This document shows positions 1 to 51,591 of a DNA stretch of 51,591 nucleotides, piece by piece. Source of the DNA: Gammaproteobacteria bacterium REDSEA-S15_B12 (lineage in GTDB: Bacteria; Pseudomonadota; Gammaproteobacteria; Arenicellales; UBA868); contig LUSG01000048.1 of assembly GCA_001629395.1 (NCBI GenBank), positions 1 to 51,591 on the forward strand, in the 5' to 3' direction. How positions within the stretch are numbered: position 1 is the stretch's first letter; every line of letters starts with the position of its first letter. The translations under genes were made by a program, and so were the position numbers. Below the pieces are notes generated by a model. It saw nothing but the letters and a program-made list of their open reading frames with translations. It was not told the origin of the DNA and searched no databases.

Positions 1-666
1 CGATACTGTCGTGACAGTGGCGTGAACCACATTATTGTTGCAAACCGTTCGATCGAACGTGCACAAACACTGGCAGACGGACATAACAGTGAGGCCATCT
101 CACTGGCAGGCATCGCAGACCGACTTCATGAAGCTGATATCGTTGTCGCTTCTACGGCCAGCACACTGCCCATTGTCGGCAAGGGCACAGTTGAACGGGC
201 TCTAAAGATACGCCGCCACAAACCAGTTTTGATGATTGATCTTGCGGTACCGCGTGACATTGAACCCGAAGTTGGATCTCTCAGAGACGTTTTCCTTTAC
301 ACGGTAGATGATCTTGAGGAAATCGTAGAAAAGAACATTGGCTCACGCAGAGAGGCTGCTGATGATGCAGTAAAGATCATCGATCTGCAGGTAATCCGTT
401 TCATGCGCTGGTTTCGATCGCTTGAGTCTATACCTACAATCCGCGCTATCCGAGGACAGATCGATGCCCTGCAAGACAGTGAACTTCGCCAGGCTCAGCG
501 CCGTATAGAAAATGGAGAGGACCCCGGCGAAGTCCTTGAAGCATTTGCCCGTACGCTTTCAAGAAAATTCGCTCATGCACCCAGCCAGGCCCTAAAACAT
601 GCCGATGAAGATGGCAACGGCGCTCTCATAGACGCTGCTCGAAAACTATTCAAGCTACCGGACTGA
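1..666 (+). CDS. hemA: Glutamyl-tRNA reductase HemA, C-terminal part (5' end lies upstream of the window)
   Basis: The reading frame is open from base 1; the listed start at 22 is an internal GTG. The sequence looks like the HemA NADPH-binding/dimerisation region. The position directly upstream of prfA-prmC is the canonical hemA-prfA-prmC arrangement. Confidence 0.85.
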   Translation, partial: RYCRDSGVNHIIVANRSIERAQTLADGHNSEAISLAGIADRLHEADIVVASTASTLPIVGKGTVERALKIRRHKPVLMIDLAVPRDIEPEVGSLRDVFLYTVDDLEEIVEKNIGSRREAADDAVKIIDLQVIRFMRWFRSLESIPTIRAIRGQIDALQDSELRQAQRRIENGEDPGEVLEAFARTLSRKFAHAPSQALKHADEDGNGALIDAARKLFKLPD

Positions 667-669
667 TCC

Positions 670-1755
670 ATGAATCCTTCGATTCAGGAAAAGCTCGAAC
701 AACTGGCCGAGCGCCAAGAAGAAATCAATGCACTCCTGTCCGATCCTAGCGTGATCGCTCAACAGGATTCGTTCCGCGACCTGTCCATTGAACTTGCGGA
801 TATCTCCCCTGTGGTAACCCAGTTTCAGGAATACCAAAAGCTGGTCCAGGAACTCGGCCAGACCGAGATTATGGCCAACGACGATGACCTCTCGATCCGG
901 GAAATGGCCCGGGAGGAACTGCCCGGACTGCAGATGCAGCTTGATACACTTCAGGTTCAATTACAAAAGCTTTTGATCCCCAAAGACCCCAACGACGAGC
1001 GGAACATTTTTCTTGAAATCAGGGCCGGAACAGGCGGTGACGAAGCTGCTCTGTTTGCCGGAGACCTTTTCCGTATGTACAGCAGCTTTGTCGAAAAACA
1101 ACGATGGAAAATCGAAATCATGAGTCAGAGCGCGGGCGAGCATGGCGGCTTTAAGGAGATTATCAGTAGGATTGTCGGTCGAGGGGCTTACTCGTGGCTG
1201 AAGTTTGAGTCCGGTGCCCACAGGGTACAGCGTGTGCCAGAAACAGAAGCTCAAGGCCGGGTTCATACTTCGGCGTGCACGGTGGCCATCATGCCCGAAG
1301 CCGACGAAATCAACGATGTGGCGATCGACACTGCAGATCTGCGGGTCGACACTTTCCGTGCCTCTGGGGCCGGTGGCCAACACGTCAACCGAACCGATTC
1401 CGCGGTGCGCCTCACGCATCTCCCATCCGGGATAGTGGTGGAGTGCCAGGATGAGCGCTCTCAACACAAAAACAAGGCTCGCGCCATGTCGATTCTACGA
1501 TCCAGGTTACTGGAAGCTGAACAACGAAAACAACACGAGGCCGAAGCTGAAAACCGCCGCAATCTTGTCGGTAGCGGGGACCGATCTGAACGCATTCGAA
1601 CCTACAATTTTCCTCAGGGCCGGGTTACCGATCACCGTATCAATCTAACGCTTTATAAGCTCGATGAGATTCTATCCGGGGATCTTTTGCAAGTTGTAGA
1701 ACCTTTGGGCACAGAACATCAAGCTGATCTCCTTGCCGAAATGGCATCGGAATGA
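670..1755 (+). CDS. prfA: Peptide chain release factor 1
   Basis: 361 aa. GGQ motif '[19 protein letters not shown]'. RF1-type PxT tripeptide context '[18 protein letters not shown]'. Full-length collinearity with RF1. Confidence 0.97.
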
Positions 1756-2600
1756 ATCTGCCAGATACTGCGACACTTTTGTATCAGGCCACAAGTCGGC
1801 TCAACAAAATCAGCGACACACCAGCCCTGGACGCAGAGTTGCTGTTTTGTTCGGTTTGCGGAATCGACCGGAGCGCGGTGACCCGCAATCAGTCACCGGT
1901 ACTGACGAATCGGCAAAGAGACTTCTTTTCGACGCTGATCAACCGACGTGCGGCCGGTGAACCGATCGCCTATCTTTTGCAACGAAAAGAGTTCTGGTCT
2001 CAGGACCTGCTGGTCAGTCCAGAAGTGCTGATTCCACGACCCGAAACTGAGCTACTGGTCGAGCGGGCACTGGAACACTTACCAGACCAACCCTGCAACG
2101 TTGCTGACCTCGGTACGGGCAGTGGTGCAATCGCACTGGCTATTGCTACTGAACGACCGGATGTTCAAGTCACGGCAACCGACAGTTCCCAATCTGCCTT
2201 GGAGGTCGCAATGAAAAATGCAACCAGATTGGGAATCCAGAATGTCACCTTCCGCCAGGGCGACTGGTTTACGCCTTTGGCAGATCAGCACTATCGGCTC
2301 ATCGTAAGTAACCCACCTTATGTACGAGTGGGAGACCCGAGGCTGGAAGTTGGAACATTGTACGAACCTGTCGATGCATTGATATCAGGCTACGATGGCC
2401 TGGATGCACTGCGCATAATCTGCGCCGCGGCCAAAGGTTATCTGGACAGCCAGGGTGCGCTGGTACTTGAACATGCCTGTGACCAAGAATACGCTGTGCA
2501 CGAGTTATTGTCGCAAGGTGGATTCGAGACTATAGTTTCCAGCCCAGACCTTGCAGGAAAACCACGTGTCACCTGGGGTCGACGTGAGAAATGGGAATAA
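1752..2600 (+). CDS. prmC: Release factor glutamine N5-methyltransferase PrmC (HemK)
   Basis: 282 aa. SAM motif '[14 protein letters not shown]' and catalytic 'VSNPPYV'. ATGA overlap with the prfA stop. Confidence 0.93.
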
Positions 2601-2605
2601 CGACC

Positions 2606-3253
2606 ATGTTCGGATTTGCTGAGAAAACATTGAATCTCCCGTCCAGAAAGCAAGCGTTGCCGGGTCGAGAGCATGCCCTGAGTGTCACTAACCAGCACTT
2701 TGTCAGCGGTCGCCCCATTAAAGAACCGTTCCCCGACAACTGCAGAAAAGCCATCTTCGGTTTGGGTTGTTTTTGGGGTGCAGAACGTTTTTTCTGGCAG
2801 CACGATGGCATCTATACAACGGCAGTGGGGTATGCAGCCGGCCTCACACCAAACCCTACCTACGAAGAAGTCTGCTCAGGTCTGACTGGCCACAATGAAG
2901 TCGTTCTAGTAGTTTATGAGACGACACACACCGACTATGCGGCATTGCTGAAAATATTCTGGGAAGCGCATGATCCGACCGAGGGTATGCGGCAGGGAAA
3001 CGACATCGGTACGCAGTACCGGTCAGGCATCTACACCTTTAATCAGGAACAGGCGGGAGAAGCTGAAAGTTCGAGAAGATCTTATGAGAAAACTCTCGGA
3101 GAGCATGGCTTCGATCCCATTACAACCGAAATTCTTCCAGCTACCGAGTTTTACTATGCTGAGGACTATCACCAACAGTACCTAGCAAAAAACCCGGCTG
3201 GGTACTGCGGTCTGGGTGGCACCGGTGTGAATTGTGTCTGGTCTGCCGGTTAA
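2606..3253 (+). CDS. msrA: Peptide-methionine (S)-S-oxide reductase MsrA
   Basis: Active-site motif '[14 protein letters not shown]'. The N-terminus '[22 protein letters not shown]' aligns with E. coli MsrA. An alternative upstream start at 2591 overlaps prmC. Confidence 0.93.
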
Positions 3254-3271
3254 GTCCCTATTTGCTGTCGA

Positions 3272-3607
3272 TCAATCGGCTGCGGGGGGTTTGAGTGGCA
3301 TCGGGAAGGGCGATATGTTGCCGATCTTCTCACCGTCAGTCGGCGTAATCTTGGCTTTACCCTCTTTTTCAACCTCGTCGATGCGGATAACCGCATGCAA
3401 AGGAATATAGGTCCGTTTGACCTCGCTGAACTCTGATTTGAGTTTTTCCTCCGAAGGATCTACCACCAGCTTCGAACGTTCTCCAAAGATAATATCGCCA
3501 ACTTCAACGAAAGCGTACATAGCGCCCTGGGAGACTTCACGGGCATAAAGCTCGTAAACATTGCCTTGGCTATGGAAAACAACTCTGAATATGCTCTTTT
3601 GTGCCAT
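3272..3607 (-). CDS. DUF1820-family small protein
   Basis: 111 aa from 'MAQKSIFRVVF'. The pattern 'YELYAREV...FVEVGDIIFGERSKLVVDPSEEKLKSEF..V.R.YIPLHAVIRIDEVEK' matches my memory of DUF1820 proteins. The ORF extends to 3637, but that extension looks non-coding. Confidence 0.6.
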   Translation of the reverse strand: MAQKSIFRVVFHSQGNVYELYAREVSQGAMYAFVEVGDIIFGERSKLVVDPSEEKLKSEFSEVKRTYIPLHAVIRIDEVEKEGKAKITPTDGEKIGNISPFPMPLKPPAAD

Positions 3608-3729
3608 GTTGCGATGTCGGATCAGTATTACAGACAATAACGGTGCGCCGGTTCAAATTATAACAGGCTGTCCCGATCGCACTTCAACCATCACATGGGG
3701 GTTTGCGTGAAAAAAGCAACACCCGGGTC

Positions 3730-5172
3730 ATGATAAAAAAATACCCAATGATCCTCCAAACTGCTGCGCGCTTGGTCTGCCTAGTCAGTGTACTTGCAAC
3801 CAGCACCGCAGCACAGGCCAGACTGCCCGATCCACTTGCCAAATTATTGAATGAGGAGGATATATCCCCTTCATCGATCAGCATTTTGATCAAAGAAGCA
3901 GGGGCATCGATACCCCTGGTATCGCACCTAGCTGACACACCGCGAAACCCCGCGTCTACCATGAAACTCCTCACGACCATCGCTGCGCTGGACCTGCTAG
4001 GCCCGGGCTATCGGTGGGAAACAAAAATTTATTTAAACGGTACGTTGAAAGCAGGAACGCTTAAGGGGGATCTGGTCCTTAAGGGCAGCGGAGATCCCTG
4101 GTTTGTGATTGAACGCTTCTGGACCTTACTGAAAAACCTGCAGGCACGGGGTCTTAAACACATCGATGGCGATCTCGTCATCGACGATCATCTATTCGAT
4201 CAATCCGCAATCGACACACATACTTTGGATGGCAAACCATACCGTGCTTACAACACGTCGCCCAGTGCAGCACTAATCAATTACTCCTACACAAAAATTA
4301 TTGTCCGATCTGCACATAATGGACTTACAGTCCTCACCGAGCCCCCTATTAGCACGTTGCAGATCAAGAACAAGGTGCGTGTACTGCCAGGTGCCTGTAA
4401 CGGACGAAATGGGGGTATTACGCTTGCCATCACCGCACACAGCCATAGGACTGAAGTCACCGTGGGGGGGCAATATCCACCATCTTGTGGAGAAGTCATA
4501 CTGAAACGGTCGGTATTACCACATAACCAATATATTTATGGACTCTTCCGTTACTTGTGGGAGGAAATGGGTGGCAGCCTGACGGGGACTTTTCGAAAAG
4601 GTACAGCAGCGCCTGGCGACACCGAATTCTTGAGTTTCCCATCAGTACCACTAGGACAGATCGTGACCTACATCAACAAATTCAGTAATAATGTGATGAG
4701 TCGCAACCTGTTGCTGACCCTCGCGGCAGAACACAATGGCGCCTCCGCCAAACCGGAACAAGGTGTCGACGTCGTACACAGATGGCTGGCTACACAGGGC
4801 TTGAAGCTGGAGGCGCTTAACATGGTCAACGGCGCCGGGCTTAGCCGTCAGGCCCGACTGACCGCTCGCGGTCTTGCTGACCTGCTGGAACACGCTCACT
4901 ACAGTACCTTCGCTTCCGAATTAAAAGCCTCGCTCCCGCTCGCTGGGTTCGATGGAACGGCTCAGCGGCACTTTCGTGGTTTAGCACCTAAGGGTAGACT
5001 GCAACTAAAGACTGGCCAGTTAAAACAAGTTCGTGCGATAGCGGGTTTCGCGGAGACACCCGACAATAAGACTTGGATAGTCGTCATACTGCAAAATCAC
5101 AGCTCTACCCAACTCACCCCAGATTATTCTGTTCACGAAGGCGTAATTGACTGGCTGTATTCACAGCACTAG
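3730..5172 (+). CDS. dacB: D-alanyl-D-alanine carboxypeptidase/endopeptidase, PBP4 family
   Basis: Signal peptide 'MIKKYPMILQTAARLVCLVSVLATSTAAQA'. SxxK motif 'PASTMKLLT'. Length is about 480 aa, as in PBP4. A TTG at 3703 is an alternative start. Confidence 0.85.
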   Translation: MIKKYPMILQTAARLVCLVSVLATSTAAQARLPDPLAKLLNEEDISPSSISILIKEAGASIPLVSHLADTPRNPASTMKLLTTIAALDLLGPGYRWETKIYLNGTLKAGTLKGDLVLKGSGDPWFVIERFWTLLKNLQARGLKHIDGDLVIDDHLFDQSAIDTHTLDGKPYRAYNTSPSAALINYSYTKIIVRSAHNGLTVLTEPPISTLQIKNKVRVLPGACNGRNGGITLAITAHSHRTEVTVGGQYPPSCGEVILKRSVLPHNQYIYGLFRYLWEEMGGSLTGTFRKGTAAPGDTEFLSFPSVPLGQIVTYINKFSNNVMSRNLLLTLAAEHNGASAKPEQGVDVVHRWLATQGLKLEALNMVNGAGLSRQARLTARGLADLLEHAHYSTFASELKASLPLAGFDGTAQRHFRGLAPKGRLQLKTGQLKQVRAIAGFAETPDNKTWIVVILQNHSSTQLTPDYSVHEGVIDWLYSQH

Positions 5173-5483
5173 ACGCGACGCTGAACACCCCTGCCTGGTC
5201 GATTCGAACCGCGTTACCAGACATCACCAGTCTCTCATAAGAGCCGATAATTCCAGTTATATTGATGCAATTTCACGATCTTTCCCATAAATAATTGTAA
5301 CTTCGAGTAAAATAAGCAAACAGGCGCGATTCGCAGAACCCGTTTATGACCGAGCGAGGTCGTATCCGCCTGTCAAGGTTTTCTTTTGCCCCCACAAGCG
5401 TATAAATAAGGTCTGGGGCGGATGACCCAGGGGCACTGAACTCAATTGTTCATTTTAAGAATTTGGCAGGACTGGGGGATATC

Positions 5484-6878
5484 ATGACAGAAGCGACACA
5501 GCGTAAACGGATTGAACCGGTACAGGCGGTCAGACATTCGTTTACCCTTACAGACAATGAGACCGGCGATAGCTGGGAGTTACCCACAATTCACGGTTCG
5601 ATCGGCCCGAAGGTCATCGACATCCGAAAACTGTATGGGCAAAGTGGTGTATTCACCTACGATCCCGGCTTCACTTCCACTGCCTCATGCTCATCGGAGA
5701 TCACCTACATCGATGGTGACAAGGGCATCCTCCTGCACCGGGGTTATCCGATCGATCAGCTCGCCGAAAATACAGATTTCATGGATGTCTGCTATCTGCT
5801 GCTGCACGGTGAACTGCCGTCACCTGAAGAAAAGACTGATTTTGATACGAACATCAGTCAACACACGATGCTGCATGAACAGCTGGTTCGCTTCTACAGC
5901 GGTTTTGTTCGCAGCGCCCATCCCATGGCTATCATGGTTGGAGTCGTCGGTGCACTGTCTGCGTTCTACCATGACAGCACCAATATTAAGGACCCCATGC
6001 AGCGTATGGTCGCAGCCCATCGACTGATTGCAAAAATGCCCACAATTGGTGCTTATGCCTTCAAGTACTCCCTGGGGCAGCCATTCCTTTACCCGGAGAA
6101 TCGGCTAAGCTATTCGGAAAACCTGCTGCGCCTAATGTTTGCTGTACCCTCCGAAGATTATGAAATCAACCCTATTGTAGCCAGGGCGCTCGACAGAATA
6201 TTGATTCTGCACGCTGACCACGAGCAAAACGCTTCTACGTCTACAGTACGGCTCGCAGGCTCGTCGCAAGCAAATCCTTTTGCATGTGTTGCAGCCGGTA
6301 TCGCGTCGCTGTGGGGGCCTGCGCATGGGGGGGCAAATGAGGCTGTGCTGAATATGCTGGACGAAATTGGAACTCGTGATCGGATATCAAAATATCTCGG
6401 TAAAGCACAAGATCCCCAGGACAATTTCCGCCTGATGGGATTCGGCCATCGGGTCTACAAGAACCATGACCCCAGAGCCAAAGTGATGCGGATAACATGC
6501 CATGAAGTACTCGACGAACTCGGCGTGCAGGACCCTACCCTGGAATTGGCAATGGAACTGGAGCGAATTGCCCTGGAGGATGATTACTTTGTCGAAAAGA
6601 AACTCTATCCCAATGTGGACTTCTATTCCGGAATAATCCTGCGGGCACTTGGATTTCCCACCAACATGTTTACTGTACTGTTCTCCATCGGGCGTACCGT
6701 CGGCTGGATCGCTCACTGGAAGGAAATGCTCGAATCTTCGGAGAGCAAGATCGGGCGGCCACGACAGCTTTATGTTGGCAACGAACCGCGCGACTTCACA
6801 GCAGTAGCTCAAAGGGAACACACCGAGAAAAAGGGCGGCTGGGCGTGGCTCTGGGGCGGTAACAGAAATAGCGACTAG
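5484..6878 (+). CDS. gltA: Citrate synthase (type II, hexameric class)
   Basis: Collinear with E. coli GltA throughout ('[13 protein letters not shown]', '[16 protein letters not shown]', '[14 protein letters not shown]', '[12 protein letters not shown]'). ATG at 5484 follows 'GGGGAT'. A C-terminal tail of about 20 aa lies beyond the usual end. Confidence 0.95.
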
Positions 6879-6903
6879 CCTGTAAGGCGTACTGCTCACA
6901 CCG

Positions 6904-7152
6904 ATGAAGTGTGTTGTTTATAAGGGTGCCCGAAAGTCGGACGCTTATCTGTTTGTAAAGCGCGACTTTGACATTTCCCGGGTGCCTTCTGATCTATTGA
7001 AAGCCTTTGGCACACTTGAAAAGGTCATGAACCTCGAGTTATCGCCGGACCAGACACTGGCTAGAGCAGACCCTGATACTGTCCGGCAGCAATTACACGA
7101 CAAAGGGTTCTACCTACAGCTACCACCAGCCGAATCCGAATCACCTCTTTGA
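6904..7152 (+). CDS. YcgL domain-containing protein
   Basis: 82 aa. 'MKCVVYKGARKSDAYLFVKRDFDISRVPSDLLKAFG ... GFYLQLPP' matches the YcgL family pattern. Confidence 0.7.
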   Translation: MKCVVYKGARKSDAYLFVKRDFDISRVPSDLLKAFGTLEKVMNLELSPDQTLARADPDTVRQQLHDKGFYLQLPPAESESPL

Positions 7153-7184
7153 TGACAGCGCCATAAAAACCAACTGTACCTGAC

Positions 7185-7553
7185 ATGCTGACCAAAATAA
7201 TTTTCACACTGGCAGTGATCATCATTGTGGCGCTGATATTCCGGACCAAAACACAGCCAGCGCGACTCCGCCACCCTATAGATAACGATAAAGACTCAGG
7301 TGGTGTCTCTGCTCGGTTCGTCGCCTACACACTACTCGCCCTGGTAATTACAACGTCGGCCCTGGTGTTTGTTCTACATTGGAACGAGCAACATCGAATC
7401 ATGAATATCCAGGTTACTGACAGCCAGGGGCAATCCGTGACCTATCAGGCCTATAAGAAATCTCTCGATGGTCGGCAATTTACCACCCTGGATGATGTGG
7501 CGGTGACACTGGGAGCCGATGACCGCATAGAAATCCTCGATGAGAAGGACTAG
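7185..7553 (+). CDS. Hypothetical membrane protein (two predicted TM helices)
   Basis: 122 aa. Hydrophobic N-terminus 'IIFTLAVIIIVALIF' and a second helix 'FVAYTLLALVITTSALVFVL'. No recognisable family. Confidence 0.5.
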   Translation: MLTKIIFTLAVIIIVALIFRTKTQPARLRHPIDNDKDSGGVSARFVAYTLLALVITTSALVFVLHWNEQHRIMNIQVTDSQGQSVTYQAYKKSLDGRQFTTLDDVAVTLGADDRIEILDEKD

Positions 7554-7571
7554 TCGACCATAACCGGACAG

Positions 7572-8342
7572 TCAGGCTTCAATTCGAAAATCTTTCAGGT
7601 TAATACCAAGCTCCGCGTCACTGTGCAGTGCGACCAGTCGCCTGGCCATACGCGCATCATCACGCCCTTCGTTAAGTTTGTTACCAAGACGTCCGGGGAT
7701 CCTGGCAGCAGCGGACAGCACCCCCTCTAAATCACCATAATCGTGTAGCAGCTTCACTGCAGTGTGAATTCCAACTGACCGCACACCCGGAATACCCAGA
7801 GAGCTGTCGCCAGCCAGGGCAAACAGGTCCACCAGCTGTCCTGGGTCTACCCCAAATCTTTCAGACACCCAGTTGTGATCGTGTTCGACGTCAGCAAAAT
7901 GATCGTAAACCTGAACTCCGAACTCAAGTAATTGACAAAAACTCTTGTCCGTAGAAACAACCGTCACCGCACCACCTGCCTGAACAACACGGCGGGCGAT
8001 AGTCGCAATTACATCATCTGCTTCCAGGCCCTCGACCTCCGATGCCTTCACCCCGATATCACGGAATGCATCAAGGATTGCAGGAAGACAGTCACGCAAC
8101 TCATCAGGCATCGGTGAGCGGTTCTTCTTGTAATCGGGATAAGCTTTCAGACGCCAACTCGGACTACGGCTGTCCATTGCACAAACAACATGTGTCGCCG
8201 GCTGAAGCCGCAAGGCTCTTTGCAGGGATAACACACACGATTTGACAATGGTTTCGTGTCGGGACCCTGGATCGTCTGCCACCGGCACACCGGCGTAGAC
8301 TCGTCGAATCAGATTCAGTCCATCGATCAGCAGCACACGCAT
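7572..8342 (-). CDS. xni: Flap endonuclease Xni (5'-3' exonuclease family)
   Basis: 256 aa. 'LLIDGLNLIRRVY', 'YPDYKKNRSPMPDEL', 'EADDVIATIA', 'VSTDKSFCQLL' and the H3TH region 'GIPGVRSVGIHTAVKLL' are collinear with E. coli Xni. Confidence 0.85.
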   Translation of the reverse strand: MRVLLIDGLNLIRRVYAGVPVADDPGSRHETIVKSCVLSLQRALRLQPATHVVCAMDSRSPSWRLKAYPDYKKNRSPMPDELRDCLPAILDAFRDIGVKASEVEGLEADDVIATIARRVVQAGGAVTVVSTDKSFCQLLEFGVQVYDHFADVEHDHNWVSERFGVDPGQLVDLFALAGDSSLGIPGVRSVGIHTAVKLLHDYGDLEGVLSAAARIPGRLGNKLNEGRDDARMARRLVALHSDAELGINLKDFRIEA

Positions 8343-8464
8343 TCTGCTGTCCTCCCGCTATGGGTGGACAGCCCAGTATACGCTTCAGGTACCGACCGTG
8401 TCTTGGGCTGTAGGAACGGTTTAACTGGACCACATACCCGGCAGAGGCTGCTCCCGGGAATAGG

Positions 8465-9811
8465 CTAAAGGATGTAGCGTGACAAATCCTCGTCACCAGC
8501 CAATTTGTCGAGGTGTTTGTCCACGTATTCCCGATCTATCGTCACTTGGTCACCCGAACGATCTGCCGATTCGAACGAGACTGTTTCGAGTAAACGCTCC
8601 ATAACCGTATGCAGCCGACGTGCACCAATGTTTTCAGTCGATTCATTCACCTTCCACGCGACTTCGGCAACCCGCTGTACACCGTCTGCAACAAACTCCA
8701 GGCAAACGCCCTCTGTTTCCATCAACGCGGTGTACTGTTCAGTTAATGAGGCATCCGGCTCTGTCAACACACGTACAAAATCTTCTGTGGTCAGTGCATC
8801 AAGTTCTACCCGTATCGGTAAACGTCCCTGCAACTCAGGCATAAGATCAGACGGTTTGCTCATCTGAAAAGCACCGGAGGCAATAAACAACACATGATCC
8901 GTGCGCACCATGCCATAGCGAGTGCTGACGGTACAGCCCTCAACCAACGGCAGTAAGTCACGCTGAACGCCCTCTCTGGACACATCCCCCCCGTGGTAGT
9001 CCGTACGGCCCACGATCTTGTCCATTTCGTCTAGAAAAACAATGCCATCCTGTTCGACCCGCTCGACTGCTTCATGCTTCAGGTCATCGTCGTTTACCAG
9101 CTTGGCGGCTTCCTCCTCGGTGAGCAGTTTCTTAGCCTCGGATATTTTGACCTTGCGGGTGCGCGTCTGCTGACCACCCATGTTCTGAAACATCCCCTGC
9201 AACTGACTGGTCATCTCTTCCATTCCGGGCGGGCCCATAATTTCCACGCCGACCGATGGGCCGCTTATCTCAATTTCTATCTCTTTGTCGTCCAGTTTCC
9301 CTTCACGGAACAGCTTGCGGAAGCGCTGACGACCGGCGCCGTCTGTGTCCGCCGGGTCATCCGTAGCGGATGCTTCACTGCCAGCATCACGTGCGGGTGG
9401 CAACAATATGTCGAGTATCCGATCCTCTGCAGCGTCCTCAGCACGCGGCCGAACCTTTTCAAACGCTTCTTCTCGGGTCATTTTGACAGCCATGTCCGCC
9501 AGGTCACGGATTATGGAGTCGACTTCACGGCCGACGTATCCGACTTCAGTAAATTTGGTCGCTTCGACCTTGATAAACGGCGCTTTTGCCAGTCGGGCGA
9601 GCCGCCTTGCGATTTCGGTCTTTCCCACACCCGTGGGGCCGATCATCAGGATGTTCTTGGGCGTGATTTCGCTACGCAGAAATTCATCCGTAACCTGGGC
9701 GCGTCGCCATCGATTTCGCAGGGCGATCGCAACCGCCCGTTTGGCATCGGACTGGCCGATGATGTGCTTATCGAGTTCTTCTACGATCTCGCGTGGGGTC
9801 ATCTGAGACAT
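8465..9811 (-). CDS. hslU: ATP-dependent protease ATPase subunit HslU
   Basis: 448 aa. '[17 protein letters not shown]', Walker A '[15 protein letters not shown]', Walker B '[11 protein letters not shown]', C-terminal 'DEDLSRYIL'. Confidence 0.97.
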
Positions 9812-9926
9812 CAGCTTGAGCTCCCTTTAAGATCAGCACCGGTAGTCCCACGCTTGACCCGCTGAACAGTATGATTCCCGCCTGCTGCTGATTGAGCCAG
9901 ACCCAACGCAGCGAAAAAACCGCTCA

Positions 9927-10457
9927 TCAACCGCCCAGCTCCTCGATAGTGACTTCGTGATTGGTGTAAATACAGATGTCAGCGGCAATCGTGAGCGACC
10001 GCTCTACGATAGCCCGTGCATCCATATCGGTGTTCTCCAGCAGTGCAACCGCTGCCGCCTTTGCATACGGACCACCGGAGCCGATTGACATAACGCCTCC
10101 CTCGGGTTCAATAACATCACCTGTTCCGGAGATAACCAGAGATACAGATTCATCGGCAACCGCCAGCAACGCTTCCAATCGACGGAGCATCCTGTCGGTC
10201 CGCCAGTCCTTTGCCAGTTCCACTGCCGAACGCAAAAGATGACCCTGATGTTTTTGTAACTTACCTTCGAAGCGCTCAAATAGAGTGAACGCATCAGCGG
10301 TACCTCCTGCAAAGCCTGCGATCACCTTGTCTTCGTACAAGCGGCGTACCTTTCGGGCATTACCCTTCATGATCGTCTCACCCAGAGTAACCTGCCCATC
10401 GCCGCCGATGACGACGTTTTCACCTCGGCGTACCGACAATATAGTGGTGCCGTGCAT
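9927..10457 (-). CDS. hslV: ATP-dependent protease peptidase subunit HslV
   Basis: 176 aa from '[24 protein letters not shown]'. The family-typical N-terminal Thr is preceded here by Met-His-Gly. The ORF runs up to 10607, but that extension has no HslV similarity. Confidence 0.93.
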
Positions 10458-10485
10458 CTGATTCTTTATGGTCACAGCATTACCG

Positions 10486-10911
10486 TTATTCAACCAACTT
10501 GAGGTTAGGGCGCCCCCGTTCCTTGCCAGCAGCGTGTGCCTGTTTGTAGTCGGATCTATCTTCTTGGGTGTTCCGTGTGGTGCCATCCGGTAAAACAAAT
10601 GGCTCATCAGGTTTTTCCTTTGGAAAAATTGCCATAACGCTGGAGACAGGCAGCAGTACTTCCATCGATTGACCTTGGAAACGAGTCTTGAAACTGATCT
10701 GGTCGTCGCCCAGATAAAGATCTACGACGGCGTTGGTGTCTATGTTCAGCACGATTCGTCCATCTTTAACGAACCTGATGGGTACCTGTACACCCTCTAC
10801 TTTGGCATTCACCAGGAGTTGTGGCGTCAATCCGTTGTCCACAACCCAATCACGGATTGCGCGAATCAGATAGGGTACGTTGGATGTTAAACTGACGTTA
10901 TCCTTTTCCAT
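10486..10911 (-). CDS. sspB: ClpXP specificity-enhancing factor SspB (stringent starvation protein B)
   Basis: '[24 protein letters not shown]' matches the SspB N-terminus and the protein ends in a C-terminal 'LKLVE' ClpX-binding-type tail. The start at 10911 gives E. coli-like spacing; 10950 is an alternative. Confidence 0.85.
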
Positions 10912-10958
10912 AGCCGAAATCCAAACATCGCCTGGCCCGTTGACGCCCATCGAAACAG

Positions 10959-11558
10959 TTAAACGCCACGGATCTCCTTCTCCGGTTCACTTAAGCTCTT
11001 GGCAAACGACGGCCGTGCAAAAATTCGGTTACCGTAGTCTTCCAGTCGCTTTGCCTGTTTTGGCAGTTTCAAGTTAAACATCGGCAACCGCCAAAGCAAA
11101 GGACCCACACAACAGTCAACCAGGGTAAATTCTTCTCCAAGTACAAACTTTTTCCCTTCCAGCTGTACAGCCATCGCTGTTAGGCCATCACGGATCAAAT
11201 CAGTCGTTTTTTTGTCGAGCTTGGTACCCAAATCGATACTGCGCTGAACATTGCTGAGCCAGTCCCTGTGGATATCGGCTATCACCAGACGTGCCTTACC
11301 CCGACCCACAGGATCTATTGGCATCAGTGGCGGATGAGGAAGTCTTTCATCAAGGTACTCGTTGATCAGTGTCGGGCCATATAGGACGAGATCCCGATCC
11401 TGCAGTATCGGCGTTTCACCATAAGGGTTTAGCTCAGCCATGCGCTCTACCATCTCACCTGGCTTGACGTACACGGTTTCGTGTTCAATGGTTTTCTCGT
11501 GCAGCACGATGCGGCAGGCATGTCCATATATACAAAGTGGGCCAGAGTAAATTTTCAT
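10959..11558 (-). CDS. sspA: Stringent starvation protein A (GST-like)
   Basis: 199 aa with a GST fold. Positioned between petC and sspB as in Pseudomonas-type gammaproteobacteria. Confidence 0.9.
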   Translation of the reverse strand: MKIYSGPLCIYGHACRIVLHEKTIEHETVYVKPGEMVERMAELNPYGETPILQDRDLVLYGPTLINEYLDERLPHPPLMPIDPVGRGKARLVIADIHRDWLSNVQRSIDLGTKLDKKTTDLIRDGLTAMAVQLEGKKFVLGEEFTLVDCCVGPLLWRLPMFNLKLPKQAKRLEDYGNRIFARPSFAKSLSEPEKEIRGV

Positions 11559-11654
11559 CGCTAAATTAAGTTGTCCTGTTTATGGAGCCACGTACCGTAC
11601 CTGAAAATCCATATACCAAGCGACGAAAGGCCACAGCTCCAGCGGTAGAATCAG

Positions 11655-12389
11655 TCAATGTACGTCCCGCCAGTATTCCTTCTTCGTGGCATAGGTCAGA
11701 AATACCAATACGCCCATAAAGATCATCACCCAAACCCCGATCTTATAGCGCACGAGCTTGGCTGGTTCAGCCAGATAAACCATGAAATTAGTCAGATCTC
11801 GCATTGCCGCATCATATTCTTCGTTACTCATCTGGCCCGGTGCTTTCTCAACGTAACCGGCGAAGTGTTGAACACCATCGGCGGCTCCTTCAAACTTGGC
11901 CTCACGATATCCCTGCAAACGATATAGCACGTGCGGCATCGCCACATTCGGGAACAAAGTATTGTTCCAACCGGTAGGGCTAGACTGATCCCAGTAAAAA
12001 CTGCGCAGGTAGGTATAGATCCAGTTAGGGCCTTTCGATCGCGCAGTCAGACTGAGGTCCGGTGGAACCACACCAAACCATTTTTTTGCACCATCTTCTG
12101 ACATGGTTATAGTCATGGTGTCACCCGGCTTTTCAGTTGCAAGCATCAAGTTTTCCCGTAACAACTTTTCGTTTATTCCGAGATCGGACCCCATGCGCTC
12201 GTAACGCATGTAGGCAGCGCTATGACACGACAGACAGTAATTGACAAAGGTCTTCGCTCCTCTTTGTAGTGACGCTTTGTCCGCTAAATTTATGTCCACT
12301 GGATCCAGCCCTTCGTCGCCCCCGCCCGAAGCCATAGCCCACACCGGCAACAAAGACAGAACTGCTATTTTGATGAGATTCTTCATCAC
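11655..12389 (-). CDS. petC: Cytochrome c1 subunit of ubiquinol-cytochrome c reductase
   Basis: 244 aa. Signal peptide, heme motif 'CLSCHS' and a C-terminal TM anchor. 4-nt overlap with petB. Confidence 0.9.
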   Translation of the reverse strand: MMKNLIKIAVLSLLPVWAMASGGGDEGLDPVDINLADKASLQRGAKTFVNYCLSCHSAAYMRYERMGSDLGINEKLLRENLMLATEKPGDTMTITMSEDGAKKWFGVVPPDLSLTARSKGPNWIYTYLRSFYWDQSSPTGWNNTLFPNVAMPHVLYRLQGYREAKFEGAADGVQHFAGYVEKAPGQMSNEEYDAAMRDLTNFMVYLAEPAKLVRYKIGVWVMIFMGVLVFLTYATKKEYWRDVH

Positions 12390-13636
12390 CCTGTCAGCCT
12401 GTCTGGTTCTGGTTTTGTACGATCAAGTCGAGTGTAGATCGGCATAAGAAGAAAAAATGCAAAATAGATAACCAGGCCAATCTGTGCCCAGACTACATTC
12501 TTGAACCAGATCAGATCAACATGACCCGGATTTTTTGTCCCGAGATACCCCAGTATCACAAAAGTTACCGCAAACAACCCCAACATGGTCTTATACATCC
12601 AGCCACGGTAGCGAATCGACTTTACCTTTGATCGGTCGAGCCAGGGAAGAAAGAAGAAAAGTACGATGGCGACACCCATCGCCATAACACCCCAGAGTTT
12701 CGCGCCACCGGGTAGCCATTCGAAGGTCACCGCACGCAGAATGGAGTAGTAGGGAGTCAGGTACCACAACGGCACGATATCCGGAGGTGTCTGAAGAATG
12801 TTCGCGGGTTCAAAATTATCTTTTTCAAGAAACCAGCCACTTAGCTCTGGCGCGAAAAATACAATAGCGAGAAATACGGCCATAAAAACTGCAGCACCAA
12901 AAATGTCTTTCACCGTGTAGTAAGGATGGAATGGAATTCCGTCTAAGGGGACACCGTGATCATCCTTTTGTTTCTTGATCTCTACACCGTCTGGATTATT
13001 GGAACCGGTTTTATGGAGCGCAACGATGTGCAGGTAAACCAGCAAAGCCAAGAGCAATGGCAGAAGGATGACATGAAAGGCAAAAAACCTGTTTAGGGTG
13101 GCATCCGAGACCACGAAATCACCACGTATCCACTCGGCAAGGCCTTCACCGACCACAGGGATAGCACCAAAAAGCGAGATGATGACCTGCGCTCCCCAGT
13201 AGGACATATTCCCCCATGGCAACAAATAACCAAAAAACGCTTCTGCCATCAACGCGACATAAATGATCATGCCCAGGATCCAAATCAACTCGCGCGGACC
13301 TTTGTAGGAACCGTACAGCATTGCCCGGAACATGTGCAGGTATACGGCCAGAAATAACATCGAGGCACCAACCGAATGAAGGTAGCGAATGAACCAGCCC
13401 CCGGGTACATCGCGCATGATGTACTCGACCGATGCAAATGCCAGGCTGGAGTCCGGCTTGTAATGCATTGTCAGAACGATGCCGGTGACGATCTGCAGCA
13501 CCATGACCAGCAACAGCAGTGAGCCAAAGTAGTACCAGAAATTGAAATTTTTCGGAGTGTAGTACTTGGCGACGTGCTCCTCCCAGACCTTAGTGGCTGG
13601 AAAACGCTCGTCGATCCACTCCATAAATCTCGCCAT
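12386..13636 (-). CDS. petB: Cytochrome b subunit of ubiquinol-cytochrome c reductase
   Basis: 416 aa, polytopic. Typical cytochrome b sequence blocks ('YLHSVGASMLF', 'LPWGNMSYWGAQVI', 'PLWYLTPYY'). Confidence 0.95.
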   Translation of the reverse strand: MARFMEWIDERFPATKVWEEHVAKYYTPKNFNFWYYFGSLLLLVMVLQIVTGIVLTMHYKPDSSLAFASVEYIMRDVPGGWFIRYLHSVGASMLFLAVYLHMFRAMLYGSYKGPRELIWILGMIIYVALMAEAFFGYLLPWGNMSYWGAQVIISLFGAIPVVGEGLAEWIRGDFVVSDATLNRFFAFHVILLPLLLALLVYLHIVALHKTGSNNPDGVEIKKQKDDHGVPLDGIPFHPYYTVKDIFGAAVFMAVFLAIVFFAPELSGWFLEKDNFEPANILQTPPDIVPLWYLTPYYSILRAVTFEWLPGGAKLWGVMAMGVAIVLFFFLPWLDRSKVKSIRYRGWMYKTMLGLFAVTFVILGYLGTKNPGHVDLIWFKNVVWAQIGLVIYFAFFLLMPIYTRLDRTKPEPDRLTG

Positions 13637-14235
13637 CAGGCTGTCTCCTCCTGATCAACTCCGACAAGTATCCGATTCTCGGACAGAAAGCTATGGGGTG
13701 GTACGACCAGATTTGTCGGTGCTGGAACGTTTCGATAGACACGTCCTGCAAAATCAAAGGCCGAACCATGGCAGGGACAGAAAAACCCACCGACCCAGTC
13801 ATCACTGATGCCCGACGCGGCGCCGGTTTCGAATTTCTCGGTCGGCGCACATCCAAGGTGTGTGCAAACGCCTAGTACAACCAGGATTTCAGGCCTGATT
13901 GAGCGGTATTTGTTATGTGCATAGGTTGGCTGCTGGTCTAATACCATGGAATCAGGATCAGCCAAACGATCACGAATTTGCGCCAGATCATCGAGCATTT
14001 TCTGGGTCCGACGAATTATCCACACGGGTTTACCACGCCATTCCACAGCCAGCATACGTCCTTCTTTCAGCGTACTGATATCCACTTCGACAGGTGCACC
14101 GGCTGCCTTCGCGCGAGCACTGGGCGCCATGCTTGCAACGAATGGCACAGCCATAGCGCCGGCGCCGACCAAACCGACGCCTGAGGTTACTGTCGTCAGC
14201 ATACGCCGCCGACTGTTATCAACTTCTTGGGTCAT
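13636..14235 (-). CDS. petA: Ubiquinol-cytochrome c reductase Rieske iron-sulfur subunit
   Basis: Tat-like 'SRRRMLT'. Rieske boxes 'CTHLGC' and 'CPCHGS'. TGATG overlap with the petB start. The ORF start at 14286 is probably too far upstream. Confidence 0.93.
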   Translation of the reverse strand: MTQEVDNSRRRMLTTVTSGVGLVGAGAMAVPFVASMAPSARAKAAGAPVEVDISTLKEGRMLAVEWRGKPVWIIRRTQKMLDDLAQIRDRLADPDSMVLDQQPTYAHNKYRSIRPEILVVLGVCTHLGCAPTEKFETGAASGISDDWVGGFFCPCHGSAFDFAGRVYRNVPAPTNLVVPPHSFLSENRILVGVDQEETA

Positions 14236-14430
14236 AGGTTCCTCACACGGAAAATCGACAGAGCGACTGAAATGACAGAGCACCACACTCGCTGCGCCAC
14301 TGGCGGCGTACGAATCATGCCCCGAACGACGCCGGAGTATAACAAATTCAGTCTAAATGACGGGGCTCGGGTGACAACTCAATCGACTTAGCTGGTACTT
14401 GTAATAGATAGTAGGATACTGAACACAGCG

Positions 14431-16276
14431 TCAGGGATAGAGTCCCCAGTGCCGGAGAAACGCATCAATAGAAGGCTCGCGACCCCTGAAAGCCCTGAAA
14501 ACTTCCAATGGTTCTTCAACACCCCCCGTCTCCAAGATATGCTGCAGAAACGCCCGGCCCGTGGTGGCATTGAAAATCCCCTCTTGTTCGAATCGATTGT
14601 AGGCGTCAGCAGACAGCACTTCCGACCACAAATAACTGTAGTAACCGGCCGCATAGCCTCCAGCAAAAATATGGGAAAACGCATGGGGGAATCTGTCGAA
14701 AGGGGGCGGAATAACAACCGCGACCTGCTGACGGACATCATCCAGGAGACGCTGAATGGCGTCAGCCGAAATTGGTGCAGTACTCGCATGAAGTCGAAAA
14801 TCAAACAGAGCGAACTCCAGTTGACGAACCATTTGCATACCTGACTGAAAATTTCTCGCCCCGCGTAATTTCTGCAGCAGCGTGTCAGGCAATGACTCTC
14901 CCGTGTCCACATGGCTCGACACGAGATCCAGAGCACCTCTTTCCCAACACCAGTTTTCCAGAAACTGACTAGGCAGTTCCACAGCGTCCCACGGTACTCC
15001 ACTGATTCCAGTCACTGACGGTTCCTCCACCAAGCTGAGTCAGGTAAAAGTGGCCCCGGATCACACCACCTTCATCTTGAATCTCATAGAACTTCACATC
15101 CGGATGCCAAACATCTGTAACAGCTTCGGTCACCTTAATCCCGAACAATCTATTCACGATCTCAAACAGACCACTCAATACTTTGGGTAGCGGAAAGTAC
15201 GGACGCAGTTCTTCCTGATCGAAATGGTAGGTGGCCTGCCGCAACTTTTCTGAGTGATATGCGATATCCCACGGTGCTACAACATTGTCGACCGCTGACC
15301 GGCCGGCAAAGTCTTTCAATGCTTGCAGTTCACGCTGTGCGTGAGGCTGGGCCCGTGATATCAGATCGATGAGAAAACCCTCGACCTCAGCAACCGAAGA
15401 CGCCATACGATCGACCAGCGCATACTCGGCATAATTTGAATAACCAAGAAGCGCCGCCATCTCCTGGCGCAATCCAATTATCTGCGTCATGACTGCGGTA
15501 TTGTCCCAGCGATCGGCCTGGGGGCCGCGATCACTCGCCCGGGTTATAAAAGCCTCATACATCTGTCGCCTCAGATCCGAGCGTTCGGAATAGCGCATAA
15601 ACGGTATATACGATGGCGCCTGCAACGTAAATTGCCAGCCACCGGACCCAGCTGACTCTGCCGTCTTTCGGGCAAGCCTGATCACTGTTTCAGGCAGTCC
15701 CGCAAGATCAGCTGGCACATCAAGCACAAGCGTCCAGCCGTCTGTGGCATCCATGACATTGTGTTCAAACTTGTTCGACAAACTAGCAAGATCGGTGATG
15801 ATGTCCTTGAACCGTGCCCGCTCCTTGCCTTCAAGCTCCACACCGGAAAGTCGAAAATCACGAACCGCATTAAGTATGACCTTCCGTTTTGCCGCATCCA
15901 GACTGGAAAAGTCAGCGTGCTCTTGGATGTTGCGATAACCCTGAAAAATCGTTTTGTTCTGTCCCAGCTCCGCCCGGTAGGTCGTCAGTTTTTCGAGACT
16001 GTTCTGGTAGGCTTCTCTGAGATCTTCGGTATCGGCGACGGCATTGAGATGCGAAACGGGGGCCCACATTTTCCCTAACCGGTCTTCCAGCTCTTCGAGG
16101 GGTTGTGCAAAACTCTCCCAATCTGCATCGTCGGTCACTGTGTTTTCCAGCTGATCGATAACCGCTTGATTCAAAACAAGCAATTCATCAAGTGCCGGCC
16201 CGACATGTTGCGGACGAATTGCTCCAAAACGAGGCAACCCTTCGGTATCTAACAGCGGATTGTTATTGTTCATCAC
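14431..16276 (-). pseudogene. prlC: Oligopeptidase A (M3 family) pseudogene: an internal deletion removes the HExxH zinc site, plus a frame change
   Basis: The N-terminal ORF (16276->14969) is collinear with E. coli PrlC up to 'VIRGHFYL'. The C-terminal ORF (15033->14431, a different frame) resumes at 'VEEPSVTGISGVPWDAVELPSQFLENWCWE'. About 70 residues that should lie between them, including 'HEFGH', are absent from all frames. The junction is at about 15030-15043. Confidence 0.85.
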
Positions 16277-16418
16277 ACAGTCTCAGGCCAAACACACCAT
16301 TACACAGTCATGCCTCCAGCGAGTGTTTATACACGCCCTCATGTAAACTGACTTTACTCTATCATTCGGCACCCGGCTGTTGGTTTTCGATCATCTTGGG
16401 TAGCACACAGGACACAAC

Positions 16419-17771
16419 ATGACTGAACGATATGACTTTCTAGTCATCGGTGGTGGCAGCGGGGGAATTGCTGCGGCCCGCAGGGCTGCGGGACATGGCG
16501 CGCGGACAGCACTGGTCGAAGCTCACCGTCTCGGGGGCACTTGTGTCAATGTCGGCTGTGTGCCCAAAAAGGTGATGTGGAACACCGCGCATGTCGCCGA
16601 AGTCATCCGCCAAGCACCGGACTACGGGTTTTCGGTTACGAGCAATAACTTCGACTGGCCGACCATAACAAAAGCTCGGGATGGATACGTTCAGCGCCTC
16701 AATGAAATCTATAAGAAAAACCTCGATGCTTCGAGGGTCTCCCTGTACACCGGCTGGGCGTCGTTTCAGGAACCACATACCGTAGGAGTCGATAACCATG
16801 ACCTGCAGGCCGATCACATACTCATCGCAACAGGTGGACGTCCGACCATCCCGGATATACCGGGTGCCGAGCTGGGTATCACCAGTGACGGGTTTTTTGA
16901 ACTCGGGCATCAGCCACAGTCCACGCTGGTCGTCGGTGCCGGCTACATCGCTACCGAGTTGGCCGGCGTACTGAACAGCCTGGGAACTGAGGTGACCATG
17001 CTGCTGCGCAAGACGACCCTCCTGAAAGAGTTCGACGCAACCCTTGGCGATACCCTCATGAGCGAAATGGAGGCCGCGGGTATTAAAATACTGACCGGGG
17101 TTCGTCTGCAGGAAATTCGTACTGAGCCGGACGGCACACTCAGCATATTTCACGATGCTGATCAAACCACCACTGGGTTCGATTCAGTCTTGTGGGCAAT
17201 AGGACGAGAACCATTAACGGCTGATCTAAATCTCGATCACGCTGGTGTACGGGTTGACGCTGAGGGCTTCATTCCAACGGATAAGTATCAGTGTACCAAT
17301 GTAGACGGGGTCTACGCTGTGGGTGATGTCACCGGCAGACAAGCCCTAACCCCGGTCGCGATAGCTGCCGGTCGCCGACTGGCAGATCGTTTATTTGGCG
17401 GTCACGCTAATGCGTACCTTGACTACACAGATATCCCAACAGTGATCTTTTCACATCCTCCTATAGGCACCGTCGGACTGACCGAAGAACAGGCCAGAGC
17501 CCAACATGGTGAAGACAACGTCAAGATCTACCAGAGCCGATTCACTAACATGCAGTACGCAGTTAGCCAGCAGAAACCGGCGACAGTGGTGAAACTGATT
17601 GTCGTCGGCCCTGAAGAAAGGGTGGTTGGCTGCCACATGATTGGACAGGCCGCAGATGAAATCATTCAGGGGTTTGCGGTAGCCCTGAAAATGGGCGCAA
17701 CAAAAACCGATTTTGACAACACTGTCGCGATCCATCCTACTGCGGCTGAAGAACTGGTCACGCTGCGTTGA
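16419..17771 (+). CDS. gor: Glutathione-disulfide reductase
   Basis: 450 aa. FAD motif '[16 protein letters not shown]', redox-active disulfide '[13 protein letters not shown]', C-terminal '[12 protein letters not shown]'. Confidence 0.93.
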
Positions 17772-17859
17772 ATGTGGGTAATAATGCTACTGAGAAATTC
17801 CATTTCAAACCCTGTTCAGTACACTGTTGTTTGAACAAGAAGTAACAGGAGAAACTACG

Positions 17860-18642
17860 ATGGCATGGTGGGGCAAACTGATCGGCGGAACGCTGGGCTT
17901 CATGATGGGTGGGCCACTCGGCGCGCTACTCGGGACGACTCTGGGACACCAGTTTGATGCGAACAGGCGTGGCGCTGGTATGCGCGCCCTCCCCGGTGAC
18001 CAGGAACGAATCCAACTCGCTTTTTTCACGGCCACTTTCTCAGTTATGGGACATATCGCCAAGGCCGACGGCCAGGTCTCCCAACAAGAGATCCAGATGG
18101 CGAAAAGCCTGATGGACCAGATGCGTTTGGACAAACAACAGCGAAAAGCTGCAATTGATCTGTTCGATCAAGGTAAACGCTCCGACTTTCCCCTGAACGA
18201 TGTACTCCTTCAGTTCCGCCACGAATGTCAACGTCGCACCACCGTGCTGAGGATGTTTATTGAGATTCAGGTTCAGGCCGCCATGGCTGACGGTCGGCTC
18301 GATCCCCAAGAAAATTCGATTCTCCTTCATGCCGCGGACGCGCTGGGCTTTGATCAGTCGGAAGTTGAAAATCTGATCAATCTAATTAGCGGCACCGCGA
18401 GTCACGCCGGCCGTACGCCCGCTCGCTCAATAGATCAGGCTTACAAGATACTGGGAGCCTCAAAGAACGAATCCGATGCCGAGATCAAAAAATCCTATCG
18501 CCGTCTGATGAACCAACATCACCCCGATAAACTGGTCGCCAAGGGTGTTCCCGAAGAGATGGTCAAGCTGGCGACAGAAAAAACACAGGAGATCCGAAGC
18601 GCCTGGGAACAAGTACGAGATCATCGTAAAAAAGCAGCCTGA
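17860..18642 (+). CDS. djlA: Co-chaperone DjlA (TerB-like N-domain plus C-terminal J domain)
   Basis: ATG at 17860 lies behind 'AGGAG'. N-terminal TM segment 'WWGKLIGGTLGFMMGGPLGALLG'. C-terminal J domain 'AYKILGASKNESDAEIKKSYRRLMNQHHPDK'. Confidence 0.85.
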   Translation: MAWWGKLIGGTLGFMMGGPLGALLGTTLGHQFDANRRGAGMRALPGDQERIQLAFFTATFSVMGHIAKADGQVSQQEIQMAKSLMDQMRLDKQQRKAAIDLFDQGKRSDFPLNDVLLQFRHECQRRTTVLRMFIEIQVQAAMADGRLDPQENSILLHAADALGFDQSEVENLINLISGTASHAGRTPARSIDQAYKILGASKNESDAEIKKSYRRLMNQHHPDKLVAKGVPEEMVKLATEKTQEIRSAWEQVRDHRKKAA

Positions 18643-18697
18643 GCCCCAAGTCCTACTGATGTCCCAGTCACTGACAATTTGAGACCGAGGAGATTCC

Positions 18698-20044
18698 ATG
18701 AATCTGTCGTTTCTGTTGAGTGAGCGAGCCCGCACGGATCATCCCATCCGCGTTGCTCTCATAGGGTGCGGCAAATTCGCCACCATGTATCTCACGCAGG
18801 CCCGCCAAACAGCGGGAATCCATATTGTTGGTATTGCTGACCTCGACCCGGCAAGAGCAATGAAACAGCTCAAGACGGCTGGCTGGACAGCCGAGCAATA
18901 CGCAGCCCGCAACCCGACTGACGCTATGGCAAAGGGCTCAACCTGGCTCACGGAAGATGCTGACCAGCTAATTGACTTCAACGGGATCGATGTTGTCGTT
19001 GAGGCGACAGGCATCCCCACAGCGGGCATTCACCACTGCCGGCGGGCGATCAGTGCAGGGCATCATATTGTTATGGTCAATGTAGAAGCTGATGTAGTTG
19101 CCGGCCCCCTACTGGCCCGGGAAGCCCAAGCTGCGGGCGTGGTCTACAGCCTGGCGTGGGGTGATCAACCGGCTCTGATCTGTGAACATGTCGACTGGGC
19201 ACGGACCTGCGGCTTTGAAGTTGTTTGTGCGGGCAAGGGTACTCGTTATCATCCGTCCTACCATGAACTCACCCCTGATAGCGTGTGGGAGGTACTACAG
19301 CAGTACCTGGAAATTGATGACCCCTCCAGCATCAATATGAAAATGTTCAATTCGTTTCTCGATGGCAGTAAGTCAGGCATCGAGATGAGCGCTGTTTGCA
19401 ACACCACCGGACTGACCCCACAGCATAACGGCCTGGGCTTCCCGCCCAGTTCCCGATTCGATCTGGCAAACGTCTGCAAGCCTTCAGAAGATGGTGGCAT
19501 GCTCAGTCGGCGCGGCACCACCGAGGTGGTGTCATCCCTCACACGTAGCGGTGATCCGGTAGCACATCATCTTGCCATGGGCACCTACGTGGTGGTCGAA
19601 GGTGCTGGAGACTATGCGCAGCAGTGTTTTCGTGAATACCACATGCTCCAGGACTCGACTGGGCGCTACGCCGCCCTGTATCGACCCACCCACATGATCG
19701 GGATGGAACTTGGCGTCTCTGTCGCCTCGGTGGTGCTCCGGGGTGAACCCACCGGCTGCCCCAAAGGTTTCCATTCAGACGTAGTCGCAACAGCCAAACA
19801 CGCCTTAAGTGCGGGTCAAATTCTCGATGGTGAGGGGGGGCATTGCGTATGGGGTCAACAAATGCCCGCTGCAGACTCAATCGAACGGGGCGCTCTGCCG
19901 CTTGGGCTGGCAGCAGATATCAAGATGCGTTGTAATGTTGCTGCAGGTTCAACCCTGCGCTGGGCAGACGTAGAATTCGATGACAACGACACCGCCGTTC
20001 AGGCACGCCGGGAAATGGAAGTTGCATTTTCGGATCGTCTTTAG
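18698..20044 (+). CDS. NAD(P)-binding oxidoreductase with C-terminal SAF domain (COG4091, 'homoserine dehydrogenase-like')
   Basis: 448 aa. Rossmann N-terminus 'IRVALIGCGKFATMYL'. The overall layout matches the COG4091 family as I remember it. Substrate unknown. Confidence 0.6.
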   Translation: MNLSFLLSERARTDHPIRVALIGCGKFATMYLTQARQTAGIHIVGIADLDPARAMKQLKTAGWTAEQYAARNPTDAMAKGSTWLTEDADQLIDFNGIDVVVEATGIPTAGIHHCRRAISAGHHIVMVNVEADVVAGPLLAREAQAAGVVYSLAWGDQPALICEHVDWARTCGFEVVCAGKGTRYHPSYHELTPDSVWEVLQQYLEIDDPSSINMKMFNSFLDGSKSGIEMSAVCNTTGLTPQHNGLGFPPSSRFDLANVCKPSEDGGMLSRRGTTEVVSSLTRSGDPVAHHLAMGTYVVVEGAGDYAQQCFREYHMLQDSTGRYAALYRPTHMIGMELGVSVASVVLRGEPTGCPKGFHSDVVATAKHALSAGQILDGEGGHCVWGQQMPAADSIERGALPLGLAADIKMRCNVAAGSTLRWADVEFDDNDTAVQARREMEVAFSDRL

Positions 20045-20172
20045 AACGCCTTTGCCGGCGATTTTCATCTGAACTACACCGGCCATCGTTGTGAACCGGT
20101 CATGCTGCAACGTTACAATGCGCGCTAGTACGCCATTTCCGGTGTTTCTACAACAATCTGAATGAGGCACAC

Positions 20173-21282
20173 ATGTCTACTTACACTATTGCACTGCTGG
20201 CCGGTGACGGTATCGGACCTGAAATCATGGACGAAGCCGTCAAGATCCTGCGCCTTGTTGAATCCCGAAATACAGTCACTTTTGATCTGAAACCGGCTTT
20301 GTTTGGTGCATCGGCCTACTTTGAGACCGGCAAATCTTTTCCGGAAGAATCAGTAGCCATCTGTGATCAGGCTGATGCCATCCTTAAAGGGACCATCGGA
20401 CTGAACCACGAAGATTCAAAAACAATCCCGGTGGATGAACAACCTGAACGCGGCGCATTGTTACCCATGCGCCGACGCTATGATACTTACGCCAATTTTC
20501 GACCGGTATACCTACCGCGCAGCCTGGCCCATTTTTCCCCACTCAAGCCGGAAGTGATCGGTGATGGCATAGATTTGATCATTATTCGTGAACTGGTCGG
20601 TGGACTTTATTTTGGCAGCAAAGAGAGCGGAGTCGATGACCAGGGAAAACGCTATGTTCACGAAATGCTGGAATACAACGAAGACCAGATCCGCCGTGTC
20701 CTCGAGGTGGCGTTTCAGCTCGCCAGCAAACGCAAGAAAGTACTCCACAATATCCACAAGAGCAACGTGCTCAAATCCAGCGTCTTGTGGAATGAGATTG
20801 TGGAGGAAGTCCGTCCGAGCTATCCTGATATTGAGGTGAAACACGTTCTGGTCGATGCGGCCGCCACCTACCTGTGTCTCGATCCGGCCAGTTTCGATGT
20901 AATGGTGATGGAAAACATGTTTGGCGATATTCTCAGTGATCAGGGCGGCGGTATTCTCGGGTCGCTGGGGCTGATGCCATCGGCCTGTGTGGGACCTGAA
21001 AAGTCCTACTACGAACCCTCCCACGGATCGGCACCCGATATCGCCGGCCAGGGTATTGCCAACCCCTATTCAATGATTGGTTCTGTCGCCATGATGCTGG
21101 AAATGAGCTTTGGTATGGAGGGCGAGGCGCGCAATCTCTGGCGGGCTATGCAAAGCGTCTTTGCTGCAGGTTATACAACACCCGATTTGGCACGGCGAGG
21201 TAAATCCGAGGAAAAGATCAGTACCGCGGAGTTTGGTGACCGGGTGGTACTTGAACTCGAGAAACAACCCGTTAACAACTGA
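20173..21282 (+). CDS. 3-isopropylmalate dehydrogenase family enzyme (LeuB-like beta-decarboxylating dehydrogenase)
   Basis: 369 aa. 'IALLAGDGIGPEIM', 'RELVGGLYFG' (LeuB-type rather than tartrate dehydrogenase-type), 'HGSAPDIAGQGIANP'. Not adjacent to leuCD. Confidence 0.75.
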   Translation: MSTYTIALLAGDGIGPEIMDEAVKILRLVESRNTVTFDLKPALFGASAYFETGKSFPEESVAICDQADAILKGTIGLNHEDSKTIPVDEQPERGALLPMRRRYDTYANFRPVYLPRSLAHFSPLKPEVIGDGIDLIIIRELVGGLYFGSKESGVDDQGKRYVHEMLEYNEDQIRRVLEVAFQLASKRKKVLHNIHKSNVLKSSVLWNEIVEEVRPSYPDIEVKHVLVDAAATYLCLDPASFDVMVMENMFGDILSDQGGGILGSLGLMPSACVGPEKSYYEPSHGSAPDIAGQGIANPYSMIGSVAMMLEMSFGMEGEARNLWRAMQSVFAAGYTTPDLARRGKSEEKISTAEFGDRVVLELEKQPVNN

Positions 21283-21304
21283 TACCAGTGCCTGAGAAAC
21301 GCAC

Positions 21305-22873
21305 TTACTCGGGTCTTGCCAGTGGGGCCGAGTGCTCTTTGCCTTCGGTCTGCCGATGCATCACTAGGTTCAGCATTCGAAGGGTTGCGTTAATACCAGC
21401 AAAGACTTGATTGGCGTGTACCCCGCGCGTCTTAAAGCTGTCGTGACCGTCGTCCCAAGTGATAAAACACTCGGTCAGGGCGTTTGAACTGCCCCCCTTG
21501 GGTATACGGACTTCAAAATCTGCCAATTTCGGAGGGGAAAACCCGATAGGATCCAACACGCTTTTGATTGCGGTTGCAAACGCATCGAACCCACCATTGC
21601 CTGATCCGGACGCCTTGTGAATTTCATTGCCCACTCGAACCCGAATACTGGCCGTTGATTCGATTTCAAGTCCGCTGGTTATTGAACAATTCAATAACTC
21701 GATGTGCTGAAAATCCCTGCTTTCCAGAATATCGGCGATGATAAAAGGTAAATCCTCAGGGGTAATGGTCGCCTTGGTGTCTGCAATTTCGACAATTCTC
21801 TCCAGCACCTTCTGTTGATTTTCCGGGGAGAGCTCAAGGCCGAGGTCCTCCAGGTTCTTGAGTAAAGAAGCCCGGCCGCTCATCTTGCCAAGGGCGTAAC
21901 TGTGTTTTCGTCCGAATCGAGCGGGACTCAGCTCGGTTTGGTAGAGCCCACCCTTATTGTCGCCATCAGCGTGTATCCCGCTGGTTTGAGTAAACACATC
22001 GTTGCCCACCACGGGTGAATTCGCCGCCATCCGTTTTCCTGAAAAGTTCTCGACCATCTGACTGAGTGCATGGATCTTGGATTCGTCCAGCCGCAGGCTC
22101 ATCCCGAGTTTGTCCCGCAAGACCACCGCCACTTCTGCTAGCGAAACATTTCCGGCTCGCTCACCGAGGCAATTTACGGTCACGTGTATCGAGCGCGCAC
22201 CCGCCTGGACAGCCATCATCGCATTGGCGGTGGCCAGGCCATAATCGTTGTGGGGATGAAAATCGAATGCGAGTCCGGGATAGCGGCTACACATATCGCC
22301 GACGCTTTCGAATACTTCCTGGGGACTCATTACACCCAGTGTATCAGGCAGCATCACGTGCACTACCTCGGATTCTGCGAGTGCTTCGGTAATTCTGTAG
22401 ACATAATCACGGCTGTCCCGATACCCGTTTGACCAATCTTCCAGATAGACATTGACCAGAAGTTGCTGCGCCTTGGCATAATCGATTGTCCGATGGATAT
22501 CAGCGATGTGCTCATCAAGAGACTTCCTGAGCTGCTCCGTGCAATGTTTTTCGCTTCCCTTGGTAAGCAGGTTGAGCACACGACCGCCAGCGCCAACCAG
22601 CCAATCCACACTTCGCTGGTGATCTGTAAATCCAAGCACTTCAACCCGCTCGAGGCAGTCATTGTCAGCCGCCCATTCGTGAATCTGAGTCACCGCCTGT
22701 TTTTCGCCATGAGACACCCCTGCGGACGCGACCTCTATCCGATCGACCTTTAGGCTCTGTAGTAACCCTCGTGCGATACTGACCTTCTCTTCAGGAGAGA
22801 ACGACACCCCCTGTGTCTGCTCGCCATCGCGCAGGGTCGTATCCATCAGCAGGACCTGTCGGGGCTCAGTCAT
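21305..22873 (-). CDS. cimA: Citramalate synthase / 2-isopropylmalate synthase family (CimA-like, with LeuA-dimer C-terminal domain)
   Basis: 522 aa. 'DTTLRDGEQTQGVSFS', 'FHPHNDYGLATANAMMAV'. The length and C-terminal regulatory domain are as in the CimA/short LeuA clade. The symbol is tentative. Confidence 0.75.
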   Translation of the reverse strand: MTEPRQVLLMDTTLRDGEQTQGVSFSPEEKVSIARGLLQSLKVDRIEVASAGVSHGEKQAVTQIHEWAADNDCLERVEVLGFTDHQRSVDWLVGAGGRVLNLLTKGSEKHCTEQLRKSLDEHIADIHRTIDYAKAQQLLVNVYLEDWSNGYRDSRDYVYRITEALAESEVVHVMLPDTLGVMSPQEVFESVGDMCSRYPGLAFDFHPHNDYGLATANAMMAVQAGARSIHVTVNCLGERAGNVSLAEVAVVLRDKLGMSLRLDESKIHALSQMVENFSGKRMAANSPVVGNDVFTQTSGIHADGDNKGGLYQTELSPARFGRKHSYALGKMSGRASLLKNLEDLGLELSPENQQKVLERIVEIADTKATITPEDLPFIIADILESRDFQHIELLNCSITSGLEIESTASIRVRVGNEIHKASGSGNGGFDAFATAIKSVLDPIGFSPPKLADFEVRIPKGGSSNALTECFITWDDGHDSFKTRGVHANQVFAGINATLRMLNLVMHRQTEGKEHSAPLARPE

Positions 22874-23178
22874 ATCAACGCTTCACAATCCGGCAAAAGG
22901 GCGCATATTCTACACAGACTGTGGGTGTTTCATGAGCACAAATGCATCTATAGTTGATATATCGCCAATTACACGCGAAAGCACGACGAAAAAGTTGTGT
23001 CTATTGAACAAAAATCGAGCCAGAATTTTTGCCCCATAGATTGACCCTGCTTAAGATAGGGTTCTTTGTGGGACTGCTTCTCCGAACTTTACGGATAGGC
23101 AAATACACTCGCCGTCGGGTGAAACCTCATGCGGGAGTGGATGGTCGCTACATATAAGTTACATCGGATCCGCACACT

Positions 23179-26100
23179 ATGCATTTTGATTATCGCCTCT
23201 GGGGCTTTACCCGCGGGGTCAGAGGCCGGATTTTTTTTGCGGTACTGATAGGCGTCCTGGCCACTACCCTAGGTGTGGCACGCCTTGCGCTCCTCGGTTG
23301 GCTTATCGGCTTGGTTTTCGAAGGCCATAGCGTCACCACCCTAGTCTTCCCTTTGTTGGTGACCGCTTGTGTCATGATCCTAAGGGGAATCTTCGAACAC
23401 TGGCGTACTCTGGTCGCACATAAGACAGCATCAATCGTTCAGAAAATGCTGCGTCGCCGACTGTATGACCAGATCGTCACGCTGGGACCAGGGTATGCGG
23501 GAAGACAGCGGTCTGGTGAGCTCGTCCTGTCACTGGTCGACGGGGTGGAGCAGCTGGAAACCTATTTCGGGCAGTATCTGCCTCAGCTACTGGTCTCTGG
23601 GATCACCCCGGTGCTGATCTTTGCCTTTGTCGCCTTCCTTGACTTGCCGGTAGCGCTGACACTGTTAATCGCTGCAGTGATAGCACTGGCCGCACCGGCA
23701 CTGTGGCATCAGTTTGACACCAAGAAATCCCAGGAACGCCAGGATGCTTATGCTGTTTTTGCATCGGAATTTCTGGATGCCGTACAGGGACTGGCTACTC
23801 TCAAGGCCTTTGGGCAGAGCCGCCCGCGGGCCGACCTGCTGGCTGACAAAGCACGGGATGTTTTTCGAACCACCATGTGGGTGTTAGCTACTAATTCGCT
23901 GGCCCGTGGCATCACTGATACCGCGATCGCGGTAGGTGCCGCGGTCGCGCTGGGTCTGGGCGCTCACCGGGTAGCGTCGGAACAGATGGAACTCACTGCA
24001 CTGCTGATTATTCTGATGATGGGCGTTGAAATCTTTCGGCCGATGCGCGACCTGCGTACGGTACTTCACCAGGGCATGGTCGGTCTTTCGGCCGCACAGG
24101 GTATTTATCGGATTCTGGATACACATCCGCCCATCGTTGAAAAAAGTGACGCTATCGAACCTGTCGATCCCCAACCCACGATATCTTTCGAATCGGTGCG
24201 CTTCAGCTATCCCGAACAGCAACACTGTGTTCACGATCAACTCGACCTTTCAATAGTTCCCGGTGAGCGCGTCGGTGTCGTCGGCGCCAGTGGATGTGGC
24301 AAATCGACAATCGTCCGACTGCTGCTGCGTTTTTATGATCCAGACCAGGGAACCGTCAAGCTCGGTGGGCACGATATAAAAGATCTTTCACTCGCTGCGC
24401 TCAGGCAACAAATATCAGTGGTAAATCAGGACACTTTTCTGTTTCATGGCAGCATCGGTGAGAACATCCGGCTAGGCAGACCCGACGCAACCGATGCAGA
24501 GGTCACCAACGCCGCAAAAAGCGCGAACATCCATGAGTTCGTATCAGGCCTACCGCAGGCATATGACAGCCTGATTGGAGAAAAGGGCATCAAACTCTCG
24601 GGCGGCCAGCGACAGCGGGTGGCGATTGCACGGGCGCTGCTACGAGACTCACCGATTTTGATTCTTGACGAAGCGCTGTCTGCAGTCGATGCCGAAAATG
24701 AGGCTTTCATCCAACAGGCCTTGGACAGATTGATGGAGGGCCGCACCACGCTTGTCCTGGCCCACCGACTTTCCAGCATCATCAACTGCGACCGAATCCT
24801 CGTCCTGGACCAGGGCAGGGTCGCTGAATCCGGCAACCACAATCAATTGATGGCGAGCAATGGCATCTACTCCGAGCTCATGTCTGAACAGGCAGGTGAA
24901 GCAGATCGGGAACAAACTGAAGAAAAGGCATCGTCAGAAATCGCAGCATCATCATTGCCGCCGCAGGATGTGGCAGAAGACATAAACAGTGTACCGACTG
25001 AGGGAATAATCAAAGCTGAAGGACTCAACTGGCGACAGGTGGTCAATATCCTTATGGGGCATATCATGCCCTGGAAAGGCCGACTGACTTTAACCTTTAT
25101 CTTTGGTGTTCTGCGTGTGGTTACGTTCATCGGCGTCGGCGCACTGAGTGCACTGATCGTCCTGGCGCTCAAGAACCACGCGCCTTACACCCATTACCTG
25201 ATCGGTCTCGCTATTGTTGCACCACTGTCAGGTATCCTGCACTGGCTCGAATCGTGGATAGCACACGATATGGCTTTTAGGTTATTGGCAGAAATGCGTA
25301 TCAGCGTATTTCGCAAACTGGACCAGCTTGCCCCGGCTTACCTGGTACGACGGCGAACAGGTGACCTGATGGGTATCGCGACACAGGATGTCGAGTTGGT
25401 CGAGTATTTTTTTGCGCACACAGTCGCGCCTGCCTTCGTCGCGGTTCTCGGGCCCGTCGTGGTTGTGTTTATCCTGGCAACAGCCAACGGGTGGATGGCG
25501 GCCGCTCTGGTTCCATTTTTACTTGCCGTCGGCCTGAGTCCGTTTCTGATGCGCAGCAGTGTAGATCGTTTGGGCTCTCGCTCACGCGAAGCGGCGGGTG
25601 AGTTGGCCGCACATGCGATCGACAGCGTGCAGGGGCTGGGTGAAATCGTCTCTTACCAGCAAGAAGATAGTCGCGGGAATCAGTTTGATGGGCTCGGCGA
25701 ACGTCATATTTCTCTTCGCCTGCCGTTTTTCGGTCAGCTGACCCTGCAGCACACTCTACTTGAGATATTTACTGGGTTGGGGGGCCTAGCTGTTGTGACG
25801 ACAGGCGCATTTCTGGCTGGCACTCAAGCCATCGATTCGGGTGTTCTACCATTACTTACGATTCTTGCGATGGCTGCGTTTCTACCGGTCTCCGAAATTG
25901 CGCAGGTAGGCCGACAACTCGCCGACACACTGGGCGCCACGCGTCGTGTTTATGCGCTCGAAAACGAACCGGTACCGGTAATAGACGGTCGGGGTGCTCC
26001 GGAATCTGAGAATTCTGCGGCGATCACACTGTCTTCAGCCTGCTTCAGTTACCCCGGCCGACCACGGCAAGTTCTTGCTGACGTGGGGTTCACGATCCCG

Positions 26101-26772
26101 GCCGGTAAAACAGTCGCCCTGGTCGGGCCATCAGGTGCCGGCAAGACGACCTTGGCACAACTGTTGATGCGGTTTTGGGATCCTACCCAGGGCATCATTA
26201 CGCTTGGCGGCACTGATCTACGGGATTACCACCTAGATGATCTGCGCGCCCGAATCGCTCTGGTTGCCCAGGACACTTACCTGTTCAACAACTCGCTCAG
26301 AGAAAATATTCTCATCGCGAAGCCCGATGCCAGTGAAACAGAACTGGCACAGGCGGTCGAGCTGGCGGCACTGTCAGACCTGGTGAAGTCACTTCCGCAG
26401 GGACTGAATACTCCAGTAGGAGAAAGAGGCACCAGTCTGTCCGGCGGACAACGACAACGGGTTGCTATCGCCCGTGCGTTTCTAAAGGATGCGCCGGTAC
26501 TGATCCTTGATGAGGCAACGTCACACCTAGATGCCATCAGCGAGCAGGGCGTACGCAAGGCGCTGGATCAGTTAAAAGCCGACAGAACCACCATCATTAT
26601 TGCCCACCGTCTTTCGACCATACGGGATGCGGACATGATCGTTGTTCTTCAAGACGGCCAAGTTGTTGAAACCGGAACACACACGGACTTGCTGAATAAC
26701 CAACACCTTTACGCCCGACTGGTTTCTCACCAACTGGGCGGGGCGCGTGCAACGCAGGCTCTGTCAACCTAA
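23179..26772 (+). CDS. Fused ABC exporter (TMD-NBD-TMD-NBD), CydD-CydC-like thiol/cysteine-glutathione exporter
   Basis: 1197 aa. Two Walker A motifs ('GASGCGKST', 'GPSGAGKTT'), two signatures ('LSGGQRQRVAIARA' x2) and two Walker B motifs ('ILILDEA', 'VLILDEA'). An acidic/Ser-rich linker sits at about aa 570-610. Confidence 0.8.
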   Translation: MHFDYRLWGFTRGVRGRIFFAVLIGVLATTLGVARLALLGWLIGLVFEGHSVTTLVFPLLVTACVMILRGIFEHWRTLVAHKTASIVQKMLRRRLYDQIVTLGPGYAGRQRSGELVLSLVDGVEQLETYFGQYLPQLLVSGITPVLIFAFVAFLDLPVALTLLIAAVIALAAPALWHQFDTKKSQERQDAYAVFASEFLDAVQGLATLKAFGQSRPRADLLADKARDVFRTTMWVLATNSLARGITDTAIAVGAAVALGLGAHRVASEQMELTALLIILMMGVEIFRPMRDLRTVLHQGMVGLSAAQGIYRILDTHPPIVEKSDAIEPVDPQPTISFESVRFSYPEQQHCVHDQLDLSIVPGERVGVVGASGCGKSTIVRLLLRFYDPDQGTVKLGGHDIKDLSLAALRQQISVVNQDTFLFHGSIGENIRLGRPDATDAEVTNAAKSANIHEFVSGLPQAYDSLIGEKGIKLSGGQRQRVAIARALLRDSPILILDEALSAVDAENEAFIQQALDRLMEGRTTLVLAHRLSSIINCDRILVLDQGRVAESGNHNQLMASNGIYSELMSEQAGEADREQTEEKASSEIAASSLPPQDVAEDINSVPTEGIIKAEGLNWRQVVNILMGHIMPWKGRLTLTFIFGVLRVVTFIGVGALSALIVLALKNHAPYTHYLIGLAIVAPLSGILHWLESWIAHDMAFRLLAEMRISVFRKLDQLAPAYLVRRRTGDLMGIATQDVELVEYFFAHTVAPAFVAVLGPVVVVFILATANGWMAAALVPFLLAVGLSPFLMRSSVDRLGSRSREAAGELAAHAIDSVQGLGEIVSYQQEDSRGNQFDGLGERHISLRLPFFGQLTLQHTLLEIFTGLGGLAVVTTGAFLAGTQAIDSGVLPLLTILAMAAFLPVSEIAQVGRQLADTLGATRRVYALENEPVPVIDGRGAPESENSAAITLSSACFSYPGRPRQVLADVGFTIPAGKTVALVGPSGAGKTTLAQLLMRFWDPTQGIITLGGTDLRDYHLDDLRARIALVAQDTYLFNNSLRENILIAKPDASETELAQAVELAALSDLVKSLPQGLNTPVGERGTSLSGGQRQRVAIARAFLKDAPVLILDEATSHLDAISEQGVRKALDQLKADRTTIIIAHRLSTIRDADMIVVLQDGQVVETGTHTDLLNNQHLYARLVSHQLGGARATQALST

Positions 26773-26893
26773 CATTAGTATTGAATTGGCCTGACAAGGT
26801 CGACCACAGCGCATCAAGTTCAGCTGCTGTCACACCCACGGGGCGTATCCATGAGTTACATCATCACCAATTACAAGCAGTTCGGTAATTACC

Positions 26894-28642
26894 TTGGTTG
26901 CTGATACGCTACCACGCCGGCTTGCAGCTATCCTCTATCTGGACGTAGTCGAGTTCAGTCGTTTGACACATGACAACGAAGACGCCACCTATCGGACATT
27001 GCAAAACTATCTTCGTGATATAGATGCTGTGATTGAAAACCGTGGTGGGCGAACTGTGGATAGATCTGGCGACAATCTGCTGGCGGTATTTCCAGTTGCC
27101 GCCAATTCGGTCATGGCCGCTGTCAACATCCAGGAACGACTGACTGCAAGAAATGCGGCTCTGCCGGCTGACCGCCAGATTCACGCTCGTATCGGCATTA
27201 ACCTGGGCGACATCATTGATGATGGCCAGAGAGTCTTTGGCGATGGCATCAATGTTGCGGCCCGCTTGCAGGAAATCGCACCGCCGGGTGGCATCTGTGT
27301 TTCCGACTCTGCTCGCGTTGTGATTGGAAATGCGCTGTCTGTCAGTTTCCGGGCCGTCGGTGAACAGCAATTACGCAATATCGCCTCAAAAATCAGTGCC
27401 CACCTGGTCATCATAGATAGTGACCAACCCAGAACATCGACACACGAACCTGATGACCCTCGGCTCTCGATCGCTGTATTACCTTTTACCAGCCAAACAG
27501 GAAATACGGACCTGGCTGGTCTGGGTTTAGGGCTTACCGTTGATCTTATTAGCGCGTTGTCGCGGTTTCGACAGCTTTTTGTAATTGCCCAACATACCTC
27601 ACTGGCCCAGAAGCGGGACAGCGCAGGCACAATCGCACTCGGCCATCAGTTGGGCACCCGTTACCTCGTTGATGGAAGTATCCGTGCCGCTGGGAAGGGA
27701 TTTCGGGTAGCCGTTCAGCTGATCGATACAGTGTCCGGTGGCTACCTGTGGTCGGAGAGTTATGACGGAGGCAACCAAGAACTACTGTCCATCCAGGATG
27801 AAATAACCCAACGAGTAGCATCGACTCTGGTCAGCAATCTCGAATACAGCGCTGTCCGTAGGACTGATTTCAGACATACTGATGCTGACTACACTGACGT
27901 GATACGCGCCCGACAACTGGTTTACCGGATGCAAGAGCCACGGGACACTCAAATGGCCCGCACTCTGTTCCACAAAGTCATCGGAATCGACCCGCAGTTC
28001 GCGCCGGCACTGTCCGGCCTGGCACTCACTCATCTGACCGACCTGCTGATGTCATGGTCTCCCGAACCCGACACTTGTGTACCCAGAGCTACACAGTATG
28101 CCCAACGGTCACTTGAGCTCGATTACACGGACAGTCTAGCTCACGCCGTGTACGGAATTACCGGATTATGGCGAGGGCAGCACATCGAAGCAGTGTCCCA
28201 CCTGGAACAGGCTCTGGCGCTGAATCCAAACCACGCAGATGCGTTCGCGGGTATGGGACTGGCCTTGATATTCACCGGTGACCCAGTCGCCAGCATTCGA
28301 CAGATCGGTCTTGCATTCGAGCGCAATCCATTTCCACCATCGTGGTACCGCTGGGCGCTTGCCATCGCACAGTACAACAGTGCGCGCTATCACGAAGCAG
28401 TTCAAACCCTGCAGGCAATCCCGGTTTTAAACAGATTCCACCGGCGGGGGCTGTCTGCCAGTTACGCTCGACTCGGCGACTTAGACAGTGCACGGACACA
28501 GCGTGAAATTGTGATGGCTGAAACTCCGGGATACACAGCAGCGGATAGCCGTCTGCATCAACCGTACGAAAATCCCGCGCACATACAACCTTTCATCGAT
28601 GGCCTAGTGCTCGCTGGATTTCCAGCCGGCGACCCCAGTTGA
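26894..28642 (+). CDS. Class III adenylate/guanylate cyclase domain protein with central TolB-N-like region and C-terminal TPR repeats
   Basis: 582 aa with a TTG start. Cyclase homology domain motifs 'ILYLDVVEFSRL', 'GDNLLAVF', 'RIGINLGDII', 'FGDGINVAARL'. Then 'LSIAVLPFTSQTG...YLVDGSIR..G..FRVAVQLID' followed by TPR-like repeats. Confidence 0.75.
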   Translation: MVADTLPRRLAAILYLDVVEFSRLTHDNEDATYRTLQNYLRDIDAVIENRGGRTVDRSGDNLLAVFPVAANSVMAAVNIQERLTARNAALPADRQIHARIGINLGDIIDDGQRVFGDGINVAARLQEIAPPGGICVSDSARVVIGNALSVSFRAVGEQQLRNIASKISAHLVIIDSDQPRTSTHEPDDPRLSIAVLPFTSQTGNTDLAGLGLGLTVDLISALSRFRQLFVIAQHTSLAQKRDSAGTIALGHQLGTRYLVDGSIRAAGKGFRVAVQLIDTVSGGYLWSESYDGGNQELLSIQDEITQRVASTLVSNLEYSAVRRTDFRHTDADYTDVIRARQLVYRMQEPRDTQMARTLFHKVIGIDPQFAPALSGLALTHLTDLLMSWSPEPDTCVPRATQYAQRSLELDYTDSLAHAVYGITGLWRGQHIEAVSHLEQALALNPNHADAFAGMGLALIFTGDPVASIRQIGLAFERNPFPPSWYRWALAIAQYNSARYHEAVQTLQAIPVLNRFHRRGLSASYARLGDLDSARTQREIVMAETPGYTAADSRLHQPYENPAHIQPFIDGLVLAGFPAGDPS

Positions 28643-28669
28643 ATGATTGTTTTGAGAAGCGCCGCGCAG

Positions 28670-29701
28670 TCAAGCCATCAAGGCATCGACCCATCGGTCG
28701 CACCCCTGGCGGACCGGATCAAGGACCAGACGTCCTGTAGCATCGGCAGTTTCCGATACAGCGCGTTGCGCCTGATCATCATTTAAGTGTGCCGTGTTCA
28801 AAGCAATGCCGACGGTCACCGGCCGGGGGTAAATACCACAGGCTGAAGCCACATCTTCGTAGAGCGCGATAACTTCATTTAACGGTGGCACCTTGACGGT
28901 AATACCGACCGTATCGAGTTCAGTCATGCCAGCACGATGACACAGTATCAGATGGGTTGGACAGGCGCCGCGCAGCAGTGGCAGTGTGGAGGTACTGCCG
29001 GGATGAAGCAAAGAGCCTTGACCTTCAACGATCGCAAGCGCCGCGTCGGCGGCATCCAGAACCATCTTTTCCACCGCACCGCCTGCATAATCTACGCGTA
29101 TAGCATCAAGGGGTATACCTCTACCGCTGATTGCGATGCCGATCTGACCAGTCGCCAGAAACTCAGCCTGTATGCCCTGCGCTCGGGCGGACTTCCAGAT
29201 TTCTAGCCCGGCCGTCATTTTGCCCACCGCCATATCGCTGCCCACCAGCAGCAAACGACGGTTCGTCAATTCCGAGGCCCGGGCCCAGGCGATACCCAGA
29301 CCTTGGGGCTCCTTACGAATATCCCAGATCCACTGTCCTGCCCTCAGGTTGGCATACCGGTCTGAGATACGCTCATGCAGTCCATTGACCACACACATGC
29401 CAGCAGCCAGCGCCTGTTCGACTTCCGCGACCATCGACTCTGGCAGGCGGCCACCTGAGGGCGCCATGCCAAGTACCAGGACCTCGCCGCCATAACCCAG
29501 CGCCTGCTCAACGTTTGAGACCACCGGCACATCGGGACCGAATTCAAACAGATCACGAGTTGTTTTACCGCCCTGGTTAAAGTCGATGACACAGGCTATC
29601 GGATTCTCGGAATAACGCAGAATACCGTGACCCATTTTTCCATTCAGCTTGTCAATCTGCTCATAGAAATGAATAACCAGTTTTTGTTCTTTTCTCAGCA
29701 T
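28670..29701 (-). CDS. DUF1611-family protein (DgcN-like putative D-glutamate N-acetyltransferase)
   Basis: 343 aa. Family assignment is from overall pattern recognition and from the conserved pairing with, and 7-nt overlap of, an enolase-superfamily epimerase gene. The functional name is by analogy only. Confidence 0.6.
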   Translation of the reverse strand: MLRKEQKLVIHFYEQIDKLNGKMGHGILRYSENPIACVIDFNQGGKTTRDLFEFGPDVPVVSNVEQALGYGGEVLVLGMAPSGGRLPESMVAEVEQALAAGMCVVNGLHERISDRYANLRAGQWIWDIRKEPQGLGIAWARASELTNRRLLLVGSDMAVGKMTAGLEIWKSARAQGIQAEFLATGQIGIAISGRGIPLDAIRVDYAGGAVEKMVLDAADAALAIVEGQGSLLHPGSTSTLPLLRGACPTHLILCHRAGMTELDTVGITVKVPPLNEVIALYEDVASACGIYPRPVTVGIALNTAHLNDDQAQRAVSETADATGRLVLDPVRQGCDRWVDALMA

Positions 29702-30741
29702 GTCAGCGCAACTCCATGGCCATGTGCAGCTTCAGATACAGTGACCACACCGGATTCCATGCTCAACCCAGCAGCAGGGTCAGGAAGGAGATTGAGATGA
29801 GAATCCAGATCGATGTGGTCGAACAGTGCCGCCATCGAAGCACCCGCGGCGATCGCGACGGATGATTCACCCATACAGCCGATCATGGTGCCCAGACCAC
29901 TGGCCCGGGCAGCAGCAACAATCCGCAGTGCTTCGGTAATTCCACCGCATTTCATCAGTTTCAGATTGACCCCATCCACACAGTTCGCCAGACGGGAAAC
30001 ATCCGTCGCATAGCGGCAAGACTCATCCACAAAAATGGGCAATGCGCGACCAGAATACAGCTGGGGCAGTTGATCGTCAGCATCAGAATGCAGTGGTTGT
30101 TCGACGTAATCACACCCACGCTCCTTCAGCCATCTCATCATGGCGCTTGCACCGGCTAGGTCCCAGCCCCCATTGGCATCCACCCGAACAACCACATCAC
30201 GGTTACGGGCAGCTTCGACGACCGCGGCGTACATAGACTGATCGGCGTCCAGGCCTTCAGGACTTCCCAGCTTGACCTTGAGATAACAGGCGCCGGTTCG
30301 GTCCAGAATCTCAGGAACCCGCTCGCGTACCACCTCAGGAGGCAAGATCCCCACTGTTACCGATGTCGGCACCGAACGTCGGGGAAGACCCAGCAGCCGA
30401 TAAAGCGGCAGCTGGGCGCGTTTTGCAAGTAGGTCCCATAATGCAATGTCGACCGCTGCCCAGGCACAGGAGGTAACCTCTGCACTGCGCGCGAGTTGCC
30501 ATCCTTCATGGGGATTATCCAGCGCCTCGGGATAGTCTTCGAGGAAAGATGTCAGTTCTGTCTGGAACGACTCGGCCGTGTCCGTGCCGATCAGGCTACC
30601 AGGAGCGGCTTCACCCAGGCCTTCCAGGTTGCCGGATCGGACAGAAACAAACAGATTGACAGATCCTGAGAATTCACCTCGGCTGATCCGCAGCGGATAA
30701 CGCTTATTGAGTGCAACACTGCGAAAAGAAACATCCATCAC
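29695..30741 (-). CDS. Enolase-superfamily dipeptide epimerase / N-acyl amino acid racemase (DgcA-like)
   Basis: 348 aa. Catalytic and metal motifs are in the canonical order: 'YLKVKLG', 'VRVDANGGWD', 'YVEQPL', 'IFVDESC', 'VNLKLMKCGG'. Confidence 0.8.
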   Translation of the reverse strand: MMDVSFRSVALNKRYPLRISRGEFSGSVNLFVSVRSGNLEGLGEAAPGSLIGTDTAESFQTELTSFLEDYPEALDNPHEGWQLARSAEVTSCAWAAVDIALWDLLAKRAQLPLYRLLGLPRRSVPTSVTVGILPPEVVRERVPEILDRTGACYLKVKLGSPEGLDADQSMYAAVVEAARNRDVVVRVDANGGWDLAGASAMMRWLKERGCDYVEQPLHSDADDQLPQLYSGRALPIFVDESCRYATDVSRLANCVDGVNLKLMKCGGITEALRIVAAARASGLGTMIGCMGESSVAIAAGASMAALFDHIDLDSHLNLLPDPAAGLSMESGVVTVSEAAHGHGVALTC

Positions 30742-31081
30742 TACCCCCGGCTTAATCGAATTGGAGAGGCCTTGTCAGCCTTTTAGTAGGCAAAAGGATA
30801 GCAGATTCCCAAGTCGGGTCCGACGGTGGCCGCATGAGTATCGCGCATTGGGTCAACTCAGACGTAACCAAGGCGCCGTTGATACCACCCGGCGCATCCA
30901 GATCAGTACCGGTCAAGCAACGTCTAACTTCAGGTCTCAGACTCATAGGGTATTGTTTGGAACGCGCCTTGTGAGTATAAAGTCACGTCCTGTCTCCCGT
31001 GTGGCTGCGAACAAGAACCAGACCGATGCAACAGCAGTTCAGCCAACGCATTGACTCAGAAGAACCCGATTTATCAAGCAC

Positions 31082-32575
31082 ATGACTTTATCGCCTTACC
31101 TACTCGCCATCGACCAGGGAACCACCAGTTCCCGCGCAATCGTTTTTGACCGCCTGGGTAAAAACTGCATTACAAGCCAGAAGGAACTCTCTCAGATTTA
31201 TCCAGCTGATGGCTGGGTGGAACACGACCCCGAAGAGATCTGGCAAACCACGCTTGCTGTGTGCCGCGAAAGCCTTTCGGCCATCGAACAGAGTCCGGTC
31301 GCAATCGGGATCACAAACCAGCGTGAGACGATCGTTCTTTGGGAAAGAGCCACCGGCCGGACTCTGCACAATGCGATCGTTTGGCAGGACCGCAGAACGG
31401 CCAAACGGTGTGAAGGATTGCGAAACAATGGACACGAACCCTTCATAAAGCAGAAAACAGGACTGTTGTTGGATCCTTACTTCTCGGCAACCAAGATCAG
31501 CTGGCTGCTTGATAACGTTGAAGGGGCGCGAATCCGGGCACAAGCTGGTGAACTGGCTGTCGGTACCATAGATTCCTTCCTGCTCTGGCGCCTGACCGGC
31601 GGAAAAGTTCACGCTACAGATGCAACCAATGCGTCGCGCACCCTGCTTTTCAACATTCATTCGCAGCAGTGGGACCCGGAGTTGCTGTCACTGTTTGACA
31701 TACCCGAATCATTATTACCTGACATTCGCGATTGCGCCGACGATTATGGCTACACCGACACGGACCTACTGGGCAGTGCCATTCCGATCTGTGGTATTGC
31801 AGGAGACCAGCAGGCCGCACTGCTTGGTCAGGCCTGCATTCAACCCGGCATGGTCAAGAGTACCTACGGCACCGGTTGTTTTGCTATCGTCAACACGGGC
31901 CCGGCTGTACTCTCATCACAGAACCGGCTGCTGACGACGGTTGCATACCGTGTGTCTGGACAAACCACTTATGCACTTGAAGGCTCAATATTCGTCGCTG
32001 GCGCGGCAATACAGTGGCTTCGAGATGGCCTGGGAATCATTCAGTCCGCCCACGAATCGGAAGAACTGGCTGGCGCCCTGACCTCAAACCGAGGGGTCTA
32101 CATGGTGCCCGCCTTCACCGGTTTGGGCGCACCCTACTGGGACCCCCAGGCGCGGGGGGCCCTGTTTGGACTCACTCGCGACACGGGGATCAACGATCTT
32201 GTTCGCAGCGCCCTCGAATCCGTCTGCTACCAGACCGTTGACCTGCTCAAGGCCATGACCAACGACCATGTTCCGGAAATTTCCACGCTCAGGATAGACG
32301 GCGGGATGGCAAAAAACAGCTGGCAGATGCAGTTTCTTGCAGACATTCTGAATATACCGGTTCAGCGACCGACAACAACAGAAACCACTGCGCTGGGTGC
32401 TGCCAGCTTGGCAGCGCTGCAAGTCGGTATTATCGGGTCACTCGATGAACTTGCTGATCGCTGGCAGGAGGACGCACGATTTGAGCCGGCCATGAACGAC
32501 GTAGAGCGGCAAACCCTGCTGCGTCGGTGGCAACGTGCAGTAAAGAGTACCCGAACATTTAGCGAGAACCGATAG
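31082..32575 (+). CDS. glpK: Glycerol kinase
   Basis: 497 aa. '[18 protein letters not shown]', '[13 protein letters not shown]', '[10 protein letters not shown]', 'IDGGMAKN'. No glpF or glpD adjacent. Confidence 0.96.
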
Positions 32576-32585
32576 GACCATCCGC

Positions 32586-34226
32586 TCAGCTGCTCTTCGC
32601 ATCCTGCAGGATCATGTCGGCGCCTTTTTCGCCGACCATGACGGCTGCTGCGTGTGTATTACCTGACACCAGGGAGGGCATCACTGAGCAGTCAACCACA
32701 CGCAGACCCGTTACTCCACGGACCTTCAGACGCACATCGACGACTGCGCGATCGTCGCTACCCATGCGACACGTCCCCACTGGATGGAAAATCGTCACAC
32801 CAGTCTCCCGCGCAAATGCCAGCAGCTCGTCGTCGGTCTGAACCGAGGTTCCTGGACTGTACTCTGCCGAAATATGCGTGTTGAGCGCGGGTTGTGCCGT
32901 AATCTGCCGTGCAGTTTTCAGGCCAGCGACGATGGTAAGCCGATCGTGCTCGGTCGCAAGATAATTTGGACAGATCGCGGGCGCTGCCTGAGCATGCCGC
33001 GATTTGAGCGTGACACTGCCCCGACTGGTTGGACGCAACTGGCAGACAGACGACGTAAAGCCTGGAAAACTGTGGAGCGGGGCACCTGGCAGGTCGGCCG
33101 ACAGGGCTGCAAAATGAAATTGAATATCCGGTCGGTTGACCGCAGCTGAACTTCGAATAAATGCACCCGCCTGATTGATCCCCACCGCCATGGGACCGCT
33201 TCTCGACAACACATAGTCCATTCCCATACACAACCAAGACCATGGATTTCGCATCTGGCTGTTGGTTGTTCCCGGGTGGGTGGTACGATGAATCAGCCGG
33301 ACCTGAAGGTGGTCCTGAAGGTTCCGACCCACCTCTGGCAGATCCTGAACCACTGGAATACCAAACTGCTGTAAGCAGCGGGCTTCGCCGATACCGGACA
33401 ATTGGAGCAGTTGGGGAGACTGGACAGCACCCGCACTGAGTATGATCTCCCGCTGGGCCAGAACGCTGTACTCGGTGTGCCCACGTCGATAAACCACTGC
33501 CCGTGCCTGACTGTCCTGGAACTCAATCTGTTCTACCTGCGCATCAGTGACGATATGAAGGCCTGATCTGTGGCGGGCCGGTTTCAGATACGCGCTCGCA
33601 CTGCTGCTGCGCAACCCATTCCATGTAGTCAGCTGATAAAAGCCGGTGCCCTCCTGGGTCTGACCATTGAAATCTGGGTTTCGAGGATATCCGGCCTGCG
33701 TGCAGGCCTCCACGAAGGCTTCTGCCAGACGGTTGGGTTGTTTAATGTCGCAAACACCCATCGGTCCTGAATCACCATGATAGTCGCTGGCACCGCGCTG
33801 ATTGCGTTCCGAGTGAATGAAGTAGGGTCTTACATCGGCCCATGACCAGCCGACGTTCCCCAGTTCAGCCCACTGGTCGTAGTCCTGATGTTGGCCACGG
33901 ATATAAATCAGGCCATTTATGGCACTTGAACCGCCCAGTACCTTACCGCGCGGCCAGTAGATCTGGCGGTTATGCAAACCGGGCTCAGGTTCAGTGTAGA
34001 ACTTCCAGTTGTATCGGGGATGGAACATTGTCTTTGCATAGCCAATCGGTATATGCAGCCAGGGGTAGTGTCCGCGAGGTCCGGCCTCGAGCAGGCACAC
34101 CGTATAGCGTCCTGACGCAGACAACCTGTCCGCTAACACACAACCGGACGACCCCGCACCGATAATCACATAGTCAAACTGCGTTTGAGACTTTGCGTCG
34201 GTACTTTGTTTTTTGTCGTTTTTCAC
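32586..34226 (-). CDS. GMC-family FAD oxidoreductase (choline dehydrogenase-like)
   Basis: 546 aa. 'FDYVIIGAGSSGCVLADRLS', 'GKVLGGSSAINGLIY', C-terminal 'HPVGTCRMG' and 'DCSVMPSLVSGNTHAA'. Confidence 0.85.
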   Translation of the reverse strand: MKNDKKQSTDAKSQTQFDYVIIGAGSSGCVLADRLSASGRYTVCLLEAGPRGHYPWLHIPIGYAKTMFHPRYNWKFYTEPEPGLHNRQIYWPRGKVLGGSSAINGLIYIRGQHQDYDQWAELGNVGWSWADVRPYFIHSERNQRGASDYHGDSGPMGVCDIKQPNRLAEAFVEACTQAGYPRNPDFNGQTQEGTGFYQLTTWNGLRSSSASAYLKPARHRSGLHIVTDAQVEQIEFQDSQARAVVYRRGHTEYSVLAQREIILSAGAVQSPQLLQLSGIGEARCLQQFGIPVVQDLPEVGRNLQDHLQVRLIHRTTHPGTTNSQMRNPWSWLCMGMDYVLSRSGPMAVGINQAGAFIRSSAAVNRPDIQFHFAALSADLPGAPLHSFPGFTSSVCQLRPTSRGSVTLKSRHAQAAPAICPNYLATEHDRLTIVAGLKTARQITAQPALNTHISAEYSPGTSVQTDDELLAFARETGVTIFHPVGTCRMGSDDRAVVDVRLKVRGVTGLRVVDCSVMPSLVSGNTHAAAVMVGEKGADMILQDAKSS

Positions 34227-34307
34227 ACTGCCGAGGATAGGTCACTCCATCAGCATAGCCAATCATGAACTACATGTGGTCTTCAACACAGCCATGATGA
34301 AGTCACC

Positions 34308-35156
34308 CTACACTTTCCGGGCGACAAAACGAATTCCACCAAGCTTGCCCGCAGTGAAATAGCGCACCACCAGATCGTAGAAGTCGTCCATACTGGCAAA
34401 CACGGCTTCACCGTGCACATCGATGTGCCTTGATTTTTGTTCGCGGAAAGCGGCCATCCGCTCACGGGTAAACGCGGTCCATTCATCTGACATCTCCTGA
34501 CAGCTGACCAATTCAAATCCAGCCCTTTCGAGATCCCGGCAGTAACTTTCATAATCAGGCAGGTAATTAGCGAAAAGTTCCGTGGCCAGTTCAGACCGTT
34601 CACTGTCCGTAAATTGCACACGGGCGTAGAGATCCTCAGCATGGAGATAGCCACCTTGATCCAGGAGGCCATAACAACGTTTCAGCAGCACATCTCGCTC
34701 GGGTATGTGGTAGAGGGCAAGCCAGCTGACAATAACATCGAAGTGCTGCCCGACCCAGTTGTAGGTCAAAAAATCACCACAGGTATGGGTCACTTTCTCT
34801 GTCAATCCACAGCGAGCAGTGAGGTTTGAGGCAAGTTGGTTCTGGTCGCTCTGGAGTTCCAGCGCCGTGACCTGTGCACCAACCGTTGCGGCAATATGAC
34901 GGGCCGGACCGCCCAGCCCCGATCCAATCTCGAGGACCGAGCTGGAGGCACTAACACCGGTAGCCCGAACGGCATAATCGACCGCTTCTGTACCGTGATA
35001 ATGCAACTGATCAAATGGAGTCAGTTCATCGACGGACAGCGGCCCCTCATCTTCTTTGCCCATCTGTCGAAGTTCAGTGAGTACCCGATCAACGTGATGG
35101 TAGAGCTTCATGCTCTTGATATCGGCATTGGCCCTGTTTGATTCGCTCATGATCAT
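34308..35156 (-). CDS. Class I SAM-dependent N-methyltransferase (phosphoethanolamine / sarcosine-dimethylglycine N-methyltransferase-like)
   Basis: 282 aa. Motif I 'VLEIGSGLGGPARHIA'. 'LLDQGGYLHAEDLYA' and the C-terminal half resemble PMT/SDMT-type enzymes. The ATG directly abuts the stop of the upstream M24 gene. Confidence 0.7.
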   Translation of the reverse strand: MIMSESNRANADIKSMKLYHHVDRVLTELRQMGKEDEGPLSVDELTPFDQLHYHGTEAVDYAVRATGVSASSSVLEIGSGLGGPARHIAATVGAQVTALELQSDQNQLASNLTARCGLTEKVTHTCGDFLTYNWVGQHFDVIVSWLALYHIPERDVLLKRCYGLLDQGGYLHAEDLYARVQFTDSERSELATELFANYLPDYESYCRDLERAGFELVSCQEMSDEWTAFTRERMAAFREQKSRHIDVHGEAVFASMDDFYDLVVRYFTAGKLGGIRFVARKV

Positions 35157-36329
35157 TCAATCCACAATGTGCAGCTCGCGGGGGAAATGGGTCAGACACT
35201 TACACCCCGTCGACGTAATGTGTACGGTCTCGCTCATCTCCATTCCCCAACCGTCCAGCCACATCCCCAACATGACATGGAGCACGGCATCTTGCGGGAT
35301 GGTTGTCTGCTCATCAGCACGTAAACTGATTGTGCGTTCGCCCCAGTCTGGAGGATATCCGACACCGATCGAATAACCGATGCGGCTGGGTTTTTCCAAC
35401 CCGTAAAGATCCAGCACGTCCTGCCAGGCCCGGTGCACTGTACCGGCTGTTACACCCGCCTTCAGTACACCCAGCACCGCATCAAGCCCCTCGTTCACAG
35501 CTGACAGCGTCTGCGTCAACTTAAGCGGAGGCTTACCAAGGTGTACTGTTCTGGCGAGCCCGGCGTTGTATCTTTTGCGTGTACCGCCGATCTCAAATGC
35601 AACAGTCTGATCTTTTGCAAAGCATTCGTCGGTCCATAGCGGATGCGCTGTCGTTGCGCCTTCTCCAGCCAGAATAAGTGGACAGATCGCCGTCTGATCA
35701 CCACCAAAATCCTCGGTACCTCTAATCTGGGCGGCCATAATCTCTGCCGCAAGATCACATTGTCGTCCACCGGGCTTAACCAGATCCCAAGCTGTTTGCA
35801 TGGCGTGTCCGGCAATTGCCGCGGCCTGTGCCAGTATGTCGACCTCCACCTGGCTTTTAACCGTACGTATCCAGTTCACCAATCGGTCAGCATCGGACCA
35901 CCGGGCGTCGGGCAATCCTGACTGCAATCCCGAAAGTGCTCGTGGTGAAAAAAAGTAGCTGTCGCTTTCGTAACCGATGTGCTTATCCCCCAGGCCCACA
36001 TCATGTAGCCACGAGGCCATGAATTCAGATGGATGGGTATCATCGCGCTGCACCAGCGCTTCCGGATAAGGGACAACGCTGCGTACATCCAGATGCGTGG
36101 TCAAAGCCACTGCGCCCGCATCCATTTCCCGGCCGATCCAAACGGGTGGACCATCGGGGACCACGCACATCACCTGGGGGACATAAAATGACCAGGCGTC
36201 AAATCCGGTCAACCAGTTCATATTCGCCGGATCTCCGATGATCAAAACGTCTAGCTGACGCTCGGCCATGGCGGCCCGTACGGATGTCAGCCGACGGTTG
36301 TATTCGTCCGGGTGGAATGGGGCGGGCAT
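35157..36329 (-). CDS. M24-family hydrolase, creatinase / ectoine hydrolase (DoeA)-like
   Basis: 390 aa. 'DPANMNWLTGFDAWSFYVPQ', 'LVNWIRTVKSQVEV', 'IGYSIGVGYPPDWGERTISLR' are close to the DoeA/creatinase pattern. ATG at 36329 is preceded by 'GGAGGAG' and forms TGATG with the allH-like stop. Confidence 0.75.
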   Translation of the reverse strand: MPAPFHPDEYNRRLTSVRAAMAERQLDVLIIGDPANMNWLTGFDAWSFYVPQVMCVVPDGPPVWIGREMDAGAVALTTHLDVRSVVPYPEALVQRDDTHPSEFMASWLHDVGLGDKHIGYESDSYFFSPRALSGLQSGLPDARWSDADRLVNWIRTVKSQVEVDILAQAAAIAGHAMQTAWDLVKPGGRQCDLAAEIMAAQIRGTEDFGGDQTAICPLILAGEGATTAHPLWTDECFAKDQTVAFEIGGTRKRYNAGLARTVHLGKPPLKLTQTLSAVNEGLDAVLGVLKAGVTAGTVHRAWQDVLDLYGLEKPSRIGYSIGVGYPPDWGERTISLRADEQTTIPQDAVLHVMLGMWLDGWGMEMSETVHITSTGCKCLTHFPRELHIVD

Positions 36330-37345
36330 CAGTTGCTCCTCCATGGGTTTTTATGCAGCCCGGCAGGCTGAACAAGACAGGCGCGCAACACGACGCAGGC
36401 CCCCGCCAAGGCATCCCAGCCAGAGGAACTGCCTATTCGTTCAATGTGGTGCACTCGAGTGGGAATCATCTCTACGTTGCCTTCGATTACTGAGTTGATC
36501 GCCAGGTGCAATGTCTCAAGCCCCTGACCGGCACTCGCAGCGACCAGATGCGTGCGACTGATCGGGCCGGTCCTCGTCAACAGGTGCGGAGATAAGTCCG
36601 TATAAAGTAACGCGGCAATATCCTGACGATGGACTAGCGAAAGGGCAATAAGAACACCCCCGAGAAAGTCATCGCCGGAGGGCGTGAGCCCGGGGCCCAG
36701 ACCGATCAACTGTTGGGCCGATTCCGGCACACCCTCTACACAACGCTTGTCAGCCAGATGACTAAGCAACCATCTTTCGAGCTCGAAAACAGGAAGTGCG
36801 CAAACATGCGCTTCTCTGGTATCTGATAATTCAGCACCATGGCCGTATAAAAACACACCCAGTCCCTGCCTCGGGACCCGCCCCCTGCTGATTGCATTGA
36901 GCGCATCAAGACCACGCATCAGCGACTCGTTTGTCCAGCACGGAACCAGCGGTGGTGACCAGATTTTGGCCGGCGTCACTATGATAAGAGGTCGATTGCC
37001 AAGATGCACAGCACCCGCACAAACCCGCACAGGCTGATCGACTGCGAGATCGGCGAATACGCCCGAGTATGGTGTGGGCTCAAGTGATAGGTTGACCGGC
37101 CCGTTACCAACCGTGGCATCACCGATACAGATCCACTGACTGCCAAGATCAACGTAGACACTCCGATCGAACACGGCAGCAATCCGTCCGGATACCGACT
37201 GACTGATTTCACGGACAGCAACAGCGCCGATGCTTTGGGCTCTCAACACAGGGCCGAGCACTGATCGCTGTTCTGTGGTCAACCAAGGAAAAGCAGTCCT
37301 TGTATCTGAGTATTGGGATTCGCTGAGTTTCAATTTCTGTTCCAA
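36329..37345 (-). CDS. allH: DUF2877 protein (YlbF/AllH-like, oxamate carbamoyltransferase subunit family)
   Basis: 338 aa. 'LIGLGPGLTPSGDDFLGGVLIAL' is the DUF2877 signature as I recall it. It lies immediately after the FdrA homolog, as in E. coli fdrA-ylbE-ylbF. The symbol is by homology only. Confidence 0.65.
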   Translation of the reverse strand: MEQKLKLSESQYSDTRTAFPWLTTEQRSVLGPVLRAQSIGAVAVREISQSVSGRIAAVFDRSVYVDLGSQWICIGDATVGNGPVNLSLEPTPYSGVFADLAVDQPVRVCAGAVHLGNRPLIIVTPAKIWSPPLVPCWTNESLMRGLDALNAISRGRVPRQGLGVFLYGHGAELSDTREAHVCALPVFELERWLLSHLADKRCVEGVPESAQQLIGLGPGLTPSGDDFLGGVLIALSLVHRQDIAALLYTDLSPHLLTRTGPISRTHLVAASAGQGLETLHLAINSVIEGNVEMIPTRVHHIERIGSSSGWDALAGACVVLRACLVQPAGLHKNPWRSN

Positions 37346-37348
37346 GTC

Positions 37349-38830
37349 TTAGCCGACATTTAAACAAGCCAGCGCCAGCTCTGCAGCATCCGCATTGCTG
37401 GGCGCAACCACAACACCCGCCCGCTCCAATACACTGACCTGTCTTGCCCGGACCTGCGGATCTTCGTCTGTACCCGTGACAGATGCAATAACGACCGAAC
37501 CGGAACAGCCGTGGCGATCTAACAGCCCGGCAAGATGGCCAGCTGGATCGGCATGGGCACCAAAACCTATGACCACATCCAACAACACCACGCCTACATC
37601 AGGGTCTGACAGCGCCGCACAGACAGGCTCATCACGGACAGCCGGGTCAATCATCGGGTGTGGCCGCCCACGGGTAAACCGGTCGTCGCCCAAATCAATC
37701 ATGATGTGGTTTGCGCGCTCTGACGTGAACAAGCCTGCCCCGGGTACTGGCGCATTCGATAAAACAGGCTGTCCGTGCGAAAGAAAGACGACCTGTGCTT
37801 CTGCAGCGAGCGTACCGCCGCTATAAAGCCCCCTAACGTAGCTGCCTGCCACCGGTGCTCGCTGGACAGCCGGCAGCGCTTCCAGTCCTTTGCTGTTTGT
37901 TACTGCGGTCGCCGCTGCATCTTTTAAAGTGGTCGCGAGCTTTGCATTGTCGGGTAACGCCAGGTTGTCACTACCAACCAGGCAGACGGTGTAGCTTTTG
38001 GAACTCCTGCGAATGAATTCAGTGATCTGGTCTACAACACTAGGAGCAGGCGGCTTGGAGATGAGCACAATGTGTTGGGTTGCAACATCTCTTTCCAGCC
38101 AGTCAAGCACGGTCAAGGTGCTGATAGCGCCAACCGCTTCGGTCAGATCTCGTCCTCCAACACCTATTGCGTGCGAGATACCTTCACCGGCGTGGGCAAT
38201 CAGGCAGGATACCTCCTGCATCCCTGTGCCTGAAGCACCCACGATTGCAATATCACCGCGCGGCACAACATTGGCAAAAGCCAGCGGCACCCCGTCGATA
38301 ATCGCCGTTCCGCAGTCAGGGCCCATCACAACAAGTCCCAGATCGCGGGCTTCGCGTTTGAGAGAGATTTCTTCGGCCAGAGCCACATTGTCACTGAAGA
38401 TCATGACATTGAGACCGGCCCTGAGCGCTTTACGTGCTTCTGCCCCGGCGAAGTCACCGGGCACCGAAATCAAAGCGAGATTCGCGTCCGGCAGCTGGCG
38501 ACAGGCCGAGCGCAAGGTAAGCGGACGGAGTTCTCGCGGGGTGCTGTTCTGTTGCGCGGGGCGTTCCATCAATTCGGCTGCCCGCCGCAGTGTCGAATCA
38601 GCTATGGCCCGATCCTGTGCGCGCACCGCGACCAGCAGGTCACCGGGGCCGGCCCTAGTGTCCTCTTCCAGAAGGCCTGCGTCAGAAAGAATGTCCCAAT
38701 TGGCTGGAGTCGCCATCATCAGGGCCGCATCTTCTACACCCTGAATCGCTGTCAATTCCCGTGATATCTGCATCAGCACAACTGAGTCGAGAAAAACCCC
38801 GGCGCGTACTGTGTTGACCGTGACACTCAT
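37349..38830 (-). CDS. allF: FdrA-family protein (AllF-like; succinyl-CoA-synthetase-alpha-like folds)
   Basis: 493 aa. 'GVFLDSVVLMQISREL', 'LALISVPGDFA', 'VMIFSDNV', 'VMGPDCGTAIIDG', 'IVGASGTGMQE', 'GRPHPMIDP' are collinear with E. coli FdrA. It is about 60 aa shorter at the C-terminus. Confidence 0.8.
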   Translation of the reverse strand: MSVTVNTVRAGVFLDSVVLMQISRELTAIQGVEDAALMMATPANWDILSDAGLLEEDTRAGPGDLLVAVRAQDRAIADSTLRRAAELMERPAQQNSTPRELRPLTLRSACRQLPDANLALISVPGDFAGAEARKALRAGLNVMIFSDNVALAEEISLKREARDLGLVVMGPDCGTAIIDGVPLAFANVVPRGDIAIVGASGTGMQEVSCLIAHAGEGISHAIGVGGRDLTEAVGAISTLTVLDWLERDVATQHIVLISKPPAPSVVDQITEFIRRSSKSYTVCLVGSDNLALPDNAKLATTLKDAAATAVTNSKGLEALPAVQRAPVAGSYVRGLYSGGTLAAEAQVVFLSHGQPVLSNAPVPGAGLFTSERANHIMIDLGDDRFTRGRPHPMIDPAVRDEPVCAALSDPDVGVVLLDVVIGFGAHADPAGHLAGLLDRHGCSGSVVIASVTGTDEDPQVRARQVSVLERAGVVVAPSNADAAELALACLNVG

Positions 38831-40098
38831 GAAATCCCCAGCCTTTCTCCAAGCGCTCGAAGCGCTTTTTCAAAGCACGCCATCGGTGCTTTGACCACAC
38901 CGGCACCGACCTGCCCGATGCCGGGTTCTCGATGAGCGATCCCGGTATTGATCGTTGGTACGATCCCGGTCTCAACCACCAGTCGGATATCAATACCTGT
39001 GGGTACGCCTTGATAATTCTCACTCACGATCGTCCACTCGGGATGTTCGCCCAGCGTGATCTCTCTCATTCTGGCGGTAATGCCGGCCGCCTCGACAACA
39101 GATCCGGCGCCCACAAATCCGGCAACCGCGGGCGCTGCAGCCATTGCAAACCCACCCAGTCCGATCGTCTCAACAATGGTTGAGTCCCCCATATCCGGGT
39201 TGGCATCGGCTGCGTTGAATCCTGGGAAGTAAAGTCCTGCCGGCATCTCGACCGGCGCCGTAAACCATTCGTCGCCCAGTCCACTGATACAAATTCCGAA
39301 ATCAGTGCCGTTTCGCGTCATCGCAGTGACCACAGTAGAGTGTTCAATATTACGAACCGGGTCCATGATGGACTTGCCCATGGCCATGGCGATGTTGAGG
39401 AAAAATTGATCGTTGCTGCCCATAAATGCCAGCATTTCAGACAGATCACCGTGGTCTGCCACTACCGATGCCAGAGCAGGTGCCAGTTCGCGCACGAGCA
39501 AGCTTGAACAGGCCACATTGCGCTGGTGCATTTCATCGCCCATCGTCAGCCCGCGGGCAACCAGTGGCCTCAGTGGAATACCCCCACAGCACTGCAGCGC
39601 GCTGCCCAGAGCCGGGCCCAGCGAATCACGAATCCAGGCCAGTCTGTCCCGTACCGCCTCGTCATTACCCCCGAACCGCATCACTTTGCCCAAGCCCTCG
39701 TTGACGGTGCAATAGGCACGGTTGCCCGTTGCGCGGTTCTCGACCACCAGCAAGGGTTGGCTGCAGGTTGTCAGTCCGGTCATCGGACCTACGGCAGAAA
39801 AGTGATGGTTTGGATGAAACTCGAAGCACCCTTTTGACGCCTGAACGCCGGCTTCATCAAGATCGCGAGCCCAGCCTTCGAATACCGCCACCCCTGCGAC
39901 AGCACCGCGCATCGGACCGCACATCCTGTCCCACTCGATGGGTGGGCCGGCGTGCAAAATCGTGTGCTCTTTCAATTCCGGGATGAGCTCCTTGGCCGGC
40001 AGCACATCGATCAGTACCGGGTCACCCTGTAACAGAATCTCCAGCGCCTTTGAATTGGCCCACCGAATCGCAGGGGCGAGCGCCGCAGTGTCCACCAT
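38827..40098 (-). CDS. allG: DUF1116 protein (YlbE/AllG-like, oxamate carbamoyltransferase subunit family)
   Basis: 423 aa from 'MVDTAALAPAIRWANSKALE'. 'LHAGPPIEWDRMCGPMRGA', 'VVENRATGNRAYCTVNEGLGKVMRFG', 'TMGDEMHQRNVA', 'INTGIAHREPGIGQVGAG' match the YlbE pattern. The ATG forms TAATG with the upstream small ORF and the stop forms ATGA with allF. Confidence 0.8.
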   Translation of the reverse strand: MVDTAALAPAIRWANSKALEILLQGDPVLIDVLPAKELIPELKEHTILHAGPPIEWDRMCGPMRGAVAGVAVFEGWARDLDEAGVQASKGCFEFHPNHHFSAVGPMTGLTTCSQPLLVVENRATGNRAYCTVNEGLGKVMRFGGNDEAVRDRLAWIRDSLGPALGSALQCCGGIPLRPLVARGLTMGDEMHQRNVACSSLLVRELAPALASVVADHGDLSEMLAFMGSNDQFFLNIAMAMGKSIMDPVRNIEHSTVVTAMTRNGTDFGICISGLGDEWFTAPVEMPAGLYFPGFNAADANPDMGDSTIVETIGLGGFAMAAAPAVAGFVGAGSVVEAAGITARMREITLGEHPEWTIVSENYQGVPTGIDIRLVVETGIVPTINTGIAHREPGIGQVGAGVVKAPMACFEKALRALGERLGIS

Positions 40099-40316
40099 TA
40101 ATCTGCCAGCATTGAGAGCAAGCGTGCCAGATCTTCGTCCCCACCCGCCGGGGGGCGCCAATCAACGTGAACAACGTCGACATCCTGAGCATCCAGGTCT
40201 GTTGCAAAAACGGCAAGCCCCAGGTTGATGACCCGGGGGCGCGACTGCAGCAGTTCAGCACATACCCGACCGATGGCCGGTGAGTCGTTCTGGTCAGACA
40301 CCACTGTAGACCTCAT
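40098..40316 (-). CDS. Small (about 72 aa) protein translationally coupled to the DUF1116 gene; resembles the C-terminal extension of long FdrA proteins
   Basis: 'RVINLGLAVFATDLDAQDVDVVHVDWRPPAGGDEDLARLLSMLAD'. The stop TAA overlaps the allG-like ATG. The start is uncertain: ATG 40316 or GTG 40304/40301, each overlapping the aminotransferase stop. Confidence 0.55.
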   Translation of the reverse strand: MRSTVVSDQNDSPAIGRVCAELLQSRPRVINLGLAVFATDLDAQDVDVVHVDWRPPAGGDEDLARLLSMLAD

Positions 40317-41550
40317 AAGCCGCATCGACAGCCGCCCCGGGAGTGGCCACATAGCCGTTTCGCCGCAGTACAGTTTCCAGTGCGCTTAAACACCGCAGAA
40401 CATTGGTTTTACGACAGCCGTAACCCATCGTGCCGATTCGCCAGATCTTGCCATGCAGTGGACCAAATGATGTTCCTATCTCGATACCAAAATCGTCCAG
40501 TAACGCGGCACGAGCGGTATCGCCGTTCTCGATCGACTCGGGTATGTAGACACCGGTCACATTGGTCATTCGATGCTCGGCATCACCGAAGAGTTCAAGC
40601 CCCATCGCAACCAACCCCGCTCGCAGCGCTTGCGAAGTCAGTCTATGGCGCTCGAAACCGGCTTCCAATCCTTCCCCGAGAACGACTCGAGCACATTCCC
40701 GCGCAGCGTACAGCATAGAAGTCGACTCGGTGTGATGATTCAGGCGCAAAGGACTCCAGTAATCCATCAGCATGGCAAGGTCGAGGTAGTTGGATTGGAT
40801 AATCGCACCTTCAGCGTCTACGCTTTCCGCGCTTCGTATACCGGCCTCGACATGCTTGCGGGCGTTGATCCGATCCACAGCGTGTTCACTCAAAGTAACG
40901 GGTGATGTGCCAGGTGGTCCCGACATACATTTCTGCAGTCCCGACGACACCGCGTCCAGGCACCAGTCGTCAGTTTCCACCGGGCTACCGCCGAGTGTCG
41001 CGGTGGTGTCGGCATAAACCAGAATGCCAGCCTCACGACAGAAGCGTCCGACATCCCCCAGCGGTTGCAGCATCGTCGTTGACGTATCACCATGGACCAT
41101 CGCAACCAGCTTGGGTTGATGCGCACGAATCGCGTCAGTGACCTGCTCGGGGTCGAATACTGTACCCCACTCAGTTTCTATGTTGACCAGATCACCACCG
41201 GCCCGCCGTGCGATCTCGGTCAGCAGATGTCCAAAGCGGCCAAAAATCGGTACCAGCACTTTGTCCCCGGGCGAGATCAGCGAAGTAAGACAAGCCTCGA
41301 TCCCTGAACGGGCTGTCCCGTTAACCAGCAGGGTCCACTGATTTTCAGTACGAAACACCCGTCGGTACAGCGCCATCACCTGATTCATATAGGTGGTGAA
41401 CTGTGGATCGAATTGCCCAAGCATGGCCCTGGACATTGCCTGTAGAACCCGGGGATAGACATCGACGGGACCGGGTCCCATCAGCAGTCTTGGTTCTGGA
41501 TCAAGTTCTTCAAACAGGGTGCTCGACCCCGGATGTGTGCTGTCACTCAT
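40294..41550 (-). CDS. Class-V PLP aminotransferase (alanine/serine-glyoxylate, PucG-like ureidoglycine-glyoxylate aminotransferase family)
   Basis: 418 aa. 'LLMGPGPVDV', PLP-lysine context 'AVSSGLQKCMSGPPGTSP', 'WRIGTMG'. Specificity is inferred from the purine-catabolic context only. Confidence 0.8.
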   Translation of the reverse strand: MSDSTHPGSSTLFEELDPEPRLLMGPGPVDVYPRVLQAMSRAMLGQFDPQFTTYMNQVMALYRRVFRTENQWTLLVNGTARSGIEACLTSLISPGDKVLVPIFGRFGHLLTEIARRAGGDLVNIETEWGTVFDPEQVTDAIRAHQPKLVAMVHGDTSTTMLQPLGDVGRFCREAGILVYADTTATLGGSPVETDDWCLDAVSSGLQKCMSGPPGTSPVTLSEHAVDRINARKHVEAGIRSAESVDAEGAIIQSNYLDLAMLMDYWSPLRLNHHTESTSMLYAARECARVVLGEGLEAGFERHRLTSQALRAGLVAMGLELFGDAEHRMTNVTGVYIPESIENGDTARAALLDDFGIEIGTSFGPLHGKIWRIGTMGYGCRKTNVLRCLSALETVLRRNGYVATPGAAVDAAYEVYSGV

Positions 41551-41576
41551 GATTGTTTTCCAGATCTTTTAGGTTG

Positions 41577-42551
41577 TCAGTCGTCAGCAACGACGTGGGT
41601 GCCGGCGTCTCCTATCAATGCGGGCAGTGCTTGCTCGAGGTGCGCAATGATCGCACGTCTGCCGCCCCGCTCAATAAATCGTATTGCGGCTTCGACCTTG
41701 GGTCCCATGCTACCCGCAGCAAAGTGCCCATCCTCCTGGTGCTGTCTCATCTGTGAGACCGAACATTGGGCAATCTCCTTTTCATTCGGCCCGCCGAAAT
41801 CCAGCGCCACCCGCGGTACGCCGGTCAGGATCAACATGTGTTCGATACCCAGTACATTGGCCATGTGCTGTGAAGTCAGATCTTTATCGATCACCGCTTC
41901 TATCCCCCGGCGTATGCCATGGGCATCTCTAACAACGGGTATACCACCGCCACCGCCGGCAATCACAATCGTACCCCGACTGGCCAGTCCATCGATCAGC
42001 GAGATGTCACAGATGTGTTTGGGTTCAGGTGAGGGCACGACCTGGCGCCATCCACGGCCGGCATCTTCGTGCATAACCCAACCGAGCTCAGATTCAAGTT
42101 CCTTCGCCTCCTGCTCGGAGAAAAAATATCCCACGGGCTTGCTCGGCTGCCCGAATGCAGGATCTGCCGGATCAACCTCAACCTGTGTGACCAAGCCGAT
42201 AGCGTGTCTTGGGTTACCCGCGCCACGCAGCGCGTTCTCGAAAGCCTGCATCAGCAGATAAGCAGTTACCCCCTGTGTATTGGCAACACAGATATCAACC
42301 GACATGGGCGTAACCCGATGTCTTGCCAGAGCCTGACGCATCATTGTTTTGCCGACACCTGGACCATTGCCGTGCGTAACGATTAGTTCACGTTCCAGTT
42401 CTAAAATGGGTAACAGTGTCTGGGCTGCACGGGCGGCTGTATCCATCTGTTCTTCAGGCGTGCCTTTAATGCCCTGAGGATGAATGGCATTTCCCCCCAC
42501 TGCGATCAACAACCGGGGAGGGAGTTCCCGTGAGTGGGCAGGTGAAGTCAT
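41577..42551 (-). CDS. arcC: Carbamate kinase
   Basis: 324 aa. 'LLIAVGGNA', 'VTHGNGPGVG', 'IAGGGGGIPVV', 'EAVIDKDL', 'FAAGSMGPKVEAA'. Confidence 0.92.
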   Translation of the reverse strand: MTSPAHSRELPPRLLIAVGGNAIHPQGIKGTPEEQMDTAARAAQTLLPILELERELIVTHGNGPGVGKTMMRQALARHRVTPMSVDICVANTQGVTAYLLMQAFENALRGAGNPRHAIGLVTQVEVDPADPAFGQPSKPVGYFFSEQEAKELESELGWVMHEDAGRGWRQVVPSPEPKHICDISLIDGLASRGTIVIAGGGGGIPVVRDAHGIRRGIEAVIDKDLTSQHMANVLGIEHMLILTGVPRVALDFGGPNEKEIAQCSVSQMRQHQEDGHFAAGSMGPKVEAAIRFIERGGRRAIIAHLEQALPALIGDAGTHVVADD

Positions 42552-42557
42552 TGCGGT

Positions 42558-43574
42558 TTAACCGTCTGCATCGGTGCTCATAAACGTGGCTACTACATCT
42601 TTTCCAGCCGACAATGCCAATGAAAGCAGCAGTGCAGACTTGTGCGGGTTTAGGTGGCGCGAAGCAACGATGTGGTGTTCCTCTGTCAGGGTCATGGTTT
42701 CAGGCAACACCACGACGTCAGCGACACGGGACGATACAACAATGGTTATGCCGTCATCCGCCAGCCGGTTAATCTCCGGTACCAGCCCGTCGGGGATCTC
42801 TCCGCATCCGAAACCAGCTATCACCAGGCCTCTGCGCTCTGTCCAGTCACGGGACAACAGGTCCGCGTGTGAATTGCCAGCGGCAACATAATGGATATCT
42901 ACAGCCGGCAACAGCACGTCGTTGGACAGCGCACCAGCAAACGCGCCAGCCAGCGCTGCTTTAGTCGAGTCAGAAAAAAAGAAGGTGCGGCCGGAATAGA
43001 CCCGCCCCAGCGGTCTGGCGGGCGATGAAGTGAACGCATTTGTGGCGATGGAATGGCGCTTGACAACGTGCAGTGCGGACAGAATCTCACCGTTCATCAC
43101 CACCATGACACCCCGGCCACTGGCATTTGCCGACGCACACACCTGCACCGCATGGAAAAGATTGGCAGGTCCATCCGGACTCAGTGCTGTTGCGGGGCGC
43201 ATGCTGCCGGTCAACACGATTGGTTTATCGGTGCTGAGTGTAAGATGCAGAAACAGCGCTGCTTCTTCAAGTGTATCGGTACCATGGGTAACCACTACAC
43301 CGGTCACGTCTTTTCTGCTGGCCTCCTCGCTGATCTTCCTGGCGAGCAACTGCCACTGCTCAGGACCCATATCCTTGGAATTCAAAGAAAACAGGTTCTG
43401 CCCACTGATCTGTGCGACGTTCGCCAGATCGGGAATAACCTCCAGCAAATCAGCGACCGACAATTGACCGGCACTGTAAGCGAGGTTCGTAGCCGAATCG
43501 GCGCGGCCGGCGATGGTTCCGCCGGTACCGACAATGACGACCTTAGGTTCTGACGGCATTTGCTCAACGCCCAA
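42558..43574 (-). CDS. Asparaginase-family amidohydrolase, cytoplasmic (no signal peptide)
   Basis: 338 aa. 'VVIVGTGGTIAGR' (nucleophile Thr), 'VVTHGTDTLEEAALFL', 'LTGSMRPA'. Alternative start at 43559. Confidence 0.85.
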   Translation of the reverse strand: MGVEQMPSEPKVVIVGTGGTIAGRADSATNLAYSAGQLSVADLLEVIPDLANVAQISGQNLFSLNSKDMGPEQWQLLARKISEEASRKDVTGVVVTHGTDTLEEAALFLHLTLSTDKPIVLTGSMRPATALSPDGPANLFHAVQVCASANASGRGVMVVMNGEILSALHVVKRHSIATNAFTSSPARPLGRVYSGRTFFFSDSTKAALAGAFAGALSNDVLLPAVDIHYVAAGNSHADLLSRDWTERRGLVIAGFGCGEIPDGLVPEINRLADDGITIVVSSRVADVVVLPETMTLTEEHHIVASRHLNPHKSALLLSLALSAGKDVVATFMSTDADG

Positions 43575-43583
43575 AGGTTAGGA

Positions 43584-44615
43584 TCAGTTTAATCCAACGA
43601 TGTTGGCGATCAATGACATACGCAGTGGTACTGAGAAACCGATCTGCTTGAAATACAGTTCGTGTGCCGTCTGGTCGATTCCAAAGTCGAATTCTCCTTC
43701 ATTCCGTGGCAGCGAGTGCATAACACCCACAGTCTTTCCACTTTGCTCACGGATTTTTTCCAGCCCGTCAACGGTGAAATAGTATTCCTCCATCTTTTTC
43801 ATGAAGTCATCCCGCCCTGGATCACCTTTCTTGACCGAACACCCTGGCAGATACAACAGATCTATCCCTTCGTCAGCAATCAGATCCTCCTGTTGCCGAA
43901 TCGTCAGGTCATTGTGTTCCACATACGTCGCATTCATCCCGTCGAGTTTTTCACGGATGACATCCGGTGTACGCAGGCCGGTCGTACCGGAATACACAAT
44001 CCTGGCACCCATCCGAGCCAGGCCCAGGGCAAAGGACTGCCCGGAACGCGCGCGCGACAGATCGGGCGTGGCGATCATCACACTCATGGTCGAAAAATCA
44101 CCGCCCAACACCCGCCACGCGGTGTACATGTCGAGCAGACCCTGTGTGGGATGCGTCACATTGCCGTAACCCCCACTGATAATCGGAATTGTGTCACCCG
44201 CCAGAAGTTCTATATCTGCCAGCACTCTTTCATCATCGGGGTGCCTGAGTACAAGAACATCGGCATATTGCGAGATCACCCGGATCGAATCGTAAAGGGA
44301 CTCATTCTTTGCTGCAGACGAACTGACCAGCGGGTTGGACTCCGTCAGTACGTTGCCACCAAGACGGTACATGGCCGTCTCATGGCTGAACCGGGTTCGG
44401 GTGCTGGGCTGGAAAAACAAAGTACACAAGATCCTGTGCCGAAGCAGTTCCAGACCGCTTCGCCAGTAAGGCTCGAACATTTCTGCTGTTAGAAAAACGT
44501 TGTCGAGTTCATCTGAAGACAGGTCGTCGATAAAAGTCAGGTGGCGACCTTTGATCGCGGTTTTTTCTACCTGGGCATAGATGTCTCTCGGGCCAAAGTC
44601 CGGCGTCAATACCAT
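43584..44615 (-). CDS. ATCase/OTCase-superfamily carbamoyltransferase of non-canonical specificity (candidate ureidoglycine/allantoate carbamoyltransferase)
   Basis: 343 aa from the ATG at 44615, behind 'GAGGAAG'. Carbamoyl-phosphate site intact: 'QPSTRTRFSHE', 'VLRHP', 'THPTQGLLD', 'MHSLPR'. The ATCase 'TRVQKER' aspartate-binding segment is replaced by 'PGCSVKK'. Confidence 0.85.
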   Translation of the reverse strand: MVLTPDFGPRDIYAQVEKTAIKGRHLTFIDDLSSDELDNVFLTAEMFEPYWRSGLELLRHRILCTLFFQPSTRTRFSHETAMYRLGGNVLTESNPLVSSSAAKNESLYDSIRVISQYADVLVLRHPDDERVLADIELLAGDTIPIISGGYGNVTHPTQGLLDMYTAWRVLGGDFSTMSVMIATPDLSRARSGQSFALGLARMGARIVYSGTTGLRTPDVIREKLDGMNATYVEHNDLTIRQQEDLIADEGIDLLYLPGCSVKKGDPGRDDFMKKMEEYYFTVDGLEKIREQSGKTVGVMHSLPRNEGEFDFGIDQTAHELYFKQIGFSVPLRMSLIANIVGLN

Positions 44616-44760
44616 AGTTGTGCTTCCTCGCTGATTCAAAGTTACTGTGCAGATCGCGGTGTTAACTGCCGTTGGATCCCGGGCCAGGATCCATTGCTAT
44701 GGCAGAACCCCGGACAGGGTGGAACATAAACTGTGTTCAGAACTGCTCTGAAAATCCAGC

Positions 44761-44801
44761 TGCAGTACTGCACATTTTAAGCGAACTCTCCCAGCAGTCA
44801 C
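44761..44801 (-). promoter_or_regulatory. Putative sigma70 promoter with an abutting palindromic operator, upstream of the carbamoyltransferase operon
   Basis: On the minus strand: -35-like GTGACT (44801-44796), a 16-nt spacer, -10 TAAAAT (44779-44774), then one base and a perfect 12-bp palindrome TGCAGTACTGCA (44772-44761). Prediction by eye only. Confidence 0.3.
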
Positions 44802-44846
44802 CACTTGACCTGTTAGACAGGCCTCTGCTGTGCTCAGCATCTGCTG

Positions 44847-45383
44847 TCAGTTGTAGCATTCGATCTCCTGCAGCCTTAGCCAGGCTATACGATGCACCTG
44901 TCTGAGCGCTTCAGCAAATTCATCGTCACGGTCACTGTTGATTCGCTCGTGGAAATTCTCCAGCACCTGCTGTCTATTACGACCGCGTACCGCAAGAATA
45001 AAAGGAAAACCAAATTGCTTGGTGTAAGACTGATTGAGGGACTGAAACTCCGCGTATTCAGCTTTTGTACACCGGTCCAGTCCCGCACCGGCTTGTTCAG
45101 ATCGGGACTCGGTTGTCAGGACATCACCCACGCCCAGTTTGCCGGCAAGATCGGGGTGTGCGCGCAGCAGCCTGAGCTGAAGTTCCGGACCTGCCTCCTC
45201 GACAATTGCGACCAGGGTCCGGCACAGACCTTCAGGCGAATCTTCGGTACTCGCGAGACCTTGATCCCAGGCCTGCTCAACAATCCAGGGGGATTTCTCA
45301 TAGATATGGCCGAACACTGCGATGAATTCCTCGCGATCCATTTCACTGGGCTTGCGGTGGTTGTGCAATCGATCATCCGTCAC
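44847..45383 (-). CDS. uraD: 2-oxo-4-hydroxy-4-carboxy-5-ureidoimidazoline (OHCU) decarboxylase
   Basis: 'EFIAVFGHIYEKSPWIVEQAW', 'LLRAHPDLAGK', 'FGFPFILAVRG'. A GTG start at 45383 lies 2 nt after the puuE stop; ATG 45341 is an alternative. The longer ORF up to 45530 overlaps puuE and is rejected. Confidence 0.85.
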   Translation of the reverse strand: MTDDRLHNHRKPSEMDREEFIAVFGHIYEKSPWIVEQAWDQGLASTEDSPEGLCRTLVAIVEEAGPELQLRLLRAHPDLAGKLGVGDVLTTESRSEQAGAGLDRCTKAEYAEFQSLNQSYTKQFGFPFILAVRGRNRQQVLENFHERINSDRDDEFAEALRQVHRIAWLRLQEIECYN

Positions 45384-45385
45384 TG

Positions 45386-46261
45386 TTAATCCTGTATAAC
45401 CGGGTGGTGTTGCCGCCAGTGCCGGGCGATATCGACCCGTCGACAGAACCACACACCCTCGTGGCGCTGGGCGTGATCGATAAACCGTTCCAGCGCTCGA
45501 ATACGGCCAGGTCTGCCGACCAGACGGCAATGCAGACCGATCGACATCATCCGCGGTATGCGCGAACCTTCCTCGTACAAGTTAAACCCCTGTGGCGTTG
45601 CAAACCGCATGTCATTAGCATCCAGCGTATAGGGTACAACCAGGTGCTGATGACCATCGACTGTTGTCCAAAAGGGCAAGTCATCGTTGTAGTCATCAGC
45701 GTCATAAAGGAAACCGCCCTCCTCAACCACCAGGCGACGGGTGTTCTCGCTGGTCCGGCCCGTATACCAGCCCAGTGGGCGTTCACCCGTCAGTTGCTCA
45801 ATGAGCTCGATCGCTTTGTGAAGATGTTCTCTTTCCGTCGCCTCCGGTACGTCCCGGTAGTCAATCCAGCGGTAGCCGTGTGAGCAGATCTCGTGTCCCG
45901 CACCAACCACAGCATCGGCTACCGCCGGGTTCCGCGCAAGCGCCATCGCCACGGCGAAAACTGTGATTGGAATCTGTTTTTGTTCGAAAAGGTTCAACAG
46001 ACGCCAGATCCCGACGCGTGAGCCGTATTCATAGATTGATTCCATACTCATGTGCCGCTGGCCAGGCCATGGTGCAGCACCGACGATCTCTGACAAAAAT
46101 GCTTCTGACGCCGAATCACCGTGTAAAATACTGTTTTCACTACCTTCTTCATAGTTGACCACAAACTGAAGTGCCAGCCTGGCTTCATCGGGCCAGTTTG
46201 CAGCCGGCACAGACCGCCCGTAGCCAACCAGGTCACGTGGGTAGACATCCTTTGGGGCCAT
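45386..46261 (-). CDS. puuE: Allantoinase PuuE (polysaccharide deacetylase-type, metal-independent)
   Basis: 291 aa. 'YPRDLVGYGR', 'QFVVNYEEGSENSILHGDSASEAFLSE', 'HGYRWIDY', 'GLHCRLVGRPGR', 'RRVDIARHW'. It appears to lack about 15 aa after 'ATPQGFN' relative to the PuuE I remember. Confidence 0.85.
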   Translation of the reverse strand: MAPKDVYPRDLVGYGRSVPAANWPDEARLALQFVVNYEEGSENSILHGDSASEAFLSEIVGAAPWPGQRHMSMESIYEYGSRVGIWRLLNLFEQKQIPITVFAVAMALARNPAVADAVVGAGHEICSHGYRWIDYRDVPEATEREHLHKAIELIEQLTGERPLGWYTGRTSENTRRLVVEEGGFLYDADDYNDDLPFWTTVDGHQHLVVPYTLDANDMRFATPQGFNLYEEGSRIPRMMSIGLHCRLVGRPGRIRALERFIDHAQRHEGVWFCRRVDIARHWRQHHPVIQD

Positions 46262-46454
46262 CGCTTTTACCTGTCTGTATTAGACCCACCGCATTCTGAT
46301 GGGATGTTTTGCCTACTGGATTTCGTGAATTCCAAGTCAAACATGTTTAAAGTTGCGGAAAAGACACGGCTGGTAGCCAGGTTTCCAGTTGCCTTGCCGT
46401 GCATATCGGCGCTTCTTCGCAACCGATAGGACTGACTGTAGCCGGAGCAACCGA

Positions 46455-46805
46455 ATGGGACAACTGACAACTCACGTGCTGGACACAGCCCGCGGAAAAC
46501 CCGCGGACAATATGAACTGGGCCCTGTATTGTGCCGACACCGAACGCACCGTGCTTGCCACAGGACGCACCAATGCAGACGGGCGGAATGCCGGACCGAT
46601 CTTAGCGGGTGCAGATTTCGTGTCAGGCATATACGAACTCGTGTTCTATGTCGCGGAGTATTTTCGATACGGCGGCATTGAACTGCCGGACCCAGCCTTC
46701 CTGGATGAGGTGGTTATTCGGTTTGGCATTGCTGAATCGCACAGCCACTATCACGTGCCTCTACTCATTTCGCCCTATGGGTACAGCACTTACCGGGGGA
46801 GTTGA
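46455..46805 (+). CDS. uraH: 5-hydroxyisourate hydrolase (transthyretin-like)
   Basis: 116 aa. N-terminal 'LTTHVLDTARGKPA', 'HYHVPLLISPYGYSTYRGS' with the diagnostic C-terminal YRGS. Confidence 0.92.
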   Translation: MGQLTTHVLDTARGKPADNMNWALYCADTERTVLATGRTNADGRNAGPILAGADFVSGIYELVFYVAEYFRYGGIELPDPAFLDEVVIRFGIAESHSHYHVPLLISPYGYSTYRGS

Positions 46806-46833
46806 ACCCTCACCCGGTCGGACAGCCAGAAAC

Positions 46834-48295
46834 ATGCAACCCAGTAGAGATAAGGTCCGCTTTGTTCTCGGCAGTATGCCGCTTGAAATCAGTCTGGATA
46901 AAGTTAAAAAAAACCGGCACCAAGGAAGGCTGTGCCGAAGGCGATTGCGGGGCTTGTACCGTGCTGATCGCTGAACTGTACGACAACAGCCTCAAGTACA
47001 CGGCAGCCAACGCATGCATCCTGCTACTGGGCATGGTGGATGGGAAACAAGTGCTGACGGTTGAACACCTGGCGTCAGACACCCTTCACCCGGCCCAACA
47101 AGCCATGATTGACCATCACGGCTCGCAGTGCGGCTTCTGTACGCCGGGCTTCGTGATGTCGATCGCCGCATTGCAGCTCGATGGGCATCACGGGGATTCA
47201 ATCCAAACACCTGGTCGGGATCAGATCGACCAGCACCTCGCCGGTAACCTGTGTCGGTGTACGGGCTATGGGCCGATTATCGATGCGGCCCGCCAGGCCT
47301 GTACCCAGCCGTTACCGGACTACTGGCCGCACCAGCAGACCGCCGTTCAGTCCATACTTGGCCAATGGCAACAACAGGATGAAACACTGCATGTCGAGTG
47401 TGAGTCGGGCCTGTTTGCAGCACCCCGCACAGAAGCACAACTCGCCACATACCTTTCCGATCAACACTCACCCCCGACCCTGCTCGCAGGTGCCACTGAT
47501 ATAGGTCTTTGGATCACGAAACAGGGGCGGCAGCTCACTACGCTGCTCTATCTGGGACAGATATCAAGCCTTAAAACCGTCAATCGGCAAGAAGACGAGC
47601 TTGAGATCGGTGCTGCGGTTTCACTACAGCATGCAGCGCCCGAATTGACCCGCCTTTCACCGGATCTTGGGCTCCTGCTGCGCCGGTTTGGCGCACGTCA
47701 GGTCCGCAGCCAGGGTACCATTGGCGGCAACATTGCGAACGGATCGCCCATCGGTGATCTACCCCCCGCACTGATCGCGCTGGGCGCAACACTGCGAATC
47801 AGATGCGCTAATGGTCAACGAGAGATTCCGCTGGAGGATTTTTTCATCGACTATGGACAACAGGATCTCGCAGACAACGAATATGTGGCGTCGGTCGTGC
47901 TCCCGGCACGCCCACAGCCGCACTTTTGGTGCTCGAAGATCGCCAAACGTTTCGACCAGGATATCAGCGCTGTTCTTGGCGCATTTTCCCTGACACTGGT
48001 CGATGGTTTAGTTCACAACGCCCGCTTTTGTTTTGGTGGAATGGCCAGCACGCCGCGCCGGGCTCGTCGTTGCGAAGCCGCTGTGGAAGGACGCCGCCTC
48101 GATGAGGACACACTGGCCGATGCACAAAATGCGCTGCTACAGGATTTTGATCCTATTGCCGATCTGCGCGCGAGTGCCCGCTACCGCCGGACGGTCGCCG
48201 CGAACCTGCTCGACAAGTATTTTCGGTTTCTGAACGTGACCGACGTGCCATCTGTTTATGAGTTTTCTTCGCCACAGGCCTTCACCCATGTCTGA
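46834..48295 (+). CDS. xdhA: Xanthine dehydrogenase small subunit XdhA ([2Fe-2S] + FAD), interrupted as given by a +1 frame change at an A8 run
   Basis: ATG 46834 gives 'MQPSRDKVRFVLGSMPLEISLDKVKK', a typical XdhA N-terminus, in frame 1. From the A8 run at 46906-46913 the homologous sequence continues in frame 2: 'KKTGTKEGCAEGDCGACTV...HGSQCGFCTPGF...CRCTGY...' through the FAD domain to 48295. Frame 1 stops at 46974. Confidence 0.8.
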
Positions 48296-50591
48296 TAGTG
48301 CATCGATACTGGGCGCAGCCCTCAACCACGACAGTGCCATAAAACACACGACCGGGGAGGCGCTGTATATCGACGACATACCAGAACCCCGCGGCACGCT
48401 GCATCTGGTCCCTGGGTATGCCAACGCGGTTTGTGGGCAGCTGCGCAGTGTGGACCTGTCTGCTGTTGAATCTGCAACAAACGTTGTTGCTGTACTGCGC
48501 GCAGACGATGTACCAGGAACCCTCGATATCAGTCCTACACACGCCGGAGACGACCCTTTATTGGCCAAAGACCGCATTCGGTATTTCGGTGAACCGGTTT
48601 TTGCGGTGGTTGCTCGAGGGTACCAAGACGCTCGACGTGCGTCACGCCTGGCCAAGATAGATATTGATTCACAAGACCCGATCCTGACAGTCGAAAATGC
48701 TCTGAATGCCCAGAGTTTCGTCAGTGAATCCAGGCAAATACAACGTAACGACTGGCAGGGCGCCATCGAACAGGCGCCCCATCGCCTGCGCGGCACCACC
48801 GTCAGCGGCAGTCAGGACCACTTCTATCTGGAGGGTCAGGTTTCTCTGGCGATCCCACAAGAAGACGGTGGGGTGCACATTTATGCCTCCACCCAGCACC
48901 CGTCAGAAATTCAGCACGTTGCGGCACAGGTACTGGGCCTGCCGGATCACACTGTGACCGTAGAGGTGCGGCGAATGGGGGGCGGCTTCGGCGGCAAGGA
49001 ATCGCAGGCTGCCCAATGGGCGGTGCTCGCCGCTCTGGCTGCCAGCAAAACCGGACAGCCCGTGAAATGCCGGCTGGACCGGGACCTCGACATGATCATG
49101 ACGGGCAAACGGCACGACTTTCACAGTGACTGGGAAGTCGGCTACGACCAGGATGGGCGGATAGCCGGCGTTGACATTCACATGGCTTCTCGCTGCGGCT
49201 GTTCGCACGACCTCTCCGATCCAGTGAACGATCGGGCAATGTTTCACGCAGACAACGCCTATTTTTACCCGGCCGTGCGGATCCGGTCCGACAGATGTCA
49301 AACCAACACGGTATCCAATACGGCCTTTCGTGGTTTTGGTGGTCCGCAGGGAATGCTTATCGCAGAACAGATCATTCAGGCCATAGCTCACGAACGCCGC
49401 CTGGATCCCCTGGATGTGCGGCGGCTTAACTTTTACGAGCACAACGACCGCAACCTGACGCCATACCACATGCAGGTGGAAGCCTTCGTACTTGATGAAC
49501 TCGTTGAGCAACTGGAATCGACAAGCCGTTACCGTGAGCGGCGTAAATCGATAAAAGCGTTCAACAGTACAAACCCATATCTGCGGCGTGGGCTCGCGCT
49601 GACACCGGTTAAATTCGGCATCTCTTTTACCAATACGCCGCTCAACCAGGCCGGTGCACTGTTACACGTGTACAAAGACGGCAGTGTTCTTTTAAACCAT
49701 GGCGGTACGGAGATGGGGCAAGGGCTCCTGATCAAGGTCGCACAAGTGGTTGCCGCTGAACTGCAGATTGACATAGACCAGGTCCAGATCTCGTCAACAC
49801 ACACCGGCAAAGTGCCCAACACCTCTGCCACAGCCGCATCGTCCGGGACAGATCTCAACGGTATGGCTGCACAAAATGCCGCGCGTACTATCCGTCGACG
49901 GCTCACTGCTTTTGCGGCTACCCATTACGACGTCGCAGAAAATGAGATCGAGTTCCATCACGGGCAGGTCCGTATTGCTGACAGTTCGATGACATTTTCT
50001 GAACTTGTGCTTGAGGCTTACCTGCACCGGGTTCAGCTTTCCGCGACCGGTTTCTACCGCACACCGAAAATCTGGTGGGATGCCGAAACAGCCCGCGGGC
50101 GGCCGTTTTATTATTTCGCCTACGGCGCGGCTGTTTCTGAAGTGGTGGTAGACCTGCTGACGGGTGAAAACCGCGTTGTTGCAGTCGACATCCTCCACGA
50201 TGTCGGCCGTTCACTGAATCCTGCAGTCGATGCCGGACAGATTGAAGGCGGTTTCATTCAGGGTATGGGCTGGCTGACCACTGAGGAAGTGTGGTGGGAC
50301 GGTGATGGTCGGCTGATGACGCACGCGCCGTCGACCTACAAAATACCGGCGTGCAGCGACCGCCCTGCGCACTTTCGGCTGGACATGTACACGGGCAGTG
50401 AAAATATCGAAGCGACCGTTTATCGTTCGAAGGCGGTTGGTGAACCGCCACTGATGCTGGCCTTATCCGTACACCAGGCCATCGCGGATGCACTCTCCAG
50501 TACCAGCGATCACGGTGAATTGCCACAGTTGCGTGCGCCGGCAACACCCGAAGCCGTACTGGATGCGATTCAGTCATTGCGGACATTGTAA
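48288..50591 (+). CDS. xdhB: Xanthine dehydrogenase molybdopterin-binding large subunit XdhB
   Basis: 767 aa. 'RRMGGGFGGKESQ', 'NTAFRGFGGPQG', 'GGTEMGQG', 'SKAVGEPPL'. The start overlaps the xdhA stop by 8 nt. Confidence 0.95.
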   Translation: MSDSASILGAALNHDSAIKHTTGEALYIDDIPEPRGTLHLVPGYANAVCGQLRSVDLSAVESATNVVAVLRADDVPGTLDISPTHAGDDPLLAKDRIRYFGEPVFAVVARGYQDARRASRLAKIDIDSQDPILTVENALNAQSFVSESRQIQRNDWQGAIEQAPHRLRGTTVSGSQDHFYLEGQVSLAIPQEDGGVHIYASTQHPSEIQHVAAQVLGLPDHTVTVEVRRMGGGFGGKESQAAQWAVLAALAASKTGQPVKCRLDRDLDMIMTGKRHDFHSDWEVGYDQDGRIAGVDIHMASRCGCSHDLSDPVNDRAMFHADNAYFYPAVRIRSDRCQTNTVSNTAFRGFGGPQGMLIAEQIIQAIAHERRLDPLDVRRLNFYEHNDRNLTPYHMQVEAFVLDELVEQLESTSRYRERRKSIKAFNSTNPYLRRGLALTPVKFGISFTNTPLNQAGALLHVYKDGSVLLNHGGTEMGQGLLIKVAQVVAAELQIDIDQVQISSTHTGKVPNTSATAASSGTDLNGMAAQNAARTIRRRLTAFAATHYDVAENEIEFHHGQVRIADSSMTFSELVLEAYLHRVQLSATGFYRTPKIWWDAETARGRPFYYFAYGAAVSEVVVDLLTGENRVVAVDILHDVGRSLNPAVDAGQIEGGFIQGMGWLTTEEVWWDGDGRLMTHAPSTYKIPACSDRPAHFRLDMYTGSENIEATVYRSKAVGEPPLMLALSVHQAIADALSSTSDHGELPQLRAPATPEAVLDAIQSLRTL

Positions 50592-50597
50592 CTGCCA

Positions 50598-51591
50598 ATG
50601 AATAGCGTCAATCTTTCATCGATGAGTGCGTGTGGACCGGTTGACTGGATCGGCGCGGCGCGGCGACTGATCACAGAACACCGTCGTGCAGTACTGATCA
50701 TGGTCACCGCGAATAAGGGGTCGACACCCCGGGACAGTGGCACCTGGATGCTGGTCTCAGACGATGGACAGTCCGGCACCCTGGGTGGTGGTGAACTTGA
50801 ACGACTGGCCGAAGAAGCGGCCCGTGCCATGCTGGCTGGACAGGGTAACTGGCAGCGCTGTTCACTGCATTGTGCACTGGGCCCGGACCTCAGGCAGTGT
50901 TGTGGTGGTCACGTCACACTGATGCTCGAGCCCCTGGATCTGTCGGCAACTGACTGGCTGGCGCAGGCCGCTGAATCGGTACGGATAGGTGACAACCAAT
51001 ACAGCGTACTTTTCCAGCCAAATGAGCCTGCTGCCGCACCGCGGATCATCACAAACGATGGGGCTATGTCGGGTTTAACCGGCGTACATTTTCAGCCGAT
51101 CACTGACACCCGTATGAGTCTGTTTCTTTTTGGTGCCGGTCATGTCGGTCTAGCCATCGCCGCCATATCGGCACAGCTGCCACTTCGCCTGACTGTTTTC
51201 GATGGCAGAGCCAAGCAACGAGCGCTCGTCCCGAACGCGGACAATATTCAAGTCCTGGGTATGGACTCGGCCGAACAAGCCGCGGCTGGGGTGCCGTCAG
51301 GTTCGGCCGCGCTCGTTATGACACACAGTCATGAACTGGATTACACCTTGTGTCATGCACTGCTCACACAAAATAGTGCCGGTTTTGTCGGCCTGATCGG
51401 CAGCCGATCCAAAGCGGCCCGATTCCGCAGCCGCTTAAGAAAAGACAAGGTTCCGCAGAAGTTTCTGGCCCGGCTGACCAGCCCCATCGGCAGTTCCGGC
51501 CCAACTGGAAAAGAACCCGGTGTGATTGCCCTGGCTGCCCTGTCTGAAGTACTCACACTGAACATGAAGTCGGCTGAGCCCAACCTGGCGC
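50598..51591 (+). CDS. xdhC: Xanthine dehydrogenase accessory/maturation factor XdhC (3' end beyond the window)
   Basis: Not in the supplied ORF track because no stop lies within the window. My manual translation from ATG 50598 stays open to base 51591: 'VLIMVTANKGSTPRDSGTWMLV..GTLGGGELE', 'LFLFGAGHVGLAIA', 'GLIGSRSKAARF'. It begins 6 nt after the xdhB stop. Confidence 0.85.
   Translation, partial: MNSVNLSSMSACGPVDWIGAARRLITEHRRAVLIMVTANKGSTPRDSGTWMLVSDDGQSGTLGGGELERLAEEAARAMLAGQGNWQRCSLHCALGPDLRQCCGGHVTLMLEPLDLSATDWLAQAAESVRIGDNQYSVLFQPNEPAAAPRIITNDGAMSGLTGVHFQPITDTRMSLFLFGAGHVGLAIAAISAQLPLRLTVFDGRAKQRALVPNADNIQVLGMDSAEQAAAGVPSGSAALVMTHSHELDYTLCHALLTQNSAGFVGLIGSRSKAARFRSRLRKDKVPQKFLARLTSPIGSSGPTGKEPGVIALAALSEVLTLNMKSAEPNLA

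Follow-up and report, generated by a model that had tools for sequence, protein, structure and literature searches.

The conversion of allantoate and Pi to ureidoglycine and carbamoyl phosphate was shown in vitro in 2013 for Rxyl_2847, the ureidoglycine carbamoyltransferase (UGTCase) of Rubrobacter, whose gene adjoins those for a carbamate kinase and an asparaginase (PMC4016543), and the step was reviewed in 2015 (PMC4581275). The oxamate carbamoyltransferase function of AllFGH was shown in Escherichia coli in 2024 (PMC11326118). Every enzyme type in the locus described here is already known and it is the combination that is new: our literature search found no paper that joins UGTCase with AllFGH. 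The preliminary description of the locus had presented the pathway as novel, which stands for the full combination in the literature searched but was overstated, given these earlier reports of its first step, with kinase and asparaginase neighbours, and of AllFGH.

The locus is an operon for purine catabolism from a marine gammaproteobacterium that has not been cultured; among named relatives, Arenicellales and Acidiferrobacteraceae MAGs stand closest. It lies in a 51.6-kb stretch of DNA that we analysed whole (the window; Table 1). All ten minus-strand open reading frames previously noted between 44615 and 34308 are present, co-directional and tightly packed, and Pfam and NCBIfam match the family names that they had been given. 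Recomputing the junctions likewise reproduced the short or overlapping spacing: from the carbamoyltransferase stop (43584) to the asparaginase, +9 nt with a TTG start at 43574 or +24 nt with ATG 43559; +6 between the asparaginase and the carbamate kinase, and +26 between that kinase and the aminotransferase; between the aminotransferase and the next small frame, an overlap of 59 nt with its longest ATG or 8–11 nt with GTG 40301/40304; then TAATG into AllG, ATGA into AllF, +3 into AllH on a TTG start, TGATG with a GGAGGAG Shine-Dalgarno sequence into the M24 gene, and 0 into the methyltransferase. The leader between the uraD stop (44847) and the carbamoyltransferase ATG (44615) holds one sigma-70-like match (44801-44774), which is not above chance expectation; it matched no Rfam family, and comparison with relatives found no conservation in it.

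Table 1. Features of the operon and its flanks, in window coordinates
Feature	Coordinates	Strand	Supporting match or remark
SAM-dependent methyltransferase, 282 aa	34308..35156	-	Methyltransf_25/11/12, ~46-50 bits
M24 hydrolase, DoeA (ectoine hydrolase) paralogue, 390 aa	35157..36329	-	PDB 6TWK, 323 bits
AllH (DUF2877) subunit	36329..37345	-	PF11392, 69 bits (cutoff 25)
AllF (FdrA) without C-terminal tail, 493 aa	37349..38830	-	NF004760, 507 bits (cutoff 433)
AllG (DUF1116) of oxamate carbamoyltransferase, 423 aa	38827..40098	-	PF06545, 294 bits
Detached C-terminal tail of FdrA/AllF ('small ORF')	40098..40352	-	NF004760 positions 497-554, E = 1.8e-12
Predicted (S)-ureidoglycine-glyoxylate aminotransferase, 418 aa	40294..41550	-	HpxJ/PucG orthologue
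Carbamate kinase, 324 aa	41577..42551	-	NF009007, 312 bits (cutoff 266); TIGR00746, 334 bits
Cytoplasmic type-II asparaginase homologue	42558..43574	-	Asparaginase N + C domains, 206 + 61 bits
UGTCase-type 'pseudo-ATCase', 343 aa	43584..44615	-	OTCace_N, 131 bits
Leader between uraD and operon	44616..44846	-	231 nt, GAGGAAG Shine-Dalgarno 5′ of the ATG; presumed promoter region
uraD (OHCU decarboxylase) + puuE (allantoinase)	44847..46261	-	PF09349, 158 bits; PF01522, 53 bits
uraH-xdhA-xdhB-xdhC	46389..51590	+	Transthyretin/HIUase, XDH Fe-S/FAD, molybdopterin-binding and XdhC domains

Domain matches confirm the flanking genes as well. The divergent uraH-xdhA-xdhB-xdhC are predicted to carry xanthine through urate and 5-hydroxyisourate to OHCU, and the co-directional upstream uraD and puuE (its product aligned with relatives) to supply allantoate to the operon. 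A search of the whole window found no allantoicase, AllC, cupin ureidoglycine aminohydrolase (AllE), AllD or ureidoglycolate lyase, and the window encodes no urea-releasing enzyme, both in agreement with the preliminary description.

Downstream of the asparaginase, the operon encodes a single carbamate kinase, as claimed, scoring above its curated cutoff. The class-V aminotransferase had been called PucG-like, and its full-length scores against the two characterised ureidoglycine-glyoxylate aminotransferases, 546 bits to HpxJ (3NNK) and 443 bits to PucG (3ISL), with the next family, AGXT, at 279 bits and the PLP-lysine motif GLQKC kept, identify it by homology as their orthologue. Homology and context also uphold the reading of FdrA, DUF1116 and DUF2877 as AllF, AllG and AllH, all of which exceed curated cutoffs; counted from its TAATG-coupled ATG, AllG has the same length as in a related contig (L001). 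The separate 'small ORF' does exist but is not a gene of its own kind. The main AllF piece spans positions 6-491 of the 555 in NF004760, and the small frame matches the missing C-terminal end, so that AllF is predicted to be made here as two polypeptides. Its conserved core of ~53 aa is better fitted by a likely start at GTG 40301/40304 than by the longest ATG, and all window-like operons examined have the tail, 45-96% identical.

The identities, order and conservation of these genes lead us to propose the following route. XdhABC, UraH, UraD and PuuE would take xanthine to allantoate, and the UGTCase-type enzyme would phosphorolyse one ureido group (allantoate + Pi -> (S)-ureidoglycine + carbamoyl phosphate), a reaction that homology and gene context make plausible, as the preliminary description had held. 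The aminotransferase is predicted to convert ureidoglycine and glyoxylate to oxalurate and glycine, and two-polypeptide AllF with AllG and AllH would phosphorolyse oxalurate to oxamate and carbamoyl phosphate. The carbamate kinase would react both carbamoyl phosphates with ADP, yielding ATP, NH3 and CO2, for a net of two phosphate-dependent, potentially ATP-yielding steps and zero urea. The asparaginase homologue would most likely act on ureidoglycine, releasing CO2, NH3 and the glyoxylate that the aminotransferase uses as amino acceptor. Comparative genomics makes this scheme as a whole, a phosphorolytic and urea-free breakdown of allantoate with the asparaginase on ureidoglycine and the M24 hydrolase and methyltransferase outside it, reasonably probable in our judgement. 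Against it, both phosphorolyses are thermodynamically uphill and would need pull from later steps; the aminotransferase demands stoichiometric glyoxylate, for which the window encodes a source only if the asparaginase assignment is right; and oxamate may leave a quarter of the nitrogen lost.

Several lines of evidence come from a survey of 93 UGTCase loci, grouped into 25 UGTCase sequence clusters. First, the order UGTCase-asparaginase-(carbamate kinase)-aminotransferase-tail-AllG-AllF-AllH occurs in 5 of the 25 clusters and reappears across independent contigs from metagenomes and MAGs, with asparaginases only 43-59% and AllH proteins 34-40% identical, which argues that the arrangement is more than chance. 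Second, UGTCase lies between allantoinase/PuuE or allantoin racemase and ureidoglycine-consuming enzymes, in contexts that include cupin, carbamate kinase, ureidoglycolate lyase, allantoinase and PuuE. Carbamate kinase is nearly always near, although some window-type operons (L165, L145 and L139) lack it at the usual position. Third, a cupin of the ureidoglycine aminohydrolase type and the set of aminotransferase plus AllFGH are mutually exclusive beside UGTCase, as would be expected if ureidoglycine had two alternative fates. UGTCase is paired with AllF/G a second time, independently, in L140/L167, together with an AllD-like Ldh_2, cupin and carbamate kinase.

The asparaginase homologue, with a likely start at ATG 43559 that gives the 333 aa found in relatives, carries the weakest part of the scheme. 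Its best PDB match is 3NXK (214 bits). Residues T12/Y25/S58/T89/D90/K162 are kept in 13 operon-linked homologues. The protein also retains S58 and D90 along with an acidic residue at either 59 or 248; in E. coli asparaginase II these bind the alpha-amino-acid substrate. Wherever context was examined, the homologue is the gene directly 3′ of UGTCase. This includes four operons with cupin and ureidoglycolate lyase (L008, L095, L208 from Shumkonia mesophila, and L209), where it sits between UGTCase and carbamate kinase with no AllFGH or aminotransferase within ~10 kb. The asparaginase is a fixed partner of UGTCase, not of AllFGH. Our best guess is a putative amidohydrolase acting on ureidoglycine, an aza-analogue of L-asparagine, as Barba et al. 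proposed earlier (PMC4016543); such an activity would be redundant in the cupin and lyase operons.

It is unlikely, though least so among the alternatives, that the protein is instead a common L-asparaginase of the cytoplasm, or an amidohydrolase that hydrolyses allantoate or ureidoglycolate, and is tied to nitrogen scavenging only through shared regulation, which would leave the remaining pathway unchanged. Its canonical catalytic residues are complete, it is ~40% identical to true asparaginases, and it is dispensable, being missing from many UGTCase operons (cupin-UGTCase-kinase-lyase and gut-type). Yet it scores below the curated type-II cutoff (TIGR00520, 293 < 314), and a fixed place directly 3′ of UGTCase in all examined homologues, 42-59% identical to the window protein across lineages, is a hard fit for a housekeeping enzyme. 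Somewhat less likely again is the role first suggested for it, oxamate amidohydrolase (oxamate -> oxalate + NH3). Such an enzyme would make nitrogen recovery complete by freeing the fourth atom and, as an irreversible last step, would draw the pathway forward; every window-like operon seen has the asparaginase, and an unrelated oxamate amidohydrolase, Klebsiella HpxW, belongs to an HpxJ-using pathway, according to a mention in PMC12625717. The step is nevertheless unsupported because the same subfamily follows UGTCase in the cupin and lyase operons, with no AllFGH nearby and no oxamate expected; the kept S58, D90 and acidic residue suit an alpha-amino acid, whereas oxamate has no alpha-amino group; and the Rubrobacter trio adjoins glyoxylate-utilisation genes (PMC4016543).

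That all ten genes form one pathway, for example with the M24 hydrolase acting on oxamate or oxalurate and the methyltransferase on glycine or a by-product, is suggested by their translationally coupled TGATG and 0-nt junctions and by the presence of both in a lineage with 89% UGTCase identity (L001, L004), but we think it improbable. Both are absent from the otherwise identical operons of L207, L157 and L145, and in L207 AllH is directly followed by convergent glpK. The M24 protein scores 400 against the TIGR02993 cutoff of 613, and proteins 61-63% identical to it are encoded either in ectoine-type surroundings, with an AstE/AspA-like neighbour, or in unrelated ones; the methyltransferase weakly matches phosphoethanolamine N-methyltransferases (55 bits). 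The M24-then-methyltransferase order was found only in L001-lineage contigs, the recovered contigs of the window's own cluster ending at the M24 gene. By gene context, both are probably recent lineage-specific additions outside the pathway, and what had been called a ten-gene operon, although its ten coupled frames exist, is more aptly seen as a conserved core of eight genes to which two lineage-specific ones are attached.

Finally, the lead carbamoyltransferase is assigned by its sequence to the 'pseudo-ATCase' or UGTCase family and not to PyrB. It scores below the cutoff of all ATCase/OTCase equivalogs (TIGR00670, 177 < 237). The carbamoyl-phosphate site is intact (STRTR, R124, HPTQ) and R190 is equivalent to R167, but the aspartate-binding R229/Q231 are lacking, the ATCase RxQxER motif being replaced. 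In a neighbour-joining tree it groups separately from the ATCase-like representatives, with bootstrap values of 52/60 supporting the family and 60/60 its subclade. That it is a genuine anabolic ATCase, or acts on another ureido substrate, so that the pairing of two carbamoyltransferases is coincidental, is very improbable: public annotations name it 'aspartate carbamoyltransferase' and archaeal ATCases are the best PDB matches (~150 bits), but scores, motif and tree speak against it, neither pyrI nor pyrC is nearby, the conserved neighbourhood is purine-catabolic, and a related contig (L007) has two ordinary OTCace-family genes besides. For the UGTCase assignment, the characterised Rubrobacter enzyme is a comparison from a more distant branch. 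Its proposed residues are R189, S258, K261, T298 in H(T/S)LP, and L299 (PMC4581275), and the window enzyme has the corresponding HSLP and S260..K263. The motif itself differs between sources, Table 1 of Barba et al. giving 'HPLA' for the Rubrobacter subgroup and the 2015 review H(T/S)LP.

Ten co-directional minus-strand open reading frames (ORFs) fill the operon. Profile searches place them, in order, in the OTCace_N/OTCace, type-II asparaginase homologue, carbamate kinase and class-V aminotransferase families, followed by an 84-codon ORF, AllG (DUF1116), FdrA/AllF, AllH (DUF2877), an M24/creatinase-fold hydrolase and a class-I SAM methyltransferase, so that the ORF calls and profile searches bear out both the gene count and the family names of the preliminary description. 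On recomputation, the junction between the carbamoyltransferase and the asparaginase homologue is +9 nt from a TTG start or +24 nt from an ATG at 43559, which gives a protein of 333 aa as in relatives; the other junctions, in operon order, are +6 nt, +26 nt, an overlap, TAATG, ATGA, +3 nt, TGATG and 0 nt. The first ATG is preceded by a GAGGAAG Shine-Dalgarno sequence, and the operon lies 231 nt from uraD, which sits upstream with puuE on the same strand, with uraH-xdhABC divergent. The recomputed junctions and annotation confirm the tightly packed operon with purine-gene flanks that had been reported. Allantoicase, AllC, a cupin aminohydrolase, AllD and ureidoglycolate lyase were not found in the 51.6-kb window.

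Features discussed in the text, with their positions
Feature	Contig or locus	Coordinates	Strand
Ten-gene operon	LUSG01000048.1	44615-34308	-
Lead carbamoyltransferase (UGTCase)	LUSG01000048.1	43584-44615	-
Imperfect palindrome in operon leader	LUSG01000048.1	44673-44693	-
PuuE	LUSG01000048.1	45386-46261	-
GMC oxidoreductase	LUSG01000048.1	32586-34226	-
DUF1611 and enolase-superfamily pair	LUSG01000048.1	28670-30741	-
Peptidase M3 gene	LUSG01000048.1	14388-16276	-
Peptidase M3, first ORF	LUSG01000048.1	14969-16276	-
Peptidase M3, second ORF	LUSG01000048.1	14388-15002	-
Ldh_2 to carbamate kinase locus	L140	1142-8803	
Ldh_2 to carbamate kinase locus	L167	5181-13757	
DUF6986 protein in cupin-type operon	L160	1-1113	-

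Promoter and terminator scans of 32–47 kb returned no more sites than shuffled sequence, and an Rfam search of the window found no family. The 231-nt leader shows no conservation in relatives, which leaves no ground for proposing a regulator site. The leader contains an imperfect palindrome, TGGATCC-N7-GGATCCA, which is not conserved in the comparison loci L001, L207 and L094. In two of these three loci, a terminator-like hairpin (GGAACC...GGTTCC, then a T-run) stands just past uraD, suggesting that the operon has a separate promoter.

The other 28 kb of the window hold housekeeping genes (hemA, prfA, citrate synthase, hslUV, the bc1 complex, a leuA-like gene and others). Among the remaining genes, a peptidase M3 (oligopeptidase) gene appears to be split into two overlapping ORFs, the second without a Pfam match, and may be a frameshift or pseudogene. 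Elsewhere, a DUF1611 gene overlaps by 7 nt the gene for an enolase-superfamily (MR/MLE, dipeptide-epimerase-like) protein; the two make a conserved-looking pair with no relation to the purine operon.

The sequence places the lead enzyme outside PyrB, among the ureidoglycine carbamoyltransferases (UGTCases), the family that Barba et al. (2013) called ‘pseudo-ATCase’. First, it falls below all curated ATCase and OTCase cutoffs (TIGR00670, 176.9 against 236.95; NF002032, 154.9 against 263), and its best solved relatives, archaeal ATCases, reach only ~150 bits. In a library of 50%-identity representatives, a handful of full-length family members score 224–405 bits against it, and the other full-length representatives score ~174 bits or less, the level of a generic ATCase. 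In a neighbour-joining tree of 68 sequences, with 44 ATCase-like representatives as the comparison set, the UGTCase family forms a clade (bootstrap 52/60), as does the window subclade (60/60); P0149, a representative protein initially taken as outgroup, proved to be a family member.

Second, the carbamoyl-phosphate site is intact (S71-T72-R73-T74-R75, R124 and H155-P156-T157-Q158) and invariant in the family alignment, and the equivalent of R167 is R190. In the 240s loop, PGC-S260-V-K-K263 stands in place of the R-I/V-Q-K-E-R of ATCase-like representatives; the aspartate-binding RxQxER motif, whose Arg229 and Gln231 bind the aspartate β-carboxylate, is thus absent, with S-V-K in its place, and H300-S301-L302-P303 (HSLP) replaces the ATCase HPLP (HP(L/G)P). 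Lacking both the equivalog-level score and the Arg229/Gln231 motif of a PyrB, the enzyme carries the S-T-R-T, H-P-x-Q and H(T/S)LP motifs and the S..K loop of a UGTCase, and its neighbourhood is purine-catabolic, with a carbamate kinase and, in the window, no allantoate amidohydrolase.

The characterized member of the family, Rxyl_2847 of Rubrobacter xylanophilus, converts allantoate to ureidoglycine and carbamoyl phosphate in a phosphate/arsenate-dependent reaction, and lies next to a carbamate kinase, Rxyl_2848, and an asparaginase, Rxyl_2849 (PMC4016543). The residues proposed to contact its second substrate are R189, S258, K261, T298 of H(T/S)LP and L299 (2015 review, PMC4581275), and their counterparts in the window enzyme are R190, S260, K263, S301 and L302. 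The text of Table 1 in Barba et al. gives ‘HPLA’ for the Rubrobacter subgroup (PMC4016543), at odds with the H(T/S)LP of PMC4581275. We predict that the window enzyme catalyses allantoate + Pi → ureidoglycine + carbamoyl phosphate, an activity demonstrated only for Rxyl_2847.

Downstream, the aminotransferase matches Klebsiella HpxJ (3NNK) at 546.5 bits and Bacillus PucG (3ISL) at 443.5 bits over its full length, far above other class-V aminotransferases (next family, 279), and its PLP-lysine motif GLQKC aligns with GMQKC and GTQKC. All three subunits of oxamate carbamoyltransferase are encoded together in the window: AllF (NF004760, 506.6; cutoff 433), AllG (PF06545, 294; cutoff 27) and AllH (PF11392, 69.3; cutoff 25). 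AllF is split, with the large FdrA gene covering model positions 6–491 and the small ORF covering 497–554; the small ORF is therefore the detached AllF C-terminal tail, whose conserved core of ~53 residues is found in all related operons. The E. coli AllFGH complex was shown in 2024 to be oxamic transcarbamylase, assayed in the reverse direction (PMC11326118). For the window AllFGH we predict oxalurate + Pi ⇌ oxamate + carbamoyl phosphate, which has been demonstrated only for the E. coli enzyme. Carbamate kinase scores 311.9 against NF009007, above the cutoff of 266, and 334.5 against TIGR00746, slightly below the cutoff of 358.25.

A scan of genome contigs with the family alignment, which chose the generic motifs FFQPSTRT and YADVLVLRH, was swamped by true ATCases (3 of 80 loci belonged to the UGTCase family). 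Scanning metagenomes with PDLSRARSGQSF, a motif specific to the family, yielded 80 loci; together with exact-protein look-ups this gave 93 loci, which were annotated against a reference panel and grouped into 25 clusters at 90% UGTCase identity. Architecture A, that of the window, runs UGTCase-asparaginase-(carbamate kinase)-aminotransferase-FdrA tail-AllG-AllF-AllH and occurs in 5 of the 25 clusters, with UGTCases 100, 89, 86, 79 and 76% identical to that of the window; asparaginase in these relatives is only 43–59% identical, and AllH 34–40%. Architecture B, (ureidoglycolate lyase)-cupin-UGTCase-asparaginase-carbamate kinase, is found for example in the cultured Shumkonia mesophila (L208). 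Architecture C, cupin-UGTCase-carbamate kinase-ureidoglycolate lyase, has no asparaginase, and architecture D, (DcuC-allantoinase)-cupin-UGTCase-carbamate kinase, comes from gut and other contigs.

Across the loci surveyed, the UGTCase slot always falls between allantoinase and a ureidoglycine consumer, and carbamate kinase is nearly always present. Next to UGTCase in these loci, the cupin excludes the aminotransferase/AllFGH set and vice versa, the pattern expected of two alternative fates of ureidoglycine. A second, independent joining of both carbamoyltransferase systems is seen in L140 and L167, two further UGTCase loci, which encode an Ldh_2 protein (AllD-like, ureidoglycolate dehydrogenase family), a fused AllF/AllG, a permease of the L-lactate-permease family, UGTCase and carbamate kinase; a cupin gene lies close by. 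Here the route to oxalurate would pass through ureidoglycolate rather than transamination.

The asparaginase homologue of the window has the catalytic residues of type II asparaginases (Thr12, Tyr25, Thr89, Asp90 and Lys162; E. coli asparaginase II numbering) together with the substrate-binding Ser58, and T12, Y25, S58, T89, D90 and K162 are kept in 13/13 operon-linked homologues (the window protein and 12 others). It scores below the type II subfamily cutoff (TIGR00520, 292.8 against 314.3) and has no periplasmic signal peptide, for which the catalytic TGGT motif, beginning at residue 12–15, leaves no room. In all 13 proteins either position 59 or position 248 is acidic, and an ETMT segment near E283 is conserved. 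These two positions, which line the substrate α-amino pocket in known asparaginases, co-vary: K59 is paired with E248 in the window lineage, and E59 with T248 in the remaining operon-linked homologues, one of which carries G59.

Exchanging the side-chain CH2 of L-asparagine for NH gives its aza-analogue, (S)-ureidoglycine, with the spatial configuration unchanged. Action of the asparaginase on ureidoglycine was already suggested by Barba et al. (PMC4016543), and we tentatively raise the possibility, doubtful as it stands, that the UGTCase-linked asparaginase is an unrecognised (S)-ureidoglycine amidohydrolase, an ‘aza-asparaginase’. Such an enzyme would hydrolyse the terminal amide of ureidoglycine to carbamate and a gem-diamine, unstable intermediates that would collapse to glyoxylate, CO2 and 3 NH3. 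The glyoxylate would in turn supply the aminotransferase in the window and other type A operons, for a self-contained balance of 2 allantoate → 3 carbamoyl phosphate (3 ATP) + oxamate + glycine + CO2 + 3 NH3, and the pathway would need no urea, urease or external keto acid. Ureidoglycine as substrate would explain the fixed pairing with UGTCase, the position of the Rubrobacter trio beside glyoxylate-utilisation genes and the source of the aminotransferase's glyoxylate in type A. Against this role, the asparaginase would be redundant in type B operons and is absent from many UGTCase operons.

The preliminary description had made the asparaginase an oxamate amidase, a reading that we disfavour. 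Asparaginases of the same subfamily lie directly 3′ of UGTCase in type B operons, where a complete cupin/lyase route is present and where neither AllFGH nor the aminotransferase occurs within the flanks examined; asparaginases of the type A 76% lineage group by sequence features with these type B homologues. Further, the residues of an α-amino-acid-amide site are kept: the conserved set presumably forms such a site, as in E. coli asparaginase II, and oxamate has no α-amino group. A strict replacement of the cupin ureidoglycine aminohydrolase by the asparaginase was rejected, as both co-occur in four UGTCase loci (L008, L095, L208 and L209).

Translational coupling links the M24 hydrolase and methyltransferase genes to AllH, and the 89%-identity lineage also has contigs with both 3′ of AllH; within the window's own cluster the contigs extend no further than M24. 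At other loci the operon stops at AllH before a convergent glpK (L207), AllH is followed by an EPSP-synthase-like gene (L157) or the neighbours are unrelated (L145). On this gene-order comparison we treat the last two genes as lying outside the conserved unit, a recent 3′ addition. The M24 protein is a DoeA paralogue (323 bits to DoeA, 6TWK, its best PDB match) that stays below the cutoffs for ectoine hydrolase DoeA (TIGR02993, 400.4 against 613; NF038259, 184 against 575), and homologues 61–63% identical to it occur in ectoine-type or unrelated contexts. The methyltransferase has weak matches only. M24 as the missing oxamate or oxalurate amidase was rejected as a main reading, given its lack of conservation with the operon and the location of its close homologues elsewhere. 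On the same strand, 81 nt 3′ of the methyltransferase, is a GMC oxidoreductase (choline-dehydrogenase-like), with no counterpart at that site in either L001 or L207. Taken with the DoeA-like M24 protein and the methyltransferase, itself weakly PEAMT-like, it is a hint of a compatible-solute module instead of purine catabolism.

The window operon shares with the Rubrobacter xylanophilus route (PMC4016543) an ATCase-fold carbamoyltransferase without the aspartate motif, beside a carbamate kinase and an asparaginase homologue, in a urate/allantoin cluster with no allantoate amidohydrolase, and the same phosphorolysis of allantoate is predicted. By contrast, the window enzyme falls in another subclade (HSLP / SRARSGQS), one that is much larger and known here from sequence; its operon continues into an aminotransferase and AllFGH, whereas Rubrobacter has glyoxylate-to-glycerate genes; and its allantoinase is PuuE rather than DHOase-type. 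The E. coli oxamate branch for anaerobic allantoin use (AllD, AllFGH and AllK; PMC11326118) has the same FdrA/DUF1116/DUF2877 trio and carbamate kinase, which convert oxalurate to oxamate and carbamoyl phosphate and then form ATP (Kim et al. 2024, PMC11326118). Oxalurate, however, is formed by AllC, AllE and AllD in E. coli and predicted to arise by ureidoglycine transamination in the window, where a second carbamoyltransferase serves the same kinase and the gene order is tail-AllG-AllF-AllH, the last ~60 FdrA residues being a separate upstream ORF.

The branch from ureidoglycine to oxalurate is common to the Klebsiella HPX and Bacillus Puc systems, in which the allantoate amidohydrolase HpxK or PucF precedes HpxJ or PucG; Klebsiella HpxJ and the window aminotransferase are ~60% identical, by eye from the full-length alignment (546 bits). 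There, allantoate is opened by hydrolysis and oxalurate passes to the amidase HpxY, whereas in the window phosphorolysis and transfer of oxalurate to AllFGH are predicted, and no HpxW-type oxamate amidohydrolase was found in the window. Arginine and agmatine deiminase pathways (catabolic OTCase or PTCase with carbamate kinase) similarly couple ureido phosphorolysis to substrate-level phosphorylation; unlike them, the window has two unrelated carbamoyltransferases that are predicted to act one after the other on a single carbon skeleton, with purine-derived substrates.

In both the ocean and the gut, purines are a significant form in which organic nitrogen circulates, and textbook bacterial routes from allantoate proceed by hydrolysis (AllC) or by urea release. 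The operon type described here would recover the nitrogen as ammonia and glycine with no need of urease, and would conserve up to 2 ATP per allantoate by substrate-level phosphorylation, uniting three separately described modules (UGTCase, HpxJ/PucG and AllFGH), with all reaction assignments drawn from homology and gene context. Each module was already known: UGTCase with carbamate kinase and asparaginase (2013), AllFGH with carbamate kinase (2022–2024) and the aminotransferase (3NNK, 3ISL). Full-text searches found no paper combining UGTCase with AllFGH or with the aminotransferase, and the operon is thus new as a combination, built from known kinds. Four points make it of interest: substrate-level phosphorylation is predicted to double, urea would be avoided, the operon recurs in marine Gammaproteobacteria (the closest named MAGs are Arenicellales and Acidiferrobacteraceae) and the asparaginase partner is strictly conserved, posing a well-defined, testable question with a cultured host, Shumkonia mesophila, at hand.

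UGTCase-type enzymes are not confined to Rubrobacter; they occur in marine Gammaproteobacteria, Rhodospirillales and human-gut metagenome contigs, and are routinely annotated ‘aspartate carbamoyltransferase’, so that reconstructions based on allC or allantoicase would wrongly score their hosts as non-users of purines. Family genes 55–61% identical to that of the window are frequent in human-gut metagenome contigs, Sutterella and Saezia (loci including L006, L009, L091, L101, L110, L124, L130, L149, L152 and L162). All are labelled aspartate carbamoyltransferase or unnamed, and their layout, cupin-UGTCase-carbamate kinase with allantoinase and a DcuC-type transporter, suggests ATP-yielding allantoin fermentation by gut Burkholderiales. 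In one cupin-type operon (L160), carbamate kinase is followed by a DUF6986 protein with weak HpcH/malate-synthase TIM-barrel matches, a candidate glyoxylate-consuming enzyme tied to the pathway.

Finally, the window PuuE is missing 15 residues (SGDQFFSYLRDTFDT, after QGFN) that are kept in L093 and L166, metagenome loci with UGTCases 99–100% identical to that of the window, and in all other aligned relatives. Either the gap is an artefact of the assembly, or this strain has lost part of a conserved region in frame; if the deletion is real, the allantoinase supplying the operon may be impaired.

What the first reader, a model, noticed from the sequence alone, without database searches (positions are those of the whole stretch)
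43584..44615. ATCase-fold carbamoyltransferase keeps the carbamoyl-phosphate site but has lost the aspartate beta-carboxylate binding residues
Seen in the sequence: aligned by eye to E. coli PyrB, the carbamoyl-P motifs are present ('STRTR', 'RHP', 'HPTQ', 'HSLPR' versus HPLPR). The Lys84-equivalent ('AAKNES') and the Arg167-equivalent ('PDLSRARSGQS' versus 'GDLKYGRTVHS') also appear retained.

The segment 'LYMTRVQKER' carries Arg229 and Gln231, which are the aspartate beta-carboxylate ligands as I recall. Here it reads 'LYLPGCSVKK', so both are substituted. The OTCase 'HCLP' and 'DxxxSMG' motifs are also absent.

Inference: the acceptor is an alpha-amino acid other than aspartate or ornithine. 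Given the context, ureidoglycine (that is, allantoate phosphorolysis) is the best candidate. From memory, a ureidoglycine carbamoyltransferase was proposed and assayed in Rubrobacter xylanophilus (Barba et al., BMC Syst Biol 2013). I cannot tell whether this protein belongs to that clade.
Basis: partly seen in the sequence, partly recalled or inferred. Interest (0 to 1): 0.75.

Follow-up and report, generated by a model that had tools for sequence, protein, structure and literature searches.

The report
Allantoate-splitting ATCase-like carbamoyltransferase (UGTCase)
This gene is annotated in databases as aspartate carbamoyltransferase, but it belongs to the known small family of ureidoglycine carbamoyltransferases, which split the purine breakdown product allantoate with phosphate to yield carbamoyl phosphate and so ATP; here it sits in an operon that may do this twice per allantoate.

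Summary
The 343-aa product of window 43584-44615 (minus strand) has an ATCase fold. Its carbamoyl-phosphate site is intact (STRTR, R-H-P, HPTQ, L267), and Lys84 and Arg167 are kept. Arg229 is Gly, Gln231 is Ser and HPLP is HSLP.

The protein is 57% identical to C. ljungdahlii D8GTE4 and 48% identical to Rubrobacter Rxyl_2847, the one assayed ureidoglycine carbamoyltransferase (UGTCase). It is about 30-32% identical to true ATCases. It carries the published family signature (H[ST]LP, plus G-x-[SC] in place of RxQ) and clusters with these proteins in a neighbour-joining tree.

Gene context in 55 related loci supports the same function:
- 46 have carbamate kinase and 43 have an allantoinase.
- Every locus has a known ureidoglycine consumer, either an AllE-type cupin or an HpxJ/PucG-type aminotransferase.
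- An AllC-like allantoate amidohydrolase is absent from 69 of the 78 loci fetched.

So this is a new member of a known but poorly studied, mis-annotated family. The less ordinary part is the operon: UGTCase, an asparaginase-like protein, carbamate kinase, ureidoglycine aminotransferase and AllGFH. This suggests a doubly phosphorolytic route from allantoate to oxamate (two carbamoyl phosphates) in marine Gammaproteobacteria. That route is inferred, not shown.

The parts
43584..44615 (-). UGTCase-family carbamoyltransferase CDS (343 aa, stop codon included)
   Evidence: ORF. Pfam and NCBIfam results. 48% and 57% identity to Rxyl_2847 and D8GTE4. AF2 model with pLDDT 89.9 and an ATCase fold.
44623..44629 (-). 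Shine-Dalgarno GAGGAAG, ending 7 nt before ATG 44615
   Evidence: Read directly from the sequence. It supports the ATG start rather than the upstream TTG at 44639.
44391..44405 (-). STRTR carbamoyl-phosphate motif (residues 71-75). It is preceded by Q69, which is E50 in E. coli.
   Evidence: S, R, T, R are invariant and T53 is 73 of 74 in clade sequences. E50Q is present in 78 of 79.
44307..44309 (-). Lys103 (E. coli Lys84; contributed to the neighbouring subunit's active site in ATCase trimers)
   Evidence: K in 74 of 74. The preceding residue (K83 in E. coli) is Ala in 74 of 74.
44142..44153 (-). HPTQ motif (residues 155-158; E. coli H134-Q137)
44034..44066 (-). PDLSRARSGQS segment carrying Arg190 (E. 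coli Arg167), with clade-specific R188 (E. coli Y165) and A189 (E. coli G166)
   Evidence: R167 in 74 of 74, R165 in 73 of 74, A166 in 79 of 79.
43827..43853 (-). YLPGCSVKK, the specificity segment that replaces ATCase YMTRVQKER (R229G, Q231S, R234K)
   Evidence: P-G-[CS]-S is invariant in 74 clade sequences.
43704..43718 (-). HSLPR, the UGTCase hallmark H(T/S)LP in place of ATCase HPLP or OTCase HCLP
   Evidence: The motif is named in PMC4581275 and PMC4016543.
42558..43574 (-). Asparaginase-like gene, 10 nt downstream of the UGTCase gene (likely start ATG 43559)
   Evidence: Pfam Asparaginase at 6e-61. TIGR00520 scores 292.8, below its 314.3 cut-off. Catalytic residues are kept but Q59K, N248E and E283M are changed. 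It is linked to a UGTCase gene in 20 of 55 loci and in Rubrobacter.
41577..42551 (-). Carbamate kinase
   Evidence: NF009007 scores 311.9, above its 266 cut-off. It is linked to a UGTCase gene in 46 of 55 loci.
40294..41550 (-). Ureidoglycine-glyoxylate aminotransferase (HpxJ/PucG orthologue)
   Evidence: Best PDB sequence hits are 3NNK (546.5 bits, 3.7e-163) and 3ISL PucG (443.5 bits).
36329..40161 (-). allG (38827-40161), allF/fdrA (37349-38830) and allH (36329-37345): oxamate carbamoyltransferase
   Evidence: Pfam AllG at 6.9e-88 and AllH at 5.3e-19. FdrA NF004760 scores 506.6, above its 433 cut-off. 53% and 44% identity to E. coli AllG and AllF. The enzyme is defined in PMC11326118.
44847..46261 (-). 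puuE allantoinase (45386-46261) and OHCU decarboxylase (44847-45341, probable ATG), upstream in the same direction
   Evidence: TIGR03212 scores 478.8, above its 424.6 cut-off. TIGR03164 scores 203, above its 96.25 cut-off.
46802..51591 (+). Divergent xanthine dehydrogenase genes: xdhA (46802-48295), xdhB (48258-50591) and an open frame with an XdhC-like N-terminus that runs off the window end
   Evidence: Pfam results. The frame translation is; the XdhC call was made by eye and was not scanned.

Best explanation
The gene encodes a catabolic ureidoglycine carbamoyltransferase (UGTCase; KEGG R12703). The enzyme has an ATCase fold and is presumably trimeric.

Proposed reaction: allantoate + phosphate gives (S)-ureidoglycine + carbamoyl phosphate. 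The enzyme keeps the whole carbamoyl-phosphate/phosphate site and the residues that in ATCase help hold the carboxylates of the aspartate moiety (R105, R167, K84). The aspartate beta-carboxylate clamp and closure network (E50, R229, Q231, R234, P266) is replaced by Q, G, S, K and S. This would leave a neutral, roomier pocket for the second, uncharged ureido group.

Proposed pathway:
1. PuuE makes allantoate.
2. UGTCase takes the place of the hydrolytic allantoate amidohydrolase AllC.
3. The adjacent carbamate kinase converts carbamoyl phosphate + ADP to ATP + NH3 + CO2.
4. In this operon ureidoglycine is then probably transaminated by the HpxJ/PucG orthologue to oxalurate.
5. AllFGH phosphorolyses oxalurate to oxamate and a second carbamoyl phosphate.

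Shown here: sequence, fold, family membership and gene linkage. Inferred: the activity of this protein, the binding mode, and the two-carbamoyl-phosphate route.
For: **Active-site pattern.** The pattern is confirmed and is invariant across 74-79 relatives.

**Similarity to the assayed family.**
- 48% identity to the assayed Rxyl_2847 and 57% to D8GTE4, against about 30-32% to an ATCase and to the Nocardioides and R. baltica pseudo-ATCases.
- The NJ tree (200 bootstraps) gives 100% with D8GTE4, 68% with Rxyl_2847, and 100% for the super-clade apart from ATCases.
- The H(T/S)LP and G-x-[SC] signatures match the published family definition.
- Rxyl_2847 produced ureidoglycine and carbamoyl phosphate from allantoate only when arsenate or phosphate was present (PMC4016543).

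**Gene context.**
- In 55 related loci with at least 3 kb on both sides, 46 have carbamate kinase, 43 have an allantoinase (AllB or PuuE), 44 have an AllE-type cupin (43-59% identical to E. coli ureidoglycine aminohydrolase) and 11 have the class-V aminotransferase. Every locus has one of these two ureidoglycine consumers and none has both.
- L081 reads racemase, AllE-like cupin, UGTCase, carbamate kinase, AllA, PuuE. Clostridial loci L074 and L078 hold AllB, AllE, AllD, AllFG, UGTCase and carbamate kinase, which is the E. coli anaerobic set with UGTCase where AllC would be.
- No AllC-like gene occurs in the window or in 69 of 78 loci.
- The window aminotransferase matches 3NNK ureidoglycine-glyoxylate aminotransferase at 546 bits. 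AllG and AllF are 53% and 44% identical to the E. coli proteins.

**Fold.** The AF2 model has pLDDT 89.9, and all top PDB fold matches are ATCases.
Against: - No member of the D8GTE4/window sub-clade has been assayed.
- The only biochemical data are from Rubrobacter and show low specific activity (about 0.05 umol/min/mg at 37 C with 20 mM allantoate) and no kinetics. A better physiological substrate is not excluded.
- The node joining the window sub-clade to the Rubrobacter sub-clade has only 68% support, from a simple NJ analysis.
- Nine of 78 loci (Crenobacter, Kistimonas and others) also carry an AllC-like M20 hydrolase (32-34% identity) and mostly lack a nearby carbamate kinase. UGTCase there would be redundant or differently used.
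- The aminotransferase route needs glyoxylate as amino acceptor, and no source of glyoxylate is evident in this operon.
- There is no solved UGTCase structure, so the pocket description comes from homology only.
- The rest of the genome was not available, so I could not check for allC, alc or pyrB.
Confidence: 0.85

Rival explanations
1. It is an ordinary, divergent aspartate carbamoyltransferase (PyrB) for pyrimidine synthesis, as the databases name it.
For: ATCases are the best hits in the PDB by both sequence and fold. Source annotations say 'aspartate carbamoyltransferase catalytic subunit'. K84, R105 and R167 are retained.
Against: - R229, Q231, R234 and E50 are invariant in the 16 true ATCases examined here and are all replaced in this protein.
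- It scores below the ATCase equivalog cut-offs.
- The Pfam Asp/Orn-binding domain scores below its gathering score.
- No pyrI or pyrC gene is nearby, and the gene sits inside a purine-catabolic operon.
- It clusters apart from ATCases with 100% bootstrap.
Confidence: 0.02
2. It is an ATCase-fold transcarbamylase for a different purine-derived ureide. Candidates are oxalurate (oxamate as acceptor) or ureidoglycolate. Under this reading the allantoate activity seen in Rubrobacter is a side activity.
For: - The Rubrobacter activity was low and no alternative ureides were reported as tested.
- The gene often lies immediately downstream of the AllE-like cupin, which makes ureidoglycolate.
- Oxalurate is an expected intermediate in this operon.
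Against: - The operon already encodes the dedicated oxalurate enzyme AllFGH, so an oxalurate activity would be redundant here.
- Most cupin-type loci lack both AllD and the aminotransferase, so they have no route to oxalurate.
- Oxamate has no alpha-amino group or carboxylate-bearing Calpha like the one that R167 and K84 appear kept to bind.
- Without UGTCase most loci would have an allantoinase and a ureidoglycine consumer but nothing to link them, because AllC is absent in 69 of 78.
- Decarbamoylation of ureidoglycolate would need an unstable hydroxyglycine leaving group.
Confidence: 0.08
3. It removes both carbamoyl groups of allantoate in succession: allantoate to ureidoglycine, then to diaminoacetate, which breaks down to glyoxylate + 2 NH3. 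That would give two carbamoyl phosphates from this one enzyme.
For: Allantoate is symmetric, and ureidoglycine still carries a ureido group on the same carbon. Rubrobacter reportedly lacks all known downstream enzymes. This route would also supply the glyoxylate that the aminotransferase needs.
Against: Ureidoglycine accumulated as the detected product in the Rubrobacter assay. Every one of the 55 loci encodes a dedicated ureidoglycine consumer next to the gene, which would be unnecessary if the enzyme consumed ureidoglycine itself.
Confidence: 0.05

Closest known systems
Rubrobacter xylanophilus UGTCase Rxyl_2847 (UniProt Q1AS69; Barba et al. 2013, PMC4016543)
   Same: - ATCase fold.
- STRTR and HPTQ are intact, and K84 and R167 are kept.
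- The Y-L-P-G-C-S segment replaces Y-M-T-R-x-Q.
- The H(T/S)LP motif is present.
- It is adjacent to carbamate kinase and an asparaginase-like gene, inside a purine-degradation cluster with an allantoinase.
   Different: - Only 48% identical, and in the sister sub-clade.
- HTLP rather than HSLP.
- His rather than Arg at E. coli position 165, and His rather than Gln at position 170.
- The host is a thermophilic actinobacterium.
- Its listed operon (Table 2 of the paper, Rxyl_2840-2850) includes no ureidoglycine aminotransferase or AllFGH.
E. coli aspartate carbamoyltransferase catalytic chain PyrB
   Same: Same fold (TM 0.85-0.88). Same carbamoyl-phosphate site, with S80 and K84 that ATCase contributes from the neighbouring subunit. 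R105 and R167 are kept.
   Different: - About 30% identity.
- E50Q, G166A, R229G, Q231S, R234K and P266S.
- No PyrI partner gene.
- Catabolic context with carbamate kinase.
- Scores below the ATCase HMM cut-offs.
Allantoate amidohydrolase AllC / HpxK (M20 metallohydrolase)
   Same: It occupies the same pathway step, allantoate to (S)-ureidoglycine, between allantoinase and AllE or HpxJ. UGTCase takes its place in otherwise canonical all-type clusters.
   Different: The fold and chemistry are unrelated. AllC hydrolyses the ureido group to NH3 + CO2 and conserves no energy. UGTCase phosphorolyses it to carbamoyl phosphate, which carbamate kinase turns into ATP.
Catabolic ornithine and putrescine carbamoyltransferases with carbamate kinase (arginine and agmatine deiminase pathways)
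   Same: Same superfamily and same logic: phosphorolysis of a ureido compound to carbamoyl phosphate, coupled to carbamate kinase for ATP (PMC6022934).
   Different: They belong to the OTCase branch (HCLP; DxxxSMG or the PTCase loop). Their substrates are citrulline and carbamoylputrescine. The window protein is on the ATCase branch and lacks those motifs.
Klebsiella HPX route (HpxK, HpxJ, an oxalurate-cleaving step, HpxW) and the E. coli AllFGH-AllK oxamate branch
   Same: The proposed intermediates are the same: ureidoglycine, oxalurate, oxamate. The window encodes an HpxJ orthologue and AllFGH plus carbamate kinase.
   Different: - The first step here is phosphorolytic (UGTCase) rather than hydrolytic (HpxK or AllC).
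- No AllE, AllD or HpxW homologue was seen in the operon.
- An asparaginase-like protein of unknown substrate is present instead.
- The order of steps in the HPX route is from my own knowledge, not from a paper read here.

Membership tests
Ureidoglycine carbamoyltransferase (UGTCase; the pseudo-ATCase group containing Rxyl_2847) | Two-domain ATCase/OTCase fold on the ATCase branch | tested here: met
   Pfam OTCace_N at 3.7e-38 plus a weak OTCace hit. The AF2 model has pLDDT 89.9, and the top 50 Foldseek PDB hits listed are all ATCases.
Ureidoglycine carbamoyltransferase (UGTCase; the pseudo-ATCase group containing Rxyl_2847) | Intact carbamoyl-phosphate motifs S-T-R-T and H-P-T-Q (Table 1 of PMC4016543) | tested here: met
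   STRTR at residues 71-75 and HPTQ at residues 155-158. Both are conserved in all or all but one of 74 relatives.
Ureidoglycine carbamoyltransferase (UGTCase; the pseudo-ATCase group containing Rxyl_2847) | H(T/S)LP motif in place of HPLP or HCLP (PMC4016543; PMC4581275) | tested here: met
   HSLPR at residues 300-304. Across the clade this position is S in 73 and T in 1 of 74.
Ureidoglycine carbamoyltransferase (UGTCase; the pseudo-ATCase group containing Rxyl_2847) | The ATCase RxQ (R229-Q231) motif replaced by G-x-[SC] | tested here: met
   G258-C259-S260. Rxyl_2847 and D8GTE4 both read GCS. The row numbers in Table 1 of the paper do not match its Fig. 5 group numbers; the deposited sequences settle which group is which.
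Ureidoglycine carbamoyltransferase (UGTCase; the pseudo-ATCase group containing Rxyl_2847) | Phylogenetic placement with Rxyl_2847 and C. ljungdahlii D8GTE4, apart from ATCases | tested here: met
   48% and 57% identity. NJ bootstrap is 100% with D8GTE4, 68% with Rxyl_2847 and 100% for the super-clade against ATCases. A maximum-likelihood tree was not possible with these tools.
Ureidoglycine carbamoyltransferase (UGTCase; the pseudo-ATCase group containing Rxyl_2847) | Gene context of carbamate kinase plus allantoinase within purine catabolism | tested here: met
   The window order is puuE, uraD, UGTCase, asparaginase-like gene, carbamate kinase. In 55 loci, 46 have carbamate kinase and 43 have an allantoinase.
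Ureidoglycine carbamoyltransferase (UGTCase; the pseudo-ATCase group containing Rxyl_2847) | Catalysis: allantoate + Pi gives ureidoglycine + carbamoyl phosphate | not testable with these tools
   Only Rxyl_2847 has been assayed. The window protein needs an enzyme assay.
Aspartate carbamoyltransferase (PyrB) | RxQxER 240s-loop motif and FxExSTR (Glu50) | tested here: not met
   The protein reads G-C-S-V-K-K and F-Q-P-S-T-R. All 16 ATCases compared keep R229, Q231, R234 and E50.
Aspartate carbamoyltransferase (PyrB) | Score above curated family cut-offs | tested here: not met
   TIGR00670 scores 176.9 against a cut-off of 236.95. NF002032 scores 154.9 against a cut-off of 263.
Ornithine carbamoyltransferase and relatives (PTCase, AOTCase, SOTCase, YgeW) | HCLP motif and DxxxSMG (OTCase), or the family-specific loops or knot | tested here: not met
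   HCLP and SMG are absent. The OTCase, PTCase, AOTCase and YgeW models score 17-82 bits against cut-offs of 280-559.
Oxamate carbamoyltransferase AllFGH | Three-subunit FdrA / DUF1116 / DUF2877 enzyme, unrelated to the ATCase fold | tested here: not met
   The target has an ATCase fold. AllF, AllG and AllH are separate genes at 36329-40161 in the same operon.

The most novel reading that the evidence does not exclude
The operon UGTCase / asparaginase-like / carbamate kinase / ureidoglycine aminotransferase / AllGFH encodes a so far undescribed, fully phosphorolytic and urea-free route.

Proposed steps:
1. Allantoate + Pi gives ureidoglycine + carbamoyl phosphate.
2. Ureidoglycine is transaminated to oxalurate.
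3. Oxalurate + Pi gives oxamate + a second carbamoyl phosphate.

This would yield two ATP per allantoate through one carbamate kinase, in widespread marine Gammaproteobacteria and SAR324. In this reading the UGTCase-linked asparaginase-like protein (catalytic residues kept; Q59K, N248E and E283M changed) is a new amidohydrolase. It would act either on ureidoglycine, which is the aza-analogue of asparagine and would supply the glyoxylate the aminotransferase needs, or on oxamate.
Probability: 0.4. Interest if true: 0.6.

Novelty: new member of a known kind. Interest (0 to 1): 0.4.

Why it matters
- **Annotation.** Every source name seen for this family is 'aspartate carbamoyltransferase' or 'hypothetical', and NCBIfam has no model for it. 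Purine-nitrogen and energy budgets inferred from marine, gut (Sutterella, Clostridia) and oral (Neisseria, Cardiobacterium) genomes therefore miss an ATP-yielding alternative to allantoate amidohydrolase.
- **Family definition.** This work gives the family a sharper definition from 79 sequences. The discriminating replacements are E50Q, G166A, R229G, Q231S, R234K, P266S/T, I273F and G292S. It also gives context rules: carbamate kinase, an allantoinase, and AllE or HpxJ.
- **Targets for experiment.** These could guide mutagenesis and structure work, since no UGTCase structure exists.
- **Ecology.** If the two-carbamoyl-phosphate operon works as proposed, allantoin would be a small fermentable-type energy source as well as a nitrogen source for abundant ocean bacteria.

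Tried and rejected
1. **Table 1 of Barba et al.** Taken at face value, it put the protein (HSLP + GCS) in 'pseudo-ATCase 2', which the text equates with Nocardioides rather than the assayed enzyme. I rejected this after reading the deposited alignment and tree labels. Rubrobacter is HTLP/GCS, C. ljungdahlii is HSLP/GCS, the marine group is HPLA/SIA, and Nocardioides is HSLP with a different loop. The table rows are numbered differently from Fig. 5.
2. **Asparaginase-like protein as a substitute for AllE.** This is Barba's proposal of ureidoglycine aminohydrolase activity. It is not supported as a general rule, because the asparaginase-like gene co-occurs with an AllE-type cupin in 9 loci. Its role stays open.
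3. **Asparaginase-like protein strictly as an oxamate amidase.** This is weakened because it occurs with UGTCase where no AllFGH lies within 10 kb. It is not excluded.
4. **Tree building.** A Biopython NJ/bootstrap run timed out. I replaced it with my own NJ implementation.
5. **Promoter and terminator scan of the operon.** It found no more sites than shuffled sequence, so it was uninformative.
6. **Literature searches.** Searches for the combined UGTCase + HpxJ + AllFGH operon, or for any newer UGTCase biochemistry, found nothing beyond the 2013 paper and two reviews.
7. **Base composition.** The cluster shows no compositional anomaly, so there is no sign of recent transfer.
Full report
**What is there.** Window 43584-44615 (minus strand) is a 343-codon ORF.
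- It starts at ATG 44615, preceded by GAGGAAG at 44629-44623. Homologues start at the same Met.
- Pfam finds a strong carbamoyl-P-binding domain (OTCace_N, 3.7e-38). The Asp/Orn-binding domain scores 25.6 bits, below its 29.4 gathering score.
- NCBIfam ranks ATCase models first, but far below their cut-offs (TIGR00670 scores 176.9 against 236.95). OTCase, PTCase, AOTCase and YgeW models score much lower.

**Checking the observation.** A HMMER alignment to E. coli PyrB (1d09) and two MAFFT alignments agree.
- Kept, as E. coli/target numbers: S52-R56/71-75 (STRTR), K84/K103, R105-H-P/124-126, H134-Q137/155-158 (HPTQ), R167/R190 and L267/L302.
- Changed: R229 to G258, V230 to C259, Q231 to S260, and P266 to S301 (HSLP).
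- The block around 229-231 aligns without gaps.
- HCLP and SMG are absent.
- A comparison of 79 clade sequences with 16 true ATCases gives eight discriminating positions: E50Q, G166A, R229G, Q231S, R234K, P266S/T, I273F and G292S.
- From established ATCase work (PALA complexes and mutagenesis; my own knowledge), E50, R229, Q231 and R234 form the aspartate-binding and domain-closure network. The replacement is therefore coordinated and not random drift.

**Is it the Rubrobacter kind?** Barba et al. 2013 (PMC4016543) defined three groups of 'pseudo-ATCases'. They showed that Rxyl_2847 forms ureidoglycine and carbamoyl phosphate from allantoate only when arsenate or phosphate is present.
- Their Table 1 seems at first to place HSLP + G-x-S in a different group from the assayed enzyme. 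The tree labels and the deposited alignment show that the table rows are numbered differently from Fig. 5.
- Rxyl_2847 reads VYLPGCSAPKG / HTLPR and C. ljungdahlii D8GTE4 reads VYLPGCSVPVG / HSLPR. The window protein reads LYLPGCSVKKG / HSLPR.
- BLASTP against the trimmed published sequences gives 57% identity to D8GTE4 and 48% to Rxyl_2847. It gives 32% to a true ATCase and 30% to the Nocardioides and R. baltica pseudo-ATCases.
- A search of 1.84 billion cluster representatives found only about ten clusters scoring above 220 bits. Below these come one outlier (P0134, 174 bits) and then mainly short fragments and ordinary ATCases at about 120-170 bits.
- A neighbour-joining tree (305 columns, 200 bootstraps) joins the target to D8GTE4 with 100% support. 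It joins that group to Rxyl_2847 (with P0124 and P0125) with 68%. It separates a super-clade, which also holds the divergent P0128, P0130 and P0134, from all ATCases with 100%.
- The 2015 transcarbamylase review names H(T/S)LP as the UGTCase hallmark. It predicts second-substrate binding by the residues equivalent to R167, S231, K234 and T/S266 (PMC4581275). These are the positions found here.
- No UGTCase structure exists. The AF2 model (pLDDT 89.9) matches only ATCases, at TM 0.85-0.88 and 23-36% identity.

**Context in the window.** On the minus strand the gene order is as follows:
- puuE allantoinase (45386-46261)
- OHCU decarboxylase (44847-45341)
- a 232-nt gap
- UGTCase
- an asparaginase-like gene, after 10 nt
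- carbamate kinase, after 7 nt
- a class-V aminotransferase, after 27 nt
- allG, allF and allH
- an M24 DoeA-like hydrolase
- a SAM methyltransferase

xdhA, xdhB and an XdhC-like frame diverge on the plus strand. The aminotransferase matches K. pneumoniae ureidoglycine-glyoxylate aminotransferase (3NNK) at 546 bits and B. subtilis PucG (3ISL) at 443 bits. AllG and AllF are 53% and 44% identical to the E. coli oxamate carbamoyltransferase subunits (the enzyme is defined in PMC11326118). The rest of the window is housekeeping genes of an aerobic proteobacterium.

**Context elsewhere.** A scan of one genome per species found 172 stretches that encode a relative, and the best 80 were kept as 78 distinct loci.
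- The window is identical in this protein to marine gammaproteobacterial MAGs. These are labelled variously Acidiferrobacteraceae, Arenicellales and Gammaproteobacteria (ALOHA); a MAG binned as Ca. Thioglobus is 99% identical.
- Other carriers include SAR324, Rhodospirillales, Desulfobulbaceae, Sutterella, Neisseria, Cardiobacterium, Kistimonas, Crenobacter, Pseudomonas delhiensis and Clostridia.
- Among 55 loci with at least 3 kb on both sides, 46 have carbamate kinase and 43 have an allantoinase (AllB or PuuE).
- 44 have a cupin 43-59% identical to E. coli (S)-ureidoglycine aminohydrolase AllE, usually immediately upstream.
- 11 have the class-V aminotransferase, almost always (10 of 11) together with AllFG.
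- 20 have the asparaginase-like gene.
- Every locus has either the cupin or the aminotransferase, and none has both. These are the two known ureidoglycine-consuming enzymes.
- An AllC-like hydrolase (32-34% identity) appears in only 9 of 78 loci, mostly those without a nearby carbamate kinase.
- L081 reads racemase, AllE-like cupin, UGTCase, carbamate kinase, AllA, PuuE.
- Saezia reads AllE-like cupin, UGTCase, DcuC-type transporter, AllB, carbamate kinase.
- Two clostridial loci carry AllB, AllE, AllD (57% identity), AllFG, UGTCase and carbamate kinase. This is the E. coli anaerobic set with UGTCase in the place of AllC.

This linkage is independent evidence that the enzyme takes allantoate and delivers ureidoglycine and carbamoyl phosphate.

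**Mechanism proposed.**
- Shown: the fold, the active-site pattern, family membership and the gene linkage.
- Inferred: the enzyme is a trimer with shared active sites, because S80 and K84 are kept.
- Inferred: it binds allantoate and then phosphate. R124, R190 and K103 probably hold the carboxylate, by analogy with their ATCase equivalents (my own knowledge). The phosphate site (STRTR, H155, Q158) attacks one carbamoyl carbon and releases carbamoyl phosphate.
- Inferred: the second, uncharged ureido group sits where the aspartate beta-carboxylate would be. That pocket is lined by G258, S260, K263 and S301 instead of R, Q, R and P.
- Inferred: carbamate kinase then makes ATP.
- Inferred for this operon: the HpxJ/PucG orthologue converts ureidoglycine to oxalurate, and AllFGH yields oxamate plus a second carbamoyl phosphate. 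That would be two ATP per allantoate and no urea.
- Weak points: the glyoxylate needed as amino acceptor has no evident source, and the asparaginase-like protein has no assigned role.

**Rivals.**
- A true ATCase is excluded by the motifs, the HMM cut-offs, the tree and the context.
- A transcarbamylase for oxalurate or ureidoglycolate is unlikely. AllFGH is already present, and most loci would otherwise lack any enzyme linking allantoinase to the ureidoglycine consumer.
- Double decarbamoylation by the same enzyme is unlikely, given the dedicated ureidoglycine consumers.

**Novelty and verdict.** The protein is a new member of the known UGTCase family (KEGG R12703; accepted in reviews). It is not a new kind of enzyme.

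What is new here:
- a family signature derived from 79 sequences;
- evidence that the family is taxonomically widespread yet uniformly mis-annotated;
- the strict pairing with AllE or HpxJ;
- the operon variant that couples UGTCase to HpxJ and AllFGH. I found no paper describing this variant.

Interest is moderate at 0.4.

Noticed in passing
window 42558-43574 (-): The asparaginase-like protein next to the UGTCase gene keeps the catalytic residues T12, Y25, S58, T89, D90 and K162 (E. coli AnsB numbering). The positions aligned with Q59, N248 and E283 (ligand contacts in AnsB, from my own knowledge) are K, E and M. It is linked to a UGTCase gene in 20 of 55 loci, with either the AllE-type cupin or the aminotransferase, and also in Rubrobacter. 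Its substrate is unknown. Ureidoglycine is the aza-analogue of asparagine, and oxamate is another candidate.
   Followed up: partly
window 32586-36344 (-): An M24 hydrolase resembling ectoine hydrolase DoeA (TIGR02993, 400 bits against a 613 cut-off) overlaps the allH stop codon by 16 nt. A SAM methyltransferase follows it 1 nt later, then a GMC oxidoreductase. This tail of the operon is conserved only in the closest relatives (L002-L004, L007). It has no evident role in purine catabolism.
   Followed up: partly
PMC4016543 Table 1 versus Fig. 5 and supplements 5-6: The numbering of the three pseudo-ATCase rows in Table 1 does not match the group numbers in the text and Fig. 5. By the deposited sequences, the assayed Rubrobacter enzyme is HTLP/GCS (table row 2). 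The marine group is HPLA/SIA (row 1) and Nocardioides is HSLP (row 3). Reading the table alone would misclassify the window protein.
   Followed up: yes
L001 and L010; L017 and L025; L027 and L032: Three MAGs each carry two UGTCase loci on different contigs: ALOHA_A2.5_35, a Myxococcota bin and Desulfobulbaceae Ww282. The two ALOHA copies are 100% and 83% identical to the window protein. These are either real paralogues or mixed bins.
   Followed up: no
window 44674-44692: A near-perfect palindrome, GGATCCTGG-C-CCGGGATCC, lies in the 232-nt gap between the OHCU decarboxylase gene and the UGTCase gene. It could be a regulator site or an RNA hairpin. No run of T follows it.
   Followed up: no
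P0121, P0128, P0130, P0134: Divergent cousins of the family have other residues in the specificity segment. P0121 reads YLPGCR with FFEPSTRTR. P0130 reads YLPGCN with HPLP. P0128 reads YMPAWC with HPLP. P0134 reads NLSGFV with HPFP. They may use different acceptors.
   Followed up: no
L041, L044-L049, L060, L062, L063: Loci from Crenobacter, Craterilacuibacter, Kistimonas and Endozoicomonadaceae combine UGTCase with an AllC-like M20 hydrolase (32-34% identical to E. coli AllC). Most lack a carbamate kinase within 10 kb. This does not fit the simple 'UGTCase replaces AllC' picture.
   Followed up: partly
window 28670-30741 (-): A DUF1611 P-loop protein and a mandelate racemase/muconate-lactonizing-type (dipeptide-epimerase-like) enzyme are encoded by overlapping genes just outside the purine cluster. 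Their function was not examined.
   Followed up: no
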